IMG/VR virus record: IMGVR_UViG_3300042389_001478
Span: 1 to 64,000 of that record
Strand: one strand, 5' to 3'
Length of the DNA: 64,000 nucleotides
From: a virus
Each line of letters opens with the position of its first letter. The first letter of the stretch is position 1. The position numbers were made by a program, and so were the translations under genes. Positions 1 to 64,000 of the stretch are shown here, piece by piece. Under the pieces are notes generated by a model. It was given only the letters and a program-made list of their open reading frames with translations. It had not been told where the DNA came from and made no database searches.

Positions 1-6
1 TGAGTC

Positions 7-34
7 ATTCTACAGGAGTATCGGCTATTGTCAA
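7..34 (-). promoter_or_regulatory. sigma70-type early promoter
   Basis: Minus strand TTGACA-16 bp-TAGAAT with CCGATA in the spacer; its gene lies off the left edge. Confidence 0.7.
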
Positions 35-61
35 TAGATTCGGTAAGAAATTCTCTTTCGT

Positions 62-143
62 CACAATCCTATGCAAGATAAGGACTTACGTCAAATCCGG
101 CTCCCCGCGTCGGCCCTAAGTGCTTGAGCACAAAGGGTTTACG
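62..143 (+). repeat. 82-bp double-dyad element, copy A
   Basis: cacaatcctat-gcaagat-aaggacttacg, 24-bp GC-rich linker, cctaagtgctt-gagcaca-aagggtttacg. The first arm is degenerate. Confidence 0.85.
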
Positions 144-158
144 ACGAGAGATTATTTT

Positions 159-392
159 TTACTCAAAATCAACAAAGATGATTTGAGCATAACCGCGAGG
201 CTTAACGGTATATCCGTCGCCATAGTCAAGTGTATCAGCCTTGACCGCAGTCATACCGGCCAGAGCCTTAGCCTTACGAACAACGCTACGCTGGCTAGCA
301 TTCTTCTTGGGAATGAATTCATAACGATTCACCCAACCAAAGTTAGCTTCGCCATTGAAAACATCCGTGTGTGTAACTAAAACTTTCATCAA
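159..392 (-). CDS. small phage hypothetical protein
   Basis: 77-aa ORF in the strand of the early region; TDVFNGEANFGWVNR motif resembles a recurrent small phage protein family. Confidence 0.7.
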   Translation of the reverse strand: MMKVLVTHTDVFNGEANFGWVNRYEFIPKKNASQRSVVRKAKALAGMTAVKADTLDYGDGYTVKPRGYAQIIFVDFE

Positions 393-406
393 TTATTCTC
401 CCAAAT

Positions 407-416
407 GGTGTAATAA
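407..416 (+). promoter_or_regulatory. candidate late promoter (GTGTAWWWA motif)
   Basis: GGTGTAATAA 40 nt upstream of the HNH ATG; same motif precedes many structural genes. Confidence 0.5.
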
Positions 417-455
417 ACTAATAGACTCACTACTAAACAATCAAAGGAATTAACA

Positions 456-911
456 ATGCAGACAGAAGACGAAAAAAGAGAAAAGAGAAGAATCCGACAA
501 AAACTCTGGAGAGCTAAGACTAGAAAACAACGAAGGGTCAAAGCAAAAGAATACAGACAAAAAAACAGAGAAAAACTACTAGAACAATCTAAACAAAGAT
601 ACCAAACACATAAAACTAGATACCGAGCATACGCTAAAAAAAACGCCAATCAAAAAAGATTAGAAATCCGCACAAAATTCGATGATCTGATGAAAGACAA
701 GGTTTGTAATAGGTGTAAATTTAGTGACACAAGAGCATTAGTATGGCACCACACCGATCCAAAAACTAAGTCTAATGGAATTGGAACTATGGTCGGAACA
801 GGATCAAATTGGAATAAAATCTTAATAGAAATAGCAAAATGTGAATGTTTATGTGCTAATTGTCATACTATACATCATAAAATTCATTCAACTAAAAAGC
901 ACTTCATTTAA
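456..911 (+). CDS. HNH homing endonuclease
   Basis: Basic N-terminal helix, CxxC (CNRC), HH (WHHTDP) and CANCH motif; opposite strand to all neighbours. Confidence 0.85.
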   Translation: MQTEDEKREKRRIRQKLWRAKTRKQRRVKAKEYRQKNREKLLEQSKQRYQTHKTRYRAYAKKNANQKRLEIRTKFDDLMKDKVCNRCKFSDTRALVWHHTDPKTKSNGIGTMVGTGSNWNKILIEIAKCECLCANCHTIHHKIHSTKKHFI

Positions 912-1041
912 CAAGTTCCTTTGCTTTCATGGTTTCAAGATACAACTGTTCCAACATCTTCACACGGCTCACTGCACGATTAGCTTCACGATCCATAAGC
1001 ATAACTGCTTTCTGGTGTGCTGTCAATTCTTTCTTTTTCAT
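904..1041 (-). CDS. 45-aa hypothetical protein (not in ORF track)
   Basis: MKKKELTAHQKAVMLMDREANRAV...ELVK; lies downstream of the promoter at 1088-1115; three further in-frame ATGs up to 1059. Confidence 0.6.
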   Translation of the reverse strand: MKKKELTAHQKAVMLMDREANRAVSRVKMLEQLYLETMKAKELVK

Positions 1042-1087
1042 TTTCATTTTCATTTTCATTTGCTTTCTCTTTTCTTCTTATATCGAC

Positions 1088-1115
1088 ATTTTACCACAAA
1101 AATCTTAGCTGTCAA
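1088..1115 (-). promoter_or_regulatory. sigma70-type early promoter
   Basis: TTGACA-16-TAAAAT with extended TG, followed by GTCGATA. Confidence 0.75.
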
Positions 1116-1326
1116 GGCTAATTTCTACTGGCCTATAATGTTTTTGCATAGCCAGCTTCACTTCATTCAAACCACGATAGTGGCCAACATAGGTCAATTC
1201 TGGTTGCAGATAATACAGAACGAAATGATTCCAGTCGAGAGGCTTCGGAATGTAGACCACTCTAAAACCCATCAACCCAGCATCGAACTCCAAATCATCA
1301 ACCTCATTCTTGCTCAACTGTCTCAT
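1105..1326 (-). CDS. hypothetical protein
   Basis: 73-aa ORF tightly packed with neighbours. Confidence 0.7.
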   Translation of the reverse strand: MRQLSKNEVDDLEFDAGLMGFRVVYIPKPLDWNHFVLYYLQPELTYVGHYRGLNEVKLAMQKHYRPVEISLDS

Positions 1327-1328
1327 TT

Positions 1329-1517
1329 TTATTCCTCAATTTCACTTACATAGCACTCACAACCAAACTCATAGCCAGCCTTACGTTTGGCTTCACTCTC
1401 ACTACGACAATCAACAACCGTACCAAGATGCTTGTTGTCGCTCTTGCGATAGACCACATACACTCCCGTATCATGACGATTGTATGGATTAAAACGACCT
1501 TCGTAATACCTACTCAT
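1329..1517 (-). CDS. hypothetical protein
   Basis: 62-aa ORF with GAGAG-type RBS, downstream of promoter 1554-1582. Confidence 0.7.
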   Translation of the reverse strand: MSRYYEGRFNPYNRHDTGVYVVYRKSDNKHLGTVVDCRSESEAKRKAGYEFGCECYVSEIEE

Positions 1518-1553
1518 TCTTCACTCTCTCTTTCTCTAATACCTTATATCGAC

Positions 1554-1582
1554 ATTTTAGCATACGGATCTTTAGCTGTCAA
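1554..1582 (-). promoter_or_regulatory. sigma70-type early promoter
   Basis: TTGACA-17-TAAAAT followed by GTCGATA. Confidence 0.8.
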
Positions 1583-1591
1583 ATGCAAAGT

Positions 1592-1613
1592 TTTCTTGCA
1601 ATGTCGTAAGGTT
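1592..1613. promoter_or_regulatory. 22-bp dyad (operator or stem-loop)
   Basis: tttcttgc-aatgtc-gtaaggtt, 9 bp upstream of the -35. Confidence 0.65.
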
Positions 1614-1615
1614 GA

Positions 1616-1697
1616 TGTAAAGTATTGCGGCGTAAAGACTTACATCAAAATCGGCCCGCCCCGCCAGCCCTAAGTGCTTACACACAAAGGGTTTAGG
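1616..1697 (+). repeat. 82-bp double-dyad element, copy B
   Basis: tgtaaagtatt-gcggcgt-aaagacttaca, 24-bp linker tcaaaatcggcccgccccgccagc, cctaagtgctt-acacaca-aagggtttagg. Confidence 0.9.
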
Positions 1698-1705
1698 GCG
1701 AGTGC

Positions 1706-2104
1706 TTAGAATTTTCCTCCAAAATCTGGACTAATTCCAAGTTGCTCCTGAACATCCTCATCGTCCAAAGTATCCTCATCCATCATGAAATCCAGATCAT
1801 CAAAGAACATTTCCAGTTCTGGCTTACCACGATTACTCAAGAGAATAACAAAATCATATAAGAGAAAATAAGCTGTAGCTTGCGCCCAAGACTCGACACA
1901 TCCTGAGTGAAGTTCGATAGTATCTCTATTAGAGAAGACATATTCGATAGCTGCACACTTGATGTTATCGTCCATATCACACCATACAGGAATTTGTTCA
2001 TTATACTTATTCAGTTCATATGACAACTCGTTATCTTTTTTCCAATACTTATAGTTCTCGTATGTAGCTTCAATTATGCTAGTGGCAATCTTTCGATATT
2101 GCAT
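1706..2104 (-). CDS. hypothetical protein with acidic C-terminus
   Basis: 132-aa ORF; C-terminal DDLDFMMDEDTLDDED tract. Confidence 0.7.
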   Translation of the reverse strand: MQYRKIATSIIEATYENYKYWKKDNELSYELNKYNEQIPVWCDMDDNIKCAAIEYVFSNRDTIELHSGCVESWAQATAYFLLYDFVILLSNRGKPELEMFFDDLDFMMDEDTLDDEDVQEQLGISPDFGGKF

Positions 2105-2121
2105 TATCCGTTTCCTTTCAA

Positions 2122-2397
2122 TTAGTCGTTATATGGGCCGTCTTCATTGTAATCCACAAACCCCACGGCCTCATCGGCGTGGAAATCTTCTACTCCATCG
2201 TCACCATAGTAACCGTAATCCTCGTCGGTTCCCCATCCAGCGGAAGCCAACGCAGATTCAGCATCGCCATCCATACTATCATCAAATGAATCATCAGAAT
2301 CATTCTCCAAGTCGTCATTTCCAGCCCAATAATCATTAGTACGATCATCAGCGTCGATACCATAAAAATCGTCATGATCGTCATACTCGTAGCTCAT
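2122..2397 (-). CDS. extremely acidic protein
   Basis: 91 aa, D/E-dominated, contains DGDAESALASAGWGTDEDYG; start assigned at MSYEYD. Confidence 0.8.
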   Translation of the reverse strand: MSYEYDDHDDFYGIDADDRTNDYWAGNDDLENDSDDSFDDSMDGDAESALASAGWGTDEDYGYYGDDGVEDFHADEAVGFVDYNEDGPYND

Positions 2398-2399
2398 GG

Positions 2400-2471
2400 T
2401 CAATCCCTCACGATAGTAGTAATGTAAAACAAGCCAACATAGCCCACAACGAAAGCAATCGCACTAAGCAT
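2400..2471 (-). CDS. 23-aa single-TM peptide
   Basis: MLSAIAFVVGYVGLFYITTIVRD; ATG overlaps the stop of the upstream ORF. Confidence 0.4.
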   Translation of the reverse strand: MLSAIAFVVGYVGLFYITTIVRD

Positions 2472-2637
2472 TAGTATACTCCTCGGGAACAAATTCGTCA
2501 ACAGCACCCACAACGTCAGCCCAATCCCAAAAGTTGACTTCCACACTAGGATCGTCGATAGGCTCGACCATCGGCTCAACAATCCCCGCTTCGGCCATGT
2601 CGTTCAGAATGTCGTTGATCTCGTCGAAGTTCAGCAT
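2464..2637 (-). CDS. 57-aa acidic protein (not in ORF track)
   Basis: MLNFDEINDILNDMAEAG...EEYTNA; 16 D/E and no K/R; AAGGA RBS; promoter at 2675-2703. Confidence 0.75.
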   Translation of the reverse strand: MLNFDEINDILNDMAEAGIVEPMVEPIDDPSVEVNFWDWADVVGAVDEFVPEEYTNA

Positions 2638-2674
2638 GATTCTGTTCCTTATGGGTTATCGTTCGTGTGCTGTG

Positions 2675-2703
2675 ATTCTACACTTATTATCGGCCAGTGT
2701 CAA
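2675..2703 (-). promoter_or_regulatory. sigma70-type early promoter
   Basis: TTGACA-17-TAGAAT with CCGATA in the spacer. Confidence 0.8.
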
Positions 2704-2765
2704 GCACCAACTTAGAAAATTCTGGAATATAATTCCATGCCAAAGATGAAAAATTTTGAAGTTGA

Positions 2766-2847
2766 CGTAAAGTGTTGGTAGATAAAGACTTACGCTTCGC
2801 GGGGCGGGCCGGACTCGACGTAAGTCCTTACAGATGAAGGAGATACG
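2766..2847 (-). repeat. 82-bp double-dyad element, copy C (inverted)
   Basis: Same 29-24-29 geometry, but the linker reads ggggcgggcc (reverse complement of ggcccgcccc) and the TTTACG-ending dyad is on the opposite side. Confidence 0.9.
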
Positions 2848-3016
2848 TCATAGCACAACCGATAACAAAACACACCCCCCACAATATGTAGTCACTCGCT
2901 TTCATCATTTTCCTCCATATACATGATATTTGACATACTAGCGTACAGTACAATACCACAAATATAACCGAAAGCGACACTAACGAAATCCAGTTGATAC
3001 ATCCTTGCATCTCCAT
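2828..3016 (-). CDS. small membrane protein
   Basis: 62-aa ORF with two hydrophobic stretches; its 3' end overlaps dyad copy C; start uncertain. Confidence 0.4.
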   Translation of the reverse strand: MEMQGCINWISLVSLSVIFVVLYCTLVCQISCIWRKMMKASDYILWGVCFVIGCAMTYLLHL

Positions 3017-3026
3017 AGTTATTCGG

Positions 3027-3224
3027 TCAATCCCCGTATCCTACCCAGAAATCATCACCCTTATCACTTTTCATAAGAGTATAACCCCTAGATTTCATAT
3101 TCTCATACTCATTTATCCTTTGCCATACTTCGCACAATGTTTCCATAACCTTTAGAAACGCCCCCATAACCCACACAAAAGGATATTCAATCATTCTCAT
3201 AAGCTTTCTCCTGTTCTGCACCAT
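3027..3224 (-). CDS. hypothetical protein
   Basis: 65-aa ORF; true start probably a downstream Met because the promoter at 3223-3251 abuts it. Confidence 0.55.
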   Translation of the reverse strand: MVQNRRKLMRMIEYPFVWVMGAFLKVMETLCEVWQRINEYENMKSRGYTLMKSDKGDDFWVGYGD

Positions 3225-3251
3225 TCTATACTATTGTTATCGGTTCGTCAA
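3223..3251 (-). promoter_or_regulatory. sigma70-type early promoter
   Basis: TTGACG-17-TAGAAT with CCGATA in the spacer. Confidence 0.75.
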
Positions 3252-3324
3252 GGGCTCTGACTTTAGGCTGACTATACCCACCCATCCCAAATCCAGAGGA
3301 TTAGGAGAGACTAACGATCCTTTT

Positions 3325-3498
3325 TTACTTAGCAGCCAGCAACATAGATTCTTCACGCCACCGACGCAATAGTTCTGTTGCAAGATAGGAAATGTGCTGC
3401 TTCCTCAGTTCGATCATTTCGGGATCAGTATCCCTAGATAGCCTGACCTGTTCAAGCCACAAATTGTCTTGCAAAACCCTAGTGGAAAATTGTTTCAT
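3325..3498 (-). CDS. 57-aa hypothetical protein (not in ORF track)
   Basis: MKQFSTRVLQDNLWLEQV...LLAAK; TATAAT box at 3527-3532 upstream. Confidence 0.6.
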   Translation of the reverse strand: MKQFSTRVLQDNLWLEQVRLSRDTDPEMIELRKQHISYLATELLRRWREESMLLAAK

Positions 3499-3559
3499 CT
3501 TAATTCTTTCTTTCTTTTATCCTATCATTATACCAAACTTTTCCGCCGCCGCCAACCCC

Positions 3560-3832
3560 TCAATTGGGGGAGTATGGCATATTCCTCAGACGAGTCTTAG
3601 CCGGAGTTTCACCGGGTCGCGGCATAGACTGGAAATACTTTTGCCACAGACTATCCATCACGAACTGGACAACACGATCATGAGTACCACGACAAACGTA
3701 GTATCCCATGTGAATGTCGAACAGAGCAAACGATCCATCTGCTTGGGGATGGTAGGTAAATCCACACTTGTAGGCATAGCCTTGAATCTTACCCTTGACA
3801 GTTGCAATCTTTGGAGGCTTTCTCATTTTCAT
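3560..3832 (-). CDS. hypothetical protein
   Basis: Start reassigned to MKMRKPPK because a consensus promoter occupies 3855-3883. Confidence 0.7.
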   Translation of the reverse strand: MKMRKPPKIATVKGKIQGYAYKCGFTYHPQADGSFALFDIHMGYYVCRGTHDRVVQFVMDSLWQKYFQSMPRPGETPAKTRLRNMPYSPN

Positions 3833-3854
3833 TCCTTTTCTTTCTTGTCCTATC

Positions 3855-3883
3855 ATTATACCATTATTATCGTCCAATGTCAA
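3855..3883 (-). promoter_or_regulatory. sigma70 consensus promoter
   Basis: Perfect TTGACA-17-TATAAT with CGATA in the spacer. Confidence 0.9.
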
Positions 3884-3903
3884 TAGGGTAGACCAGAAAA
3901 AAT

Positions 3904-3925
3904 TTTCTTACAAAGCTGTAAGGTT
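3904..3925. promoter_or_regulatory. 22-bp dyad
   Basis: tttcttac-aaagct-gtaaggtt. Confidence 0.65.
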
Positions 3926-3937
3926 TGTGGTTAGTTT

Positions 3938-3997
3938 TGGCACAGTATTTGCTATATGCAATTTTCATGCCAAAAAAGTCTGGCATAGCATTTGCTA
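3938..3997. promoter_or_regulatory. cluster of three sigma54 (-24/-12) consensus boxes
   Basis: Plus strand TGGCACAGTATTTGCTA 3938-3954 and TGGCATAGCATTTGCTA 3981-3997; minus strand TGGCATGAAAATTGCA 3957-3972; all GG-N10-GC. Confidence 0.75.
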
Positions 3998-4008
3998 TGA
4001 AGATTCAT

Positions 4009-4090
4009 CGTAAGTTGTTACTACGTAAGCACTTACGTCAAACGCGGCCCGCCCGCCTAGTCGTAAGTCCTTTGGCAGCAAGGGTTTACG
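4009..4090 (+). repeat. 82-bp double-dyad element, copy D
   Basis: cgtaagttgtt-actacgt-aagcacttacg, 24-bp linker, cgtaagtcctt-tggcagc-aagggtttacg. Confidence 0.95.
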
Positions 4091-4227
4091 TCAAGTTTTG
4101 CGTTTCCTGTATATTCGTTCAGTACCCACCCAAACGGGGAGGTATAGCTTAGGGTATAGCTGTACATACGTACTCTTTACCAATCTCTCAGTCTCTAGTG
4201 TAACGTCGTACACTAGTGTAGTATCGT

Positions 4228-4605
4228 TCACTCATCTTCTCCCTTGAAGCTGAACGGACTGAGTTCAAGGTGAGCAACCGCACCATACTGCTTTGTCAGT
4301 TCCTCGACACGTTCACGCGAACCCGGCTTACCAACTGGAACGATCATGGTATCTTGTCCCCCTACATAGCGGGGATTAGCCTTTTCCTTGCGAACCTTTC
4401 CCAGATTCTTCAAGGCAGTACGGTTGAACTTGATAACCTTCTCGCTCACAACGTATCGCTTCTGATCGGTCACGCCATAGACGTAATCGGTATCTTCTGT
4501 GATTCGATCATCGGGAATTTCGACCAGCATCGGGATTGCAATACCCTTGAAAATCATACGGGCTTGACGCTTGGCATTTTCGATGATGGGGAACTTGGTT
4601 TTCAT
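4228..4605 (-). CDS. hypothetical protein
   Basis: Start reassigned to MKTKFP (purine-rich RBS; TATAAT at 4646-4651). Confidence 0.75.
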   Translation of the reverse strand: MKTKFPIIENAKRQARMIFKGIAIPMLVEIPDDRITEDTDYVYGVTDQKRYVVSEKVIKFNRTALKNLGKVRKEKANPRYVGGQDTMIVPVGKPGSRERVEELTKQYGAVAHLELSPFSFKGEDE

Positions 4606-4645
4606 TTTCTTTTCTCTCTTAGGTCTATCGTTCTCTTGTATGTGC

Positions 4646-4673
4646 ATTATACCAAACTGTTTTTCAATGTCCA
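4646..4673 (-). promoter_or_regulatory. sigma70-type early promoter
   Basis: TGGACA-16-TATAAT. Confidence 0.6.
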
Positions 4674-4682
4674 GCGAAAAGT

Positions 4683-4704
4683 TTCCTTACAATTCCGTAA
4701 GGTT
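4683..4704. promoter_or_regulatory. 22-bp dyad
   Basis: ttccttac-aattcc-gtaaggtt; abuts the stop codon of the upstream gene. Confidence 0.7.
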
Positions 4705-4970
4705 CATTCTCCCTCATCTTCACCCCATTCGCCATCGTCAAGGCCCGGAATGTAGTCCCCCTCATCGACACAAGCCTCGCACATCATATCATAGTAGAGA
4801 GCGTTTACGTTGTTCAGAATCTGATTCTCTGAACGAATCCACACCCCATCGTGAATCATTTCTTTCGGCTCAACCTTGAAAGACGATCCGGCTTGAATCA
4901 CTCGCACCTTGTGCGAATCCTTACCGAAAACCTGTCGAACACCAGCCATCACTTTGTCGAGCGTAATCAT
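4704..4970 (-). CDS. hypothetical protein with acidic tail
   Basis: Start reassigned to MITLDK; C-terminus DDGEWGEDEGE. Confidence 0.75.
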   Translation of the reverse strand: MITLDKVMAGVRQVFGKDSHKVRVIQAGSSFKVEPKEMIHDGVWIRSENQILNNVNALYYDMMCEACVDEGDYIPGLDDGEWGEDEGE

Positions 4971-5000
4971 TTTTCTTTCTCCTGTTCTTTCTATATCGAC

Positions 5001-5028
5001 ATTATACCAAAGGATATTTAGGTTGCAA
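5001..5028 (-). promoter_or_regulatory. sigma70-type early promoter
   Basis: TTGCAA-16-TATAAT followed by GTCGATA. Confidence 0.75.
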
Positions 5029-5037
5029 GCGAAAAGT

Positions 5038-5059
5038 TTCCTTACAATTTCGTAAGGTT
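5038..5059. promoter_or_regulatory. 22-bp dyad
   Basis: ttccttac-aatttc-gtaaggtt; 5029-5059 is nearly identical to 4674-4704. Confidence 0.7.
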
Positions 5060-5063
5060 GGAT

Positions 5064-5080
5064 TGGCATAGTATTTGCTA
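5064..5080 (+). promoter_or_regulatory. sigma54 consensus box
   Basis: TGGCATAGTATTTGCTA, exactly 11 nt before dyad copy E. Confidence 0.75.
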
Positions 5081-5091
5081 CGAGAATTTGT

Positions 5092-5173
5092 CGTAAGTCT
5101 TTATCTAGCAAGCACTTACGTCAAGCTCGGCCCGCCCCGCTCGTCGTAAGTCGTTACGAGCTAAGGGTTTACG
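5092..5173 (+). repeat. 82-bp double-dyad element, copy E
   Basis: cgtaagtcttt-atctagc-aagcacttacg, linker tcaagctcggcccgccccgctcgt, cgtaagtcgtt-acgagct-aagggtttacg. Confidence 0.95.
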
Positions 5174-5174
5174 T

Positions 5175-5492
5175 CTAGTATATCAGGTTCATATCGGCCA
5201 CAGTCATACCATCTTCATATGGTGTACCATCGTTCAGGTACCATTCGCCTTTCTTCTGATACACACGTACAGGTGAATACTTGTTCATCCTATCCTTGGT
5301 GGTACTCGTATGCCACCCCCCACTATTGAGGGTAGCACTATTGTCGGGATGAATCCTCACAACAGTTGTGCCATGTAGAATAATCCCTACGCTACCATCT
5401 ACAAGAATTTCCGCATAGGTATTGTTGCCAACCTTACGAGTAGTACGCTTAGTCTTACCATGCACCATCTTAGTAGCTTCGAAGTGTGTCAT
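5175..5492 (-). CDS. conserved-looking phage hypothetical protein
   Basis: 105 aa with LHGTTVV...SGGWHTSTTKDRMN motif typical of a recurring phage early protein. Confidence 0.8.
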   Translation of the reverse strand: MTHFEATKMVHGKTKRTTRKVGNNTYAEILVDGSVGIILHGTTVVRIHPDNSATLNSGGWHTSTTKDRMNKYSPVRVYQKKGEWYLNDGTPYEDGMTVADMNLIY

Positions 5493-5515
5493 ATTCTTTT
5501 CTTTCCTTTTTGGAG

Positions 5516-5629
5516 TTAGTCGTTCAGCATGGAATGGATAGCGTTACCAATCTCATGCACAGTGTAGGTGATAAAGGCACAGCCCGTAATCAGGGCAAAC
5601 AGCTGAACATATTCGATAGTCGTAATCAT
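5516..5629 (-). CDS. 37-aa membrane peptide (not in ORF track)
   Basis: MITTIEYVQLFALITGCAFITYTVHEIGNAIHSMLND fills the gap between two genes. Confidence 0.55.
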   Translation of the reverse strand: MITTIEYVQLFALITGCAFITYTVHEIGNAIHSMLND

Positions 5630-5639
5630 TAGAAGTCTT

Positions 5640-5837
5640 TCAATATTTGATAAGCTGATTTGCAACATTAAACCGAATCAATCCAGATACACTACGATTA
5701 GCCAAGAGGCTATCGGTAACATTCTTTCCATCCCGTAGGATGGTTTGAATCACAAAGGAACCACTAGGATAAACCTTGAAGGTTGCAGTGGTGTTGCCAA
5801 ACTTCATCGTATGCCAAGTTTCGTATCCAAAATTCAT
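5640..5837 (-). CDS. hypothetical protein
   Basis: 65-aa ORF downstream of promoter 5866-5895. Confidence 0.65.
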   Translation of the reverse strand: MNFGYETWHTMKFGNTTATFKVYPSGSFVIQTILRDGKNVTDSLLANRSVSGLIRFNVANQLIKY

Positions 5838-5865
5838 TTTCTTTTTCCTTTTCTCTTGTTTCTCT

Positions 5866-5895
5866 ATTATACAGTATCGGTTATTCTCTTGTCAA
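5866..5895 (-). promoter_or_regulatory. sigma70-type early promoter
   Basis: TTGACA-18-TATAAT with CCGATA in the spacer. Confidence 0.8.
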
Positions 5896-5901
5896 CTCTT
5901 G

Positions 5902-5923
5902 AACCTTGCAATATCGTAAGGTT
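5902..5923. promoter_or_regulatory. 22-bp dyad
   Basis: aaccttgc-aatatc-gtaaggtt; overlaps the stop of the upstream gene. Confidence 0.7.
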
Positions 5924-6126
5924 CAGATTCTCCACTCAACAAACTTGAGGGTGAACACTTGACCAGGATATTTGCTAGCGATATACGCTTGTGCAGTTTC
6001 CTTACGGTTATCGTCAGCACTAACGCCTTGAACAACCTTTCCATCAATCGTCACACTCCAAATCTTACGCTTACGAATCCTAGGGAGCGAAGCGATGAAA
6101 CCGTTGATGCTAGTAGTCTTTTCCAT
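5923..6126 (-). CDS. hypothetical protein
   Basis: Start reassigned to MEKTTS; promoter at 6169-6196. Confidence 0.7.
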   Translation of the reverse strand: MEKTTSINGFIASLPRIRKRKIWSVTIDGKVVQGVSADDNRKETAQAYIASKYPGQVFTLKFVEWRI

Positions 6127-6168
6127 TTTTCTTTTTCTCTTTCTTTCTCTCTTACTTCTTATATCGAC

Positions 6169-6196
6169 ATTATACCATCGATTCTTTAGATTGCAA
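6169..6196 (-). promoter_or_regulatory. sigma70-type early promoter
   Basis: TTGCAA-16-TATAAT-GTCGATA; region is near-identical to 7268-7312. Confidence 0.75.
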
Positions 6197-6260
6197 GAGA
6201 AAAATTTCAAGAATATTGTCAAGAGATTTTGACAAAACTTTTCTCAATTTTGAATACGAT

Positions 6261-6304
6261 TGGCACAGTATTTGCTACGTGCAATTATGGCACAGCATTT
6301 GCTA
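6261..6304 (+). promoter_or_regulatory. two tandem sigma54 consensus boxes
   Basis: TGGCACAGTATTTGCTA 6261-6277 and TGGCACAGCATTTGCTA 6288-6304; the second is 11 nt before dyad copy F. Confidence 0.75.
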
Positions 6305-6315
6305 TGCTGATTCGT

Positions 6316-6397
6316 CGTAAGTCGTTATCTCATAAACACTTACGTCGATTTTGGCGCCGCAAATTTGTCGTAAGTCGTTTAGCAGCAAGGGTTTACG
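6316..6397 (+). repeat. 82-bp double-dyad element, copy F
   Basis: cgtaagtcgtt-atctcat-aaacacttacg, 24-bp linker, cgtaagtcgtt-tagcagc-aagggtttacg. Confidence 0.95.
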
Positions 6398-6492
6398 TCA
6401 AGTCTGCTAGTGTACAAGCATATTCCCTATAACCATGCCCAGTCTGTACATAAGAACAGTTAGTAGTATACATCCGATCATATCTACAACAA

Positions 6493-6672
6493 TCATACAA
6501 GCGCCTCCGCCTTAGCCTGTAGAGATTCCACAAGTGCCCAGCATTCATTGAACGTGATATGTCGAGCGATCACCACTCCACCATACCATACCTCATAGCG
6601 ATCACCAGCACGATTCGAAGTATTCCAGTAGATCATTTTTTCTTCGTAGTATTTTGTATCGTTCGTATTCAT
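6493..6672 (-). CDS. hypothetical protein
   Basis: Start reassigned to MNTNDTK (AAGG RBS; promoter 6695-6723). Confidence 0.65.
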   Translation of the reverse strand: MNTNDTKYYEEKMIYWNTSNRAGDRYEVWYGGVVIARHITFNECWALVESLQAKAEALV

Positions 6673-6694
6673 CGCTTGGTTTCCTTGTGCTTGT

Positions 6695-6723
6695 ATTCTA
6701 TACATCGGCCGTTTAGCTGTCAA
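6695..6723 (-). promoter_or_regulatory. sigma70-type early promoter
   Basis: TTGACA-17-TAGAAT with CCGAT in the spacer. Confidence 0.8.
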
Positions 6724-6902
6724 GCGTTAGCCAAATATTCACAAGATACACACTTGTCAAGGTACATTGAACGATACCCTACCCCGTCAACCTTCAGGGT
6801 AAACAGCAAACGGTATCCATGCATATACTTGATGGAAACGATTTCTCCAACAAACTTTTCACCCGTTTCGTATTCGACCGCAACATTGTATCCGATTTCC
6901 AT
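6720..6902 (-). CDS. small beta-barrel-like hypothetical protein
   Basis: Start reassigned to MEIGYNVAVEYETGEKFVGEI (SH3/Sm-like pattern); promoter 6942-6969. Confidence 0.65.
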   Translation of the reverse strand: MEIGYNVAVEYETGEKFVGEIVSIKYMHGYRLLFTLKVDGVGYRSMYLDKCVSCEYLANA

Positions 6903-6941
6903 TTTCTTATCCTCTTTAGTGTTCTTCGTTCTTCTGTCTCT

Positions 6942-6969
6942 ATTATACATATCGGCTTTTGGGGGTCAA
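6942..6969 (-). promoter_or_regulatory. sigma70-type early promoter
   Basis: TTGACC-16-TATAAT with CCGATA in the spacer. Confidence 0.75.
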
Positions 6970-6976
6970 TAGCTTG

Positions 6977-6998
6977 AACCTTACAATCTCGTAAGGTT
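6977..6998. promoter_or_regulatory. 22-bp perfect dyad
   Basis: AACCTTAC-aatctc-GTAAGGTT. Confidence 0.75.
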
Positions 6999-7003
6999 GA
7001 GTC

Positions 7004-7237
7004 TCACCGATAGATTCCATCGGAGATAACGTATCCATCGTTATCCACTTCGATGAACTCACCCTCATCGCCCATCGGAAAGAAATATTCGATCATGTTT
7101 CGATTGTTCTTTGCTTCGTCAAGCAATTCACCACCGATTGCATACTCAGTACCAACCAGCGTATCCAGTTCAACCGGATTGTTGTAGAGCACGTTTTCCA
7201 GTTCAACCCGATTCATGATGATTTTCGTATTCTTCAT
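7004..7237 (-). CDS. acidic hypothetical protein
   Basis: 77-aa ORF, D/E rich, RBS AAGGA. Confidence 0.7.
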   Translation of the reverse strand: MKNTKIIMNRVELENVLYNNPVELDTLVGTEYAIGGELLDEAKNNRNMIEYFFPMGDEGEFIEVDNDGYVISDGIYR

Positions 7238-7278
7238 TTTCTTATCCTTCTTTCTTTCTTCTTTTCTCTTATATCGAC

Positions 7279-7306
7279 ATTATACAGAGTATTCTTTAGG
7301 TTTCAA
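7279..7306 (-). promoter_or_regulatory. sigma70-type early promoter
   Basis: TTGAAA-16-TATAAT-GTCGATA. Confidence 0.7.
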
Positions 7307-7371
7307 GAGAAATTTTTGGATTTTTTCAAATATATTTTCATGCCAAACAAAATATTTTTATTTTTATACTT

Positions 7372-7388
7372 TGGAATACCATTTGCGT
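7372..7388 (+). promoter_or_regulatory. degenerate sigma54-like box
   Basis: TGGAATACCATTTGCGT (GG-N10-GC), 10 nt before dyad copy G. Confidence 0.45.
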
Positions 7389-7398
7389 ACATATTTGA

Positions 7399-7480
7399 CG
7401 TAAAGTATTGATACATAAGCACTTACATCAAATTTTCGTGAGTAAACATGCCCTAAGTCGTTACCCAACATGGGGTTAGG
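7399..7480 (+). repeat. 82-bp double-dyad element, copy G
   Basis: cgtaaagtatt-gatacat-aagcacttaca, 24-bp linker, cctaagtcgtt-acccaac-atggggttagg; 7401-7413 TAAAGTATTGATA matches the IHF consensus. Confidence 0.85.
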
Positions 7481-7619
7481 GGTTTTTCTGTTTCTACAGG
7501 ACATTAGACAAAGTTTCCCAAAAAGGCCAGGAGATCCACAAATAGTAAGCACCTCCTAAAATAAATGTAATACCTAAACCTTAATGGTAGCCCCTATGTG
7601 CTTCTTTTGTTTCTATCTG

Positions 7620-9227
7620 TTATTTATTAATGACTCTTTCCCAAGCTATCGAAACTTGTCTCGATATAGGATCATAAACCACAATCTTTATATCGTTAGC
7701 TCCTTTATGAAACCAGTTTCTATTCAACGAGATATTGAATCCGTGTCTGGGGCTACCAACCACTGGAATTAGCGCTGGCCTATACTGATTAGCCCACTGA
7801 CCAGCTACTACTCTTCCGTTAATAACTACTCTAACAAAAACCGGAGATACTCCAGATCTTTCGCTAAATGCCCATCCACTAATCCTATTCAATCTTAAAT
7901 ATCCAACACTGACCACGGGAGGAGCAACATTCACATTGGTTGACGCCACATTGCCCCACAAACCCGTGTTTGAGTCTCTTGCCTCCACGCTTATAACATG
8001 TTCCCCTATTGTGAGACCGCCCAGATTAAAAACAAATGACCCACCAACTCCAGTCCACATTAACCCTTTATCTGCACCATCTATTATTAGTCGTACACAA
8101 ATACTAGAGTTCGGAGAGTTAAGATCTTTAGCCCACCCACTAATACTTCTTAAATTCTGACTGATTATGGCTCCTGTTGGTAATATGTTTCCATCATAAG
8201 CAACCCCCAACACATTAGCCACGGCTGCTCCCATATTCAACTTTCCTCCGGTTGATACCTTTCCGAATAATTCTGGAAGCTTATCTACTGATCCAAAAAT
8301 AGCAGCCTTAACTTTTGAAATTGATAATCCAGGTTTAACAGAGTTCAACAAAGCTACAGCACCAGCCACTTGAGGAGCTGCCATACTAGTCCCCGCCATA
8401 TATCCATAATTATTATATGGAATAGTAGATAGTATCATGCTACCAGGAGCAGCAATATCTACATTAGTAGCTCCATAATTTGAAAAGCTAGCTAACTTTA
8501 TTCCATCATATCCTAAAGCCCCTACACTAATAATATTATCATTATCAAAACAACTAGGATATCTTAATGTAATATCATTATCGCTACCATTATTACCAGC
8601 CGCCACCGTCACCACCACCCCAGCATCATTTAATCTACCAATCGCCCCATACAACATATTACTAAAACCAGTCCCCCCACCCCAACTAGCATTAGCTACT
8701 ACCACATTTACTCCATAAGTATTCTTCATCATACTAATATAATCCATGGCTCGAATAGCCCCACCAGTATCCCCCACACCCTTATCATCCATAAACTTTA
8801 AAGCCATCAAGCTTACACCCCAATTAATTCCCGCAACCCCCAAGCTATTGCCCCCTTCTGCACCAATTATGCCAGCCACATGAGTTCCATGACCATATCT
8901 ATCCTGAACGTCATTAGTATTATTTGCAAAATTCCACCCATTAACATCGTCTATATATCCATTACCCTCATTATCTATACCATCTCCTTGTATCTCCCCA
9001 GGATTAGTCCATAAATTATTCACTAGATCTTGATTGGTTAAATCAATACCACTATCAATTACAGCAACCACAACATTTTTAGAGCCAGTACCATACTGCC
9101 ATGCTTGATAAGCTGAGATACTTTGCAAACCCCACTGATCATTAATTCGTGGGTCATTAGGAACTACTGATAATAACGTTTTGTTCTCTATAGACTCTGG
9201 ACCAGCTAACTTCCATGCTTTTTTCAT
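7620..9227 (-). CDS. S8 (subtilisin-family) serine protease with C-terminal Ig-like repeats
   Basis: Intact triad motifs VAVIDSG, YGHGTHVAG and GTSMAAPQV; two ISGWA repeats at the C-terminus; LEPRxLL-like leader ESIENKTLLS. Confidence 0.95.
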   Translation of the reverse strand: MKKAWKLAGPESIENKTLLSVVPNDPRINDQWGLQSISAYQAWQYGTGSKNVVVAVIDSGIDLTNQDLVNNLWTNPGEIQGDGIDNEGNGYIDDVNGWNFANNTNDVQDRYGHGTHVAGIIGAEGGNSLGVAGINWGVSLMALKFMDDKGVGDTGGAIRAMDYISMMKNTYGVNVVVANASWGGGTGFSNMLYGAIGRLNDAGVVVTVAAGNNGSDNDITLRYPSCFDNDNIISVGALGYDGIKLASFSNYGATNVDIAAPGSMILSTIPYNNYGYMAGTSMAAPQVAGAVALLNSVKPGLSISKVKAAIFGSVDKLPELFGKVSTGGKLNMGAAVANVLGVAYDGNILPTGAIISQNLRSISGWAKDLNSPNSSICVRLIIDGADKGLMWTGVGGSFVFNLGGLTIGEHVISVEARDSNTGLWGNVASTNVNVAPPVVSVGYLRLNRISGWAFSERSGVSPVFVRVVINGRVVAGQWANQYRPALIPVVGSPRHGFNISLNRNWFHKGANDIKIVVYDPISRQVSIAWERVINK

Positions 9228-9308
9228 TTGGTGTCCTACCTGGTTTTGTCATAAAATTTCCGCCCCAGACCTGACATTACCAGAAAAAACAAAGAAGTCA
9301 ATAGTTTT

Positions 9309-9593
9309 TTAATATTTTACTGGAACATAAACTGTCTGAGGAATTCTCACTATTTCATAGCGCTTATGAAAACACCATACTTTATGTTCTACTAATACAT
9401 CTTGATAAGTTGTAACAGGAACATATTGAGGAACTATTGGTACATTATAGTATTGAACCAATTGAAAGTTCTGGACTATTGGAGCTGGTTGAACCACAAT
9501 CGGAGGTCGATATACATAAGGAACCCACCCCTCATTCCCACAAGCCACACCGCTTACAACAAAGAAAAATATTCCAGCTAATATCTTTTTCAT
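9309..9593 (-). CDS. secreted Pro/Val/Tyr-rich small protein
   Basis: Start at MKKILAGIFFFVVSGVACG (signal peptide), then YRPPIVVQPAP-type repeats. Confidence 0.6.
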   Translation of the reverse strand: MKKILAGIFFFVVSGVACGNEGWVPYVYRPPIVVQPAPIVQNFQLVQYYNVPIVPQYVPVTTYQDVLVEHKVWCFHKRYEIVRIPQTVYVPVKY

Positions 9594-9745
9594 AAAAAAT
9601 CCCTCGTTAATAAAGTAAATTGACCGATTTCCACACATTATTTAATATCGACATCAGGCCCCTACAACCTTTAAAAAAATAATTCCAGATGACACCAATG
9701 CCACCTGGAACTATTAGTTTTAAATCAAAATAATAAACAAAATAA

Positions 9746-9979
9746 TCAACTAGAAACAACACTATCATTATTACTAGCATCAACAAGCTTATTCTTCCTT
9801 GGTCGTCCTCGTGCCTTCTTTAGAGCCAGCTTGCGCCTTTGACGACGAACCATTGCTGTTGTTACATTTTGGCCAGTTATTTGACTCAACTTCGATGCTA
9901 GTGCCTCATCACAAAGAAGAGAATGATTATTCTGAATATAATCAATTTCAGTAGTTGTCCATTTCTTATAATTTGCCAT
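9746..9979 (-). CDS. Myb/HTH-like DNA-binding protein with AT-hook
   Basis: KKWTTTEIDYI helix start and C-terminal RGRPRK. Confidence 0.7.
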   Translation of the reverse strand: MANYKKWTTTEIDYIQNNHSLLCDEALASKLSQITGQNVTTAMVRRQRRKLALKKARGRPRKNKLVDASNNDSVVSS

Positions 9980-10066
9980 AAAGTATTACTTTCCTAATTA
10001 AAGTTGACGAAAAGTGTAAACACTTTATTATACTAGTGTTTGGCAAGTTTTGTGCAAGGAGAGAAA

Positions 10067-10234
10067 ATGACTAATCCAGAAATTAATATTGTAGACTCCA
10101 TATTGACCGTAAAAGCTTCTGGTACTGATCTTAATATAAATCACGACCTAGAACTACCTCAAGGAAAGAGCATAGCACAACTATTATATGACCAAGAGAA
10201 CACAGAAATCCCCCAAGAAGAAGAATCCTGCTAA
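10067..10234 (+). CDS. hypothetical protein
   Basis: ATG at 10067 with AGGAGAG RBS; first gene of the plus-strand block. Confidence 0.55.
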   Translation: MTNPEINIVDSILTVKASGTDLNINHDLELPQGKSIAQLLYDQENTEIPQEEESC

Positions 10235-10844
10235 ACTCCCCAAAGGGGTCACAGAGGAGCAATTTTTAGCCGTATTAGACAATATTAGCAAAAGGCTAGG
10301 CCACAAATTCAAATTTGGCTATCACAGCTTTGAGGACATGAAACAACAAGCAGCAATCTTTGCTCTTGAAGGATTAGAAAAATATGATAATAGTCGCCCC
10401 CTAGAAAACTTCTTATGGACCCACGTAAGAAATCGTCTTTTTAATTACAAAAGAGATAACTATCAAAGGCCCGATAAACCCTGCTTAAGCTGTCCTCTAT
10501 ATGATGCTCATTGCAAGGTATCAACTAATCAGTGTTCCGAATATACTGACAAGAATGAGTGTGAATTATTTTCTGCTTGGGAAACTCGCAATAACTCTAA
10601 AAAGAATATTATGAAGCCCGTTGGCATGGAAGAAGTTCACGAAACATCATCCAGGAAACAATCAGAAATTCCAGACATGGTATTTAATCAACAAATTATC
10701 GAATTACTAGATAAACACATACCATCATCATGCCGAGAAACATATCTAAGATTAAAATATGGAGAGAAAATCTACAAGGCCGATATGTTAAAACTACACG
10801 CTGTTATTCAAGAGATACTCAGAGAACACAATTATGAGTACTAA
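10188..10844 (+). CDS. phage sigma70/ECF-like transcription factor (putative late sigma)
   Basis: Region-2-like EDMKQQAAIFALEGLEKYD...FLWTHVRNRLFNYKR; Cys-rich insert; region-4-like C-terminus; sits at the head of the structural operon. Confidence 0.75.
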   Translation: MTKRTQKSPKKKNPAKLPKGVTEEQFLAVLDNISKRLGHKFKFGYHSFEDMKQQAAIFALEGLEKYDNSRPLENFLWTHVRNRLFNYKRDNYQRPDKPCLSCPLYDAHCKVSTNQCSEYTDKNECELFSAWETRNNSKKNIMKPVGMEEVHETSSRKQSEIPDMVFNQQIIELLDKHIPSSCRETYLRLKYGEKIYKADMLKLHAVIQEILREHNYEY

Positions 10845-11664
10845 ACCTCCAAAAAAAAGAGGTCAACTAAGCTTAGAAGAAGAAAAATATATTAGAGATA
10901 ATATGACAACTTCTTCATTAGAAGATATAGCAGAATATTTGAATCGTAGTATTGCCCCAATAGAGAGATACATTTCAGAAGAACAATTAGCCAAAGACCC
11001 CACCGAACAAACTGATGAAAGAATATTAAGACAAAAATTACACAGCAAAAACTTTTGGGGAGAAATTAAAAGACAATTTGATGCTGATACCGGTGAACTA
11101 GAATACTTCGAAAGTCTCTGGACTAATCTGATAAAACAATTTAGAGAAGACGTATTGCCCGCAGAAGAACTTCAAATCAAACAATTTATTACAATTGATA
11201 TTCTGATTAATCGAAGCATGAAAGAACGAAAGCGTCATATTGCAGAAACTGAGAAACTTCAAAAGGAGGTTGATAAGGAGTATGCTAAACCCGAAAATGA
11301 ACGAGATATACCGAGACTTGCTAATCTCGAAACTCAGCTATCGTTTGCCCGCAACAGCATCGCTAATTATACTAATGAATATACCAAACTTCTTAATGAA
11401 CAGCAAAAAATTAGCAAAGATCTTAAAGCTACTCGTGAACAAAGAATAAAAAGAATAGAAGACGGTAAAAGTAGCTGGGTGGGTTTAATACGAATGCTAG
11501 AAGATGAAGAAGTAAGAGAAAGAGAAGGCAGAGAAATGGAAATTATTAGTATGGCCACAGATAAGATGAAAACCGTACTATATGATTACCATCAATATGC
11601 TGATAATACATTAGATATGCCATTTTTAACCCCGGACAGCGTTACTCAAAAGGATAATCAATGA
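10834..11664 (+). CDS. HTH plus coiled-coil protein, possible small terminase
   Basis: N-terminal SLEEEKYI...LEDIAEYLNRS HTH-like motif and long coiled coil; upstream of TerL. The function call is positional. Confidence 0.45.
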   Translation: MSTKPPKKRGQLSLEEEKYIRDNMTTSSLEDIAEYLNRSIAPIERYISEEQLAKDPTEQTDERILRQKLHSKNFWGEIKRQFDADTGELEYFESLWTNLIKQFREDVLPAEELQIKQFITIDILINRSMKERKRHIAETEKLQKEVDKEYAKPENERDIPRLANLETQLSFARNSIANYTNEYTKLLNEQQKISKDLKATREQRIKRIEDGKSSWVGLIRMLEDEEVREREGREMEIISMATDKMKTVLYDYHQYADNTLDMPFLTPDSVTQKDNQ

Positions 11665-12638
11665 AAACCGCACTCATCACAGGCGTCACAGGACAAGATG
11701 GATCTTATTTGGCTGACCTTTTATTAGATAAAGGATATAAGGTTATTGGTCTTCATAGACGAAGCAGCAGCAATAATTTTCAACGCATTCAGCACATTCT
11801 GCAACATGAGAATTTTAAGTTAGAAGAATTTGATCTAACAGACCCATATGGATGCAACAGAATCATATCTCAATATAAACCAGAAGAATTTTATAATTTG
11901 GGGGCTCAAAGTCACGTTGGAACCAGTTTTATACAACCAACCACAACATTCGAGATTAACGCGGTTGGAGTTATTAATATCTTAGAGGGAATAAGAAATC
12001 TATCTCCTTTAACCAAATTCTATCAAGCTAGCACCAGTGAAATGTTTGGACGAAACTATGTGGAAAAAAATGGACAAAGATATCAGGATGAGCAAACCAC
12101 CATGCTTCCACAAAGTCCATACGGAGTGGCTAAGTTGGCTAGTTATCATATGATTCAGATCTATCGGGCAGGATATAATTTATTCGCATGCTCAGGCATT
12201 CTTTTTAATCATGAAAGTCCTCGACGAGGGGAAAATTTTGTTACTAGAAAAATTACAAAATATATCGGGCAACTAGTTAAAGGTAAAACTAAAGACAAGT
12301 TACAGCTAGGCAACCTAGATGCTCATCGAGACTGGGGCCATGCTAAAGACTATGTAAAAGCTATGTGGCTAATGCTACAACAACCAAAGCCCGAAGACTA
12401 TGTTATCGCCACAGGACAAACTCACTCAGTTAAAGAATTTCTTGATCTAGCTTTTGAGTCAGTGAATCTTAATGCTCAAGATCATGTTAATATTAATAGT
12501 GATTTATTTAGACCAGCTGAAGTAGATTATCTTAAAGGAGATCCGTCTAAAGCCAAACTACAACTAGGTTGGTTAAATGAGACTTCTTTTAATTCATTAA
12601 TAGACGACATGATACAAAGCGATATAGCCAATGCTTAG
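11661..12638 (+). CDS. gmd: GDP-mannose 4,6-dehydratase
   Basis: ALITGVTGQDGSYLA, YNLGAQSHV, FYQASTSE, SPYGVAKL, LFNHESPRRG, RDWGHAKDYV motifs. Confidence 0.97.
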   Translation: MKTALITGVTGQDGSYLADLLLDKGYKVIGLHRRSSSNNFQRIQHILQHENFKLEEFDLTDPYGCNRIISQYKPEEFYNLGAQSHVGTSFIQPTTTFEINAVGVINILEGIRNLSPLTKFYQASTSEMFGRNYVEKNGQRYQDEQTTMLPQSPYGVAKLASYHMIQIYRAGYNLFACSGILFNHESPRRGENFVTRKITKYIGQLVKGKTKDKLQLGNLDAHRDWGHAKDYVKAMWLMLQQPKPEDYVIATGQTHSVKEFLDLAFESVNLNAQDHVNINSDLFRPAEVDYLKGDPSKAKLQLGWLNETSFNSLIDDMIQSDIANA

Positions 12639-12900
12639 AAATTTTGGTGATCCACAATATAAAAAATGGCGAAGTGCAGTATATAAAAGAGATCATTATC
12701 ATTGTAGATGGCCAAATTGTGTATTAAAAAGAAAGATAAATGCTCATCATATAAAAACCTGGGCACATTTCCCTGGCTTAAGATTTGATGTTAACAATGG
12801 CATCACATTGTGCAAATATCATCATGACCTTATTAAAGGTATGGAAAGCATATATGAGGCCACATTTTTAAAGATACTTGCCAATGATAAACTACAATAA
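12631..12900 (+). CDS. HNH endonuclease (packaging-associated type)
   Basis: WRSAVYKRDHYHC...AHHIK...RFDVNNGITLCKYHH. Confidence 0.9.
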   Translation: MLRNFGDPQYKKWRSAVYKRDHYHCRWPNCVLKRKINAHHIKTWAHFPGLRFDVNNGITLCKYHHDLIKGMESIYEATFLKILANDKLQ

Positions 12901-13366
12901 TTTTCATATCATAATAGACACAAGAGAACAACAGCCGTGGATTTTTGATCATCATATCACAGCTAATGAAAAGCTAGATACTGGAGATTATTCTGTTAGA
13001 GGTCTGGAAAATATACTATGCGTCGAAAGAAAAAAGAGTGTTGGCGAGGTAGCAACAAATATTACAGAAAAACGCTTTAAAGATGTTGTTGGAAGAATGT
13101 CTCAATTTAAGTATGCGTTTTTACTATTAGAGTTTAGCATGGATCAGCTACTATCCTATCCTGTTGGCTCGAATGTTCCAAGAAAAATGTGGGATAAAAT
13201 CAAGATCTCTCCTAACTTTATTCTAAAGCATCTAGTAGAACTTCAAGTATTTTTTAATATCAAAGTACTATTTTGCGGCTCGCCATCCAATGCCGAAAAA
13301 ATGGCATTATCTATTATGAAAAAGGTTTACGAAATTGAAGGACAACCAACAAAAGAAAATATTTGA
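12884..13366 (+). CDS. ERCC4/XPF-family structure-specific nuclease
   Basis: IIDTREQ...LDTGDYS...VERKK motif. Confidence 0.85.
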   Translation: MINYNNFHIIIDTREQQPWIFDHHITANEKLDTGDYSVRGLENILCVERKKSVGEVATNITEKRFKDVVGRMSQFKYAFLLLEFSMDQLLSYPVGSNVPRKMWDKIKISPNFILKHLVELQVFFNIKVLFCGSPSNAEKMALSIMKKVYEIEGQPTKENI

Positions 13367-15368
13367 AGATGCATGGCTAAACCTAGGAGACATATCACAA
13401 CTTGTCATTCCTAGTAATCCCATGATTCACAGATTAAAAAGGGATATAGAAAATCCTGATTTACATCTCATAAGACTTCTTCGCAACCCTAAATATTTAG
13501 GTACTACATGTAAGATTCTATTCAATATTGAACTTCATCCGATGCAGGTGGCTATATTACAAGAATTTTGGAATCGGCCATTTCCAATGTATATCGCTAG
13601 TCGCGGTTGGGGAAAATCATTCTTACTTGCTCTCTATTCTGTTCTTAAATGCACTTTTTATCCAGGAACTAAAATAGTTATTGTTGGTGCGGCTTTTAGA
13701 CAGAGTAAAATTATCTTCGAATATATGGAAACTATGTGGAGGGGAAGTCCTATCCTAAGAAGCATATTCAATGGCAACGAAGATGGCCCACGAAGAGACG
13801 TTGACCGATGTACTATTAGACTAGGAGACAGTTGGACAATAGCGGTTCCAATGGGTGACGGTTCTAAGATTAGAGGCTTACGAGCCCATATTATTATTGC
13901 GGACGAATTTGCATCAATCAGTCCAGATATCTATGAAACGGTAGTATCAGGATTCGCGGCTGTTAGCGCAAGTCCCATACAGAATGTGAAAGAACAAGCC
14001 AAGCGAAAAGCAATGACAGAGGCAGGATTATGGAATGAAGAACTATCTGCACTGAATACTAAAATGGGCAACCAAGCTATTATATCCGGTACAGCTGATT
14101 ATGACTTTAAACACTTCGCTAGTTACTGGAAACGCTATAAAGCTATTATTGAAAGCAAGGGTGATGTCAGAAAGTTAGAGGATCTTTTTAAGGGAGAAGT
14201 TCCTAGTAATTTTAATTGGAAAGATTATTCGATTATCAGAATACCCTATGAGCTTATCCCCAAAGGATTCATGGATGATAAACAAGTAGCACGAGCAAAA
14301 GCCACCATCCATACTGGTATTTATAACATGGAGTACGCCGCTTGTTTTACAGCAGATAGTGATGGTTTTTTTAGAAGAAGCTTAATAGAGAGCTGTGTAG
14401 CTAATGACTCTAGTCCGATTACAATCAACAATAAACCAATTATATTTGATCCAGTAGTTACAGGAAATACTTCTTTACAATATGTCTATGGTATCGATCC
14501 AGCGTCCGAACAAGACAACTTTAGCATTGTAGTTTTAGAAGTTCATCCGGATCACTCAAGAATAGTATATGTATGGACAACTAATCGTAGCAATTTTAAA
14601 GAAAGACAAAAAACTGGATTAGTAAAAGAATATGATTTTTATGGGTTTTGTGCTAGGAAAATTAGAAATCTTATGAAAACATTTCCTTGTGCTAGAATAG
14701 GAATGGATGCTCAGGGCGGAGGTGTTGCAATAGAAGAAGCTTTACACGATCCATCCAAACTAGAAGAAGGTGAAAATTTAATATGGCCTATCATAGATTA
14801 CAATAAAATCAAAGACACAGATTCTCAACCCGGTCTTCATCTTATCGAACTAGTTCAATTCGCTAAAGCTGATTGGACGACACAGGCCAACCACGGTCTC
14901 AGAAAAGATTTTGAAGATAAGGTTTTAGTATTTCCAAGATTTGACTCTTTAACCCTGGGCTTGGCTCTCGATAAAGAAGGCAAAGATATCCTAGGAGGAG
15001 ATCTCACTCCAATATATGATAATCTCAGTGAATGCATTCTAGAAATAGAAGAACTTAAAGATGAATTAACCACTATTGTTATGACTCAGACCAGCACAGG
15101 TTCTGGAGGAAGAGATCGATGGGATACTCCAGAAGTTAAGTTGCCAAACGGTAAAAAGGGCAGATTAAGAAAAGACCGATATAGTGCTTTAGTAATAGCC
15201 AATATGTTAGCTAGACAAATGTCTAGAACTCTTCAAGCAGTTACTTATGATATTATTGGTGGAAATGCCAGAGATACTGTTGCTCACAAGGGTAGTATGT
15301 ACAAAGGACCAGAATGGTTCACTTCTGGAGCTAATGACGATGATCTTTATACAGGAATTTATAGATAA
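13335..15368 (+). CDS. terL: terminase large subunit
   Basis: Walker A ASRGWGKS, Walker B IIIADEFA, RNase H-like GIDPA and KDRYSAL motifs. Confidence 0.93.
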   Translation: MKDNQQKKIFEDAWLNLGDISQLVIPSNPMIHRLKRDIENPDLHLIRLLRNPKYLGTTCKILFNIELHPMQVAILQEFWNRPFPMYIASRGWGKSFLLALYSVLKCTFYPGTKIVIVGAAFRQSKIIFEYMETMWRGSPILRSIFNGNEDGPRRDVDRCTIRLGDSWTIAVPMGDGSKIRGLRAHIIIADEFASISPDIYETVVSGFAAVSASPIQNVKEQAKRKAMTEAGLWNEELSALNTKMGNQAIISGTADYDFKHFASYWKRYKAIIESKGDVRKLEDLFKGEVPSNFNWKDYSIIRIPYELIPKGFMDDKQVARAKATIHTGIYNMEYAACFTADSDGFFRRSLIESCVANDSSPITINNKPIIFDPVVTGNTSLQYVYGIDPASEQDNFSIVVLEVHPDHSRIVYVWTTNRSNFKERQKTGLVKEYDFYGFCARKIRNLMKTFPCARIGMDAQGGGVAIEEALHDPSKLEEGENLIWPIIDYNKIKDTDSQPGLHLIELVQFAKADWTTQANHGLRKDFEDKVLVFPRFDSLTLGLALDKEGKDILGGDLTPIYDNLSECILEIEELKDELTTIVMTQTSTGSGGRDRWDTPEVKLPNGKKGRLRKDRYSALVIANMLARQMSRTLQAVTYDIIGGNARDTVAHKGSMYKGPEWFTSGANDDDLYTGIYR

Positions 15369-15370
15369 CA

Positions 15371-15380
15371 GTGTATAAAA
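15371..15380 (+). promoter_or_regulatory. candidate late promoter
   Basis: GTGTATAAAA 44 nt upstream of the portal ATG. Confidence 0.55.
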
Positions 15381-15423
15381 GACCAATACTATTATGGTTT
15401 AATTACAATAGAATTGAAATATT

Positions 15424-17619
15424 ATGGCTAAAAAAAGATATCCCAAAAGCGAAGCTGTTCAAAACTCTCAACCCGTTGATGAACAGGCATATGTCGCTTG
15501 GGGAGATGATTTAGACAGTAAAAAGGCCGCTTTAAAGGAATCTTCAGAATCAATGTCTGAATATTCCCTAATTCAAAAAGCCAGCGCCATGAGAAGATAT
15601 GGTCTTGACTATTCTAATCTTGATACTAATACTTCAGGAAGACCAGGACTAACAAGAAGTGATTACGACTACTTTCGTCCGGATGAAGCTGTACCTCGTG
15701 AAATCAAACTCATTCTTAGAAAAGCAGAAGATATTTATCAAAGAGTCGGTTTGGTAAAAAATGTTATTGATTTGATGGGCGACTTTGCTGCTCAGGGAAT
15801 AAGACTAGTTCATAAAAACAAAAGAATAGAAAGATTTTATAGACAGTGGTTTAAGAAGGTAAGAGGTAAAGATAGAAGCGAAAGATTTCTTAACAATTTA
15901 TATAAAACAGGAAATGTTGTAATTAATAGACAGACAGGAAAACTAAGTCTTAAAGTATCAGAAAAATTATATCAAGCAGTAGCAGCACCAGATCTTCAAA
16001 TACAGGACTTATCAGATGTGCAATTAGAAAAAAGAGAAATTCCTTGGAGATATACTTTTATAGATCCATTCTTTGTTGATATAGCAGCTGGTCCATTGGC
16101 TTCTTTTGTACAACAAAAATCCTATCAATTAATACTCCCAGCAGAACTTAGAAAGTTTGTTAATAACCCAAAGAGTGATGCAGAAAAAGCCGTAGTAGCA
16201 TCACTACCAGCTCAAATTTTAGAAGCAGCCAAGAGTAGAGTGCCATATGCACTAGATCCAGAAAAAACACTAGTATTTCATTACAAAAAAGACGATTGGC
16301 AGAGCTGGGCTTTCCCAATGGTCTATGCTATTATGGATGATATTACAGTTATAGAAAAACTTAAACTTGCTGATATGGCAGCATTAGATGGTGCTATTTC
16401 TAATATTCGTATTTTTAAACTAGGAAGTCTTGAACATAAAATTGCTCCTACAAAAGCGGCTACTGCAAAGTTAGCTCAACTATTAGGAAACAATGTTGGT
16501 GGTGGAACCATGGATTTAGTATGGGGTCCAGACATAGAACTCCTTGAATCCAAAACGAATGTTCATCAATTTTTGGGAGAAGGAAAATATGTTCCTCACC
16601 TTAATAGCGTTTATGCCGGACTAGGGATTCCTCCAACACTAACGGGAACTTTCGGGGCTTCTGGAACAACAAATAATTTTATTAGCCTTAAAACATTAAC
16701 ACAAAGACTACAGTATGGAAGAGACGTACTAGTAGAATTTTGGGAAAAAGAAATCGAATTAGTTCAAAAAGCTATGGGTTTTAGATATGGCGCTAAAATT
16801 GAATTTGATCGTATGGACTTAAGTAATGAAGATGCCGAGAAAGCATTATTAGTACAACTAGCTGACAGAAATTTAATCTCTGATGAAATTCTGCAATCTA
16901 GATTTGGATTAGATCCAGACATGGAAAAATCACGACTCAACAGAGAAAGCAGAGACAGAAAGAGTAACAGAATGGTTAAGAAATCTGGTCCTTGGTATGA
17001 TCCACAACCTGAAAATTCTTTAAAGAAAATAGCTCTACAAACTGGAACCGTTACTCCTAGTCAAGTTGGTTTAGATCTTGAGAAGAAGAAAAGCGGTGAA
17101 GTACCAGCACTCCAAATGAAGATGCCCTCTGGACCCCTTCCCCCAACGAAGTTGGCAAACGATTCGCCAGAATCTTTGCCGGGAACACCCGGACAAGGCC
17201 GCCCCAAAAACTCTAAGGATTCTGAGAAGAGAAAAACAAAAGTCTTCAAACCCCAAACCGGAGCAAAGCTATTACTATGGGCTTCGGAGGCGCAAGATAA
17301 AATTAGTCAAATTTTGAACCCACTACTACTAGACTTCTACAACAAGAAAAATCTAAGAAGCTTATCGAATGAAGAAGTCAAAGAATTAGACCTAATTAAA
17401 ACAAAAATATTATTCTCTCTTGACCCGTTTTCCCCTATTGATTCTGACAAGGTAACTAGCACTATGGCCAGTCTAGATATACTTGATAAGAACGAAATAA
17501 TATTAGCTTATAGTGTATGGTTAAAAGAGCTAAAGGCTGATTTAAATAAAGAACTAACTGTTGACGAACACAAACAGGCCAAAGCTTCATTTTATTCTAT
17601 GGTGTACTCTTCTTTATAG
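15424..17619 (+). CDS. portal protein
   Basis: 731 aa directly after TerL; helical core with low-complexity C-terminal tail containing GRP. Confidence 0.75.
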   Translation: MAKKRYPKSEAVQNSQPVDEQAYVAWGDDLDSKKAALKESSESMSEYSLIQKASAMRRYGLDYSNLDTNTSGRPGLTRSDYDYFRPDEAVPREIKLILRKAEDIYQRVGLVKNVIDLMGDFAAQGIRLVHKNKRIERFYRQWFKKVRGKDRSERFLNNLYKTGNVVINRQTGKLSLKVSEKLYQAVAAPDLQIQDLSDVQLEKREIPWRYTFIDPFFVDIAAGPLASFVQQKSYQLILPAELRKFVNNPKSDAEKAVVASLPAQILEAAKSRVPYALDPEKTLVFHYKKDDWQSWAFPMVYAIMDDITVIEKLKLADMAALDGAISNIRIFKLGSLEHKIAPTKAATAKLAQLLGNNVGGGTMDLVWGPDIELLESKTNVHQFLGEGKYVPHLNSVYAGLGIPPTLTGTFGASGTTNNFISLKTLTQRLQYGRDVLVEFWEKEIELVQKAMGFRYGAKIEFDRMDLSNEDAEKALLVQLADRNLISDEILQSRFGLDPDMEKSRLNRESRDRKSNRMVKKSGPWYDPQPENSLKKIALQTGTVTPSQVGLDLEKKKSGEVPALQMKMPSGPLPPTKLANDSPESLPGTPGQGRPKNSKDSEKRKTKVFKPQTGAKLLLWASEAQDKISQILNPLLLDFYNKKNLRSLSNEEVKELDLIKTKILFSLDPFSPIDSDKVTSTMASLDILDKNEIILAYSVWLKELKADLNKELTVDEHKQAKASFYSMVYSSL

Positions 17620-17634
17620 AAAGAGGTTTGAAAA

Positions 17635-19227
17635 ATGAAAATATTTGCCCAAGAAATAGAAGACGGACTAGAGGCTAAAATCTCCACATCTGCATCAATT
17701 TGTTATGCTTCTGTTGCTGAGCCATGCTTGACAGATGTACTAAAAAGAAAAGAGTTTAAAACTCTTGCATCTCTTAATGATTCCGACTTATACTATGTTC
17801 AGTCTATTCTAGTTAGCTCTTCTTGGAATAAAAATGACGACATATTTGATAAAGCAGAGGTGTGGTTAGCTAGAAACACACCAGAAGACAAACCTACTAA
17901 TTTAGAACACGACGAAAGTGTAATAATCGGTCATATCACTAGTAATTGGCCAATTACGGAAGATGGCTCTCTTATTAGCGAAGCTACCGATATGAACAGT
18001 CTTCCAGAAAAATATCACATTTTAACAGGTTCAGTAATTTATAGGGCTTTTAGTAGTCCAGAACTGAAAGACCGCGCAGAGAAACTAATTGCCGATATTG
18101 AGTCTGGCAATAAGTTTGTTAGCATGGAGTGCTTTTTCAAAGGCTTTGATTATGGCTTAATTAATAAGTCAACTGGAAAATATAAAACATTAGCTAGGAA
18201 TGATAGCACAGCATATCTAACAAAATATCTAAGAGCATATGGTGGTCTTGGAGAACATGAAGACTATAAGATAGGTAGAGTATTAAGAAATATTACATTT
18301 TCTGGCAAGGGATTTGTTGAAAAACCAGCTAATCCAGATAGTGTTATTTTTACAAAAGACATAGTTGATAAATTATTTACAGAAAAAAATGATGATTTAT
18401 CAATAGCAGGTGTATCTTACAATCAGTCAACCTCTAACGTGGAGAATAATATTATGAGTTCAAACACAGAAGTAGTAGAAGTCAAGCCCGAAGCCGAAGC
18501 TTCCACTGCCGAAAATTCTGCTCCAGTAGTAGTAGCAGAAGTAGCTGACCAAACAACCGAACTAGAAGCTGCCATCAGCGCTAAGGATGAATCCATCGCC
18601 GCTTTGTCTTCAGAACTAGAAACTCTTAAGAGCGAATATGAAGCTCTAGCTAAGAAGCTAAAAGAAGAAGAGAGTAAGGAAGAAGAGACAGAAGCAGCTA
18701 AAAAGAAAATGAAAGAAGACATGGAATCTAAAGATGAAGAAATGAAAAAGACCAAGAGCGAGCTCTCAGCTGCTCTAGAAGCCATTGCTGCTTATAAAAT
18801 GAAAGAAGAAGAAATGGCTATGAAAGAAGAAGAAATGGCCAAGAAAGAAAAGAAGACAAAAAGAAAAGCTGCTCTTCTTAGCTATGGCTTTGATGAAGAA
18901 ACATCAGAAGCTACATTGTCTAAGTTCGAATCTCTCAGTGACGATGCTTTTGATGCTATGACATCCCTCTTTGCTGGCAAACTTCCTCCTTGGCTCGACA
19001 AGATCAAGAAGGATGACAAAGACGAAGAGGATATGAAGAAGAAAGATAAGAATAAGGCATCATCTGAAGCTCCTGTAGATCCTTCAGTTCTTGAGACTGT
19101 AGAAGCCGAAGAAAGTGTTAATCTTAGTGTTGGCAGCGATGCTCAGTCTTCTGTTAACACAACTCGTGCAGAGTTAGTTGAATTCGTTTGTGCTAGACTA
19201 GGTAAAAAACTTAACAAGGGAGAATAA
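17635..19227 (+). CDS. prohead protease / scaffold fusion
   Basis: N-terminal domain with EHDE...IGHI and VSMEC motifs, then E/K-rich coiled-coil scaffold; lies between portal and capsid genes. Confidence 0.7.
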   Translation: MKIFAQEIEDGLEAKISTSASICYASVAEPCLTDVLKRKEFKTLASLNDSDLYYVQSILVSSSWNKNDDIFDKAEVWLARNTPEDKPTNLEHDESVIIGHITSNWPITEDGSLISEATDMNSLPEKYHILTGSVIYRAFSSPELKDRAEKLIADIESGNKFVSMECFFKGFDYGLINKSTGKYKTLARNDSTAYLTKYLRAYGGLGEHEDYKIGRVLRNITFSGKGFVEKPANPDSVIFTKDIVDKLFTEKNDDLSIAGVSYNQSTSNVENNIMSSNTEVVEVKPEAEASTAENSAPVVVAEVADQTTELEAAISAKDESIAALSSELETLKSEYEALAKKLKEEESKEEETEAAKKKMKEDMESKDEEMKKTKSELSAALEAIAAYKMKEEEMAMKEEEMAKKEKKTKRKAALLSYGFDEETSEATLSKFESLSDDAFDAMTSLFAGKLPPWLDKIKKDDKDEEDMKKKDKNKASSEAPVDPSVLETVEAEESVNLSVGSDAQSSVNTTRAELVEFVCARLGKKLNKGE

Positions 19228-19228
19228 C

Positions 19229-19678
19229 ATGGCTCTTAAAGCAGATCGTATCGAAGCATTATCAGATATCTCTTTTTTCATGAACACGGTTGCCGAAAGA
19301 GGTGGTGTGGTATCTGTTGTTACAGCTGGTTCTGGCGTATCAATGGACGACGCTAACGCTGTCGTTAGTTATGCCGCTACTGTAAGTGGATCCAAGCCAC
19401 TAGGCATCCTACTCAATGATGTTGTAAATTATGACTTAACCAGACAGCATATCAACTGGCATAAAGACGAAGTACAAGTTGGCGGCAAGGTCGCACTACT
19501 TCGTCAGGGACAAGTTACTACTAATATGGTAGCTGGTACTCCAAGTGCTGGTTCTGATGCATACGTTGGGGTAAGTGGCCTAGTTGGCACAAGCAGTACC
19601 AACAGTGTCAAGATTGGTCAGTTCTTGAGCAGTAAAGACGCTGATGGTTACGTTAAATTATCAGTAAACATAACTTGA
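19229..19678 (+). CDS. capsid decoration/cement protein
   Basis: 149 aa, Gly/Val rich with PLGILL motif, immediately upstream of the MCP. Confidence 0.6.
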   Translation: MALKADRIEALSDISFFMNTVAERGGVVSVVTAGSGVSMDDANAVVSYAATVSGSKPLGILLNDVVNYDLTRQHINWHKDEVQVGGKVALLRQGQVTTNMVAGTPSAGSDAYVGVSGLVGTSSTNSVKIGQFLSSKDADGYVKLSVNIT

Positions 19679-19705
19679 TTAAAAGCTTTAACAAGGGAGA
19701 AAAAA

Positions 19706-20716
19706 ATGTCAGGTAATACAAAAGCATTTCAGCCAACACCAGAGCTTACCGATCTACTTGTTCGTTCTGGTTCACCAAATAGAGAAGTAGCTTTAGCTGC
19801 TAACTCAGAGTTTGCAAAAGCTCTAGAGCTACCACTAAGACAAGCTCTATTAAGTGGAGATATTCTAGATGGTATTTTCGAGCCAATTCAACTTGCTCAA
19901 AGTGCCACACCAGAGTTTCCTCTTGATTTCCTAGCTCCTGGCACCGAAAAAGATTTCGTTGCCTATACAATTCCTAACCACGGACATATTCCAGAGCGTC
20001 ACGTTGAAGGCGATTACGTCATGGTTCCAACCTATGACATCGGCGCCTCAATCGACTACCTCCTAAAGTATGCTCGTGATGCTCGTTGGGACGTTGTTGG
20101 TCGTGCTATGGAAGTTCTAGAGGGCTCGTTCGTTAAGAAGATGAATGATGACGGTTGGCACACCCTACTAGCTGCTGGCGTTGATCGTAACATTGTTGTT
20201 TACGATAGTGATGCTTCAGCTGGTTTGTTTACCAAGCGTCTAGTAAGTCTCATGAAGACCGTTATGCGTCGAAATGGCGGCGGTAACAGTGCTTCAAACA
20301 ACCGTGGTATGCTAACAGACCTTTACGTTTCACCAGAGTCAATGGAAGATATCCGTAATTGGGGTATCGATCAAGTTGACGAAACAACTCGTAGAGAAAT
20401 CTATACGGCTGCTGACGGCACCCTTAATCGTGTATTCGGCGTAAACCTACACGACCTTGATGAACTTGGTGAAGGCCAAGAGTACCAGCTATTCTATAGC
20501 GACGTTCTCAGCGGCACTCTACCAGGAAGCAAGAATGAAATCGTTGTTGGTCTTGATCTTCGCAAGACAGACAGTTTCATTATGCCAGTTCGTGAGCAAG
20601 TTCAGATTTTTGAGGATGATACACTTCATCGTCAAAAGAGAGCTGGCTTCTACGGATGGGCCGAGCAGGGCTTTGCTGTTCTAGATAACCGTAGAGTACT
20701 ACTAGGCTCCCTATAA
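19706..20716 (+). CDS. major capsid protein (HK97 fold)
   Basis: 336 aa, highly expressed-type codon usage, followed by a strong terminator; C-terminal GFYGWAEQGFAV pattern. Confidence 0.85.
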   Translation: MSGNTKAFQPTPELTDLLVRSGSPNREVALAANSEFAKALELPLRQALLSGDILDGIFEPIQLAQSATPEFPLDFLAPGTEKDFVAYTIPNHGHIPERHVEGDYVMVPTYDIGASIDYLLKYARDARWDVVGRAMEVLEGSFVKKMNDDGWHTLLAAGVDRNIVVYDSDASAGLFTKRLVSLMKTVMRRNGGGNSASNNRGMLTDLYVSPESMEDIRNWGIDQVDETTRREIYTAADGTLNRVFGVNLHDLDELGEGQEYQLFYSDVLSGTLPGSKNEIVVGLDLRKTDSFIMPVREQVQIFEDDTLHRQKRAGFYGWAEQGFAVLDNRRVLLGSL

Positions 20717-20744
20717 TTAAAGCCTAATCAATAGTTTATAGAAT

Positions 20745-20773
20745 AAGGGCTGGTAGCAATACCAGTCCTTTTC
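20745..20773 (+). terminator. intrinsic terminator after MCP
   Basis: aagggctggta-GCAA-taccagtcctt stem with GNRA loop and T-run. Confidence 0.85.
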
Positions 20774-20801
20774 TATTTATATACGCTTCTTATCTAGTGT
20801 A

Positions 20802-20811
20802 GGTGTATTCC
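20802..20811 (+). promoter_or_regulatory. candidate late promoter
   Basis: GGTGTATTCC upstream of 20863. Confidence 0.4.
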
Positions 20812-20862
20812 ATAGTATAATACTATATATACTGAGCCAATTTAACCCCATGGTCCATAAAT

Positions 20863-21270
20863 ATGGCAGCATCAAAATATGATTTCTCTATAGAGCAGGG
20901 GACCTCATTTAAAATATCACTAATTTATAAGAATAGTGAAGGAAATCCTATTAATCTAACCAATTGGTGTGCTAGACTAATATGGAAGACTAATAATGGA
21001 ACCACCCAAACCTTTTCAACAGATAATCTAGACTATAGTGTGTATAAGTTCATATTAGATGAAGTTGCTGGTAAATTAACTTTACTAATTCCAGCAGATA
21101 CAACTAATAGTTTTAATTTCACTACAGCAAAATACGACTTGGAACTACAATCTCCCGACGATCTATATGATGGAGGGGGAAAATACACTACTAGATTATT
21201 ATTTGGGACTATTAATCTTGTGAAAAGAAATAGTCAATCAAGCATAGCATTGGACTGCAATCATGAGTGA
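20863..21270 (+). CDS. fibre adaptor (BppU/LtfC-like beta-sandwich), paralog 1
   Basis: YDFSIEQGTSF...INLTNWCAR...YDLELQ...LLFGTI; paralog of 37663-38106. Confidence 0.6.
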   Translation: MAASKYDFSIEQGTSFKISLIYKNSEGNPINLTNWCARLIWKTNNGTTQTFSTDNLDYSVYKFILDEVAGKLTLLIPADTTNSFNFTTAKYDLELQSPDDLYDGGGKYTTRLLFGTINLVKRNSQSSIALDCNHE

Positions 21271-21514
21271 TTTTATTGTAGAAATTATTGATCCAGCTAT
21301 TACTACCGTTACAGTAGAAACTAGCTTTTTGAATAATATAAACAATATTGATATTGAAAGATATGAAACATATGATTTGCAAATTGTAAATACTGAGAAA
21401 ATTTTAGTCAGTGACTTACCAGATAATATATCATTTGACAAAATTAAAAAGCAGGGAATTGATGGGGTTGATTATTATTTAGATCATTATGAGTTTGATT
21501 GTGGTACACCGTAA
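21263..21514 (+). CDS. small virion-associated protein
   Basis: 83 aa ending in DCGTP, like the DGGTP end of the next gene. Confidence 0.55.
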   Translation: MSDFIVEIIDPAITTVTVETSFLNNINNIDIERYETYDLQIVNTEKILVSDLPDNISFDKIKKQGIDGVDYYLDHYEFDCGTP

Positions 21515-21542
21515 TAAACACTTTTAAAAAGGGATATCAATT

Positions 21543-23741
21543 ATGCCAGCTATTACAAGAATCCAGCTTAGAAGAGGCACAGCCGCCGCAGGCGCTAGCC
21601 AATGGACAAATCAAGTTCTATATGCAGGTGAAGTTGGCTATGAAACAGATACAGGGCGTTTTAAGATTGGCGACGGATCAACAGCATGGGATTCTCTTAA
21701 GTATTCTGCTGTTGTTCCTACTGGTTTTGTTGGTAGCAGCGGAATATATGTGGGCACCTCATCTAATGGTGAAACTGTAACTATCAATGTTAGCGGTATC
21801 ACCTCCTCACAAGTAAATGATTTTAATAGTAGCGTTAGTGGACTACTACCAGTTAAAAGTCTTGTTGGTGGAACCAATATATCTGTAACTCCAGGTAGTG
21901 GTGATGGCTCTTTTATTATCTCTACTAATGGATTAGATACAAATGCTGTCAAAGATGTTGTTGGGGCCACTATTACTGGAGTTAGTGGTATTTCATTTAA
22001 TTATAATAGTACATCTAAGATTGGCACTATTAGTTTATCCGATCCTTCTATACAATCTACAGACATTACTGACTTTAATACCGCTGTTAGTGGTCTATTA
22101 GGCGTTAAGAGCTTGGTACAAGGTACCGGAGTCGGAATAGTAAATAATTCAGGTACCCAGACAATTAGTGTAACTGGTATTCCAACTTCCTTGATTACTA
22201 ATTTTGCTAGTGGCGTTAATGCCCTTATTGATAATGCTGTTAGTGCCAGTATTGTTGGTGGCAGTGGTGTTGATATTGTATATAGCAGCGGAACTAATAC
22301 TCTCACCATCAGTAGCGCTTTAACAGCAGGTAGTGGAATATCTTTAACACATAATAGTGGTAATTATGTTGTTAGTTTAAGTGATCCTACTATTCAACTA
22401 TCAGAGATTACAGATCTAACTACTAATGCTAGAAACTTTTTGTTAACACCAAGTAGCGATAATCTTGCAACTCTTGTTACTAATGAGACAGGATCGGGTT
22501 CTCTAGTATTTGCCAATAATCCAACCATGAGCGGCGTTACTGTTAATGGTGATCTTACGGTTAGTGGTAGTGGCTTAGTTGCTAGCAACATTAATGACTT
22601 CAATACTGCCGTAAGAACTAATCGTTTGGATCAGATGAGTGCTCCTACGAATTCTGTATCTTTGAATAGTAATAAGATCACTAATTTATCCGATCCTACT
22701 AGTGCTCAAGATGCTGCCACAAAAGCCTACGTCGATGCTGCACGAAGCGGATTAGACGTTAAACAAAGTGTTAGAGTTGCTACCACAGGCAATATAACGC
22801 TGTCAGGTACTCAAACCATCGACGGAGTAGCTGTTATAGCTGGTGATAGAGTATTGGTCAAAGATCAAAGTACTGCTAGCCAAAACGGTATCTATGAGGT
22901 AGCTGCTGGATCTTGGAGCAGAACATCTGATGCCGATTCTGATGCTGAGGTTACTGCTGGACTATTTACTTTCGTGTCTGAGGGTACTGCTAATGCTGAT
23001 AGTGGCTGGGTACTAACTACTAATGATGCGATAACCCTTGGAACAACGAGCCTAGTATTTGCTCAATTTTCTGGCGCTGGTCAGATTGCAGCTGGGGCAG
23101 GTTTAACAAAGAATGGTAACACTATAGACGCTGTTGGTACGGCTGGTCGTATAGTTGTTAATGCGGATAGTATTGATCTAGATACTGTAAATGTTGCTAT
23201 TAGTACTGACATGATCCCATTTGGATCAACCCAAGCTCACCGAATAATTTCTAGCTTAAGTACAGATTCTTATGGTCGAGTAACAGCAATTGATAACCAT
23301 TACATACTTAACGCTTCAACAGACTATAAGGGCATAGCCAGTTTTGATAGTGGAGACTTTAGTGTTTCTTCTGGTGCTGTTAGCATTAAGACTAGTGGTG
23401 TTGATAACTCTCAATTAGTTAATAGTTCTGTTACAATTGGTTCAACATCACTTAGTCTGGGCGGAAGTATTACCGCTGTATCAGGACTAAGTAGTGTTAG
23501 TAGCACATCATTTGTTGGTGACCTAACTGGGACTGCCAGCAATGCTACTAATATTGAAGTTGATCTTAGTACAAGCAATGTAAATAATCTTGTTTTTGTT
23601 AATGGTACTGATGGCAATCTTAAGCCAAGCGTTAATAACAACTTAAGATTCGATGCAGCTAATAATCAACTATTAGGCTCATCTAATACTACTCCAGCGA
23701 CATCTCTGAAATACTTTATGATTGATGGGGGAACACCATAG
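21543..23741 (+). CDS. fibre protein with Mtd_N-like head
   Basis: RIQLRRGT...GEVGYETDTGRFKIGDG N-terminus; DFNxxVSGLL repeats; DAATKAYVD...IDGV...GDRVLVKDQ...QNGIY module. Confidence 0.85.
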   Translation: MPAITRIQLRRGTAAAGASQWTNQVLYAGEVGYETDTGRFKIGDGSTAWDSLKYSAVVPTGFVGSSGIYVGTSSNGETVTINVSGITSSQVNDFNSSVSGLLPVKSLVGGTNISVTPGSGDGSFIISTNGLDTNAVKDVVGATITGVSGISFNYNSTSKIGTISLSDPSIQSTDITDFNTAVSGLLGVKSLVQGTGVGIVNNSGTQTISVTGIPTSLITNFASGVNALIDNAVSASIVGGSGVDIVYSSGTNTLTISSALTAGSGISLTHNSGNYVVSLSDPTIQLSEITDLTTNARNFLLTPSSDNLATLVTNETGSGSLVFANNPTMSGVTVNGDLTVSGSGLVASNINDFNTAVRTNRLDQMSAPTNSVSLNSNKITNLSDPTSAQDAATKAYVDAARSGLDVKQSVRVATTGNITLSGTQTIDGVAVIAGDRVLVKDQSTASQNGIYEVAAGSWSRTSDADSDAEVTAGLFTFVSEGTANADSGWVLTTNDAITLGTTSLVFAQFSGAGQIAAGAGLTKNGNTIDAVGTAGRIVVNADSIDLDTVNVAISTDMIPFGSTQAHRIISSLSTDSYGRVTAIDNHYILNASTDYKGIASFDSGDFSVSSGAVSIKTSGVDNSQLVNSSVTIGSTSLSLGGSITAVSGLSSVSSTSFVGDLTGTASNATNIEVDLSTSNVNNLVFVNGTDGNLKPSVNNNLRFDAANNQLLGSSNTTPATSLKYFMIDGGTP

Positions 23742-23805
23742 TATCTGCTTTCAAGCTTTTATACAATCACCATTTAACTTCTTATTTTTAAAATAGGTAT
23801 ATAAC

Positions 23806-26800
23806 ATGAGCAGCAGCAGAGGCAAATTTTTTATAGTTAATGGCCAAGCTAAAACCAATCCTCCAAAACCACAATCTCCGCCGGTATCAAGTTTACCGGC
23901 AATGACAGTTGGAGCTTGGGGTGATCCTCATATGTATATTACTGTTAGTTCTTTGGATAATAGAAAGAGAACAGTAACGAAAACAATAGCAAAATGGGAT
24001 GATAATAAACCGGGGCCAGTTGGAGATAACGAATTAAGATTACTAGATTTGACAACATCAACACAGATCATAAAGGTTTTTTATACAAATAAGACTTGGA
24101 ACTTAAATGCTCAGGGAGCTAAGGTCATCTCTAATATTAGAGTAGAATTTAATGGAGTTTCAACAACATATAATAATACCGCCAAAGTGACTGCAGGGCC
24201 GATTAGTTTAAATATACTTAAAAATGGCTCAGGCGCTAATACATATTTAACTTTTGAGATGAGTTGGAACACTATTAATAATGTGGTTCAGTTAAAAGGG
24301 GCACTAACCGTTATTCTTAAAAGAATAGCGGCAAACAATGGAGTGCCTTGGAACGGAGGAAGTGGTAGGTCTTGGGATGGCTTTGGAAAAGCTGCAGCTG
24401 CTTATGGTTTAAGTAGAAGTGATTTTGAAACTGGTATAGGCATTCAAAGTCAAAATACTATAGATTGCATAACTGTCACCGGAATGGATCCGTGGGTCGC
24501 CCGCTTCAATGAGGGTTTTCCAGGATTTAATGCGAATGGAACTTATGTCTTAAACGGTACGTCCGGAGGAAAACCTCGCTATACTCGAACAATTAGTTGG
24601 TATTCATCTGTAGATGTGCAGACCACACTAATGATAGCTTATAGTCCAGAAAGTCATGGATGGTACATATCTGAATTAGATTGGGATGGAGAACCGGAAG
24701 GCAGGGCTTTCTCTGGTTCACCGTACTATGCGCCATGGTCATATGCATCCTCGATCCCTCCATTAACCGGATGGTGGTCGGCCGCTAGCTATGGTTATAG
24801 CAACAGTATGTATATTACTTATAATTGTGGTCAAAATAATAACCAGACTACCGAATTAACTTTATCGTCAAATGAGGCAACATTTTTATCAGCTATTGGA
24901 GAAGATTTTATTCAAAATTCTGATATTTTTAATAATGTTACTGACGGCGGAGCAGAAGGAGAAGGAGACGGAGCCCCTGTAGACTTATGGGATGCCTCTA
25001 CTGAAACAGTTAAGGCGGTGCTTGATAATCCTATTGGTTTAGAAGGAGTTGTAGATCAGATACTTAGTTCAGGAACAACGACTACTACTTCAACTACAAC
25101 CACAGCAGAGCCAACTACAACTACAACCACGACAACGGCAGAGCCAACTACTACCACTACGACCACGACGGCCGCCCCGACAACAACCACCACCACCACT
25201 GCGGCGCCGACAGGAGCCCCCGATAATTTTATTTTAAGTGGATTGCCCAACACTAGTGACTTTGATACAAGCTATAATGGATGGAACGGAACATCTTATG
25301 TACAAGTATATCTTAATGGCATGAAATTCTCCAAGCGTCCCGGCGGTGATTACTATTCCAATGGTTTGACGAGCGTGCCGGATGGTCAAGGAGATCTCGG
25401 CCCTTCTACAACTCCTTGCTCATCGTGTTGCAACACCGAGTATCCGCCATCTCTTAATTTTTGCTGGGGTCAAGGAGACTTCAAATTTGAATTGCAAGCT
25501 GATTGGACGGGCAATTTTGTTCAAGGAGTTGGAGGAGGTCCTGGACTTTATTGGGCTTTGACCTATAGTGGCTCAGCACGAGCTTATACTCTGGATAATT
25601 CTTCGGCCGATGCATCAAATCCTCCAACAGTTTTGCCCACTACTGGCTGGAAAATTATGTATTCTAATACTGTGTTAAATCTGGTGTTTACAGCCCCCGG
25701 TGCGCCAACAACCACAACTACAACCACCACTACGACCACAACAACAACCACAGCAGAGCCAACAACTACCACAACCACAGCAGAGCCAACGACCACTACT
25801 ACCACAACAACCACCACAACAACCGCTGCGCCGACAACCACCACAACAACGGCAGCTCCATCAGGAAATACTCTCACTGTAAGCGGTCTTACGGGAGAAC
25901 AGTCTGGAGCTAATGGAGTTTATGTACAAGCGGGAACATATAATGGAAAGCCGTATTATGCGAAGGGCAGTTATGTTCAAGAAACATATGAGCCTTTTGT
26001 GAATGGCGAGTATATTATCATTTGGGGAGCCTTCGGGCCATTGTGGAACTGGTACAACAATGAAACAGGATCTCCTATTAGTTCAAACACCGAATCTACG
26101 GCGACTCCTCCCAAAACAGGAGAACCCGAATTTGGATCTTGGTTTAGTATTGACACCGGTAGCGTGACAATTACAGGCGGTGGCACAACCACTGAGCCTA
26201 CTACAACCACCACTACAACAACGACTGTAGCCCCCACGACCACGACCACTGCCGCTCCATCAGCAAATGGGCTGTCAATCTCTGGTTCAATGGGAGAAGA
26301 CGGAACATTCTGTCCGGTTGCCACTTATAGCGGAAAGCCATTCTACAAGCATACAAGTTTGATGTGGTTCATTTGGCACGATGGCTATGATTGGCTTTAC
26401 GGAGATAGCACTAGCGGTGGCTATAACCCAGCAAATCCCAGTCACGGCGCCTTTGTGGAGAATCTGAGATGGTTGGCTTCTAACTTCAGCAGTAGCTCAA
26501 CTCCACCGCTCACCGGATGGGGTGGTGACTTGAGTGGCGCAACAATAACGCAGACATCTTGTGGTGGTGGAGATCCGACAACAACAACCACTACCACAAC
26601 TACAACGACCACCACCACAACTGCCGCCCCAAGTGGTCCACCTTCTGGATTTGCTGGGGCTGGATATTATCTTAGCACTGAAGGAGCTACTATTAGTGGA
26701 GCCACTACAGACACAAGCTTTAATGGCACATATAGGGTGGTAAAAGAATATGATTCTAATGGAAATGTGGTTGGTTTTGTTGGAAATAGTGGCGGTAGTG

Positions 26801-27039
26801 TTTGGTATACAAAGGTTGTCAATGGAGCTAATGGTTGGAGCAATAGTATTGTCAAACAGTCTTCTGTTTGGGAAATTGGAAGTTTTCTATATTTAAATAC
26901 TGACGTGTCATCAAATGTTGTTCCGACTACTGGCTGGAGAGAATACTGTCCGAATTATGACAACAGTTGTGATCCCGCTACATCCTTAGTCGTTTCCATA
27001 GTTTCTTTTAACGATATAATACCAGACTATATTTTTTAA
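23806..27039 (+). CDS. mucin-like virion adhesin 1 (GDPH domain, Thr-rich linkers, PPxTGW modules)
   Basis: WGDPH near the N-terminus; four poly-Thr/AAP linkers separating aromatic modules. Confidence 0.8.
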   Translation: MSSSRGKFFIVNGQAKTNPPKPQSPPVSSLPAMTVGAWGDPHMYITVSSLDNRKRTVTKTIAKWDDNKPGPVGDNELRLLDLTTSTQIIKVFYTNKTWNLNAQGAKVISNIRVEFNGVSTTYNNTAKVTAGPISLNILKNGSGANTYLTFEMSWNTINNVVQLKGALTVILKRIAANNGVPWNGGSGRSWDGFGKAAAAYGLSRSDFETGIGIQSQNTIDCITVTGMDPWVARFNEGFPGFNANGTYVLNGTSGGKPRYTRTISWYSSVDVQTTLMIAYSPESHGWYISELDWDGEPEGRAFSGSPYYAPWSYASSIPPLTGWWSAASYGYSNSMYITYNCGQNNNQTTELTLSSNEATFLSAIGEDFIQNSDIFNNVTDGGAEGEGDGAPVDLWDASTETVKAVLDNPIGLEGVVDQILSSGTTTTTSTTTTAEPTTTTTTTTAEPTTTTTTTTAAPTTTTTTTAAPTGAPDNFILSGLPNTSDFDTSYNGWNGTSYVQVYLNGMKFSKRPGGDYYSNGLTSVPDGQGDLGPSTTPCSSCCNTEYPPSLNFCWGQGDFKFELQADWTGNFVQGVGGGPGLYWALTYSGSARAYTLDNSSADASNPPTVLPTTGWKIMYSNTVLNLVFTAPGAPTTTTTTTTTTTTTTTAEPTTTTTTAEPTTTTTTTTTTTTAAPTTTTTTAAPSGNTLTVSGLTGEQSGANGVYVQAGTYNGKPYYAKGSYVQETYEPFVNGEYIIIWGAFGPLWNWYNNETGSPISSNTESTATPPKTGEPEFGSWFSIDTGSVTITGGGTTTEPTTTTTTTTTVAPTTTTTAAPSANGLSISGSMGEDGTFCPVATYSGKPFYKHTSLMWFIWHDGYDWLYGDSTSGGYNPANPSHGAFVENLRWLASNFSSSSTPPLTGWGGDLSGATITQTSCGGGDPTTTTTTTTTTTTTTTAAPSGPPSGFAGAGYYLSTEGATISGATTDTSFNGTYRVVKEYDSNGNVVGFVGNSGGSVWYTKVVNGANGWSNSIVKQSSVWEIGSFLYLNTDVSSNVVPTTGWREYCPNYDNSCDPATSLVVSIVSFNDIIPDYIF
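25075..25206 (+). repeat. Thr-rich coding repeat
   Basis: T7-8(AEP/AAP) x4; further tracts near 25707-25860, 26185-26260 and 26578-26630. Confidence 0.9.
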
Positions 27040-27077
27040 TGAATTAAATTCTTTATTATTGAAATGAAATACACAAA

Positions 27078-29939
27078 ATGAAAAATGGCAAATTCTTTAT
27101 AGTCAATGGACAAGCTAAAACCAATCCTCCGCAACCACCATCTCCTCCATTATCAAGTTTGCCAGGAATGACGATAGGGGGCTGGGGAGATCCTCATCTT
27201 TATATTACTACTAGTTCTGTAGATTCTAAAAAAAGAGTAAAAACTAAAACTATAGCCCAATGGGGAGATAATAAAGCTGGAGTAGCAGGAAATAACGAAA
27301 TTCAGCTATTAGATCTACAAACATTAACACATAGTATAAAAATTTATTATACGAACAAGGCTTATGGTAGTGCTAAGGTTATTGATAATATAAGAGTAAA
27401 CTATAATGGTGTTTCTACAATATATAATGCTACTACAAAACTAACTCTTGGTCCAGTAACTCTATATATTCTTAAGAAAGGATCGGGAAATAGCTCTTAT
27501 CTAAATTTTGAAATTAGTTGGTCTAATATTAATAATGTAGTTAAATTAGGTGGTGCTATAGTACCCATTCTTAAAAGAGTAGCTGATAATAATGGGGTTT
27601 TATGGAATGGTGGAGATGGATCATCATGGGACGGTTTCGGAAAAGCACTGGCTCCCTATGGTTTGAGCAGAAGCAGTTTTGAAACTGGAATTGGAATTCA
27701 GGCCACAGAAGAAGAATTAGCTCTATCAGAACAGGAAGCTAATTTCTTAGCAGCTGCAGATGAAAACTTTACTCAAAATAATAGTATATTTAATAATTTA
27801 GAAAATCTTGGAGAAAACGGAGAGGGAGATGGTGCTAATATTGGAGATTGGGATCCCGAACATCGTGTGATGGAACCAGTTTATTCTAATGATGATGGAT
27901 TACCACTGGCTGTAGACGTTGCTCTCGGCAATGTAACAACTACCACTCCGATCCCAGAATTATGGGGCAAATGGGAGATAACAGTATATAGATGCGGCCA
28001 AGCAGGCTGGGCTAGGAGAACAACAAATAAAATTTGTACTTGGAGTCACTTTCATGCAACCTCTACAAACGGCAGCGGGCGCAACAACTTAGATGCACAA
28101 AAGCTTATTCCATCAAATGATCCTTTAATTCCTGCGTCTTTTAATCCCCAGTCGTGTTTTTCCTCAGAAGTCAGATGCGGACCCGTAAAACTGGCGCCAG
28201 AGCTAGACTCCAGCCAAGATACAATTGGTCCAAACTATAAATTCTCTGAGAGTTGGACCATAATCGAAGACGGAGCTCCACCGATATATGCAAATACCCA
28301 GTCGATTTACTTGGGGGTTTATCTGAATAGAGATAACACCACCCAAGGATGGACGAACCTATCAGAACCAAGACCCACAGAGTACACTGTTCAACAAAAT
28401 AGCAGATGCGTATGTAGCGTCAATACTTTTAGCGGCTGCACAGAAGGAAATATCCTGGTTGATTGGTGTTCGGCCATAGGGGGAAATGTACAGCAAGGTA
28501 ATTGCTACATGGCATGTTGTGAAGAATCCGAATGCACAGATATAACTGGAAACTATAGCAACAACCCAGACAGCCCTATCTACAGAGCCCCGTGCACAAA
28601 CACAAACTCTTATCCCCAGACACAATGCCAACCGAATCCATGTGGACCCACAACCACCACAACAACGCCAGAGCCAACAACCACCACAACAACGCCAGAG
28701 CCAACAACCACCACAACAACGCCAGAGCCAACAACCACCACAACAACGCCAGAGCCAACAACCACCACTACGACGGCTGCTCCGACAACTACCACAACTC
28801 TGCCTCCAGACGACCCTCTTTGCGTCTGGAACTACGTCTCCGGGATATCTGGTCCGCTTAATTGTGGTTATTATGGCACACAAAACACCGCCCAGAACGC
28901 GACACAATGTGGTCAGAATTGGTGCACCAATTACGCCAGACCGGAGGACGCTCAGTATCTTTGTCAAGAAGGGTGGTCGCTCACCGGCTGCAGAATAACA
29001 GAACCATATCGTTCAGGTGGCGAAAACGCAGAATGGTTTGTTGATGTGTCCGTAAGATGCTGTCCACCAACCACCACAACAACAACAGCATCTCCGACAA
29101 CTACCACAACAACAGCATCTCCGACAACTACCACAACAACAGCATCTCCGACAACTACCACAACAACAGCATCTCCGACAACTACCACAACAACAGCATC
29201 TCCGACAACCACAACACCTAGTCCTGACGCTATTAGCTGTCCAAATGGATCTAGCGATTGCTATTATTATACTAGTCTTTATGCCGGAAATCCAGACTTT
29301 GGAACATTCACAGTTACCAACGCTGGCAGCTATGTTGTAACAGCAGCTTACGGAGAGTCAGAACCAGGAGCAAACGATGGAACTCAAGCTGGTACCTATA
29401 GTATGAATGGGACTTATGTGTGGGGTGGCTATGGATCATGGGATAAGCAGGGGGTTGGTGGAGGAGGATCAAGTAATAATATGTTCATAATAACTCCTAC
29501 TAATGAGGGATATGGTGGAGATAAATTAACTATTTATGGTGGCGGTCCAGCAGGATTTGCCTCTTGGCATTTTACAGGAACTACCACCGAATATAATAGT
29601 TGTTCTCCATGGACTTTTTCGGGCTGGACGAAACTAACAATGCCAAATGGAATAACAGTAAATGGGTCCGCACCTACAGTAGTAAAAACCGAATCAACAA
29701 ATGACAGATCTCTTTGTATTAATGCTGGCGGAAGATACCAGCCGGGTGGTATAAATTATCCCGCAGAGTGTACTTTTTATGATGTTCTTCCTGAAGATGA
29801 ATTTTATGAATTTCAACCTCCCCATGCTTCTCCCGGAGGAAGTTGGACATATATTTACAATGGTTTCTATCAAGGAACTTGTGTAAATGGAATATGTCAA
29901 ACTTTCACATACAATCCTACCAACTGTCAATTTAGCTAG
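27078..29939 (+). CDS. mucin-like virion adhesin 2 (GDPH domain, Cys-rich modules, Thr repeats)
   Basis: N-terminal ~270 aa paralogous to 23806; WGDPH; many Cys; T6PEP and T6ASP repeats. Confidence 0.8.
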   Translation: MKNGKFFIVNGQAKTNPPQPPSPPLSSLPGMTIGGWGDPHLYITTSSVDSKKRVKTKTIAQWGDNKAGVAGNNEIQLLDLQTLTHSIKIYYTNKAYGSAKVIDNIRVNYNGVSTIYNATTKLTLGPVTLYILKKGSGNSSYLNFEISWSNINNVVKLGGAIVPILKRVADNNGVLWNGGDGSSWDGFGKALAPYGLSRSSFETGIGIQATEEELALSEQEANFLAAADENFTQNNSIFNNLENLGENGEGDGANIGDWDPEHRVMEPVYSNDDGLPLAVDVALGNVTTTTPIPELWGKWEITVYRCGQAGWARRTTNKICTWSHFHATSTNGSGRNNLDAQKLIPSNDPLIPASFNPQSCFSSEVRCGPVKLAPELDSSQDTIGPNYKFSESWTIIEDGAPPIYANTQSIYLGVYLNRDNTTQGWTNLSEPRPTEYTVQQNSRCVCSVNTFSGCTEGNILVDWCSAIGGNVQQGNCYMACCEESECTDITGNYSNNPDSPIYRAPCTNTNSYPQTQCQPNPCGPTTTTTTPEPTTTTTTPEPTTTTTTPEPTTTTTTPEPTTTTTTAAPTTTTTLPPDDPLCVWNYVSGISGPLNCGYYGTQNTAQNATQCGQNWCTNYARPEDAQYLCQEGWSLTGCRITEPYRSGGENAEWFVDVSVRCCPPTTTTTTASPTTTTTTASPTTTTTTASPTTTTTTASPTTTTTTASPTTTTPSPDAISCPNGSSDCYYYTSLYAGNPDFGTFTVTNAGSYVVTAAYGESEPGANDGTQAGTYSMNGTYVWGGYGSWDKQGVGGGGSSNNMFIITPTNEGYGGDKLTIYGGGPAGFASWHFTGTTTEYNSCSPWTFSGWTKLTMPNGITVNGSAPTVVKTESTNDRSLCINAGGRYQPGGINYPAECTFYDVLPEDEFYEFQPPHASPGGSWTYIYNGFYQGTCVNGICQTFTYNPTNCQFS
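28650..28757 (+). repeat. perfect 27-nt tandem repeat x4
   Basis: acaaccaccacaacaacgccagagcca (TTTTTTPEP). Confidence 0.95.
29070..29204 (+). repeat. 27-nt tandem repeat x5 (4 identical)
   Basis: acaactaccacaacaacagcatctccg (TTTTTTASP). Confidence 0.95.
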
Positions 29940-29989
29940 TAATAGTCTGTGATATTTTGATGATAGATCAAAGCATTGTATTATACTAC

Positions 29990-30017
29990 TTGCCAATACG
30001 GCGATAGGTTGTATTAT
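29990..30017 (+). promoter_or_regulatory. sigma70-like promoter inside the late region
   Basis: TTGCCA-16-TATTAT with CGATA in the spacer, as in the early promoters; AAGGAG RBS follows. Confidence 0.5.
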
Positions 30018-30037
30018 AAAAAGAAGGAGACCAAAAT

Positions 30038-30442
30038 ATGATCAATACTAATAATGTGGCTGATGTTATCCCCATGTTGATTCAAGACTCTGAGACTTTC
30101 GAAAAACTTAAGAGTGATTTTCCAAACATATTAGCAGATCTAGTAACTTTTAAAGATAATCCTAATTGCTCTTGTCGAGGACGAGTTTTTAAATTCTTTA
30201 CTGAGTATCTAGAAACTAATCCAGGATCTTTAGACAAATATATTAAAGATGCTTCAGAAGTAACTCTAAAACTACAGTCTCTAAGTGAAGAAAGAGTCAA
30301 TAATAATTATGCAGGAAAAATGTTCGTGATTGGTAAGGACGAAGAGGCTTGGAAGAGTTTTGCTGCAACATTACCCGGCAAGATGTTTCGCATGTTTAGT
30401 GTGACCGAAAGAGATGATAGTGTTGCGGTTTATTTCTTATGA
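30038..30442 (+). CDS. hypothetical protein with CxC motif
   Basis: 134 aa, DNPNCSCRGR. Confidence 0.75.
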   Translation: MINTNNVADVIPMLIQDSETFEKLKSDFPNILADLVTFKDNPNCSCRGRVFKFFTEYLETNPGSLDKYIKDASEVTLKLQSLSEERVNNNYAGKMFVIGKDEEAWKSFAATLPGKMFRMFSVTERDDSVAVYFL

Positions 30443-30732
30443 GTTTATTTATTATTTATTTATTTTGCTCTTTAGGAATAAGTTACGCTTGGAGCGATAC
30501 TCAGATTACTCAACCATTAAGAAATCTTGTTGCGCGAGTTCCTTATGTTCGTAAGCCTCTATTATGTCATGAGTGTGTCAGCTTTTGGATTAGTCTGGCT
30601 CTTTCATTCTTTATAAATCCGTTGGAAGGCTATGCTAGTAGTGGAGTTAGCCATTTATTGAGTGGTTTTTGTGGGTTTTTCATTAATATGGTCTTTGTGA
30701 GAAAACATTTGATTCCTTACAGAGACTCATAA
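30439..30732 (+). CDS. membrane protein with CxxC (DUF1360-like)
   Basis: Three hydrophobic segments and LLCHECVSFW motif; ATGA-coupled to the previous gene. Confidence 0.65.
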   Translation: MSLFIIYLFCSLGISYAWSDTQITQPLRNLVARVPYVRKPLLCHECVSFWISLALSFFINPLEGYASSGVSHLLSGFCGFFINMVFVRKHLIPYRDS

Positions 30733-30752
30733 AAGGAATAATTAAAATAGAT

Positions 30753-31613
30753 ATGAATAAATTACTTACAATTGGCATGAGCACTTATGACGATTTTGAT
30801 GGAGTTTATTTTACCATTCAAGCTCTCAGAATGTATCATTCAATATGTGATACTAATGACATAGAAATAATAGTATTAGATAATAATCCAGAAGGAGTTC
30901 ACGGACAAGAACTTCAAAAATTTATTGCCGGATGGACAAATGGTAATGGAAAATATGTTCCTATAAAAGATAAGTCTTCTTCTTTTAACAAATATAAGGT
31001 AGTAGACCACGCCTCTGGACAATATGTTCTTATTTTAGATTGTCATGTATTATTAGCTAATAATGCAATAGAAACACTATTAAATTACTATTCTTCTCAT
31101 CCTGATTGTAAAGACTTAATTCAGGGGCCTCTGCTATATGATGACTTAAGAAACCTCTCAACAGAATTCAAAGATGAATGGAGAGGGGACATGTATGGCA
31201 TATGGCACAACAGTCCAGAAGCTTACTCAAAGGGGGAGCCTTTTGAAATAAAATTACAGGGTATGGGATTATGTTCATTTGAAAAGAAAAATTGGCCCGG
31301 TATTTGTCCTTACTTTAAAGGGTTTGGGGGAGAAGAAGGATACATAGCGGAAAAGTTTAGACGAAATGGCGGTAAAAATATTTGTATTCCTTCATTAAAG
31401 TGGGTTCATCGCTTTGGTCGCCCCAACGGAGTTAAATATCCATTAATATTAGAAGATAGAATATGGAATTATTTTGTAGGATGGCTAGAAATCACAAGAG
31501 ATCCAAGTCACCATATGATAGTTGATACATACAATCATTTTAAGGGTCGAATTCCTCAAGATAGTTTGGATAATATATTGGAAAGAGCCAAAAATAAGAT
31601 CATTAATAGCTAA
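30753..31613 (+). CDS. family 2 glycosyltransferase
   Basis: LTIGMSTYDD N-terminus, IIVLDNN, LILDCH (DxD-like), GFGGEEG motif. Confidence 0.85.
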   Translation: MNKLLTIGMSTYDDFDGVYFTIQALRMYHSICDTNDIEIIVLDNNPEGVHGQELQKFIAGWTNGNGKYVPIKDKSSSFNKYKVVDHASGQYVLILDCHVLLANNAIETLLNYYSSHPDCKDLIQGPLLYDDLRNLSTEFKDEWRGDMYGIWHNSPEAYSKGEPFEIKLQGMGLCSFEKKNWPGICPYFKGFGGEEGYIAEKFRRNGGKNICIPSLKWVHRFGRPNGVKYPLILEDRIWNYFVGWLEITRDPSHHMIVDTYNHFKGRIPQDSLDNILERAKNKIINS

Positions 31614-31637
31614 ATAGATCAATACTATCTTGCTCGT

Positions 31638-31648
31638 GGGTGTATTAA
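31638..31648 (+). promoter_or_regulatory. candidate late promoter
   Basis: GGGTGTATTAA upstream of 31697. Confidence 0.55.
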
Positions 31649-31696
31649 TTACTATTATACCGTATAGTATTCATAAAAATAGGACTATATCATAAG

Positions 31697-33694
31697 ATGG
31701 CCGTAAATGATCTTATTACATTTCGTAAAGGAACAGCCTCAGCATGGACTTCAGCCAATCCAGTATTAGCTAGCGGCGAGCCCGGTTATGATTTAACCAA
31801 TAGCATTCTCAAAATAGGGGATGGAGTTTCAAATTGGGTAGCTCTTAGTGGAATTGGATCAACTAGTCTTAATAATTCATCATCCTCTTCCTCTGTGGGT
31901 GTTAGAGGAATTATAAGCACCACAGGGACATTGACCAGTTTTGCCGTATCAGGAGGTTACCCCGTTGGATATTTAGATCTATTCCAAGATGGAATTAAAT
32001 TAGTATCAGACCTCGACTTTTCTGCAACAGATGGATCTAATGTTACTCTTAGTAACAGTGTCCCTTCTGGTACAGTTTTAGAGTATTTAACAATGGCTTC
32101 TGGAGTTTCTTCTGGAGGAGGTTCTTTATCTGGAAGTGTTACGATTCCGGGAAGTGATCCGTATTGGGATAGCGTTTTGTTGCTATTGCGCGGCGACGGC
32201 AACCTCACGGACTCGTCCAAGTACGGTCGCACACTGACGGCCCACGGTAACGCAGCGGCGAACGCGGCGGGCAAGTATGGCACCAACTCTATTGCGTTGG
32301 ATGGGACGGGCGACTACCTGTCGTTGTCAAGCAGTGACTTTTCGTGGGGAACGAGCGACTGGACGGCTGAAGCGTGGGTATGGCTGACTGCCTACGGCAC
32401 CTACGGTTCGTACTTCTCGACGTACTTCAGCAATGGATCTCCGTTCGGCGTGTCTGTTGGCGTGACGAACACCGGCTATCCGTTTCTGATGCACCCGGGC
32501 GGCGCGAACATCGAAGGATCCTCGCTGCTCCCGACCGGGCAATGGGTGCATCTTGCCGCCGTTCGCGCAAGCGGCGTGGTGACCTACTACGTTAACGGCA
32601 CGTCTGTCGGGAGCGTGACGGCTGCTGACTCGCACGGACAGTCCAATGTGGTTGTAGGCCGCACCTATGTGGAGTTGAACAACAATTATTGGAACGGCCG
32701 CATCGCGGAACTTCGCGTCACGCAGGCGGCTCGCTATACTGCCAACTTCACGCCTCCAACTGCTGCTCTGCCAACGACAATCTTTCAGGCATCACCTCAG
32801 ATCCTCCCCGTCACCATTACTGGCTCTAGCGGCAATTCTTCTGGTCTTTCGTGGTCAAGTGTCCCAGCATCAGCATCAGCAAGCGGTACTACTGGTCAAA
32901 TAGCATATGATAGTAATTATTTTTATGTAGCTACTGCTAGTAATACTTGGAAAAGATCTATATTATCATCATGGTTTTCTCTTAATAGTATAAGCAGCTT
33001 AAATATGTGGTTAGACGCTTCGGTATCGAGTAGCTTACGAAGTACTACTTCCGGGGGCTCTATTGTTGGCATCAATGGGTCTGTGGCTAGATGGGAAGAT
33101 CAAAGCGGTAATGGAAATCATTTTACCCAATCAGATTCTCAATATTGTCCTATATATGATGGAACAGGACTGGTATTAGCAGAGAATACAGGAAGGTATT
33201 TATTAGCGTCTTATCCAATAACAGAAAATAATTTTTCTTTTTTTGCTGCTATTGTACTTAATGGACGAAATAATTCGCGTCATACATATGGTCGAATTTT
33301 TAGTGGAGCCCCAACTACTAGCGGAGGAGCAGATTATGCCGACAATAACGGTCTTTTATTTGCAGATTTTCCTTCCCCCAGCTTGCAAGCATATAGAAAC
33401 AGCTCAACCATAGCGTCCACCACAGCCCTAAGCATAGGAACACGAGTAGTTGTTGGTTTTACAGTAAATAGCGGGTCTGTTACTATCTATAGAAATAAAT
33501 CATATACGTCTGGCAGTACCAGCTCTACTCCTGTGAATATACAAACAGTTAGGCTTGGTAATAATGCCGCCCCGAATACCGACTCATCACTTAATGGGGC
33601 TTACTATGAAGTTGTGATGTTTAATAGCGCTTTGGATAATACTACATCTCAATCTGTTATTGATTATTTAATGAGTAAATGGAGTATAGCTTAA
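31697..33694 (+). CDS. fibre protein: Mtd_N-like head, LamG/ConA lectin domain, C-terminal LamG-like domain
   Basis: FRKGTASAW...GEPGYD...KIGDG; DPYWDSVLLLLRGDG...WTAEAWV...WVHLAAVR...LYVNG...ELRVT. Confidence 0.85.
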   Translation: MAVNDLITFRKGTASAWTSANPVLASGEPGYDLTNSILKIGDGVSNWVALSGIGSTSLNNSSSSSSVGVRGIISTTGTLTSFAVSGGYPVGYLDLFQDGIKLVSDLDFSATDGSNVTLSNSVPSGTVLEYLTMASGVSSGGGSLSGSVTIPGSDPYWDSVLLLLRGDGNLTDSSKYGRTLTAHGNAAANAAGKYGTNSIALDGTGDYLSLSSSDFSWGTSDWTAEAWVWLTAYGTYGSYFSTYFSNGSPFGVSVGVTNTGYPFLMHPGGANIEGSSLLPTGQWVHLAAVRASGVVTYYVNGTSVGSVTAADSHGQSNVVVGRTYVELNNNYWNGRIAELRVTQAARYTANFTPPTAALPTTIFQASPQILPVTITGSSGNSSGLSWSSVPASASASGTTGQIAYDSNYFYVATASNTWKRSILSSWFSLNSISSLNMWLDASVSSSLRSTTSGGSIVGINGSVARWEDQSGNGNHFTQSDSQYCPIYDGTGLVLAENTGRYLLASYPITENNFSFFAAIVLNGRNNSRHTYGRIFSGAPTTSGGADYADNNGLLFADFPSPSLQAYRNSSTIASTTALSIGTRVVVGFTVNSGSVTIYRNKSYTSGSTSSTPVNIQTVRLGNNAAPNTDSSLNGAYYEVVMFNSALDNTTSQSVIDYLMSKWSIA

Positions 33695-33726
33695 TATTAT
33701 TTATTAATAATAAAAGATAAAACAAA

Positions 33727-34197
33727 ATGACAAAAGCATATAATAATTCACTACTAGCACGAAACATAAGCATCAGTGGTACCAATACTTCTGTTAGTGG
33801 GTTATTGTCTGCAACTAGTGGTAATTTTATTGATTCTTTGCAAGTTAATAATATTAATGTTAGCGTTAGTGGACATACTCATACATCATCTAATATTAGT
33901 GATTTTAACTCTTCAGTTAGTGGATTATTATCAGTAACTAATATCTCTGCTGGTTCTGGGATTAGTGTTAGCTCTAGTTCTGGTAATTATACAGTTAATA
34001 GTACTACTATATTAAGTTATGCTGCTACTAGTGGTTTTCCAGCTTCTGGAGTCTCAACATCATATTATTTAGCTAGTGATACTAGTAGATTATATCAATG
34101 GACAGGATCATATTATGCTGAAATAGGACCACCGATTGCAGGTGTTAATAATGCTCAAAATGCTGCTAATCTTTATCTATGGAACAACTTTAAATAG
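33727..34197 (+). CDS. short fibre-associated protein
   Basis: Contains the DFNSSVSGLL repeat shared with 21543. Confidence 0.7.
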   Translation: MTKAYNNSLLARNISISGTNTSVSGLLSATSGNFIDSLQVNNINVSVSGHTHTSSNISDFNSSVSGLLSVTNISAGSGISVSSSSGNYTVNSTTILSYAATSGFPASGVSTSYYLASDTSRLYQWTGSYYAEIGPPIAGVNNAQNAANLYLWNNFK

Positions 34198-34208
34198 GAG
34201 AATAAATT

Positions 34209-34592
34209 ATGGCCATCAGTCCCTCGTTTGCCGCAACACCAAGAATAGGAAATGTTAGTATAGCAACTGCTGAAGGTTCTTATACATCCCCAACAAATTT
34301 TGGCACTCTAATTACCGGAGCATCTACTGGAACACGAATAGCAGAAGTTATAGTAAAAAATGCTGCTACTAGTGCTGCTGCTATAGTACGTTTATTTTTA
34401 CATGATGGATCTACTTATTATCTTTTTGATGAATATACTATAGCCGCAGCTACAGGATCAAGTACTGTTCAGCAAACGCGAGTAAGCACACAATATAACA
34501 ATCTTATATTGCCAAACTCTTCTTGGACTCTAAGAGTAACAACATCAGTAGCTCAAACAACCCATGTTACTGCTTTAGGTGCTGATCTATGA
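34209..34592 (+). CDS. virion structural beta-sandwich protein
   Basis: 127 aa between fibre genes; Thr/Ala/Ser-rich beta pattern. Confidence 0.65.
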   Translation: MAISPSFAATPRIGNVSIATAEGSYTSPTNFGTLITGASTGTRIAEVIVKNAATSAAAIVRLFLHDGSTYYLFDEYTIAAATGSSTVQQTRVSTQYNNLILPNSSWTLRVTTSVAQTTHVTALGADL

Positions 34593-35473
34593 ATAATGGT
34601 ATTTATGGTTTTGGATCATCTTTAGTATCTTCTAGTCCATATGGGCCTTATGGAATTTCTGGTTCTTCATCTGTTATTGGAACAATAAGGTTATTAGTTG
34701 TTGGAGGTGGAGGAGCAGGAGGTTCCGCAACAGGCGGGGCGAGGACTGGGCCGGGAGGTGGTGGTGGTGGGACGATTGAGTCTTCTGTAGGTGTTGTTCT
34801 CGGTATCACATATACAGTACAAATTGGTGCTGGAGGAGCTATTAATAATTTTGGAAACTTGTCGAGATTTGGAGATTTTACTGCTGCTGGAGGTGGTTTC
34901 GGAACAACCACTGGTGGTGTTTACTATTCGTTAGCAACTGGTGCTGGTGGATTAGGAGGACGCTTTGCGTCAAATATTCCTTCGCAGGGTGCTGCGGGAG
35001 GTACCGGTGTTACTACGGCTGGTTCTGTGATTATTAGTGGAGGAGGAGGAGGAGCATCTCAAGGTGGAGATGCTACTACAACCATTGCCGGTTCTGGAGG
35101 TGCAGGTAGAACAGTTTCAGTATTAGCTGCCCAATCTTTTTTTGGAGGAGGAGGAGGTGCCGGTGCAAGTACAACTTCCGGCTCATTAGCTTCTGGTGGC
35201 GTTGGAGGAGCGGGCGGTGGAGGCAATGGTGCAACAGATTTGGTCGGATCCACAGCTGGATCACCAAATACCGGAGGTGGCGGAGGTGGTGGACGCGCTT
35301 CAGCATCGTCAAGCGCTGGAAGTTCTGGAGGGTCTGGTGTTGTGATTGTTCGTTGGAATTCTTCAACAATGAAAATTAATATAGGAGTAGGATTAACATT
35401 TACAACAACCACAGTAGGATCTGATACAATAGTTACCTTTACAGCAGGAACCGGAACAGTATCATGGAGTTAA
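34589..35473 (+). CDS. glycine-rich fibre domain protein 1
   Basis: LLVVGGGGAGG...GGGGGG...YTVQIGAGG...GGSGVVIVRW, typical phage Gly-rich domain. Confidence 0.85.
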   Translation: MNNGIYGFGSSLVSSSPYGPYGISGSSSVIGTIRLLVVGGGGAGGSATGGARTGPGGGGGGTIESSVGVVLGITYTVQIGAGGAINNFGNLSRFGDFTAAGGGFGTTTGGVYYSLATGAGGLGGRFASNIPSQGAAGGTGVTTAGSVIISGGGGGASQGGDATTTIAGSGGAGRTVSVLAAQSFFGGGGGAGASTTSGSLASGGVGGAGGGGNGATDLVGSTAGSPNTGGGGGGGRASASSSAGSSGGSGVVIVRWNSSTMKINIGVGLTFTTTTVGSDTIVTFTAGTGTVSWS

Positions 35474-35476
35474 TTT

Positions 35477-36394
35477 ATGCCATTTAATTTTCCAAATAAT
35501 CCAACAGTAAATCAATATTCTCGTCAAAATAATAGAGTATACCGATGGAATGGATATTCGTGGGATTTATTTGCTGATAATTTTTTACTTCGTGTGTTGT
35601 TGGTTGGTGGTGGAGCGGCTGGTGTTACTGCACAGGGAAGTGGCGCACGCCCTGGACCCGGAGGTGGTGGTGGCGGCGTGGTGGATCAGACCCTTGGCGT
35701 TCTACTTAACACATCATACTCCGTGACGATTGCTGCCGGTGGCTCTGTTGGAGCATTCCCCGGAAATAATAGTTTTTTTGCTGGTATCACTGCCGCAGGC
35801 GGTGGAACGGGTTCGACATCTAGCGTTGGCTTCTCGCTTGCTACAGGTGCCGGATATTTGTTCCTGACCAGCAACAGCAACGGAGGCACTCGCAATGCGT
35901 CCTACATCACGACGCAAGGATTTTCCGGTGGCCTTGGCCAATCAAACGGAAGGGCTGGTGGTGGTGGCGGTGGTTCTGGTGGACAAGGGGGTGACGCCAC
36001 TTCAACCGTTAGCGGTTCGGGCGGTATTGGTAGGTCTAGCGACATCACTGGATCGGCTGTTCTATACGGTCCCGGCGGTGGCTCTGGAGGCTACGTTGGA
36101 ACATCTTCTGCTGGTTCTGGTGGTAGCACTGGTGGAGGCAACGGGTCGCAGGATGTTGCGTCTGCGGGATCGGCAGGTGCGGCTAATACCGGAGGGGGAG
36201 GTGGTGGTGGAGCAAGTAATGGTACTACTTTCTCGGTTGGAGGAGCAGGGGGTAGTGGCGTTGTGATATTGCGATTTGATGCCATATTAAACATAACTCT
36301 TTCAGCGGGACTATCATACACTACAGCTTCTTTTGGAGCAGATACAATTGTTACAATTACAGCCGGTACAGGAACGGTTACATTTACAGTTTAA
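35477..36394 (+). CDS. glycine-rich fibre domain protein 2
   Basis: Paralog of the preceding gene plus FNFPNNPTVNQ N-terminal module. Confidence 0.85.
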   Translation: MPFNFPNNPTVNQYSRQNNRVYRWNGYSWDLFADNFLLRVLLVGGGAAGVTAQGSGARPGPGGGGGGVVDQTLGVLLNTSYSVTIAAGGSVGAFPGNNSFFAGITAAGGGTGSTSSVGFSLATGAGYLFLTSNSNGGTRNASYITTQGFSGGLGQSNGRAGGGGGGSGGQGGDATSTVSGSGGIGRSSDITGSAVLYGPGGGSGGYVGTSSAGSGGSTGGGNGSQDVASAGSAGAANTGGGGGGGASNGTTFSVGGAGGSGVVILRFDAILNITLSAGLSYTTASFGADTIVTITAGTGTVTFTV

Positions 36395-36408
36395 ATAGGA
36401 GAATAATT

Positions 36409-36723
36409 ATGGCTCATTATGCATTTTTAGACGAAAACAATATTGTTACTGAAGTTATAGTTGGTAAGAATGAAAACGAAGATGGTATTAATTGGGAAAA
36501 ACATTATGGAGAATTTAGAGGAAAAACTTGTAAACGAACTTCATATAATACCTCTGGTGGAGTTCACAACGGAGGTGGAATCCCATACCGAAAAAATTAT
36601 GCTGGAATAGGTTATGTTTTTAGAGAAGACATAAATGTCCCAGAAGGAGCTTTTGTTCCACCTTGTCCCGGTGACGAATATGTTTTAGATGAGACTACTG
36701 GATTATGGGTAATATTAAGTTAG
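36409..36723 (+). CDS. fibre assembly/chaperone-like protein
   Basis: MAHYAFLDENNIVTEVIVG...KRTSYN...KNYAGIG...FVPP family that commonly follows Gly-rich fibre genes. Confidence 0.65.
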   Translation: MAHYAFLDENNIVTEVIVGKNENEDGINWEKHYGEFRGKTCKRTSYNTSGGVHNGGGIPYRKNYAGIGYVFREDINVPEGAFVPPCPGDEYVLDETTGLWVILS

Positions 36724-36788
36724 CCCTTTAATTTTAAACGAATCAATTATTTTATAAAGTGTATATACCAACATAAGGACAAATTATT

Positions 36789-37070
36789 ATGCAACTAAAT
36801 AATAAAATCGCAATTACAGACCAATCTGGCTCGCCGCAGGAAATAGACCATCTTGATCTTGTGGTAGTGGATCTCAATGTCAGAAAAACCGTATTATGCC
36901 ACATAGAACCTTATCAAACCCCATTAATATTATGGAAAGATAAAGAATATGATGCTGTCGGTGATTATACTCAAGCACAGATAGAGAGCAGGGTTTTAGA
37001 AATTCTTGGAGACAATCCATCCATTGTTTTACAGGGCTTAATCTTCTCTAGACAGCCAATTCCTCATTAA
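36789..37070 (+). CDS. hypothetical protein
   Basis: 93 aa; GTGTATATA motif at 36759 upstream. Confidence 0.65.
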   Translation: MQLNNKIAITDQSGSPQEIDHLDLVVVDLNVRKTVLCHIEPYQTPLILWKDKEYDAVGDYTQAQIESRVLEILGDNPSIVLQGLIFSRQPIPH

Positions 37071-37085
37071 TTTAAAAGCCGGTTT

Positions 37086-37098
37086 GGGTGTATTAAAG
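37086..37098 (+). promoter_or_regulatory. candidate late promoter
   Basis: GGGTGTATTAAAG upstream of 37132. Confidence 0.55.
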
Positions 37099-37131
37099 AA
37101 CAGCCACCAATACCCATAAAAGGATCAAATT

Positions 37132-37647
37132 ATGAGCTGGTCTATTGAAATTCCAATTATTGTACGCACTTTAATTGATGACTATGCTGAAACCCCAGTT
37201 TTTAGTGATGAAAGACTACTACAAGCCATAGTCGTAGCAGCTAAATATGTTCAATTTGACGTATCTTTAGACAATAAATATGCCGTTAACGTAGTAACCC
37301 CAGACATCACCCCAGACCCGACAACATTAGATGACAGTATTTTCATCAGCCTGACCTCATTAAAGACAGCCTGCATAATTGATCAAAGTAATCTAAGAAC
37401 AAAAGCCGCCATGGAAGGCATTAGGGCTGCTTTGGGACCCATTAGTTTAAGTGTTGGTGGTAGTTTAGCTGGACTTAAAATGATCATAGAACAGGGCCCC
37501 TGTGCCGCATATGAAGAACTAACATCTCATTGGGATGTTAAAGAAGCCACAGCTATTAGAGCAGTATTTAGCCCATTTGTTGGCAACAAGTTTGATCCAC
37601 GATACATACAGAATCACGACTATCGATCAAGATACTTTTATTCATAA
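37132..37647 (+). CDS. head-tail adaptor-like protein
   Basis: IVRTLIDDY...FSDERL helical N-terminus typical of gp6/gp15-type adaptors. Confidence 0.6.
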   Translation: MSWSIEIPIIVRTLIDDYAETPVFSDERLLQAIVVAAKYVQFDVSLDNKYAVNVVTPDITPDPTTLDDSIFISLTSLKTACIIDQSNLRTKAAMEGIRAALGPISLSVGGSLAGLKMIIEQGPCAAYEELTSHWDVKEATAIRAVFSPFVGNKFDPRYIQNHDYRSRYFYS

Positions 37648-37662
37648 ATAAGGATTATTACC

Positions 37663-38106
37663 ATGCCAGCAGCTGACTATAATTTTACTATAGAAAAAGG
37701 CACAGCATTTGTTCTTGCATTTGAATATAGAGACGATAATAATATTCCAATTGACATTACCAATTGGTGTGCTAGAATAAGATGGATAGAAGATCAAAGT
37801 CCAGAACCAGTAATTAGAACATTCACCACTAATAATAGAACATCAGAATACGAATTCACCATAGACCCCAAAGTTGGCAAAATTGTATTAAGAATACCAG
37901 CATCACAAACAGTTGCCTATTCCTTTGGATCTGCTAGATACGATTTTGAGCTACAAGAACCAAATGATTTATATAGTGGTGGTGGTAAAAAAATATTTCG
38001 AATTCTTCAAGGAAGCGTATCATTACTTGCAAGAAATGTACCGGGAGACGATGCATTTGGTTGCGACACCAATGTACAAAATGATTGTGGAACATGTAGC
38101 TCATGA
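37663..38106 (+). CDS. fibre adaptor (BppU/LtfC-like), paralog 2
   Basis: YNFTIEKGTAF...IDITNWCAR...YDFELQ...ILQGSV. Confidence 0.6.
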   Translation: MPAADYNFTIEKGTAFVLAFEYRDDNNIPIDITNWCARIRWIEDQSPEPVIRTFTTNNRTSEYEFTIDPKVGKIVLRIPASQTVAYSFGSARYDFELQEPNDLYSGGGKKIFRILQGSVSLLARNVPGDDAFGCDTNVQNDCGTCSS

Positions 38107-41100
38107 GCATAGTACGAATAGAAGAAGAAATACAGCCATTAAAATATCTGGTTATAACACAAGAAAGAGACCCTGAAAGTGTTGTTTCTACCAATGTAAT
38201 TATATCTGATACTAGAGTAAATAGAGTCAATTTAATTTCTATAGAAAAAGGACCCCAAGGAGATACTGGACCACGAGGGGCTCAAGGACCAGCAGGAAAA
38301 GACGGAGCCTCTTTTGAAGTTTTGCCAATTAATAGTGGAGGAACCAATAACACTTCATTTAGTAGTGGTAATATAATATATTATGACGGACACAAGCTAT
38401 CTAGTTCTAACTATTCATTTCAAGATCTACTAAACAACTCTAACACTAATGCTGTTACTGGAGTTTTTGCCGGATCAGGGCTATACAGAGAACTAGCAAA
38501 TAATACCGCTACGCTAGGAATTAATGCTGGAGATGGACTTTCTATTAATGAAGATAACCAAATAATAGTAGATGATACCATTGTTCGTAAAGTCGAGCTG
38601 AGTATTGGAAATATTAGTGGTGTTGTTCCGATAGCTAAAGGAGGCACTAATAATCAAACCTTTAGTAGTAATAGGCTATTATATTATGATGGTTTTAAAA
38701 TAACATCATTTCCATTGGCTACTGGAAGAATACTATTAAGCGGAACAACAATAGACATAATTGCAGGATCAGGATTAACCGGAGGAGGATCTTTATCTTT
38801 GCCCAGCGGATCTGTGGTTCTAAATATTGGTGGATCATCAGACATTCTAGTAGAAAATAACGCCATCTCATTATCAACTACTGGAACACCAGGAACATAT
38901 TCTAGAATTACCACAGATGATAAAGGCAGAGTAGTCTCAGGAAGCAACCTAACAAGATCTGATATTATTAGTATTCTTGGATATACTCCTTGGCATCCAG
39001 GTAATGATGGACAAGACTCTGGATTAGACGCTGATTTGCTTGATGGTAGAGATAGCTCATATTTTACTAATGCAGCCAACTTAACTGGTCTTATAGATTC
39101 AAATATTATTCCATCGTCAGTCGAGCCCGGAGTTTATACAAAGCTTTATATTAATAACAAGGGTATGGTAACTCTTGGAGATAATATGAATTATGGAGAT
39201 GTTGTTTATTCTCTAGGATATCGTCCCGTAAGCACAGCCGGAGATACCATTAATGGACCAATAGAAATTAATGGAGATGCCAGTCTAAATGGAGATAATC
39301 TAACCATCAGAGACAATCTCCCTACGATAGGGACCAACTCTGCGTCAATACTTCCTAGCGACCCTAGGGGTTTTAGTTTTTTATATGGTGGATACACATC
39401 CAAAACTGGAATACTTGCATTTTTTCCAGCAGATAGAGAACTGAGACTCGTTACTAATATTAGTAGTGGCGGAGACTTGAGCGGAGGTGAAAATAGTTTT
39501 ATAGGAGATGTCGATGGCGGAGATCAAAATGCTTTGTATATTACTAATAATGTTAGTGGAGATATTAATGTTGTTCTATTAAGAAGTAAAGCTGATAGTC
39601 TTTACGTTAGCAGAACCGATACTCAGGTCATCAGTGGAGTCAAAACATTTGTTAATGGGGTGCAGGTTAGAGATCAGGTTGTGATTATACCGTCCGTTAA
39701 TCAATCCAACCCTCCTCTTAATGTTGGAAATAACTCCAGGATGGTAGATAGTCTCAATGTGGATTTATTACATGGACACAATGCAGATTATTTCAATAAC
39801 GCTAGCAACATGACCGGACTATTTACTTATACTAAAGTCCAATTTGATAATTTAGATGGGACACCAGACTATATTCCTCGTTTTGATAATAGAACCTCTA
39901 ACCCTAGTAGAACAATTAGTAATTCTATCATAAGACAAAAGTCGGACAACACGGCTATTATAATAGAAAATAATGCAAACTTATACGTTGGCTCATCAAA
40001 TAGTGGCTCGTTTTTATCTGACAGTTCTACGGCTGTTGGGCGTAATAATAAAATATATGAAGATAATAGTTTAGCTGTTGGCTATGGTAATGCTATTTCT
40101 GGACAAAATAGCGTAGCGCTAAATTATGGATCTAAGACTTTATCAGATACTTCTATCGCGGCCGGTAAATATGGAGAGACCTGGAATGAAAATCAATTAA
40201 GCTTCGGTGCTTTTTCTGAGTTTAATAATAGTCAAACCATTACTCACGGACAGTATTCAACTATTGCGCTAGGATTAAATAGTACAGAAACTAATGGAGC
40301 ATGGGCCACAATGTCTCCTAATGTCATTTTGCCCAAAGATAAAACTATCGCTTATTCATTAGAAGTATTAATGAATAAAGCAGCAGGTACCGGCGCGGCA
40401 TTTGTTGTATTTGATAGTGGGATTATCAAGAATACCACCTTCAGAAGTCCATCCAACCCCTCTCAGACCATCAATGTCACATCTTCTCTTAAAAATACCA
40501 CCAAAAAAGAAATTTATAACGATTCTCAACAAAGAAGACACTATTATCACTACAGACTAGCAAATATAACCATCATTCAAAATCTTGAAGTAACTGCGTC
40601 TCCTGTTAAAAATATAAGCGGAACTAGCGGTATTGCACAAAATATTAATTCAGAATATAAATATATACCAAAATTTATTAGCAGCATATCTAGCTATTCA
40701 AAGTCAAATGATGGCCATACTGTATTAAATATTCCTAAGCCCATATTTAGTGGATCATTTATACAAAATGAAAATGACTATAGAATCAAAATTAAATCAT
40801 ATGATCATAATATGGTCGCCGGATGTATGGCTAATCTGATGTTTTCATCAGGACTAGCCCGCAACCCAATTTCTAAAAAATATCAGGTTTTAGATATTAT
40901 TGATAAAGATAACTTTCGTGTTAGTGAAAATTTTGCTAGTGGATATCTAACAGATAACGAAATAACTATAGATCCACAGAGTATTTCATTGGTTGATGAG
41001 GCTAATTCTATAGTAATCTCTGGTGGATATCTATATACTAATTCACCAGATATGTATAATATGCCTATTAATGCTATGACCGTACTACATACTGGTATGA

Positions 41101-44100
41101 AAGTACGATTTAGGCCATATGAGTCCCTATATCCAAGCATCAACGAACAAACAGGGATTATTGTCGCATTAACAAATAGTAGCGTTACTTTTAATGTTCC
41201 TTTTACTGGGGTCTTTAATTCTTCTAGCGTCAACACCCCGTCCGTATTAAGGTTTAACTCATACACAGACCACACCTTGAGCTCTTGCTCAAAATTATAT
41301 CTAAGTATTGAAGGATATGGACAGCAGTCAGTCTTTAGAACCTCTGGATCATACCCAACAACATACTGTGGGCAGCCTACTATAGCTTTTAGAATTTCTG
41401 GGGTTCCACAAAACTTTAGTGGCAATCCCGTCAGAGTTTCTCCAGCATCACTAAATTCAGGACTAGTAAATCTACACAACAAAAGAAGTTTTGATGGATC
41501 GTATTCTAAATTAGCCACATCATTTAAAAAGTATGAAGGCATCTATACTCAATATCCATCTAATGATGGGACTAGCGTTTTAAGTATCTTTAACAAGAAC
41601 CTAGAGCACATAACCTTACCTTCTATGCCTTTTTCATATTCTTTGGTATGCGGCTATGGAGACACCGACAACAGCTTTTTTCGTGTTAGTGGGGATTATT
41701 TAGTTTCTAAGCAGGCATTTAATTTTGAAGAGCAAGCAACCCGCACTGTTAGAATTAGAACCACGGACATGTCTGGACAATTTTTAGAAAAATCTTTTAG
41801 AATCAATATATTAAATATGGATGAAAATCCACTATTAATAAATCCTATACAGGATCAATATTTAACAGTCGATGAATTATGGACTTTTTCAGTTCCGACA
41901 GACACTTTTAGCGACGAGGTTTTTTCGACATCTAAGTCTTATTCTGCTCTTTTGAGCGATAATTCTACGCTACCATCATGGCTTAGTTTTAACCCCAGCA
42001 CAAGAAGCTTTAGTGGAACTCCTTCATTATCTGATACTGGTGTCTTGTCTTTAAAAGTGAATGCTCTTTACTATGGCGGTCTATCAGCGCAGGATACTTT
42101 TAATATACATATTAATGAGCCAGGTTTAAACACCTTTGACTACAGCATTCAGTCTGTTGATGATGATAGTCCTCTAAAGATCACAAATCTTAATTTATCA
42201 CAAATTACAATACCAGAAAACATGCCTTCAGGATCAATCATAGGCAAACTAGACACAGCCGGAGGATATGCTCCCCATCTAATATTTCAAACGGCTTCGA
42301 ATAGTTTTAGCGGAGTACTGATCAACAATAGCAATATAATAAGCGAGTGCGCTTCATTTAGTGTGAATTATCCTACAACCACCTTGCTGGGTAGGCTGGA
42401 TACTATCTATACTGGAATGCCGCTGTCCGCATCGAATGGTCTGTCATCAGCCACAGTTACGGGAATTTTAGATTCTATAGTAGCAATCAATGGATACACA
42501 AGTAGTGGGTCAAATCGAGTTTGTGTTCCTAGCATGACATTTCCAGACCTACAATATATTTCCGGCATTCGGTTTGTTTCTTCTCTTTCTGGATGGAATA
42601 ATCAAGCAAGAGTCGCTAATACTGGGCAGAATTTTATCACATTTGATAGAACAGCTTTTAGCGGAAACACGGACTCTGCTTCAAATAAATTTAGCGGCGT
42701 ACTCATTAATAATAGCAACATAATAAGTGAGTGTGCTTCAGTACTTGGTAATCTAAATACTCTGGTTGTCGGAATGCCATTATCGACAAATAGCGACCTA
42801 TCATCAGCCGCAGTTACGGGAATTTTAGATAATATAGTAGAAATTGACGGATATGTAAGTAGTGGATCTTATTCCATTTCGGGTATAACTCCCCCAGATT
42901 TGCAATATATTTCCGGCGTTAGATTTGTATCTTCTCTTCCTGAATGGAATAACGAGGCTAGGGTTGTTAATACCGGAGAGAATTCTCTTATATTTGACGT
43001 TGCCTTTACTGGGACCGGAATTGATACGGCTATTACTGTAAATAATATTGGTAAGCGAATTCTTTTAGACACAAGATATCAAGGACAATCACTATCTGGA
43101 CTAATAACTTATACAGCTATTACTATAAATAATATTGGGAAGCGAATTCTTTTGGATACAACATATCAAGGAACATCACGATCCGGAATAATAACTTATA
43201 CAGCTGAACTTCCGAATGATGCTGAGTACTATCCAAGTGGATTACAATATTTCTCTCGGTCATCAATAGAAGGATGGTGCCCAACAACCATTTCAAAGTC
43301 TTATATTAAAGGATTTCAATCCGAAACCCCTCAATATGCACAATCAACTGGTCACTATGCTACCGGCATCGTATCCTTCTATACTAGTGCTGGATACAAC
43401 AGAATAACTATTAATACGAATGAATATACTAATATCGAACCCGATGAAGATAGTATCTTTATTAATTATTTAGATATAAATCTTGGAGACATTCCAACAG
43501 ATAAGCCATATTCTAGAATTAGTGGATATGACAATCCGTTGTCTTTTATGACACATAGCTTATCGTGGTATCCAGACTCTGGAGTGTTGGGAACAGGTAG
43601 ATTAATATTAAACTTAGATCAAAATCATGGCTATAAAATATTAGATCCCAAAATTTTAAATCAGATCCCCGTACGGTTCGATTCTTGCATTAATAACAAC
43701 AGCAATCGTAGACCCAAAGATAATTTATTTGATATTTTAGCTATTACTGGAAATAAAATAACCATAAAAGATAGTCAAAACTATTTACTAAAAGAAAATG
43801 GCAGACCCGACTATTTTGAACAGCCAATAAAAGCACAATATTCTACAAACGGTTTTCATTTTAGTGGTACAATAGTTAGTGGATCTAATTTATTATATGA
43901 TTGTAGTAGTAATAAAATTTATGATTTACAAAAAAATATGATTTTAGGGTCTTCTTCTTTTAGGGACTACCCACACGTAGTAAGGTTTGATTCTATAGTA
44001 TCGACCGGAACTACCTTCACCGCCACCCTGTATGGTGGACAAAGTATTTTAACGACGACCCCCGGACAACCCATATACATTAATCAGAAGCTATACTCTT

Positions 44101-47100
44101 CATTTCCTGGGTGGTCGGATAGACAAATATACGTAGTAGGTTATTCTTCAGACACAATATATTTATCTAGAGAAATAGACTGGATAAGCCAAGGAACTAG
44201 TGCTACGGCCACTTTCTATACTCTTCCAATATTAGCCGCTAATAAAGATTTCTGTATAGACGACGAAAGAAGAGAGAACAATAGAATTTTTTATAACGGG
44301 AATATTATTACTATAAATGATTTATCAACACCACGAGCATACCTAAACACAAATGATCAAATCAAGATTACTAAATTTAATGAACTAAATAGTTTTGATA
44401 CTAGTTCTGCAATTAGTCAATATGCGCAAATTTTAAGACTTAATGATAAAAAAACTTTATTTAGTGGCATAGCTATCAATGGTGCTAAAAATCTTGAGCC
44501 AATAGTTTTTAATAATCCACAAGATCCCTTAAGAAGAAATGAATATAGACATTCTGATAGTTTTGGATTAGATTGTAATACCGAACTCCCAAATACAGGA
44601 TCTCTGTCTTTTCTAGGGGCAGTATCAGGATATTGTAATATACCATTCTTTAATGGAATTTATTATCATTCATACGGAGGATTTACAGCACAGTGGCCCA
44701 TGGATCCAGACGGACATTTTATTTCAGCCCCAAAAACTGGAGTCTTTACGATAGGAGTAAGCTCCACTAGCTGTCAATCAGGGACTTTATGTATTAATAT
44801 TAGAACTTTTGAAAATACAGAGTTTGATAACATTACAGACATATTTAATAGAAGCATTATCGGACATACCAGTAATATAACCAGCGACAATAAAGGATAT
44901 GTGAGGCCCTGGGGAACAGATAAAAAGCTATATTTTGATTTTTCTGATGGAGCACCGGCTCTTAATGGGTCATACCACATAACTGATAAAATAGATACCA
45001 ATAACTTTACAATTACTGTACCATATAATTCTTCGTATCTCAACAGTAGTGGTTTGGTTTATATTATAGATAGTGACTATAATCTTAAAGCTAATAGAAA
45101 CCCAAATATAAACAATAGTTTTGTAATTCCAGAAGGATCTCTTAGCGTTTCTGGAAACCAGAGCCTGTTTGGTTTTAGTCTTGATTCGTATAATGACCAA
45201 TCTAAGAGATGGAAACATCTTATCAATCTTAGTAATTCAAGCCTATCTAAGTATAGTGGATACCCAGTAAAATTCCACAACCAGGTTAATAGTCAACTAT
45301 TATACTTAAACCCTAATCAAATTAATATTATAGGATTAGATTATTCATTAGATTTTGGTCAAACATACTCATCCATACTAGACAATCCTTCCCTGGACAT
45401 ATTATCAACTAATACACAACCTATTTATCTTAGAGTAACAACCAAAGAAGGCGCAGAACAATGGGCAGCTAGTATACCTAAAATAGCGCCCAAGATTAAT
45501 ATCCTTGGAATTGGTAGTTACACTATCGATAGCAGTAATTTAGTATATAATAATCTAAATAATACATGGCTAATTAATATTATTATTAATAATATAACAG
45601 ACGTTTTAATAGATAGAGATATTACTATTAGAGCTAGCGATGAAACAGGTTTTGATAGTATCACTAAAAACCTTCACTTCAAATTAATACCTGAAATTAG
45701 ATCACCATTGCCTTCATACGCATATTTGAATGGTTCAGATAGTTGGTCTTTAATATATGATGTAAAATATTTACCAGATCAACATCTTATCACAATGTCA
45801 GGCTTTCCCGGCCCAAACTTTAATACCGAAACTGTCTATCCTAATAGTAATACTCCCCTGCGTGTTTATGGATCTCCGGGGTCTATCTCTGGAATATATC
45901 GTCCGGTTTTACAGATCAGAGACTGGACAACCAGCGAGGTTTTAGCAACAAATACAGGAGAGATACACATATTGGGACCAGGGCAATCTGCTCCTCCTTA
46001 TCAATTAAATCCCATTGGGCTTGATGATGATATCTATTTAGACATAGATAATAATTCTAATTCTAGTTCTTTCTCTTTTTATGTTCCATCTAATACTAGC
46101 GCAAGCGAGACAAATTTAGTTGTAACACTAGGAGCTGATCAAAAATATAACAGCAATATATCATATGAATATAGTACAGTATCTAATAGGTACAAAGTCA
46201 CAGTTACTCTAGTTGGTAATACCGGATATTATCCGTCTAAAAATATTAGCGTATCCATATTTCAACCTGTTGTAGATGCAAATTCTAACACAACCTGGGT
46301 ACCACATACTTATAATAAAACGATTAATTTGACACTATACAAGCAATTTCAGATTAGCACATTAGAACTAACACTACCACTAGTATACGACAAACAACAG
46401 AAATGGTCTATTCAGTTCGCTTTAATAGAGGGAATATTAGCATATAGACCCGATATTCAACCAATAGTTAGACTAGGAAATCTACCAACAATAGGAACCT
46501 ATGAGACGCAGCCTCTAGAATATTCTTTAGCCTATAATTATGATGCTGTTAATCATAGATGGCATGTTATAGTGACAGGAAAAGAAGATATTTTTGGATA
46601 TACTACCGACAGACTAGGTCTTAAAGCTATTCAAGTATATGCCGAGGATGGTCTATCATTAGCTACAAAATCTGTTGATGTATTATTTACACAAACTCAA
46701 TATATGGATAATATACAACCAACAATATATTCTATACCAAATGAAGGCTATCAAAATACATTTGATATCAAACAAGCATCTGTTAATGTTTTTCCACAAG
46801 TTCAGATTCCTGTTGAATTAGCAGAAAACACAATTAATTTATCAAGATACTATCGTAAATATGATCCACAGTTTGGTTTATGGGAATATTCATATTATGG
46901 AGATCCTATTTTTGATAGGTGGGATATAGGACTTGATATTACTAATCTGAATTCAACACTATCCAGTAACCAATTTTCTAGACTAATAGTCAAATGTAAA
47001 GGCATTGCTACAGATAAAATACAGGCTGTTGGCAAGCTCAGTCTTGTTGAGCTGGATAGCTTTAGTCTTAATTCATTACCAATTAGTATTAGTGACATAA

Positions 47101-50100
47101 TCTATCCATCATACAATATCATCGAGGGCGAACCCTGGGAAATAACATTTAAGACCTCCTTTGGTCTTGAAAATCCAAATTTTCCTCCGACGATTTTGTT
47201 CTCCGGCCTTCCGTCCATGTGTTCAGGATACAATCCCAGTATTCCATTAGAGCAACAAAATGCCTGCTTTCAATCTAGGATTTGGGATGGTCAACAAAAG
47301 TCTTGGAGCTTTAGATTCAAGGGGCTTCCGTTGTGCGGCATTGAAGGACTAAAGCCCTTCTCTATTACGGCAATAGACACAGACACTATTCAAGATATTT
47401 ATTTAACTTCAGACACTAAATCTGCAAGTATTATGTATTCTTCTTTGGAAGATAATGGCTCTCCTCATACTCCTCCAATAATAAAGATTAAAGGACTTAT
47501 ACCAGAAGAAGATCCTATTCCTTTATCTCCAAAATGCAATTCTCCTATCAACATCTCCTATGAATTTATGCCAAGTAATAGAGAGGCATGTCCAATCCCC
47601 ACGGGTATAACAGGATGGTTAGTTAGTGGCTTGTTACCGCCCGGAATAGGTTATACAATAACATTTTCTGGAGGAAACCCCTCTCCTCCGTGGAATAATC
47701 TATCCAAAGGAACTATTACCCTGTCAGGAAACCCTACAGAGTTTGCTAATGGTGGAGAATATTCACAAAAACTTACTTTAAGAGTATTTGATGCTAGAAA
47801 TAAATCAAGTCAAAAAACCTTTAAATTCCAAGATGCTTCATCTCCAAATCCAGCGTCTCCATTAAATATTTCAGTATATTTTGATGATGAGAAACCCAAA
47901 TACACACCAAGAAGAGCACTAGGCAATGGAGAACAGATAATTCCTCCTCTAGGTACGAATCCTGTAGATAAAGTTATAGGATATCCACCTATTTCTAAAG
48001 CATATTGGCCGCCAGCAATCTCGGGATATGTAACATGCACCAGCACACTTCCTCATAATCTTTGCGAAACTTGCGAATTCTCATATTCTGGAGGAAATTT
48101 TAATAATTTAGATGATAAAGTTTATTTACAATTTTCTAAGCAATTACCAGGATTACCTCTTGGCGCTGGGAATAATGTCTATTTAGAGTTTGACTATGAT
48201 TCAAATAATGATTTAAATAAAATATATACTTTACAATATTCTGCTCCTAATTACTATGTCAGTATTCCGGGGCAAACCTTATTAACCGGAAGTGGTAGGC
48301 TAGTAAGAGAGAGAATAAAAGAAAATATTCCAACAGAAGACCTGCAGAAATTTCGCGGGTCTGTTGATCCAAACACCTCTCATTCTATACTAGGATGTGG
48401 AGCATTTGCTACTAAGTTATCTTACCAAGTTCCAGGAGAAGGAAACTCGTACGGATTATTTGGCAGAATGAGGCCAGATTATATCGCCACCATTCCTACT
48501 AATGGGGTTTTTAGTAACACAGACTCTTTACTTTCTGGTTTAAGTATTAATCAATTAAATAATCCATATACTGCTGGTAGTTCCAATCATATCTATACCA
48601 TAAAAACATCTAATTGTTGGGAAACAGGATATCTAAGAATCAGTGGCATACTATTACCATCCCCCTCTGTCGAGCTAACAGACCCCGCTCCCGCCCAAGG
48701 TGTTCCTTTTGCATATAATAATCAGCAGTACTATGTTGGTAGCAGATGTTCATATGGAAATACCACTGAACAAAGAGATCTAGTAGAGAACCAAAGAGAT
48801 ACAAGTATAAATTACAGGATCAAAAATATTTTGACGAATTCTATTTATCAAAATTCTCAGGTAGGACGAAATCAGGCTATAGCATTTAACCATAGCGAAA
48901 CAAACGGAACAGTCTTCTCCTTATTTTTAAGCAATAACCCATCGACATTTCCAACATTCAAATATAATGCATTAAGGTATGCAGAAAATGAATATTTTTG
49001 GATTCATAAGGGTGGCACCAAGAATGGAACTATAACACAAACTAGTTTTCCACCAGTTATTATTGCCGGAATCAAGAACAATACCATTTCTTCTTTAAGC
49101 GGAGTTTCTATTTCAGGTTATGGAGGCGTTTTAGTTGGTGGCTATATTCCCTTCAGAGAATATCCAATAGCAATACCATATTATCAGCGTCCAGATAATA
49201 CAGAATGGCGAACACAGGATTATCCACCACACATCACTGGGTTTATTGCAGAAGAAATTAAAAATAGTCTCTCGATATCTGTGCCATATACACACCCAGG
49301 AAATTCATCCAGTAGCGATCAATATATTTATATTAATATTGGTCCTAATAACTACAATCTGGTTGCAGGAGAGGCTATTAGTGTTTCTTTTGCTAATAGC
49401 TTAATACCATCAATGTCATTAATTTTAGAAAACGCTAATTTCAGTAGTACTTTTATAAAAATACCATATAACAGACAGACACTTCAGCCCATAACCGATG
49501 GTCAGGCTTATATTTCATTTAAAAATGTATTATTGAATACAGATACAGAAAATAATCAATTAATTATTAAACATAGAGATATACCATTTATAACTGGAGA
49601 TAATGTTGATATAACCCAAGCCTCAGCATCGACTCGCACTAATATAGCTCCATATGACTATAATACCACGATAGTCTCTGGAGATAGCTCTACTCTATAT
49701 GTGGCATTTAATGGTCCAAATACCATCAACTACAGTGGATCTCTTGCTGTTTCGGGCATTACTACTATTAATAGGGTATATTCAGACATGATTAATGTGG
49801 TACAGCCACTGACCACTACAGACACGGCAGGATATTGGTTATTTGGATTATCTGGAATACCATCGGGCCTATATAAAGACTATTCGTATAAAATGATCTC
49901 TGTGGAAAATACTGGTATGCCAGTTTTTAATGGTACTGATTTAAGCCCTAAAAAATACTACACATCCTATCCTCTATATATCAATAAGCCTATTAAAATT
50001 AAGTTGACTCAATCGGTTTTGGATGCAGGCATAGTCAACAACAACGGATCATGGAGCCTTACCTTTAATGTTGAAGGAGGGTCGAGACCAATAATCAATA

Positions 50101-50768
50101 ATAAGCCAGAAGTTATGATTGATGGAAGTATTTGTAATTTTAATAGACAACTATCTCCAACTAATATGCTGGATACCTATGATCCCACTACTGATTCGTG
50201 GCAGATTACACTAACTAATAATAATAATTTTAATTGGAGATATTCTATATCTTTTGAATTAACTGTTTTTGATGAAACTGGCAGCGACACAGTAACAGTA
50301 AACTTAACTTCATCAACACCCCCTACGACAACGCCAGCTCCTACGACAACAACGACAACCACTACAACGCCAGCTCCTACGACAACCACGACAACCACTA
50401 CAACGCCAGCTCCTACAACAACCACGACAACAACGACAACTACAGCAGCACCAACATCATTTAGCGTTACTAATAGCGGTAGCGGATCATATGTAATTAG
50501 TGGATCTAATAATCCGACACTAAATCTTATAAGAGGGACAACATATACATTTAATATAAATACTCCTGGTCATCCTTTCTGGATTAAGACAACTCAGACT
50601 ACCGGACAAACAAATGCTTATAATACAGGAATCACAAATAATGGTGCCGAGAATGGCTCGTTAACATTTGTCGTTGCAAATAATGCGCCAGATACTCTAT
50701 ACTATAATTGTGAATTCCATTCCAGTATGGCTGGTATAATAAATATTACTGGGACTACCACCCCATAA
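38103..50768 (+). CDS. giant (4221 aa) fibre/adhesin
   Basis: Collagen GxY stretch, GGTNN repeats, DADLLDG, cadherin-like and He_PIG-like Ig domains near 41.6-42.1 kb, internal duplications, Thr linker, C-terminal cupredoxin-like domain. Confidence 0.9.
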   Translation: MSIVRIEEEIQPLKYLVITQERDPESVVSTNVIISDTRVNRVNLISIEKGPQGDTGPRGAQGPAGKDGASFEVLPINSGGTNNTSFSSGNIIYYDGHKLSSSNYSFQDLLNNSNTNAVTGVFAGSGLYRELANNTATLGINAGDGLSINEDNQIIVDDTIVRKVELSIGNISGVVPIAKGGTNNQTFSSNRLLYYDGFKITSFPLATGRILLSGTTIDIIAGSGLTGGGSLSLPSGSVVLNIGGSSDILVENNAISLSTTGTPGTYSRITTDDKGRVVSGSNLTRSDIISILGYTPWHPGNDGQDSGLDADLLDGRDSSYFTNAANLTGLIDSNIIPSSVEPGVYTKLYINNKGMVTLGDNMNYGDVVYSLGYRPVSTAGDTINGPIEINGDASLNGDNLTIRDNLPTIGTNSASILPSDPRGFSFLYGGYTSKTGILAFFPADRELRLVTNISSGGDLSGGENSFIGDVDGGDQNALYITNNVSGDINVVLLRSKADSLYVSRTDTQVISGVKTFVNGVQVRDQVVIIPSVNQSNPPLNVGNNSRMVDSLNVDLLHGHNADYFNNASNMTGLFTYTKVQFDNLDGTPDYIPRFDNRTSNPSRTISNSIIRQKSDNTAIIIENNANLYVGSSNSGSFLSDSSTAVGRNNKIYEDNSLAVGYGNAISGQNSVALNYGSKTLSDTSIAAGKYGETWNENQLSFGAFSEFNNSQTITHGQYSTIALGLNSTETNGAWATMSPNVILPKDKTIAYSLEVLMNKAAGTGAAFVVFDSGIIKNTTFRSPSNPSQTINVTSSLKNTTKKEIYNDSQQRRHYYHYRLANITIIQNLEVTASPVKNISGTSGIAQNINSEYKYIPKFISSISSYSKSNDGHTVLNIPKPIFSGSFIQNENDYRIKIKSYDHNMVAGCMANLMFSSGLARNPISKKYQVLDIIDKDNFRVSENFASGYLTDNEITIDPQSISLVDEANSIVISGGYLYTNSPDMYNMPINAMTVLHTGMKVRFRPYESLYPSINEQTGIIVALTNSSVTFNVPFTGVFNSSSVNTPSVLRFNSYTDHTLSSCSKLYLSIEGYGQQSVFRTSGSYPTTYCGQPTIAFRISGVPQNFSGNPVRVSPASLNSGLVNLHNKRSFDGSYSKLATSFKKYEGIYTQYPSNDGTSVLSIFNKNLEHITLPSMPFSYSLVCGYGDTDNSFFRVSGDYLVSKQAFNFEEQATRTVRIRTTDMSGQFLEKSFRINILNMDENPLLINPIQDQYLTVDELWTFSVPTDTFSDEVFSTSKSYSALLSDNSTLPSWLSFNPSTRSFSGTPSLSDTGVLSLKVNALYYGGLSAQDTFNIHINEPGLNTFDYSIQSVDDDSPLKITNLNLSQITIPENMPSGSIIGKLDTAGGYAPHLIFQTASNSFSGVLINNSNIISECASFSVNYPTTTLLGRLDTIYTGMPLSASNGLSSATVTGILDSIVAINGYTSSGSNRVCVPSMTFPDLQYISGIRFVSSLSGWNNQARVANTGQNFITFDRTAFSGNTDSASNKFSGVLINNSNIISECASVLGNLNTLVVGMPLSTNSDLSSAAVTGILDNIVEIDGYVSSGSYSISGITPPDLQYISGVRFVSSLPEWNNEARVVNTGENSLIFDVAFTGTGIDTAITVNNIGKRILLDTRYQGQSLSGLITYTAITINNIGKRILLDTTYQGTSRSGIITYTAELPNDAEYYPSGLQYFSRSSIEGWCPTTISKSYIKGFQSETPQYAQSTGHYATGIVSFYTSAGYNRITINTNEYTNIEPDEDSIFINYLDINLGDIPTDKPYSRISGYDNPLSFMTHSLSWYPDSGVLGTGRLILNLDQNHGYKILDPKILNQIPVRFDSCINNNSNRRPKDNLFDILAITGNKITIKDSQNYLLKENGRPDYFEQPIKAQYSTNGFHFSGTIVSGSNLLYDCSSNKIYDLQKNMILGSSSFRDYPHVVRFDSIVSTGTTFTATLYGGQSILTTTPGQPIYINQKLYSSFPGWSDRQIYVVGYSSDTIYLSREIDWISQGTSATATFYTLPILAANKDFCIDDERRENNRIFYNGNIITINDLSTPRAYLNTNDQIKITKFNELNSFDTSSAISQYAQILRLNDKKTLFSGIAINGAKNLEPIVFNNPQDPLRRNEYRHSDSFGLDCNTELPNTGSLSFLGAVSGYCNIPFFNGIYYHSYGGFTAQWPMDPDGHFISAPKTGVFTIGVSSTSCQSGTLCINIRTFENTEFDNITDIFNRSIIGHTSNITSDNKGYVRPWGTDKKLYFDFSDGAPALNGSYHITDKIDTNNFTITVPYNSSYLNSSGLVYIIDSDYNLKANRNPNINNSFVIPEGSLSVSGNQSLFGFSLDSYNDQSKRWKHLINLSNSSLSKYSGYPVKFHNQVNSQLLYLNPNQINIIGLDYSLDFGQTYSSILDNPSLDILSTNTQPIYLRVTTKEGAEQWAASIPKIAPKINILGIGSYTIDSSNLVYNNLNNTWLINIIINNITDVLIDRDITIRASDETGFDSITKNLHFKLIPEIRSPLPSYAYLNGSDSWSLIYDVKYLPDQHLITMSGFPGPNFNTETVYPNSNTPLRVYGSPGSISGIYRPVLQIRDWTTSEVLATNTGEIHILGPGQSAPPYQLNPIGLDDDIYLDIDNNSNSSSFSFYVPSNTSASETNLVVTLGADQKYNSNISYEYSTVSNRYKVTVTLVGNTGYYPSKNISVSIFQPVVDANSNTTWVPHTYNKTINLTLYKQFQISTLELTLPLVYDKQQKWSIQFALIEGILAYRPDIQPIVRLGNLPTIGTYETQPLEYSLAYNYDAVNHRWHVIVTGKEDIFGYTTDRLGLKAIQVYAEDGLSLATKSVDVLFTQTQYMDNIQPTIYSIPNEGYQNTFDIKQASVNVFPQVQIPVELAENTINLSRYYRKYDPQFGLWEYSYYGDPIFDRWDIGLDITNLNSTLSSNQFSRLIVKCKGIATDKIQAVGKLSLVELDSFSLNSLPISISDIIYPSYNIIEGEPWEITFKTSFGLENPNFPPTILFSGLPSMCSGYNPSIPLEQQNACFQSRIWDGQQKSWSFRFKGLPLCGIEGLKPFSITAIDTDTIQDIYLTSDTKSASIMYSSLEDNGSPHTPPIIKIKGLIPEEDPIPLSPKCNSPINISYEFMPSNREACPIPTGITGWLVSGLLPPGIGYTITFSGGNPSPPWNNLSKGTITLSGNPTEFANGGEYSQKLTLRVFDARNKSSQKTFKFQDASSPNPASPLNISVYFDDEKPKYTPRRALGNGEQIIPPLGTNPVDKVIGYPPISKAYWPPAISGYVTCTSTLPHNLCETCEFSYSGGNFNNLDDKVYLQFSKQLPGLPLGAGNNVYLEFDYDSNNDLNKIYTLQYSAPNYYVSIPGQTLLTGSGRLVRERIKENIPTEDLQKFRGSVDPNTSHSILGCGAFATKLSYQVPGEGNSYGLFGRMRPDYIATIPTNGVFSNTDSLLSGLSINQLNNPYTAGSSNHIYTIKTSNCWETGYLRISGILLPSPSVELTDPAPAQGVPFAYNNQQYYVGSRCSYGNTTEQRDLVENQRDTSINYRIKNILTNSIYQNSQVGRNQAIAFNHSETNGTVFSLFLSNNPSTFPTFKYNALRYAENEYFWIHKGGTKNGTITQTSFPPVIIAGIKNNTISSLSGVSISGYGGVLVGGYIPFREYPIAIPYYQRPDNTEWRTQDYPPHITGFIAEEIKNSLSISVPYTHPGNSSSSDQYIYINIGPNNYNLVAGEAISVSFANSLIPSMSLILENANFSSTFIKIPYNRQTLQPITDGQAYISFKNVLLNTDTENNQLIIKHRDIPFITGDNVDITQASASTRTNIAPYDYNTTIVSGDSSTLYVAFNGPNTINYSGSLAVSGITTINRVYSDMINVVQPLTTTDTAGYWLFGLSGIPSGLYKDYSYKMISVENTGMPVFNGTDLSPKKYYTSYPLYINKPIKIKLTQSVLDAGIVNNNGSWSLTFNVEGGSRPIINNKPEVMIDGSICNFNRQLSPTNMLDTYDPTTDSWQITLTNNNNFNWRYSISFELTVFDETGSDTVTVNLTSSTPPTTTPAPTTTTTTTTTPAPTTTTTTTTTPAPTTTTTTTTTTAAPTSFSVTNSGSGSYVISGSNNPTLNLIRGTTYTFNINTPGHPFWIKTTQTTGQTNAYNTGITNNGAENGSLTFVVANNAPDTLYYNCEFHSSMAGIINITGTTTP
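42294..43205 (+). repeat. internal duplications in the giant protein
   Basis: Diverged repeat with starts 384 nt apart (42294, 42678), followed by a repeat with starts 87 nt apart (43029, 43116). Confidence 0.9.
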
Positions 50769-50783
50769 GGATATAATTTAATT

Positions 50784-51938
50784 ATGGCTATTGTTAACAT
50801 CACACCACCATCTAATAAAATATTAGTTATTAATCAATCCATAGATGGATCAAATAGTAATGGCGTTATAACTACTAATTTAAAAATCAATGATGGTTTT
50901 GAGAATACTGTTGGGGTTGTTTACATAGAGCGCGGATTACAAGGCTTGACTGGGCCTAGCGGAAATATTGGACCAGCGGGGCCAGTTGGGCCTCAAGGAG
51001 AACCCGGATCCATTGGTTTACAGGGACCACCGGGTAGCGGACTAACTAAATTACTAGTTGGAAATATTGAGATAAAAGAAAATGAAATTCTTAATATTAC
51101 AGGGAACGGCGGCACTACAGTTACTTTTTATCCTAATTCTAATACTATTGATATTAGTTCTGATATTATAAGTAATAATTATTCATTAGTTGGTCATCGT
51201 CATAATACTAGCGATATAAATGGCTTCGGTGAAGCAGTAGATGATAGAGTTGCTGGTTTATTGACGGCTGGTGACCACATCTCTTTACAATATAATGATC
51301 AGGACTTAAATAATCTCGTTGTTTCTACAACCGGACTAGAAATTGGAAAAGATATTCAAGAGTATAGTTCCAGATTATCCAAGCTTGGTAATTTATCAAT
51401 ACACTCTGGGTCTATTATATATGGAACAGCCGTAGATCAGTATGGCTTAATTAACATTACAGAAGCTGGAAAAATATTAATAAACGATGTCGATGCAGCA
51501 GCACAAAGACGCACCCTTGAATTAGGAGAAATTGCCACCCACGACTCCTCTGAATTTGCTAAACTAGCTGGAGGAAATAATTTTACTGGCACACAATCCC
51601 TAGGAGACGGAACGCTAACCAGATTCTCGGCATCCCTGAATAACCAGAGTTCTAATTCATATATTATTACACAAAGCGATAATGGAAAAGTGCTTAGCTT
51701 TAACAATGATGCTACCTTCATAAATGTTAGTTTTAGCAATTCATTAAATGTCGGGTTCAACTGCCTAGTAACACAAATGGGTTCTGGACAAGTAAGATTT
51801 TCAGGAGTACAACTAGGACACAGACTTGGTCATAATAAATTAGTGGGTAAGTATTCTATAGCAACATTAGTAAAAACTACTCCAGATATTATTTTGATTT
51901 CTGGAGATACTACTGATGCTGAAGGTGGTCCAGGATAA
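50784..51938 (+). CDS. collagen-repeat fibre protein
   Basis: GLQGLTGPSGNIGPAGPVGPQG tract; GHRHNTSDI; C-terminal SDNGKVL...VTQMGSGQV domain. Confidence 0.8.
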   Translation: MAIVNITPPSNKILVINQSIDGSNSNGVITTNLKINDGFENTVGVVYIERGLQGLTGPSGNIGPAGPVGPQGEPGSIGLQGPPGSGLTKLLVGNIEIKENEILNITGNGGTTVTFYPNSNTIDISSDIISNNYSLVGHRHNTSDINGFGEAVDDRVAGLLTAGDHISLQYNDQDLNNLVVSTTGLEIGKDIQEYSSRLSKLGNLSIHSGSIIYGTAVDQYGLINITEAGKILINDVDAAAQRRTLELGEIATHDSSEFAKLAGGNNFTGTQSLGDGTLTRFSASLNNQSSNSYIITQSDNGKVLSFNNDATFINVSFSNSLNVGFNCLVTQMGSGQVRFSGVQLGHRLGHNKLVGKYSIATLVKTTPDIILISGDTTDAEGGPG

Positions 51939-51950
51939 TAGGAGAAAGTC

Positions 51951-54032
51951 ATGATTTTGCCTCCATTTTTTGGCTACCCAATCCCCAAAGATAGAGAGAT
52001 ATATAAGCTTAAATATTCTTATTTATCTCAAGATTTATTCTCATACCCCTACTACCCACCAATTGCTCAAATTACCTATGTTAGCAATGATATATTATCA
52101 TATAGTAAAAATACAATAGTAGATTCTTTAGCTAATACCTATCTTTCTAATGATGTTATGTCGTATAGTATAGCTACTCCTAAAGCTATTTCTTCGTACT
52201 TATCTTTCGACATACTTTCTTATGATCCTCCTCCGGCACCCCCAGAACCACCGCTTAATCTTAGTAGCTTGGCTGACGACGGAACAGCAACCCTATCCTG
52301 GACTGCTCCATATGCTAATAGATCTCCGCTCATCGACTATATCGTAGAATATGCAACAGGAAATTTTACATCATGGAACACCTATAACGACGGTGTGTCT
52401 CTGGATACCAATCTGTTTGCCACAGGACTGCAGAATTTAACAACATATAAGTTTAGGGTCTCCGCTACTAATGCGATAGGAACAGGTAATTTTTCAAACT
52501 ATACTACTGTTTTTCCATCGGCAGTTTCTCTTAATTATTGTGATTTGTTGTTATATTTTCCATTCGACACAGATTTTTCGGATAAGTCATGCTATAATAC
52601 CAACATTCAAGCCATGATACCTACTGAAGGATCTTTATCGATTACTAGCAACGATTATAAGTATGGTGGATATAGCTTATATACAGACGGTATACAGTAT
52701 GGAGAACCGGGGAACTACGATAATCCTCCAGAATATGCTCATCTTATTGTTGGTAGTAATCAAAATATCGACTGGAGTCCTAGCGGAGACTTTACTATTG
52801 AAATGTTTGTTAAGGGCCTTCCCGGAAATGCTGCAGGTACCATATTTAGTATTAGTAATAAAAACTACAATGATAATTATAGTTATATACAATTAAGTAA
52901 ATATAATAATACGTTGTATTTTGGATTTTATACTCAGTACTATGATAATAATTCACAAACATACATAGAGGATGGAAACAGCAGTATCACTGCTAATAAT
53001 GTTGTTTTAACAACAGGCTGGAGACATATTGCAATATCACGAGCCAATAATACCATGAGATTATTTGTTGATGGTATCGATAAAGGTAGTAAAATTACAA
53101 GCTTCAACCCAAAACTCGATAGCCATAATTTTTATATTGGATCAAATATTACCGCACCATTTTATCCTGGAACATCTTATGATGGTTTTGCCGGATATAT
53201 TGATCAATTTATATATACTAAAAAAGCTAAATACAGAGGAAGATTTATACCATCTAGATATTCTTTGCCATTTAATTGTGATAATTGTCAGCCAACTACT
53301 ACCACAACTACAGTTGCGCCCACAACAACTACAACAACTACCACCACAACAACACCAGCCCCCGCAACAACCGGTTATTTAATTAGTGGAGCATTTGATC
53401 CTGTAGCACAAGACGGAACATATTGTCAAGACGGAACATATAACGATAGACCATATTACAAAAACACAAACAATAGCAATTATTATCTGCTCTATCTAGG
53501 AACTCTTGACGGATGGGTTCTGGCATATACTTACGGAGCACCGTTTAATCCAGCAAATCCATCTTATGCATTTATGGACCAGGTCTATAGTAATGACCAG
53601 ACTCCGCCATTAACCGGATGGAACCAGGAACTAGGTAGCGCCACTATAACCACAATAACTTGCGGAGGAGGGGGAACAACTACCACAACAACGACGACTA
53701 CTACAACCACCCCAGCTCCTATTGGATATAATATCAGCGGAGGTGCCGATCCAGATTCTGATGGAATATATTGTCAAATCGGCATTTACAACGGAAAACC
53801 ATTCTATAAACATTCAACCAATAATTTCTTTTTCATATACTATAACCCAGGAGATCCTTCTTGGACAATTTCCTATGCGTCATCTGATTACTGGCAACCA
53901 TCCAATCCAACAAATTCTATTCTAAACTCAAGCACACAATCTATTAATTCTAATTATCAAAGCCCTACGCCACCACTCACTGGGTGGGGCGACCAATTCT
54001 CTGAGGCAATTATAACTCAAACAATATGTTAG
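51951..54032 (+). CDS. adhesin: FN3, LamG, Thr linkers and two PPLTGW modules
   Basis: PPEPPLNL...LSWTAP...YIVEY...YKFRVSATNAIGTG; FTIEMFV...WRHIAISR...LFVDG. Confidence 0.85.
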   Translation: MILPPFFGYPIPKDREIYKLKYSYLSQDLFSYPYYPPIAQITYVSNDILSYSKNTIVDSLANTYLSNDVMSYSIATPKAISSYLSFDILSYDPPPAPPEPPLNLSSLADDGTATLSWTAPYANRSPLIDYIVEYATGNFTSWNTYNDGVSLDTNLFATGLQNLTTYKFRVSATNAIGTGNFSNYTTVFPSAVSLNYCDLLLYFPFDTDFSDKSCYNTNIQAMIPTEGSLSITSNDYKYGGYSLYTDGIQYGEPGNYDNPPEYAHLIVGSNQNIDWSPSGDFTIEMFVKGLPGNAAGTIFSISNKNYNDNYSYIQLSKYNNTLYFGFYTQYYDNNSQTYIEDGNSSITANNVVLTTGWRHIAISRANNTMRLFVDGIDKGSKITSFNPKLDSHNFYIGSNITAPFYPGTSYDGFAGYIDQFIYTKKAKYRGRFIPSRYSLPFNCDNCQPTTTTTTVAPTTTTTTTTTTTPAPATTGYLISGAFDPVAQDGTYCQDGTYNDRPYYKNTNNSNYYLLYLGTLDGWVLAYTYGAPFNPANPSYAFMDQVYSNDQTPPLTGWNQELGSATITTITCGGGGTTTTTTTTTTTTPAPIGYNISGGADPDSDGIYCQIGIYNGKPFYKHSTNNFFFIYYNPGDPSWTISYASSDYWQPSNPTNSILNSSTQSINSNYQSPTPPLTGWGDQFSEAIITQTIC

Positions 54033-54200
54033 AATTAGGATATAATTGAATGTCAATGCCAAGAAGGGGTACTATGATATTGGTGCTGGATGCAAATGAA
54101 TGACAGAAATGATCTAGTTTGGCCCGTATTTTGGACAAAACCCACTTTGTTAAATAAGACTACATCGACGGGGTATTAAAGATAAACACTGGAGTTAATT

Positions 54201-57200
54201 ATGGCCACATTATTTTTTGAAGGATTTGAAAAAGGCGTTATTTTAAATAGCCTAGATTCTAGCTATTGGTCTAGCCAATTTAAAAGATTTCCCCAATATA
54301 GTTTTGGTGGATATGTACCATACACAGATCCTTCTCGTAGCTATTATGTTAATTATGCTTCAATATCTCCTAATAATGGAATACTACCTGATATAAGTTA
54401 TACTAATAGTTATTTAAACAGCAACAACGGAATATATTATCCCGGCAATGGTTATCCAGGATTTGGACAACCTCCAGGATTTTTGGCATTAACCAATGTA
54501 GAAGTTGAAAATCCAGACTCAGTAGAATATCCAACATATCTACAAATTAGCGGATTTCCCAATGCCAATGGGAATAAAACTTACTTTGGATTTAGGTCCT
54601 TAGGACTAGAAAGTAAGCACAGAGATTACTCAGACTATCCTCATGCTCACACTCTATTTTCTTTGTGTAGTGGCAATATTACCGGATTGGTGGTTAATGT
54701 GGTAAAACCAACAGGAAATACCTTAGCCTCTCTGAATAATGAAAAAACCACACTAGCCCTAGAAATACAGCAAAACAATCAATCAATTGGCTTTTTTGAT
54801 CTTAATATTTCGGGTGTACTCAGTAGATATCGAGTAGCATCAGTATTCTCTACAGGAAATAAAGTATTAACAATAGCAGATACTGTTGCTGGAAATGACA
54901 TAAACCGAGAGGATGCCTTAATAACTAGATGGATTCATTCTGAATTTTTAATAGATGATTCTAATCCCTCGCAGTCTTACTTATCAATTAAGCTGGAAGG
55001 TACTGACCTAGGCATTATTAATAATGATATAGAGAATAGAAATGACTGGGATATTGAGTTGCCAATTAGTGGTTTTAAATTCAACAATATTAAATTTTAT
55101 AATAGAACATATTCTTCTACATTAGAACAAAATATCACCTACGGAGGTGCGGGTGGCTACTATAGTTGGCCTGCGATGCAACCCGCTTCTAGATATTATC
55201 TTCATGGGAAAGCATGGCTATTAGACGATATTACTTTGATAGATAACGCTGGAGATCCATCTTTTTATGTTGGCCCAACAGCTAAGATACTATCATTCAA
55301 CCCTGGATATTATACTGGTGGATATGAAGGACCTAATTTAAGAGATAATGTTGGAGAAACTGATGGAGTATTAGATTGGACTTCTACTGCTGTAGTTAAT
55401 GATGGTTTCTCTTTCGGGAGCCCGACTAATCCATCGCCAAGCACTCGCAAGGCTTTATTGGCTATAGATAATGCTAATGTTATAGAATCAGTTACCAGTG
55501 GCAATATTGCAGCAGTAAATATGAACCCCCTATATCTTAAGTTTTTAAACGTTTCTGACGACGTGGTTTCGTATGACCCAGGATCAGCATGGAGATGGGG
55601 ATTAAATGATGCTGTTGGAGGAATGAAAGTATACAATACTGCTCGCAAAAACTATTTGGATACTAAATTTATTAATGTTTTTCGTTCAGGAGTTAGTGAT
55701 TCATTAGAAAATAATGTTTCTCTATTACTCCATGCGGACTCTGCTCCAATAGTAGACTCCACTAAATTTCCTAAAGCAGTTAATAGTAATAGCGTTTTAG
55801 TTAGAGGAGACAAATTCAAGTTTGGCGGAGGAAGTTTGTATTTCTCCAATAAAGACTCTTCTTTGTCTGTTAGTCACCCAGACTTAGGAAATAGTCCTTT
55901 TACCATAGAAGCTTGGATATATTTCCAAAATCATTCGCAAATAGTAGCATTATTTGATAAGACCCCAGCCAACTGGCCTTTAAAACCATATGAAAATACA
56001 ACTTATGAAATTCCTGGTCAAGGAACATTTCAAGCACCCTACTATAGTTTTGCGGCAAATACTAGCGGTATTATTTTCAAGAATAGAGACTACTGCGATA
56101 AGATCTTACCTTTTGATGCTATCGCAGAAACAGGAGTCTGGAACCATGTTGCTATCAGCAGAACATCAGACTCTAATCTAGTATGTTATTTAAATGGGAT
56201 TAAGGGAAATTTATATAATGTTTGTAATTGCGATTCTCAACTTTATCTGAGAACAAATGAATATCAAGGAACATCTAATGATATTTATTCGTTAAATACT
56301 TTATATAGTAGTAATTTAACTTCTGTTTATAATTTAACTATTGGTAAGCCAAGGACCTCTCTGCTTAAAGATTCTTATTATAATAATGTTTCACTGTTAT
56401 TAAAATCAGAAAATAGCGCTATTACAGACTATTCTTCAAATCCTAAAACTATTTCTAATAGCGGGGTTGTTTTATCTTATGATCATTCAATATTTGGAGA
56501 CCGAAGTCTCAAGTTGACTAATAGTAGTTATTTAAGTTGTAATAATTCTTCGGATTTTAATTTTGGTAGCGATAATTTCACGATAGAATTTTGGGTTTAT
56601 CTTGGGGATCCTAATCCTACTAATTTTACCCAGCGATCACTATTTAGTAGTAACAGTATTAATATCGATTTTAGAAGAACAAACACCAACGATTGCACCG
56701 GCAATAACGGTAGTACTTATGGTATGCTAGTATATGTTTTGGATAGTCAAGCAAATGCATATTATTTGACTAGGGGATGTAGCGGAACTTGGTGGCAGAA
56801 TATTGGTAACCCCTACTATGCTTGGGATCAACTTAAATACCCATGGGTACATATTAGTATAGTCAGAATCAATGGTATGATGTATGCATATGTTAATGGT
56901 AGTACAGCTATAGGAAATAGTGATCCTATAGCATATTCTGCAAATATACCATTTAATATTGATGTTAATAATTTTACTCTAGGATCCAGTTCTCCTGGCA
57001 ATTCCTTGAATTGTTATTTGGATAATTTTAGAATTACTAAGGGAATTGCTAGATATGCCACCAGAGCCAATAGCTTCAGTCCTCCGTATCAACCTTTTGG
57101 TACTAATGTTACAATACCAACAGATCCTGGGGCATTTATAGACGATTATAGAATTACTTATGGCGCAAATAGATATACTGATAATTTCACACCACCAGAC

Positions 57201-57371
57201 TATCCTCTTAGAGCAGAAAGAGACGACTATTATGATATAGGCCCAGTACATAATGTTAATAAAACCACCTATAGGAATTATCAGTATTACTCATATAAAA
57301 ATCCTGCCACTAACCAAAATTGGACGATGCCTCAAATTAATAATTTGATTTTTGGAGTGAAAAAGCTATGA
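54201..57371 (+). CDS. large virion protein with two nested LamG domains
   Basis: FTIEAWIY...WNHVAISR...YLNG and FTIEFWVY...WVHISIVR...YVNG...DNFRITKG. Confidence 0.85.
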   Translation: MATLFFEGFEKGVILNSLDSSYWSSQFKRFPQYSFGGYVPYTDPSRSYYVNYASISPNNGILPDISYTNSYLNSNNGIYYPGNGYPGFGQPPGFLALTNVEVENPDSVEYPTYLQISGFPNANGNKTYFGFRSLGLESKHRDYSDYPHAHTLFSLCSGNITGLVVNVVKPTGNTLASLNNEKTTLALEIQQNNQSIGFFDLNISGVLSRYRVASVFSTGNKVLTIADTVAGNDINREDALITRWIHSEFLIDDSNPSQSYLSIKLEGTDLGIINNDIENRNDWDIELPISGFKFNNIKFYNRTYSSTLEQNITYGGAGGYYSWPAMQPASRYYLHGKAWLLDDITLIDNAGDPSFYVGPTAKILSFNPGYYTGGYEGPNLRDNVGETDGVLDWTSTAVVNDGFSFGSPTNPSPSTRKALLAIDNANVIESVTSGNIAAVNMNPLYLKFLNVSDDVVSYDPGSAWRWGLNDAVGGMKVYNTARKNYLDTKFINVFRSGVSDSLENNVSLLLHADSAPIVDSTKFPKAVNSNSVLVRGDKFKFGGGSLYFSNKDSSLSVSHPDLGNSPFTIEAWIYFQNHSQIVALFDKTPANWPLKPYENTTYEIPGQGTFQAPYYSFAANTSGIIFKNRDYCDKILPFDAIAETGVWNHVAISRTSDSNLVCYLNGIKGNLYNVCNCDSQLYLRTNEYQGTSNDIYSLNTLYSSNLTSVYNLTIGKPRTSLLKDSYYNNVSLLLKSENSAITDYSSNPKTISNSGVVLSYDHSIFGDRSLKLTNSSYLSCNNSSDFNFGSDNFTIEFWVYLGDPNPTNFTQRSLFSSNSINIDFRRTNTNDCTGNNGSTYGMLVYVLDSQANAYYLTRGCSGTWWQNIGNPYYAWDQLKYPWVHISIVRINGMMYAYVNGSTAIGNSDPIAYSANIPFNIDVNNFTLGSSSPGNSLNCYLDNFRITKGIARYATRANSFSPPYQPFGTNVTIPTDPGAFIDDYRITYGANRYTDNFTPPDYPLRAERDDYYDIGPVHNVNKTTYRNYQYYSYKNPATNQNWTMPQINNLIFGVKKL

Positions 57372-58303
57372 GCGATTTTACCAGAATCAGATTACGACGA
57401 GCTAGTTCAACGGAATGGCTGGCTGTTGATCCATTACTATCTTTGGGAGAAGCCGGATACGAAACTGATACTAAAAAACTCAAAATTGGTGATGGTAATA
57501 ATATTTGGTCATTGTTAGACTACGTTAAAGTAGATACATCAGAAATAGTTTTTCCTTCAATACAGCTTGGAATTTCTGATGGTACAGATCAACGAATGGG
57601 AATTAACTTATCTCAAAATGAGTCATTCAATATTGTTGGTTCTGGAGGAACTGATGTTCTGTATGATGACTATACCAAAACATTGACTATAAAAAGCTTA
57701 GGCGACGGATCTTCATTAAGCAGAAATGATATCCTGAATGCATTAGGATATATTCCACATAGATCTGGTAACTATAGTTCAGTCGATCATAATCATAGCA
57801 TATCTAACATTAGTGGACTACAAGCTATTCTGGACAGCAAACAATCTAGTGGCAACTATGCGTCAGGGAATCATACTCACTCTATGAGCATCGGAAATGG
57901 AACATACAACACCATATCATATAGCGTTGGAGAAACCTTAAACGTTATTGGTAGCGGCTATACCTCAGTATTATTTGATGAATATACAAATAGTATAACT
58001 ATATATTCTACTGGTAATAGCGGTGTGATTTCATTAAATAATAGAGCGGGCGATGTTATTCTTAATTTTACTGATATTACAAACGCCATAGGATATGTTC
58101 CACAGCCTGTCGGATCATATTCGTTGTCCAGTCATAATCATTATGCTTCTGGTCTACTTCAATTAGAAAATATCTTTGAACAAAAAACCATAGGTAGCGC
58201 TGGTGCTTCTGGAGTAGCTGGTCAAATTTGCTGGGATCCAGCATATTTATATCTTTGCATCTCAACAAATTCATGGCATAGAATCCCACATTCTGGCTGG
58301 TAA
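57368..58303 (+). CDS. fibre protein with Mtd_N-like head
   Basis: RIRLRRASSTEW...GEAGYETDTKKLKIGDG; C-terminal GQICWD..YLYLC motif also present in 31697. Confidence 0.8.
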   Translation: MSDFTRIRLRRASSTEWLAVDPLLSLGEAGYETDTKKLKIGDGNNIWSLLDYVKVDTSEIVFPSIQLGISDGTDQRMGINLSQNESFNIVGSGGTDVLYDDYTKTLTIKSLGDGSSLSRNDILNALGYIPHRSGNYSSVDHNHSISNISGLQAILDSKQSSGNYASGNHTHSMSIGNGTYNTISYSVGETLNVIGSGYTSVLFDEYTNSITIYSTGNSGVISLNNRAGDVILNFTDITNAIGYVPQPVGSYSLSSHNHYASGLLQLENIFEQKTIGSAGASGVAGQICWDPAYLYLCISTNSWHRIPHSGW

Positions 58304-58312
58304 AAGCATAAT

Positions 58313-58325
58313 GTGTATTTAATAG
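58313..58325 (+). promoter_or_regulatory. candidate late promoter
   Basis: GTGTATTTAATAG upstream of 58353. Confidence 0.5.
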
Positions 58326-58352
58326 TAACTTAATTTATATAGGAATATTATT

Positions 58353-58883
58353 ATGGCCAATCCTTTTGACTCACTAATTTCCCCACTATTCAAAGATACT
58401 TTTAATAAGGCCATAGACGCACTGTTGGCTGACAATGCTCTCACAGTTCCATGCACATTAAATTACGCTTCTTCGAATAGATCATTATGTAATAACTGTA
58501 TTTTTGACCCAATTTCACAAAGATCTCTGAATCAATATAATAATGTTGGACCAGCTCCATTTGCTGCTAATAGCATTTGTCCAGTGTGTAATGGATATGG
58601 ACTACTTGATAAAGCAAAAACAGAAAGCGTTTACTTGGCTGTACTTTTTGATAGTAAATACTGGTTTAATTGGAATAATAAAGATGCTATCAATATACCA
58701 GACGGATCAGTCCAGACTGTTTGCAACATATCATTATTGCCAAAACTTAAAAATTCTCAATCTATGACCATGGATACGAATATTCAGAATTATGGAAATT
58801 ATTCATATGCTATTGCTGGAGACCCTCAACCATGTGGTCTTGGAAATAATAGATATATTATAACTATGTGGAGCAGAGCATGA
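58353..58883 (+). CDS. head-closure/neck protein with Zn-finger insert
   Basis: CNNC...CPVCNGYG; position before neck and tail tube genes. Confidence 0.55.
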   Translation: MANPFDSLISPLFKDTFNKAIDALLADNALTVPCTLNYASSNRSLCNNCIFDPISQRSLNQYNNVGPAPFAANSICPVCNGYGLLDKAKTESVYLAVLFDSKYWFNWNNKDAINIPDGSVQTVCNISLLPKLKNSQSMTMDTNIQNYGNYSYAIAGDPQPCGLGNNRYIITMWSRA

Positions 58884-59524
58884 AGCTGGAAATGAAATTA
58901 TTGGAATCAAATGCGGACATAGAAAATATGATTTTATCAGGCATTAGAGATAATATAGATCAAGCATTTAATAAGGCTCTTAAAAATTTACAAAGGTCTA
59001 TTCCTCTTGAGATACAAAGAGCGATCACATCCGAACCAGAATATCAGTCCTTAATTGGCGGAGTCTTACAATATGAGCTTGGCATCCCGGACGCAGGTAA
59101 AAAGGTAAATAATATTGTTAATATATGGACGAATAATTTTAATGTTGAAGTTTCTCCAATATCAATAAGGGGAGCTGGAATTACTGGTGGTTTTAGTATT
59201 AATATGATAAAAGAGAACTATGAAGATGTATTAAGCAGTGCGGATGCTTTTGTAATAGATGACGCTAAATCATTAAAGTTACCCTGGCTAGAGTGGCTCT
59301 TATTATATGGTGGTAAAATTATAGTAAGAAGCTATGAAGTTAAGGTGGGACCAAATCCACACTCACGAACCGGATTAGCTATCATGAAACCGTCAAAAAA
59401 GAACTGGAGAGTTCCAGCAGAATTTTCTGGCACACGAGAGAATAACTGGGTTACCAGAGCCTTAGACAGACTAGACGATTCCATTCCCAACCTTATACAA
59501 ACAGAAATTGAGAAGAACACATGA
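58880..59524 (+). CDS. neck/tail-completion protein
   Basis: ATGA overlap; WLEWLLLYG and GTRENNWVTRAL motifs resemble HK97 gp10-like proteins. Confidence 0.5.
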   Translation: MKLEMKLLESNADIENMILSGIRDNIDQAFNKALKNLQRSIPLEIQRAITSEPEYQSLIGGVLQYELGIPDAGKKVNNIVNIWTNNFNVEVSPISIRGAGITGGFSINMIKENYEDVLSSADAFVIDDAKSLKLPWLEWLLLYGGKIIVRSYEVKVGPNPHSRTGLAIMKPSKKNWRVPAEFSGTRENNWVTRALDRLDDSIPNLIQTEIEKNT

Positions 59525-60942
59525 GTTGCAAAAATAACTACAGGATAAATGGAGCAACTAATTGGAGAAATATTGGAGGATCTGGCGGAATAGGAGGCTT
59601 GTCTCCATTAAACACCAATATATATATAGATAATACCAACGGAGAAAGTTTAGAGATATCAGCATCTGGTTTTATAGATCTTTATGGAGATGGATCAAAG
59701 GGAACAACCGGCCCAAACGGATATTTGTCAACAATATCTCCGGTAGACCCCGAGACTGGATTTAACGGCGGGGCCCTATTAGGCAAAATAGGAATAGACG
59801 GACCTCCGTTTTTAATAGGAAGTAATTATAATAATATTCCAAGCTCATCTGGTTTCCTATATTTAGGAATTTCAGATCTTAATTCGTCTTTGGGTTATTC
59901 GGATAATACTGGATGTTTTGACATTACTATACAATATAAAAATTGTGGAAACGATCTGAGTAATTGTGAAAATTGCTGTCCTGAATCTACAAATTATACT
60001 AAGTTTAATAATGTAGAAAGCATAGGAGACAATTATTTAGTAACAACACTTGAAGAAAATATTAAAAGCTTCCTTGATTGGGGTTTTCTTAATATTGGTG
60101 GATTTGTTAATATAAAGACACCGACAAGCGGCTTATATGGAGGGAATTTTAGTGATTTAAAAGTTTCCGACCAACCAGGATATTTAAATGGCCAAGTATG
60201 GCAAAGTCCCAAGAAAGAATGGATATGGGAAAACGGAGTATCCTATGAAGGATCCTCTCCAATTAATATCTCGGGAGTTAGAGTATCCAACGTATTCTAT
60301 CCTACCCCAACAGGAAGCGGATCAGTAGGATACTATATTAATTATCCAATGGGCAATGTTGTTTTTAACAAACCCATCCCAGCCTCCGCTTCTGTCAAAT
60401 TAGAATATTCATATAGATGGTGTCAGGTATATAAAAGTAGTACCGACCCATATTTGTCCGAATTACAAGGAATGACGTATGAGCCAGCCCCCGCTATTAA
60501 TCAAAAGGACAAGGGAGACTATAGCCTATCTTCTAACCATAGAGTACAAATGCCCTGTATTATTATTGAGCCTATTGCTAGAAGTTTCTCTCATCCTTGG
60601 CAATTAGGAGCATATGATTTTTTAATAGACCAAGATATTTTATTGCATGTTTTTACAGAAAACGCAATTGACAAAAATACTATTTCGGATATTATTAGAC
60701 TACAGAAACAAAAAACAATTTGGTTATATGATGTTAAAAAAGCGGTCAAAAATGGAGTTAATCCATTAGATTATCGTGGGTCACTTAATAATAATGGTAA
60801 AAACTACCACGATTTAGTAACTAATATTGATTATAGATGGAAAAAATGCCACTTTAAAGAGGTTATTTTCTCTGAGATGGAAAGCAAAAATAAAAATTTA
60901 TATTGGTGTACAATAAGGTTGACTACCGAAGTTATCATTTAA
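59521..60942 (+). CDS. tail terminator-like protein with N-terminal LecA/PA-IL-like domain
   Basis: ISASG...GPNG...GALLGKIG...FLIG...LYLGISD...DNTG motif; C-terminal MPCIIIEP...QDILLHVF terminator-like region; precedes the tail tube gene. Confidence 0.55.
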   Translation: MSCKNNYRINGATNWRNIGGSGGIGGLSPLNTNIYIDNTNGESLEISASGFIDLYGDGSKGTTGPNGYLSTISPVDPETGFNGGALLGKIGIDGPPFLIGSNYNNIPSSSGFLYLGISDLNSSLGYSDNTGCFDITIQYKNCGNDLSNCENCCPESTNYTKFNNVESIGDNYLVTTLEENIKSFLDWGFLNIGGFVNIKTPTSGLYGGNFSDLKVSDQPGYLNGQVWQSPKKEWIWENGVSYEGSSPINISGVRVSNVFYPTPTGSGSVGYYINYPMGNVVFNKPIPASASVKLEYSYRWCQVYKSSTDPYLSELQGMTYEPAPAINQKDKGDYSLSSNHRVQMPCIIIEPIARSFSHPWQLGAYDFLIDQDILLHVFTENAIDKNTISDIIRLQKQKTIWLYDVKKAVKNGVNPLDYRGSLNNNGKNYHDLVTNIDYRWKKCHFKEVIFSEMESKNKNLYWCTIRLTTEVII

Positions 60943-60973
60943 TTCTTCTTAAAAAAATAGTGGAGACTAAACC

Positions 60974-62056
60974 ATGGCCAACAATCGTATTTTTTATGCA
61001 TGTCAAGCTGTTCAACTTAATGGTCCATCGGGCACGAAAGCTGGCGAGGGTACCACAGCTGCTACCAATGCTGATTGGGATACAGTACAGGGTTTGCAAA
61101 GCGTTGGTATGAACACCAACTTTAACCTTGAGCCAATTTATCAGCTTGGTCAAATTGAACTATATGATAACTACGAAGAAATTCCAGAAGTGGAAATTAC
61201 CTTAAATAAGGCTCTTGATGGTTTCCCCACTCTTTATCAAATGACAATGGGCACCGGTGACCTAGCTAGTTTGGCTAATAATCGTTGTGGTGTAAGACTA
61301 CTACTATATCCTGATACCAATACAGCTGCTACCGGAGTACCTACAGCTGAGGTTGGATGTACTCCTGCTTACTTGTCTTCGGTCAGCTATACATTTCCAA
61401 CAGAAGGTAATTTCACAGAAGAAGTTACTCTTGTTAGTAATGATAAAGTTTGGACAACTGGAACCAATACTGCAATCAGCGCTAGACCAGTAGTTGATGC
61501 TCCAAGTGGCGTTGGTATTCTTCGTCGTGGCCTCTGGAACAAGTCTCTTACTGTTCTTCCAACCGGAGGCTCCAATGTGAGCATGGAAAAACGATCAATT
61601 AGTGGCGGTATTCCAGACGGAGCCAAGATCAGTAGTGTTAAGGTCAGCATGAACCTTGGTCGTGAACAAATTCGTGAACTTGGTAGCAGAACTCCTTACT
61701 ATCGTTATGTCAAGTTCCCTGTTGAGGTTTCAACAGAAATTGAAGTAACAGCCAATAATGGAGATCTTGTTGGAGCAGCCGGATCGAGCGACACAGCATG
61801 CAACAATCCCAAAGCTCTAACAAATAAAGAGATCAAGATTGCTCTTTGCGACGGTACCGTGATCGACCTAGGCAAGAAGAACAAGCTCACAACAGTAAAC
61901 TATACTGGTGGTGATACTGGTGGTGGTAATGCTACGATCACCTATAGCTATAGAACATATAGCGAGTTCACATATACTGCCCCAACCAGCGGTGTTGGTC
62001 AAACAGGTAGTGATGTGATTGAAGGCAATCTACCAGTTCCTGGTACCGACTTCTAA
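60974..62056 (+). CDS. major tail tube protein
   Basis: MANNRIFYACQAV, GLQSVGMNTNFNLE..YQLGQIE, MNLGREQIRELG; highly expressed-type codon usage. Confidence 0.75.
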   Translation: MANNRIFYACQAVQLNGPSGTKAGEGTTAATNADWDTVQGLQSVGMNTNFNLEPIYQLGQIELYDNYEEIPEVEITLNKALDGFPTLYQMTMGTGDLASLANNRCGVRLLLYPDTNTAATGVPTAEVGCTPAYLSSVSYTFPTEGNFTEEVTLVSNDKVWTTGTNTAISARPVVDAPSGVGILRRGLWNKSLTVLPTGGSNVSMEKRSISGGIPDGAKISSVKVSMNLGREQIRELGSRTPYYRYVKFPVEVSTEIEVTANNGDLVGAAGSSDTACNNPKALTNKEIKIALCDGTVIDLGKKNKLTTVNYTGGDTGGGNATITYSYRTYSEFTYTAPTSGVGQTGSDVIEGNLPVPGTDF

Positions 62057-62101
62057 TAGTAGACTGATAATTAACAAAAGATACAAGGCTCGGGGAAAGA
62101 A

Positions 62102-62254
62102 ATGGAAGAAATATTTTCAACAATCGGTAAATTATATCTAGACTTATTACAAAGTCAAAAAATTATAGAAGGCCTGCAAAAAAAGGTAGACAATCTTGAA
62201 AAAGACCTATCTAATCTGCAGGCTTCTATTATTTCACGAGAAAATCAAGTGTGA
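62102..62254 (+). CDS. 50-aa coiled-coil protein (not in ORF track)
   Basis: MEEIFSTIGKLYLDLL...ENQV; stop overlaps the GTG start of the next gene. Confidence 0.6.
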   Translation: MEEIFSTIGKLYLDLLQSQKIIEGLQKKVDNLEKDLSNLQASIISRENQV

Positions 62255-63282
62255 ATGATTCAAGGAAAAATGAAGCATTAGTTCATAGAATATTATCAGG
62301 AAAACAAATCTTTGTTCATCAGGATAATACGTATGAACTTAGAAAGCCGTCCTTATCTTTAAAAATGAGGGGCGACTTATTATATGAGACAACTTATCAG
62401 GATCATATTTATGATAATTTTTGGTTCTTAGAGGATATTGATATTTTATTATTTGATTTACAGCTTTTGTCTCCTAACTATAAAGAATCGCTATCTAAGC
62501 TAGAAAAAAACTTAGAAAAAACTAAGATTAATCTTTTTCAACAGTATTTTGATACCACAAAAAGAAAAAAGATAAAACAGAGAATCCAAGACTTAAAAGA
62601 TAATATTGATAGTATTTATAGCCAACAACACTCTCTAGATTTTTTAACACTAGAGCATTATTGTGATAATATTAAAAATGAGCTTATTATAAGTCGTACT
62701 CTTTATTTTTACGATTCTGAAGAATTAGTATTTGAACAAAATATAGACTCTAATCTTTTTAATCAGATCGTAACACAAATATCAAAGAATATGATTAGTT
62801 TACCATCATATAAAAAAGTTGCTCGTAGTGATTATTGGAGAAACTATTGGAATAATAATAAAACTAATATTTTAGACGAACCAGTTAAAGAATGGTCAGA
62901 AGAACAAAAAAGTTTGATAAATATTTCTTATATGTATGATAAGATATATGAGCATCCGGGATGTCCAAAAGATGATATTATTGATGACGATGACGCATTA
63001 GACGGATGGATGTTATTCCAAAAACAAGAAAATGAAAGACAAAAGAAAGAAAAGGGTGTAGAAAGTATATTGAGTGGGAATATGAAAAATGCAAATGAAG
63101 TATTCTTGATGGCTGGAAACAAGGAACAGGCACAGAATGTTTTGGACCTTAATTCAGAAGGATCACTAGCTACTTTACAGCAAAAACTTGGTTTTATAAA
63201 TTCTAGTTCTACGCCAGTTAGAGATGCTCAGTTACCCGACGTTAAACAAAGATTAATGCAGCAATTACAGGAAAGAGGATAA
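62251..63282 (+). CDS. tail assembly chaperone-like protein
   Basis: 343 aa helical protein after the tube gene; DDIIDDDDALDGW motif. Confidence 0.45.
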   Translation: MNDSRKNEALVHRILSGKQIFVHQDNTYELRKPSLSLKMRGDLLYETTYQDHIYDNFWFLEDIDILLFDLQLLSPNYKESLSKLEKNLEKTKINLFQQYFDTTKRKKIKQRIQDLKDNIDSIYSQQHSLDFLTLEHYCDNIKNELIISRTLYFYDSEELVFEQNIDSNLFNQIVTQISKNMISLPSYKKVARSDYWRNYWNNNKTNILDEPVKEWSEEQKSLINISYMYDKIYEHPGCPKDDIIDDDDALDGWMLFQKQENERQKKEKGVESILSGNMKNANEVFLMAGNKEQAQNVLDLNSEGSLATLQQKLGFINSSSTPVRDAQLPDVKQRLMQQLQERG

Positions 63283-63284
63283 AT

Positions 63285-63605
63285 ATGGATAATGATATGT
63301 ATAATCCAGACAGACTACAATTTTATATGAAAAGAAGAATTCAAACCACAATGATTGGCGCCTTGGCTCGCATGGAGCGTCATTTTGGATTTCTGTGGGG
63401 ACAGAACAAAGAGGGCGAATTGACTCCAGAAGAAGAAAACTTTGCTGATATCTGGGATTTTACCAGAAATGAAATTCTAAACCATGGAAATAAACAAATG
63501 AGAGAAGTGGCTGATGACTTTTATGAATATGGTGGTTTATTTAAAAACAAATACCATTACAACTTTAGAGTAGTTCAAGATAATCAAAAAAGGAAGGATA
63601 ATTAA
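63285..63605 (+). CDS. hypothetical protein
   Basis: 106-aa ORF, tightly packed. Confidence 0.7.
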   Translation: MDNDMYNPDRLQFYMKRRIQTTMIGALARMERHFGFLWGQNKEGELTPEEENFADIWDFTRNEILNHGNKQMREVADDFYEYGGLFKNKYHYNFRVVQDNQKRKDN

Positions 63606-63606
63606 T

Positions 63607-64000
63607 ATGAAGACCGAAAATTTTAGTACAGTAGTAGGTGGGACAGAAAAGCATTTTGTGGTTAGATCTCCGTCATTAAATGACCAGAGAGAGGCCCAGA
63701 AGGCTTATAATCAAGCTTTTACGGACGCTATTAAAAGCAAGAGTATCGTAAGAGCCAAGATGGACGATCTTTTAGAAGAGCAAGGACTGTGGGACAGAGA
63801 GAAACAGGCCAAGTTCACCAACCTGCAACAAGAACTTCTTGATGGCGAAAAGAGATTAGCCAAGGGTGGTTTCGGTATTTCAGAGGCCAGAAATTTGGCC
63901 CTTAAGATGAAAGAAGTTCGTTCTGAGATACGAGAACTAATTAGTGTCAGAACATCTCTTGATAATCATAGTGCTGAAGGTCAAGCTGATAATGCTAGAT
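63607..64000 (+). CDS. tail chaperone-like protein (partial, runs off the window)
   Basis: Open from ATG 63607 (MKTENFSTVV...VRSPSLNDQREAQ); loosely resembles the 62251 protein. Confidence 0.6.
   Translation, partial: MKTENFSTVVGGTEKHFVVRSPSLNDQREAQKAYNQAFTDAIKSKSIVRAKMDDLLEEQGLWDREKQAKFTNLQQELLDGEKRLAKGGFGISEARNLALKMKEVRSEIRELISVRTSLDNHSAEGQADNAR

Follow-up and report, generated by a model that had tools for sequence, protein, structure and literature searches.

A conserved four-box DNA element beside the early promoters of uncultured giant phages

Introduction

Large phages carry many uncharacterised genes in their early ("host take-over") regions, and only for a few model phages is it known how these regions are turned on and off. 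In the viral record IMGVR_UViG_3300042389_001478, an 82-bp double dyad recurs seven times in the early region, raising the question of whether it acts as DNA bound by a protein, as an RNA structure or as a site of recombination. A sequence-only reading of the window (the 64,000-nucleotide stretch under analysis) had proposed a phased protein-binding scaffold, either bent by IHF or another nucleoid protein or resembling recombinase sites, rather than an RNA hairpin. Here, we examine the anatomy, spread and gene context of the element and weigh the explanations for it.

Results

Anatomy of the element

A position weight matrix was derived from the wider element family and run over the whole 192,497-bp phage genome, which proved to contain exactly seven copies, every one in the early region:

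62-143, plus strand: copy 1, 76.8 bits, first arm degenerate
1616-1697, plus strand: copy 2, 89.1 bits
2766-2847, minus strand: copy 3, 81.8 bits on that strand, inverted orientation
4009-4090, plus strand: copy 4, 110.7 bits, best match
5092-5173, plus strand: copy 5, 101.3 bits
6316-6397, plus strand: copy 6, 88.9 bits
7399-7480, plus strand: copy 7, 55.5 bits, weakest match, AT-rich spacer

These copies scored 55-111 bits; elsewhere in the genome no site exceeded -9 bits, and the shuffled-genome control did not exceed -23 bits. This full-genome profile scan, which the sequence-only reading had proposed, yielded no other similar site. The conserved 82-bp DNA element has four boxes arranged as two dyads (a and b) around a GC-rich 24-bp spacer, with dyad centres 53 bp apart and the dyad consensus TTGn-CGTAAGTCnTT-N7-AAGsACTTACG-nCAA. 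All seven starts and the 29-24-29 layout agreed with the earlier description, as did the claim that all 14 seven-base cores differ. The 29-bp dyads also stood, yet conserved TTGn and nCAA flanks lengthen each to about 37 bp, and the description had overlooked both the degenerate first arm of copy 1 and the inversion of copy 3, whose spacer is the reverse complement of those of the other copies. Across 1.2 Mb of related loci, 376 of the 382 pairs of GTAAGT with ACTTAC had a gap of 15 between them, and pairs of inner arms were almost confined to the 24-bp spacer. A MAFFT alignment of 140 diverse copies contained zero gaps. A CRISPR-like mini-array was dropped as a reading because the "repeats" vary in their loops and the "spacer" stays conserved.

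Distribution among viruses and prokaryotes

Scanning of IMG/VR for related phages, likewise proposed earlier, located the element on 99 viral contigs in 493 copies (430 unique) with zero indels, extending the fixed lengths noted for the seven copies to the whole family. The 17 near-complete relatives carried 3-17 copies each, and in the six for which positions were listed, the copies lie together in a stretch of 15-25 kb next to the HTH gene. A pattern scan of 185,579 prokaryote genomes detected no element except on small contigs, likely mis-binned phage; one 1.75-Mb prokaryote contig matched the pattern, apparently by chance, and fails the matrix. The suggestion of a planctomycete host found no support in this analysis. 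BLAST of the region, the element and one neighbouring protein against 50,697 cultured-phage records gave no matches. The element is apparently undescribed and common to a large group of uncultured giant phages.

Polarity and phasing relative to early promoters

We scored as promoters sigma70-type sequences with at least 10 of 12 consensus positions lying no more than 220 nt from the element edge. Of 422 copies, 301 (71%) had on their a side such a promoter directed away from the element, most often at a distance of 25-40 nt, and only 45 had one on the b side. The element itself lies directly 3' of stop codons (median 23 nt, and no more than 1 nt in a quarter of cases). That it forms a polar part of a promoter cassette, common in related phages, had escaped the sequence-only reading. 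The surroundings of the copies in this genome are as follows:

34 to 7, minus strand: sigma70-type promoter of copy 1, 27 nt from the a edge
1582 to 1554, minus strand: promoter on the a side of copy 2
1594-1611: mini-dyad on the a side of copy 2
1706-2104, minus strand: gene on the b side of copy 2, stop codon 8 nt from the b edge
2703 to 2675: promoter left of copy 3; a small minus-strand ORF extends with its 3' end into the right dyad of this copy
4685-4702, no strand assigned: 18-bp mini-dyad, CCTTAC-N6-GTAAGG
5028 to 5001: promoter on the a side of copy 5, with a mini-dyad at 5040-5057
5175-5492, minus strand: gene on the b side of copy 5, stop codon 1 nt from the b edge
6196 to 6169: promoter on the a side of copy 6
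7306 to 7279: promoter on the a side of copy 7

Distances between the a edge and the -35 box take discrete values about 10.5-11 bp apart, with peaks at 18, 28-29, 39, 49-50 and 59-62. The Fourier amplitude of this phasing was 0.39 in the raw data and 0.295 with similar linkers collapsed (jitter-null p of about 0.0005), and part of it could stem from quantised UP-element or A-tract linkers. Two observations speak against the docking explanation set out below: a minor series of distances (33, 44, 66 and 87) corresponds to the opposite helix face, and among the 14 strongest early promoters in the window, defined by 11-12 of 12 consensus matches or by TTGCAA, seven had no element within 130 nt.

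Mini-dyads are built from the same GTAAG half-site as the dyads of the element and sit 8-22 nt upstream of the -35 box. The genome holds six, all in the early region (starting at 1594, 3906, 4685, 5040, 5904 and 6979). Half-sites are spaced, centre to centre, by 11 bp in the mini-dyad, by 22 bp within a dyad and by 31 bp between dyads.

A probable docking site for a regulatory protein

The element is most likely a docking site for a regulatory protein and not an RNA hairpin. We give about even chances to the more specific proposal that it is the upstream part of an early-promoter cassette and works on double-stranded DNA through a bound protein. The element starts just past the stop codon of one early gene and turns its a dyad towards the sigma70-type promoter of the following early unit, the distance between them changing in increments of roughly one helical turn. 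The four GTAAG-type half-sites would be occupied by a sequence-specific protein, in the form of two dimers or a tetramer lying on one helix face, which would control or insulate the adjoining early promoter, possibly by shutting it off, by boosting it through contact with RNA polymerase or by blocking read-through from the upstream unit. We infer the binding of a protein, its identity and the direction of regulation from these sequence patterns. The binder would probably be a conserved HTH-like protein encoded next to the early region; a conserved host factor is a less likely alternative. The box sequence is more conserved than any phage protein compared, which speaks against a phage binder and could hint at a factor from the host or at a role intrinsic to the nucleic acid.

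Two phage genes encode candidate binders:

9746-9979, minus strand: 77-aa protein, three helices and an RGRP AT-hook tail
10834-11664, plus strand: 276-aa protein

The 77-aa protein, a candidate Myb/GcrA-like HTH protein, is encoded by the gene that opens the leftward early region. Structure prediction gave a confident three-helix domain with the AT-hook, and the most conserved stretch falls on predicted helix 3. Of 25 large relatives, 23 have a single homologue. G012, a complete relative, carries the element and no detectable 77-aa homologue, which argues against this protein as the binder. In one subclade only, the 5' leader of the 77-aa gene carries a CTTAC-N26-GTAAR pair that may point to autoregulation. 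The 276-aa protein, as read by eye, appears to carry an HTH-like motif at its N terminus and, after it, a long helical stretch, and its gene directly follows that of a sigma-like factor (10188-10844). BLASTP did not support paralogy between the two proteins, and the co-occurrence of element and HTH genes may be mere shared ancestry. The boxes were also considered as promoters for the phage sigma-like factor; inspection by eye spoke against this, as they contain no fitting pair of hexamers. Among the small early proteins, Pfam and PHROGs gave almost no matches, and the predicted structure of a widespread 125-aa early protein (4228-4605) was too poor for use (pLDDT 64).

A broader proposal is more tentative and somewhat less probable than its converse: a large clade of uncultured phages of 130-240 kb may share an undescribed early-control system in which a dedicated Myb/GcrA-like phage protein, bound to dispersed four-box elements that each lie one or more whole helical turns from an early sigma70 promoter, times or insulates every early cassette at once.

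Alternative explanations

The strongest alternative, which we regard as unlikely, is that the element forms the transcribed 3' end of the upstream early mRNA, where it folds as a pair of hairpins or a single long one, terminating, processing or stabilising the transcript in the manner of PeSL, T7 RNase III sites or REP/BIME. Its position directly behind stop codons fits this, as do tRNA-3'-end-like sequences that sometimes adjoin it (judged by eye), the lack of canonical terminators on the gene strand of the 7.5-kb early region, and the folding of most copies, better than shuffled sequence at z of -1.4 to -4.3. A sequence-specific RNA-binding factor would account for the conserved arms, and PeSL in T4-type phages is a stem-loop terminator joined to a sigma70 promoter (PMC4122927). 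The b dyad prefers G.T (64%) and T.G (50%) at two positions, which would be wobble pairs in RNA of the plus orientation. In RNA from the gene strand, the one normally transcribed, the b hairpin is poorer and interrupted by A.C and C.A mismatches. Covariation was absent: observed Watson-Crick fractions equal the expectation from column make-up, stem positions 8/22 and 9/21 pair below expectation, mutual information is about 0, and the covariation score of 0.118 over 140 sequences lies below the shuffle mean of 0.134. Predicted folds are modest and vary by copy, that of copy 7 being no better than shuffled (z about 0). Neither hairpin is followed by a U-tract, whichever direction is read, an intrinsic terminator scan found none at the elements, flank composition showed no T-run on either side, and an Rfam scan of the whole window returned no match. 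Zero indels in loops and spacer, together with helical phasing to the promoter, would be unexpected of an RNA element. The phased protein-binding scaffold of the sequence-only reading is thus favoured over an RNA hairpin by the lack of covariation and of indels in hundreds of copies, by the inconsistency of the RNA folds and by the helical period in sigma70 promoter spacing.

Binding by a host nucleoid protein (IHF, HU, Fis or gyrase), akin to E. coli BIME-1/RIP, appears improbable. Two palindromic units with a fixed linker do recall BIME-1, the boxes outdo the compared phage proteins in conservation, and the IHF consensus WATCAANNNNTTR, where it occurs, is always at equivalent positions. It is present in only 47 of 430 family copies (11%), is not conserved across copies and is missing from the remaining 89%; the spacer is GC-rich, not AT-rich, and the element was not found in the prokaryote chromosomes scanned, where sites for a host factor might be expected. 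The reverse-strand IHF match claimed at 7401-7413 proved genuine but is peculiar to copy 7. The absence of an IHF gene, stated for the window, extends to the whole phage genome (HU/IHF search negative), and the IHF-bent architecture is not supported.

Equally improbable is a reading based on sigma54-like boxes (TGGCAC-N5-TTGC), which lie beside several copies:

3938-3952 and 3981-3995: boxes preceding copy 4
5064-5078: box on the a side of copy 5
6261-6275 and 6288-6302: boxes on the a side of copy 6
7372-7386: weak box on the a side of copy 7

On this reading, a small antisense RNA would begin at the box and have the dyads as its structured 5' end, or else the dyads would be an enhancer for an activator of that promoter. 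In a sigma54 enhancer (UAS), the dyads and the -24/-12 promoter are some 70-150 bp apart, and an enhancer-binding ATPase is needed. Here, the box lies 11 nt upstream of the element. In this genome, it is confined to element neighbourhoods; among relatives, it points into the element at -28/-27 or -23/-22 in 65 of 285 elements and lies on the opposite side in only 3 of 285. RNA of the plus orientation would have wobble-compatible b stems, and T-runs follow b in some copies. Against this, only about 23% of elements have the box, boxes also stand side by side in both orientations, the dyads would span about +1 to +85 and so overlap the footprint of the polymerase, and covariation is lacking. The phage has no enhancer-binding ATPase (PF00158 negative), so that its absence from the window holds for the whole genome.

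The least probable alternative, by a narrow margin, is that the element shuffles early-gene cassettes, either as a recombination site of the attC or dif type or as a mobile repeat like a MITE or REP. Although the 11-7-11 layout of all copies is that of tyrosine-recombinase sites (inverted arms around a 6-8 bp core) and the nested four-box palindrome recalls recombination "simple sites", the cores differ among all copies, which argues against site-specific recombination, and no tyrosine or serine recombinase or Y1 transposase (PF00589, PF00239, PF01797) is encoded in the genome, which CheckV rates complete. The lack of a recombinase gene in the window thus holds genome-wide, and the earlier recombinase-like proposal is not supported. 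No target-site duplication was seen because the flanks are inverted, not direct, repeats. The proposed comparison of gene content among relatives showed early cassettes to be mosaic, with BLAST breakpoints 2.3-fold enriched at elements; gene boundaries without elements, however, have breakpoints equally often.

Discussion

With its sharp definition, the element is an easily recognised tag for early transcription units in roughly a hundred contigs of uncultured giant phages. It pairs testably with small conserved HTH proteins, and its function is predicted to depend on helical phase. If the protein-docking explanation is true, it would add a new operator-regulator system and allow practical annotation of early promoters and cassette boundaries in metagenomic phages.

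Several known systems resemble the element in part, phi29 p4 sites and the PeSL cassettes of T4-type phages most closely. BIME-1/RIP of enterobacteria are chromosomal paired REP units with an IHF site in the linker and a link to the RAYT transposase. Like them, the element has two imperfect palindromic units around a fixed linker, extragenic and just past gene ends; it differs in being phage-borne and of other sequence, and neither a linker IHF site nor a transposase was found. Integron attC sites (59-base elements) vary in length, conserve structure over sequence and need IntI. They share with the element four boxes, two simple sites, an overall imperfect palindrome and a place at the 3' end of small gene cassettes, whereas the element is fixed in length and sequence and its phage genome has no integrase. 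Mycobacteriophage stoperators and anti-CRISPR Aca operators are single 13-20 bp sites that usually overlap or lie downstream of promoters. Many short phage-specific sites, strong phage promoters and, on the present proposal, a small HTH protein are common features, in contrast to the 82-bp paired dyad upstream of the promoter found here.

In phi29, the p4 regions (sites 1-4) have the form CTTTTT-N15-AAAATG with two imperfect inverted repeats each, and p4 is a small phage protein whose dimers bind on one face, bend the DNA and switch early transcription (PMC3100819, PMC1904284). Both systems have short inverted arms 15 bp apart, with early sigma-A/sigma70-type promoters at or downstream of the sites. 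The sequences are unrelated, only the N15 geometry being common to both, and phi29 has two regions as against 3-17 dispersed copies with a fixed GC-rich 24-bp spacer. Binding is known for p4, whereas the present element is known from sequence. A search of the phage genome for a p4 homologue (PF05464), which control genomes did not validate, gave no match.

PeSL cassettes of T4-type phages are repeated and intergenic among many small early genes (PMC2839356, PMC4122927). They share with the element a palindrome just upstream of a near-consensus sigma70 promoter, an arrangement found at the 301 of 422 copies described above, and mosaic neighbouring gene content. PeSL is one short stem-loop of variable sequence with terminator function, whereas the element is an 82-90 bp four-box unit, invariant in sequence and geometry, with no U-tract or covariation; the phage clade is also not the same. 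PeSL cassettes also mark recombination breakpoints, and breakpoints here are both enriched at elements and equally common at other gene boundaries. The 18-bp mini-dyad by the -35 box is a closer analogue of PeSL than the element itself.

Anatomy and copy number of the element

The sequenced stretch covers the first 64 kb of one viral contig of 192,497 bp (36.5% G+C). Small minus-strand genes occupy positions 1-9980, and at least 14 near-consensus sigma70-type promoters of the form TTGACA-16/18-TAnAAT drive them. We confirmed that the seven starts claimed by the sequence-only reading for the 82-bp double dyad (62, 1616, 2766, 4009, 5092, 6316 and 7399), together with its 29-24-29 layout, are all exact. 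Using a weight matrix derived from the wider element family, we observed scores of 55-111 bits for these copies and -9 bits for the next best position in the rest of the genome, demonstrating that there are exactly seven copies, all in the first 7.5 kb. The maximum in a shuffled genome was -23 bits. The copy at 2766 is inverted, its spacer reverse-complemented relative to the others, and in the copy at 62 the first arm is degenerate.

The family consensus is CGTAAGTCGTT-N7-AAGsACTTACG for dyad a, which faces the promoter, TCAAA..GGCCsGCC..TnGC for the spacer, and CsTAAGTCCTT-N7-AAGGGTTTACG for dyad b, which adjoins the stop of the preceding gene. Conserved TTGn and nCAA flanks extend each dyad to about 37 bp, and conservation is highest in the two inner boxes, the outer boxes drifting symmetrically toward CGTAAA(C/G). 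The length of the element is constant. GTAAGT/ACTTAC pairs show an arm gap of 15 in 376 of 382 cases, and the 24-bp spacer is dominant among related loci. Alignment of 140 diverse copies with MAFFT was free of gaps, and solo dyads make up at most 9% of dyads.

The element is widespread in related phages

An exact-pattern scan of IMG/VR identified at least 119 loci on at least 99 different contigs, within which the matrix counted at least 493 copies (at least 430 unique). In 17 near-complete relatives (128-244 kb, several with terminal repeats), a search for a strict core pattern gave 3-17 matches per genome, and a reversed control pattern gave 0. For six relatives with positions listed, the copies are confined to one 15-25 kb stretch. 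Among 185,579 prokaryote genomes the same core pattern matched only five small contigs, apparently mis-binned phage sequence in MAGs assigned to unrelated phyla. One further match was rejected by the matrix and looks like chance. Nothing similar was found by BLAST in cultured-phage records, and the element has no match in Rfam. Collectively, the element is a real, widespread cis element that is apparently undescribed so far.

Coupling to early promoters

Promoters were called at 10 or more of 12 consensus positions within 220 nt of the 422 copies with full flanks. A promoter on the a side pointing away from the element was present in 301 copies. The other arrangements were rarer: 45 copies had a promoter that lay on the b side and pointed away, 36 had one on that side pointing inward, and 13 had an inward-pointing one on the a side. 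The element is thus polar and forms the upstream portion of an early-promoter cassette. Spacing between its a edge and the -35 box peaks mainly at 18, 28-29, 39, 49-50 and 59-62 bp, with none at 20-23, 34-36 or 45-47; a minor series at 33, 44, 66 and 87 comprises the distance classes with a mini-dyad or a sigma54-like box. The raw distances gave a Fourier amplitude of 0.29-0.39 at 10-11.5 bp, and after linkers of at least 60% identity were collapsed to 148 clusters the amplitude was 0.295, beyond the 99.9th percentile (0.276) of a jitter null (p ~0.0005). A period of one helical turn is the pattern expected from face-of-the-helix contacts between DNA-bound proteins. As to mechanism, we infer that the element may act at the DNA level, as a protein platform that is coupled to the early promoter, a reading to which we give an even chance.

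Mini-dyads and sigma54-like boxes

The mini-dyad, CCTTAC-N6-GTAAGG, is built from the GTAAG half-site of the element. Six occur in the genome, all in the early region, and each precedes a -35 box by 8-22 nt. Six near-perfect sigma54-type -24/-12 boxes point into the elements.

Mini-dyads and sigma54-type boxes of the early region
1594-1611, mini-dyad, 18 bp
3906-3923, mini-dyad, 18 bp
4685-4702, mini-dyad, 18 bp
5040-5057, mini-dyad, 18 bp
5904-5921, mini-dyad, 18 bp
6979-6996, mini-dyad, 18 bp
3938-3952, sigma54-type box
3981-3995, sigma54-type box
5064-5078, sigma54-type box
6261-6275, sigma54-type box
6288-6302, sigma54-type box
7372-7386, sigma54-type box

Owing to the shared half-site, half-site centres lie 11, 22 and 31 bp apart in three arrangements (mini-dyad, within a dyad and between dyads, respectively). 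The mini-dyads look like the closest analogue of the promoter-early stem-loops (PeSL) of T4-type phages, or of an operator.

In this genome TGGCAY-N5-TTGC is found exclusively next to elements. One further box, at about 3958-3972, is reversed and forms a TGCCA...TGGCA palindrome with its neighbour. Across the family, the motif lies on the a side, pointing inward at fixed offsets, in 65 of 285 copies, and on the other side in 3; the box is an optional linker module. The sequence-only reading had named IHF-bent or recombinase-like sites as examples of a protein-binding scaffold and reported no recombinase, IHF or enhancer-binding protein gene. That absence extends to the phage genome, in which we found no IHF/HU, no enhancer-binding ATPase, neither a tyrosine nor a serine recombinase, no Y1 transposase and no p4 homologue. 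The sigma54-linked, host nucleoid protein and recombination readings together seem rather unlikely.

Folding and covariation do not favour an RNA element

Wherever a pair varies, Watson-Crick pairing is as frequent as expected from column make-up, with mutual information of 0-0.14 bit, and at pairs 8/22 and 9/21 pairing falls below expectation. The covariation score of 140 sequences was 0.118 against a shuffle mean of 0.134, with 500 of 500 shuffles scoring at least 0.118; some covariation was seen at pair 55/81 only. Across the seven copies, fold z-scores run from +0.1 to -4.3, and the predicted fold varies by copy: two hairpins, a single long one, or another shape. The copy at 7399 keeps its boxes and geometry, yet on neither strand does it fold better than shuffled sequence. 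In neither direction are the hairpins followed by a T-run. The gene strand, which is normally transcribed, forms the less well-paired b hairpin, in which A.C and C.A are mismatched; in 77% of cases the b-side gene is encoded on the opposite strand, and its end is a median of 23 nt from the element. The sole point in favour of RNA is that the outer arm of b prefers G.T (64%) and T.G (50%), which would be wobble pairs in a + orientation transcript. An RNA terminator gives no reason for a helical-turn period to the promoter. RNA-level punctuation is rather unlikely.

Candidate binding proteins

Clustering of ORFs over all loci revealed that the early region is headed by a conserved block.

Genes of the conserved block
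9746-9979, minus strand, 77-aa protein
10188-10844, plus strand, sigma-like factor
10834-11664, plus strand, 276-aa protein

The family of the 77-aa protein spans 72-89 aa, and its model is a confident three-helix bundle (core pLDDT >90, mean 80) followed by a disordered basic tail, in which 14 of 26 members carry an RGRP AT-hook that scores below the Pfam cut-off. Its look-alikes by fold and language model are weak and mostly HTH-type DNA-binding domains, including GcrA, small-terminase HTH, Myb domains and a homeodomain, and the most conserved stretch of the alignment falls on predicted helix 3. The gene is single-copy in 23 of 25 large relatives, always edging the element-bearing stretch; the most distant relative lacks it and encodes, after its sigma-like gene, a 369-aa protein with HTH-like N-terminal motifs. 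The sigma-like factor (weak Sigma70_r2 and PHROG sigma matches) is present in 25 of 25, as is the 276-aa protein, whose most distant match is marginal and which by eye has an HTH-like N-terminal motif and a long helical region. Co-occurrence within one clade nominates these HTH-like proteins as candidate binders. The sigma-like factor carries a cysteine-rich insert, and its gene and that of the 276-aa protein are oriented divergently to the early region.

Comparison with known systems

The closest functional parallel is phage phi29 p4, a small phage protein whose DNA bending switches early transcription and whose sites, at early promoters, comprise two imperfect inverted repeats per region with arms separated by 15 bp (PMC3100819, PMC1904284). 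In position, the closest parallel is the PeSL cassette of T4-type phages, which combines a stem-loop with a sigma70 early promoter amid small variable genes (PMC4122927). The element belongs to neither. Early cassettes are mosaic across relatives, with breakpoints enriched 2.3-fold at elements and equally common at other gene boundaries.

Other features of the early region

34 to 7, promoter pointing off the left end of the contig
456-911, plus strand, HNH endonuclease gene (PHROG HNH families, E = 1e-16)
4091-4227, 137-nt gap separating element 4 from the upstream gene
7620-9227, minus strand, 535-aa subtilase (Peptidase_S8, E = 5e-48)

Given that the leftmost promoter leaves the contig and that the region matching 1-61 is internal in a 238-kb relative, the contig start is arbitrary, and the early region may continue past it. 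Minus-strand promoters in 1-7310 seem to be of two flavours: in one, the spacer contains a conserved CCGATA(A/T) and the -10 box is TAGAAT; the other has a TTGCAA or TTGAAA -35 box, an extended TGnTATAAT and a conserved GTCGATATAAG immediately 3' of the -10 box (repeat family D10). The HNH gene stands on the opposite strand among early genes; it is missing at the syntenic position in several relatives, where its flanks (377 and 896) are contiguous, and this empty site suggests that it is probably a recent homing-type insertion. The subtilase gene belongs to the leftward early block, where the HTH gene lies on one side of it and the first element on the other, and the 137-nt gap contains extra inverted repeats such as CTAGTGTA...TACACTAG.

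Follow-up and report, generated by a model that had tools for sequence, protein, structure and literature searches.

The early region of an uncultured phage raises the question of whether a set of 17-bp boxes between its genes are recognition sites for the host's sigma-54 RNA polymerase and, if so, what they would do there. In the usual account of phage early programmes, strong sigma-70 promoters act first and phage-encoded factors follow; the sigma-54 pathway fires on specific signals, e.g., nitrogen limitation, membrane stress or RNA damage. A sigma-54 -24/-12 promoter carries GG and GC 10 bp apart within TGGCAC-N5-TTGCW, its usual partner is a cognate AAA+ enhancer-binding activator with sites typically 80–150 bp upstream, and initiation by the holoenzyme is ATP- and activator-dependent and occurs ~12 nt past the GC. 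The window analyzed here comprises 64,000 nucleotides of IMGVR_UViG_3300042389_001478. The phage genome as a whole (192,497 bp) contains six TGGCAY-N5-TTGC boxes within 2.4 kb and zero elsewhere, compared with a chance expectation of ~0.4 matches per whole genome as estimated from base composition. Five of these are on the plus strand, where the earlier note had placed them, and match TGGCAY-N5-TTGCTA with 0 mismatches (starting at 3938, 3981, 5064, 6261 and 6288), a plus-strand count reached by none of 100 dinucleotide shuffles. The sixth, TGGCAT-N5-TTGCAT, lies on the minus strand at 3956..3972; the previously reported minus-strand box is real, with the sequence TGGCATGAAAATTGC at 3972-3958, and the -24-only remnants described with it were found as TGGCATGRAAWTATATT on the minus strand at 2742-2726 and 7345-7329. 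The genome was scored with a PSSM built from 16 ChIP-defined Salmonella sigma-54 sites (sites listed in PMC3844500). The results showed that the six boxes occupy ranks 1–6 of the 384,960 positions in the genome of this phage, with scores of 15.9–22.2 compared with 17.4–22.7 for the training sites; in all six, the GG and GC are exactly 10 bp apart. This ranking, together with conservation in relatives and spacer variability (see below), lends strong support to the sigma-54 identity proposed earlier, and, judging from sequence, the 17-mers are very probably genuine -24/-12 recognition sites for host sigma-54 (RpoN) RNA polymerase.

The boxes are kept in at least 45 related viral loci, and the phage family with such arrays consists of uncultured phages of 190–240 kb. 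In five complete relatives the boxes are grouped in one ~6-kb zone, and a reversed-pattern control gave 0–1 matches. Among 30 distinct dyad-adjacent boxes from relatives, G2, G3, A5, T11–13, G14 and C15 vary little or not at all, and the logo of these boxes carries 1.8–2.0 bits at positions 2, 3, 5 and 11–15 and 0.3–0.7 bits at positions 8, 9 and 17. Conservation of GG and GC in relatives had been suggested as a check on the sigma-54 assignment; it was run, and both are conserved. Across the five relatives and the 30-box logo, GG and TTGC are constant and the spacer is variable, and the flanks diverge between relatives while the boxes remain exact. The invariance of GG and TTGC amid divergent spacers and flanks argues for purifying selection on the exact sigma-54 contact bases.

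The early genes are encoded by the minus strand, where 12 strong sigma-70 consensus promoters precede them, and the plus-strand boxes therefore point against them, in agreement with the orientation first described. All five are directed toward dyads and toward the 3′ ends of genes on the minus strand. No ORF lies downstream of these boxes, and none of them is located upstream of, and sense to, a transcribed gene; only the box at 3972 is co-directional with the early genes. Along the early strand, a cassette runs from a gene stop through a double dyad, one or more boxes, a small hairpin and a sigma-70 promoter to the next gene, and the repeats of the region fall into families D1–D20. In module D, the gene to the left has a consensus sigma-70 early promoter (3855..3883, minus strand, 12/12 matches). 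The box at 3938..3954 (plus strand, PSSM score 21.6, rank 2) is the left member of a face-to-face pair, across a 1-nt gap from the minus-strand box at 3956..3972 (score 19.7, rank 4), and a further plus-strand box at 3981..3997 (exact match, score 21.1) lies 26 nt past the first and 11 nt ahead of double dyad D (4009..4097; repeat family D1/D2, nhmmer 84.8 bits, RNA fold), which consists of two 29-bp dyads, their arms of the CGTAAGT/ACTTACG type, together with a GC-rich linker. To the left of module E, a sigma-70 early promoter from the consensus scan (5001..5028, minus strand) is followed by a small hairpin, CCTTAC..GTAAGG, of family D6 (5040-5057), and by the plus-strand box at 5064..5080 (score 15.9, rank 6), 11 nt before double dyad E (5092..5179; repeat family, nhmmer, RNA fold). 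Module F has a sigma-70 early promoter on its left (6169..6196, minus strand, consensus scan) and two plus-strand boxes in tandem with a 10-nt gap, at 6261..6277 (score 17.0) and 6288..6304 (score 22.2, rank 1), the latter 11 nt before double dyad F (6316..6403; repeat family, nhmmer, RNA fold). Between this promoter and the 6261 box is an inverted repeat, TTGTCAA-N6-TTGACAA (6216..6235), whose right half begins exactly 32 nt ahead of the box, a distance also seen at 17 boxes in relatives. The TTGACA at this position was tried as a sigma-70 -35 element and rejected, as its spacer would be 20 nt with no conserved -10 after it, and TTGACA is the right half of the inverted repeat. Finally, sequence reading gives a degenerate plus-strand box, TGGAAT-N5-TTGCGT (C4 to A), at 7372..7388, which ends 10 nt ahead of double dyad G (7399..7487; repeat family, nhmmer) exactly as had been noted; the same variant occurs among boxes upstream of dyads in relatives.

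The 11-nt gap previously reported between box and first dyad arm (CGTAAGT) is exact for three boxes, those with ends at 3997, 5080 and 6304. This is refined by the relatives, in which the spacing is bimodal (11 nt, n = 19; 6 nt, n = 11). A dyad arm lies 5–13 nt downstream of 38 of 122 boxes, the distance peaking at 11 and 6 nt; a small hairpin follows at least 12 boxes at 5–6 nt. Every box leads into one of three things: a dyad or hairpin, 11 or 6 nt away; a face-to-face partner across 1 nt; or a tandem box. The relatives repeat the 1-nt face-to-face geometry as well as the 26-nt and 10-nt tandem gaps. With strong local sigma-70 promoters as the reference, 71 boxes in relatives are antisense and 39 sense (~2:1). 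For the two genes that lie right of boxes D and E, 20 of 50 homologues have an antisense box <300 nt from the stop, compared with 4 of 65 for other early genes.

Several readings other than a functional sigma-54 site were weighed against these data. The 17-mer might be the operator of another phage or host protein, the sigma-54 likeness being coincidental, and the candidates would be a dimer on TGGCA-N7-TGCCA-like half sites or a factor reading the GTAAG dyads. The box always adjoins protein-site-like dyads at fixed distances, the dyad arms act as sequence-constrained half sites and not as base pairs (counts at one arm position, GC 40, CG 25, CC 34, GG 17), and a half-box, TGGCAYGRAAYTATATT, which is without TTGC, stands exactly 39 nt before sigma-70 -35 elements. 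However, the palindrome is always left incomplete: 23 of the 30 boxes have T at position 16 and only one has C, and a TGGCA-N7-TGCCA operator was therefore rejected; the pseudo-palindromic alternative raised in the earlier note fares no better, since the palindrome is not improved in relatives. Single unpaired boxes share this asymmetric conservation, in paired boxes the two halves have different spacers, and the top-six rank under an independent sigma-54 PSSM would be a remarkable coincidence. We thus regard an operator as very improbable. It is extremely improbable that some boxes are weak sigma-70 promoters with TTGGCA as the -35 element, a reading that can be made at 6260-6288 on the plus strand (17-nt spacer, AATTAT, with TG, 9/12 positions) and at 3973-3944 on the minus strand (18-nt spacer, AATACT, 9/12 positions) but in just these two of the six boxes; the base preceding TGGCA is not fixed as T (C at 3981, A at 6288), relatives have no conserved -10 after the box, and the invariant TTGC would be left unexplained. 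The boxes might also have no present function and be hitch-hikers in recombination-prone PeSL-like cassettes shuffled between early genes. They are indeed optional: of the 175 distinct double dyads that the 45 related loci contain, only ~1/3 carry one. The cassettes flank different genes in different relatives, and in T4-type phages modules are shuffled by means of promoter/terminator cassettes (PMC2839356, PMC4122927); set against the constancy of GG and TTGC and the recurrence of the paired geometry in unrelated phages, we hold hitch-hiking to be decidedly improbable.

We favor, at a probability of roughly 45%, the reading that the boxes are activator-gated antisense or bidirectional promoters. 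The boxes are an integral part of the cassettes that recur between the early genes, and the host sigma-54 holoenzyme would be parked on them as a silent closed complex. A search for enhancer-binding activators, also suggested earlier, was run in the phage and five complete relatives and none is encoded there, nor is any RpoN; the sole PF00158 match was rejected as an activator, being a RuvB-like ATPase (RuvB_N at 7e-45), and an Atlas search gave only viral RuvB clusters. As no activator is encoded by the phage, an enhancer-binding protein of the host would have to be active for firing, and it might work from solution on these sites, which are near-consensus and rich in T-tracts; any sigma-54 closed complex can be fired by activators that lack a DNA-binding domain (PMC3844500). 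Transcription from a plus-strand box would be expected to start ~10 nt past the box, a position either 2 nt short of the neighboring dyad or a few nt within it. The transcript would cross the dyad and enter, in antisense orientation, the 3′ end of the upstream early gene, whose sigma-70-driven expression it would oppose; the minus-strand box at 3956-3972 would fire co-directionally with the early genes. Against these gated promoters stand the lack of a phage activator, of a recognizable enhancer 80–150 bp upstream of the boxes and of an ORF downstream of the plus-strand boxes, and the fact that not all face-to-face (1-nt) and tandem (10-nt) boxes can be occupied or fire simultaneously. Predicted folding also gives no clear preference for the box strand: in strand tests comparing G-U with A-C pairs and the MFE of the box strand with that of its complement, the box strand gave the stabler fold of the whole element in 17 cases and the less stable one in 19, a comparison that is partly circular because the HMM fixes element orientation. 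No known RNA families were found at E<=1, and neither strand has an intrinsic terminator following the dyads, bar one weak small hairpin. A further point against the gated promoters is that in the 6-nt class the predicted +1 falls within the dyad arm; this also weakens the earlier suggestion of a short two-hairpin RNA, as a neat two-hairpin product becomes less plausible.

Alternatively, the boxes could be traps on which the holoenzyme forms stable closed complexes that are never activated, sequestering sigma-54 polymerase as genome copies rise and so blunting host sigma-54-dependent stress responses, or else occupying and insulating the intergenic cassettes. The lack of an encoded activator fits such traps, as do box scores at the top of the real-site range with the ATTTGC T-tract present, and the overlapping face-to-face and tandem layouts suit binding better than productive initiation. 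At least 120 viral contigs show the face-to-face geometry; of the 78 loci fetched, 73 are unrelated to this phage family. Most of the sigma-54 holoenzyme in E. coli is bound but transcriptionally inactive (PMC4591121). On the other hand, there are merely six sites per genome, a sink would not need strict orientation or 6- and 11-nt dyad spacing, and intragenic sigma-54 binding in E. coli left expression of the overlapping genes unchanged (PMC4591121), which disfavors a roadblock role. Non-firing traps therefore appear to us unlikely. A broader view, in which sigma-54 site arrays without their own activator are a separate control layer in large uncultured phages, is tentative and itself somewhat unlikely. 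The compact face-to-face bidirectional units and the dyad-abutting units would then link the shut-off of early genes to a stress activator of the host, or else capture its sigma-54 polymerase, and the GTAAG dyads, read by some factor, would decide whether the parked polymerase fires. If the sites are functional, the phage would read or disable a signal-specific host pathway from within its early cassettes, and the boxes and hairpin repeats point to a second, host-signal-dependent layer of control that is hardly described in phages. The recurrence of the paired geometry in otherwise unrelated viral contigs suggests a general, undescribed regulatory device, to which standard sigma-54 biochemistry could be applied even though the host is uncultured.

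The phage sites share with bacterial sigma-54 promoters (Salmonella prpB, hypA and glnK; PMC3844500) the core TGGCAY-N5-TTGC(W) with strict spacing, invariant GG and GC with a variable spacer, and scores that overlap the ChIP-defined range. They differ in having no activator gene or enhancer at -80 to -150, in mostly opposing their neighbor genes without an ORF downstream, and in forming face-to-face, tandem and dyad-abutting composites. The only published phage precedent for sigma-54 sites that we found in the literature is Pseudomonas phage YuA, which is reported in PMC10914365 to use a sigma-54-like promoter (Ceyssens et al., 2008), one such promoter having been confirmed by promoter trap and ONT-cappable-seq. 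YuA, like this phage, has no RNA polymerase of its own and combines sigma-70-type with sigma-54-type promoters; here, in contrast, an array of six near-identical, predicted consensus boxes is confined to the early region, mostly antisense and conserved across a family. Repeated sigma-54 boxes in a phage early region, which had been called unusual, are so in the literature, but similar arrays are common in uncultured phages. Intragenic and antisense sites in E. coli and Salmonella likewise are not the promoter of the adjacent gene, and inactive bound holoenzyme has been described for them, with antisense RNA, interference or repression proposed (PMC4591121, PMC3844500). Those sites are scattered, often weak and mostly sense, whereas the phage boxes lie in clusters between genes, are close to consensus and are tied to dyads in their geometry. 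In common with the PeSL cassettes of T4-type phages (PMC2839356, PMC4122927), the phage cassettes are repeated composites of an early sigma-70 promoter and stem-loops between small variable early genes and are likely substrates for modular shuffling; sigma-54 boxes have not been described in PeSLs.

Unlike the phages that carry PeSLs, this phage gives no T4-type signal by terminase: the best tblastn hits have 24% identity and are to Bacillus (siphophages) and Clostridium phages, which do not inform the host. No DNA matches, close or distant, were found in cultured phages, and ARAGORN detected one tRNA and no tmRNA in the phage genome. The only bacterial MAG that holds contigs of the family is from Burkholderiaceae, with one or two short contigs (one of 1.26 kb), and binning at ~1 kb is weak; no more phage DNA was found in this MAG, only gmd-like host genes. 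The MAG, with the same caveat on binning, encodes RpoN (1.4e-64).

The IMG/VR record is rated complete at 192,497 bp, with the window as its first 64 kb; searches against cultured phages returned neither a near nor a distant DNA match to this genome, and its terminase showed only 24% identity with those of Bacillus siphophages. Positions 1-7500 of the window form an early-type region of small minus-strand ORFs with repeated cassettes between them, in which every ORF is preceded by a sigma-70 promoter of consensus or near-consensus sequence; all 12 strong sigma-70 promoters are on the minus strand, the plus strand having weak matches only. The structural genes follow on the plus strand and include a single ORF of 4221 aa (38103-50768). 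The sole plus-strand ORF within the early arm (456-911) encodes a very basic product which, from its CxxC...HH...CxxC...H spacing, looks like an HNH homing endonuclease, and it gave no Pfam match at E≤0.01. Where the early arm gives way to the structural genes, a plus-strand ORF with its own sigma-70-type promoter in front (10188-10844) gave a weak Sigma70_r2 signal (E 3.6e-4, below the Pfam cut-off), and its product may be a phage-encoded sigma-70-family factor; the promoter class of such a candidate cannot have the -24/-12 geometry of the boxes described here.

The earlier note had reported plus-strand sigma-54-type 17-mers, TGGCAY-AGY-ATTTGCTA, at 3938, 3981, 5064, 6261 and 6288, and all five were recovered with 0 mismatches, a count that was reached in none of 100 shuffles. 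No further copy of the 17-mer within 2 mismatches was found in the whole 192-kb genome, and the looser core TGGCAY-N5-TTGC added one match only, the minus-strand box at 3972-3958. The 11-nt gap between box and CGTAAGT was likewise confirmed for the dyad arms beginning at 4009, 5092 and 6316, as was the 10-nt gap separating a degenerate box at 7372 from its dyad.

Several independent lines of sequence evidence indicate, with a probability that we put at about 0.85, that these boxes are sites for host sigma-54. A PSSM was built from 16 ChIP-defined intergenic sigma-54 sites of Salmonella (PMC3844500). The results of the scan showed that the six boxes occupy ranks 1-6 of the 384,960 positions in the phage genome with scores of 15.9-22.2, as against 17.4-22.7 for the training sites, and that the hit ranked just below them has no TTGC. 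The exact 17-mer was present at more than 116 loci in viral contigs, about 45 of which are relatives in which the box adjoins the same CGTAAGT dyads. A conservation logo of 30 distinct boxes from relatives, anchored on the dyad and not on the box, bore out the expectation that the GG and GC would be conserved, since G2, G3, A5, T11-T13, G14 and C15 were invariant or nearly so while positions 8, 9 and 17 were free. The same logo disposed of a pseudo-palindromic operator, TGGCA-N7-TGCCA, because position 16 is T in 23 of the 30 boxes and C in one, so that the palindrome is never completed. Among five complete relatives (223-238 kb, terminal repeats in three), TGGYAY-N5-TTGC matches with varying spacers gathered in one zone of ~6 kb per genome (8 of 11 matches in relative G001, 7 of 9 in G002), and a reversed-pattern control gave 0-1 matches. 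The extended motif was also found in bacterial genomes of many phyla, apparently as ordinary promoter-like sites.

The arrangement of boxes was then compared across related loci. Read along the minus strand, a full cassette consists of a gene stop, a double dyad, one or more boxes, a small hairpin (CCTTAC-N6-GTAAGG), a sigma-70 promoter and the next gene, an architecture similar to that of the PeSL elements of T4-type phages. Among 122 distinct boxes, a dyad arm lay 5-13 nt downstream in 38, with peaks at 11 nt (n=19) and 6 nt (n=11); 22 were members of face-to-face pairs with gaps of 0-2 nt, mostly 1; 5 had a tandem box downstream, and spacings of 26 and 10 nt between tandem boxes recurred; and at least 12 had the small hairpin 5-6 nt downstream and a sigma-70 promoter beyond it, in the early-gene sense. 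The window holds all of these geometries, in the series 3938, 3972-3956, 3981 and dyad D (4009-4097) and in the series 6261, 6288 and dyad F (6316-6403). Relative to the local strong sigma-70 promoters, 71 boxes were antisense, 39 sense and 7 undecided. Box positions were partly syntenic: an antisense box lay ≤300 nt from the stop in 11 of 28 homologues of the gene right of box D, in 9 of 22 for box E and in 4 of 65 other early genes, and boxes recurred upstream of several further early-gene families.

The face-to-face unit, TGGCAY-N5-TTGC-N4-6-GCAA-N5-RTGCCA, was found in at least 120 viral contigs where we estimate ~1 by chance, and 73 of the 78 loci retrieved were without the dyads of this phage family. 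The two spacers within a pair differ, as expected if each pair comprises two independent sigma-54 boxes. Five unrelated viral contigs (L024, L049, L075, L148 and L208) each carry 2-3 such pairs within 100-1800 bp, again without the family dyads. In the literature searched, Pseudomonas phage YuA was the only phage with a sigma-54-type promoter (PMC10914365), and nothing was found on sigma-54 arrays, pairs or antisense placement in phages. A faint hint of a Burkholderiaceae host for the family comes from a 2.1-Mb MAG (G006), which encodes RpoN and includes two ~1-kb contigs from the family's early region, C159 and C161 (L133); no further phage DNA was found in this MAG.

The most economical reading is activator-gated firing of box-bound host sigma-54 polymerase. 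The host holoenzyme would sit on the boxes as silent closed complexes, its usual state (PMC3844500, PMC4591121), and would fire only with an active host activator. With a predicted start ~10 nt past the box, boxes of the 11-nt class would initiate 2 nt short of the dyad and those of the 6-nt class 4 nt within it; transcription from the plus-strand boxes would enter the upstream early gene in antisense, and that from the 3972 box would proceed in the early-gene direction. An enhancer-binding activator, which the earlier note proposed to seek in the rest of the genome, was found neither in the phage nor in the five relatives, and no RpoN DNA-binding or core-binding domain was found in these genomes. 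The sole PF00158 signal belongs to a RuvB-like ATPase. In principle a box could fire with no enhancer close by, because activators devoid of a DNA-binding domain are able to fire any sigma-54 closed complex (PMC3844500).

The main rival reading, in which the boxes stay permanently silent and act to retain or sequester sigma-54 polymerase, is favoured by the overlapping box pairs and by the phage having no activator of its own; however, it sits poorly with the strict orientation and spacing rules of the boxes and with the finding that overlapping genes of E. coli are unaffected by intragenic sigma-54 binding (PMC4591121), and we regard it as the less likely of the two.

The inverted repeat TTGTCAA-N6-TTGACAA at 6216-6235, between box 6261 and the early promoter, has 38 distinct copies in related loci, and for 17 boxes, 6261 among them, the distance from its right half to the box is exactly 32 nt. 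Its centre is ~64 bp upstream of the early sigma-70 start and ~61 bp upstream of the predicted 6261-box start, and it looks like an operator common to a divergent promoter pair. The two '-24-only' remnants of the earlier note do exist, as minus-strand half-boxes TGGCAYGRAAYTATATT (2726-2742 and 7329-7345) with an intact -24 element and TATA for TTGC, but not as random remnants: in 16 of 23 distinct copies from related loci, exactly 39 nt separate the half-box from the -35 hexamer of a consensus sigma-70 early promoter downstream, and this conserved spacing marks it as a separate composite element.

The double dyads at 4009-4097, 5092-5179 and 6316-6403 and four more copies in the window matched no Rfam family, and, one weak small hairpin aside, no intrinsic terminator followed them on either strand. 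At one arm position the two sides varied near-independently (GC 40, CG 25, CC 34, GG 17), so that the arms resemble sequence-constrained half sites more than obligatory base pairs, which suggests that they are protein half sites. Since CGTAAG/CTTACG is common to all four arms, the element could form either a pair of hairpins or a single long nested one. Folding of both strands gave z-scores of about -1.6 to -3.5, with the box strand more stable than its complement in 17 cases and less stable in 19, i.e., with no systematic bias.
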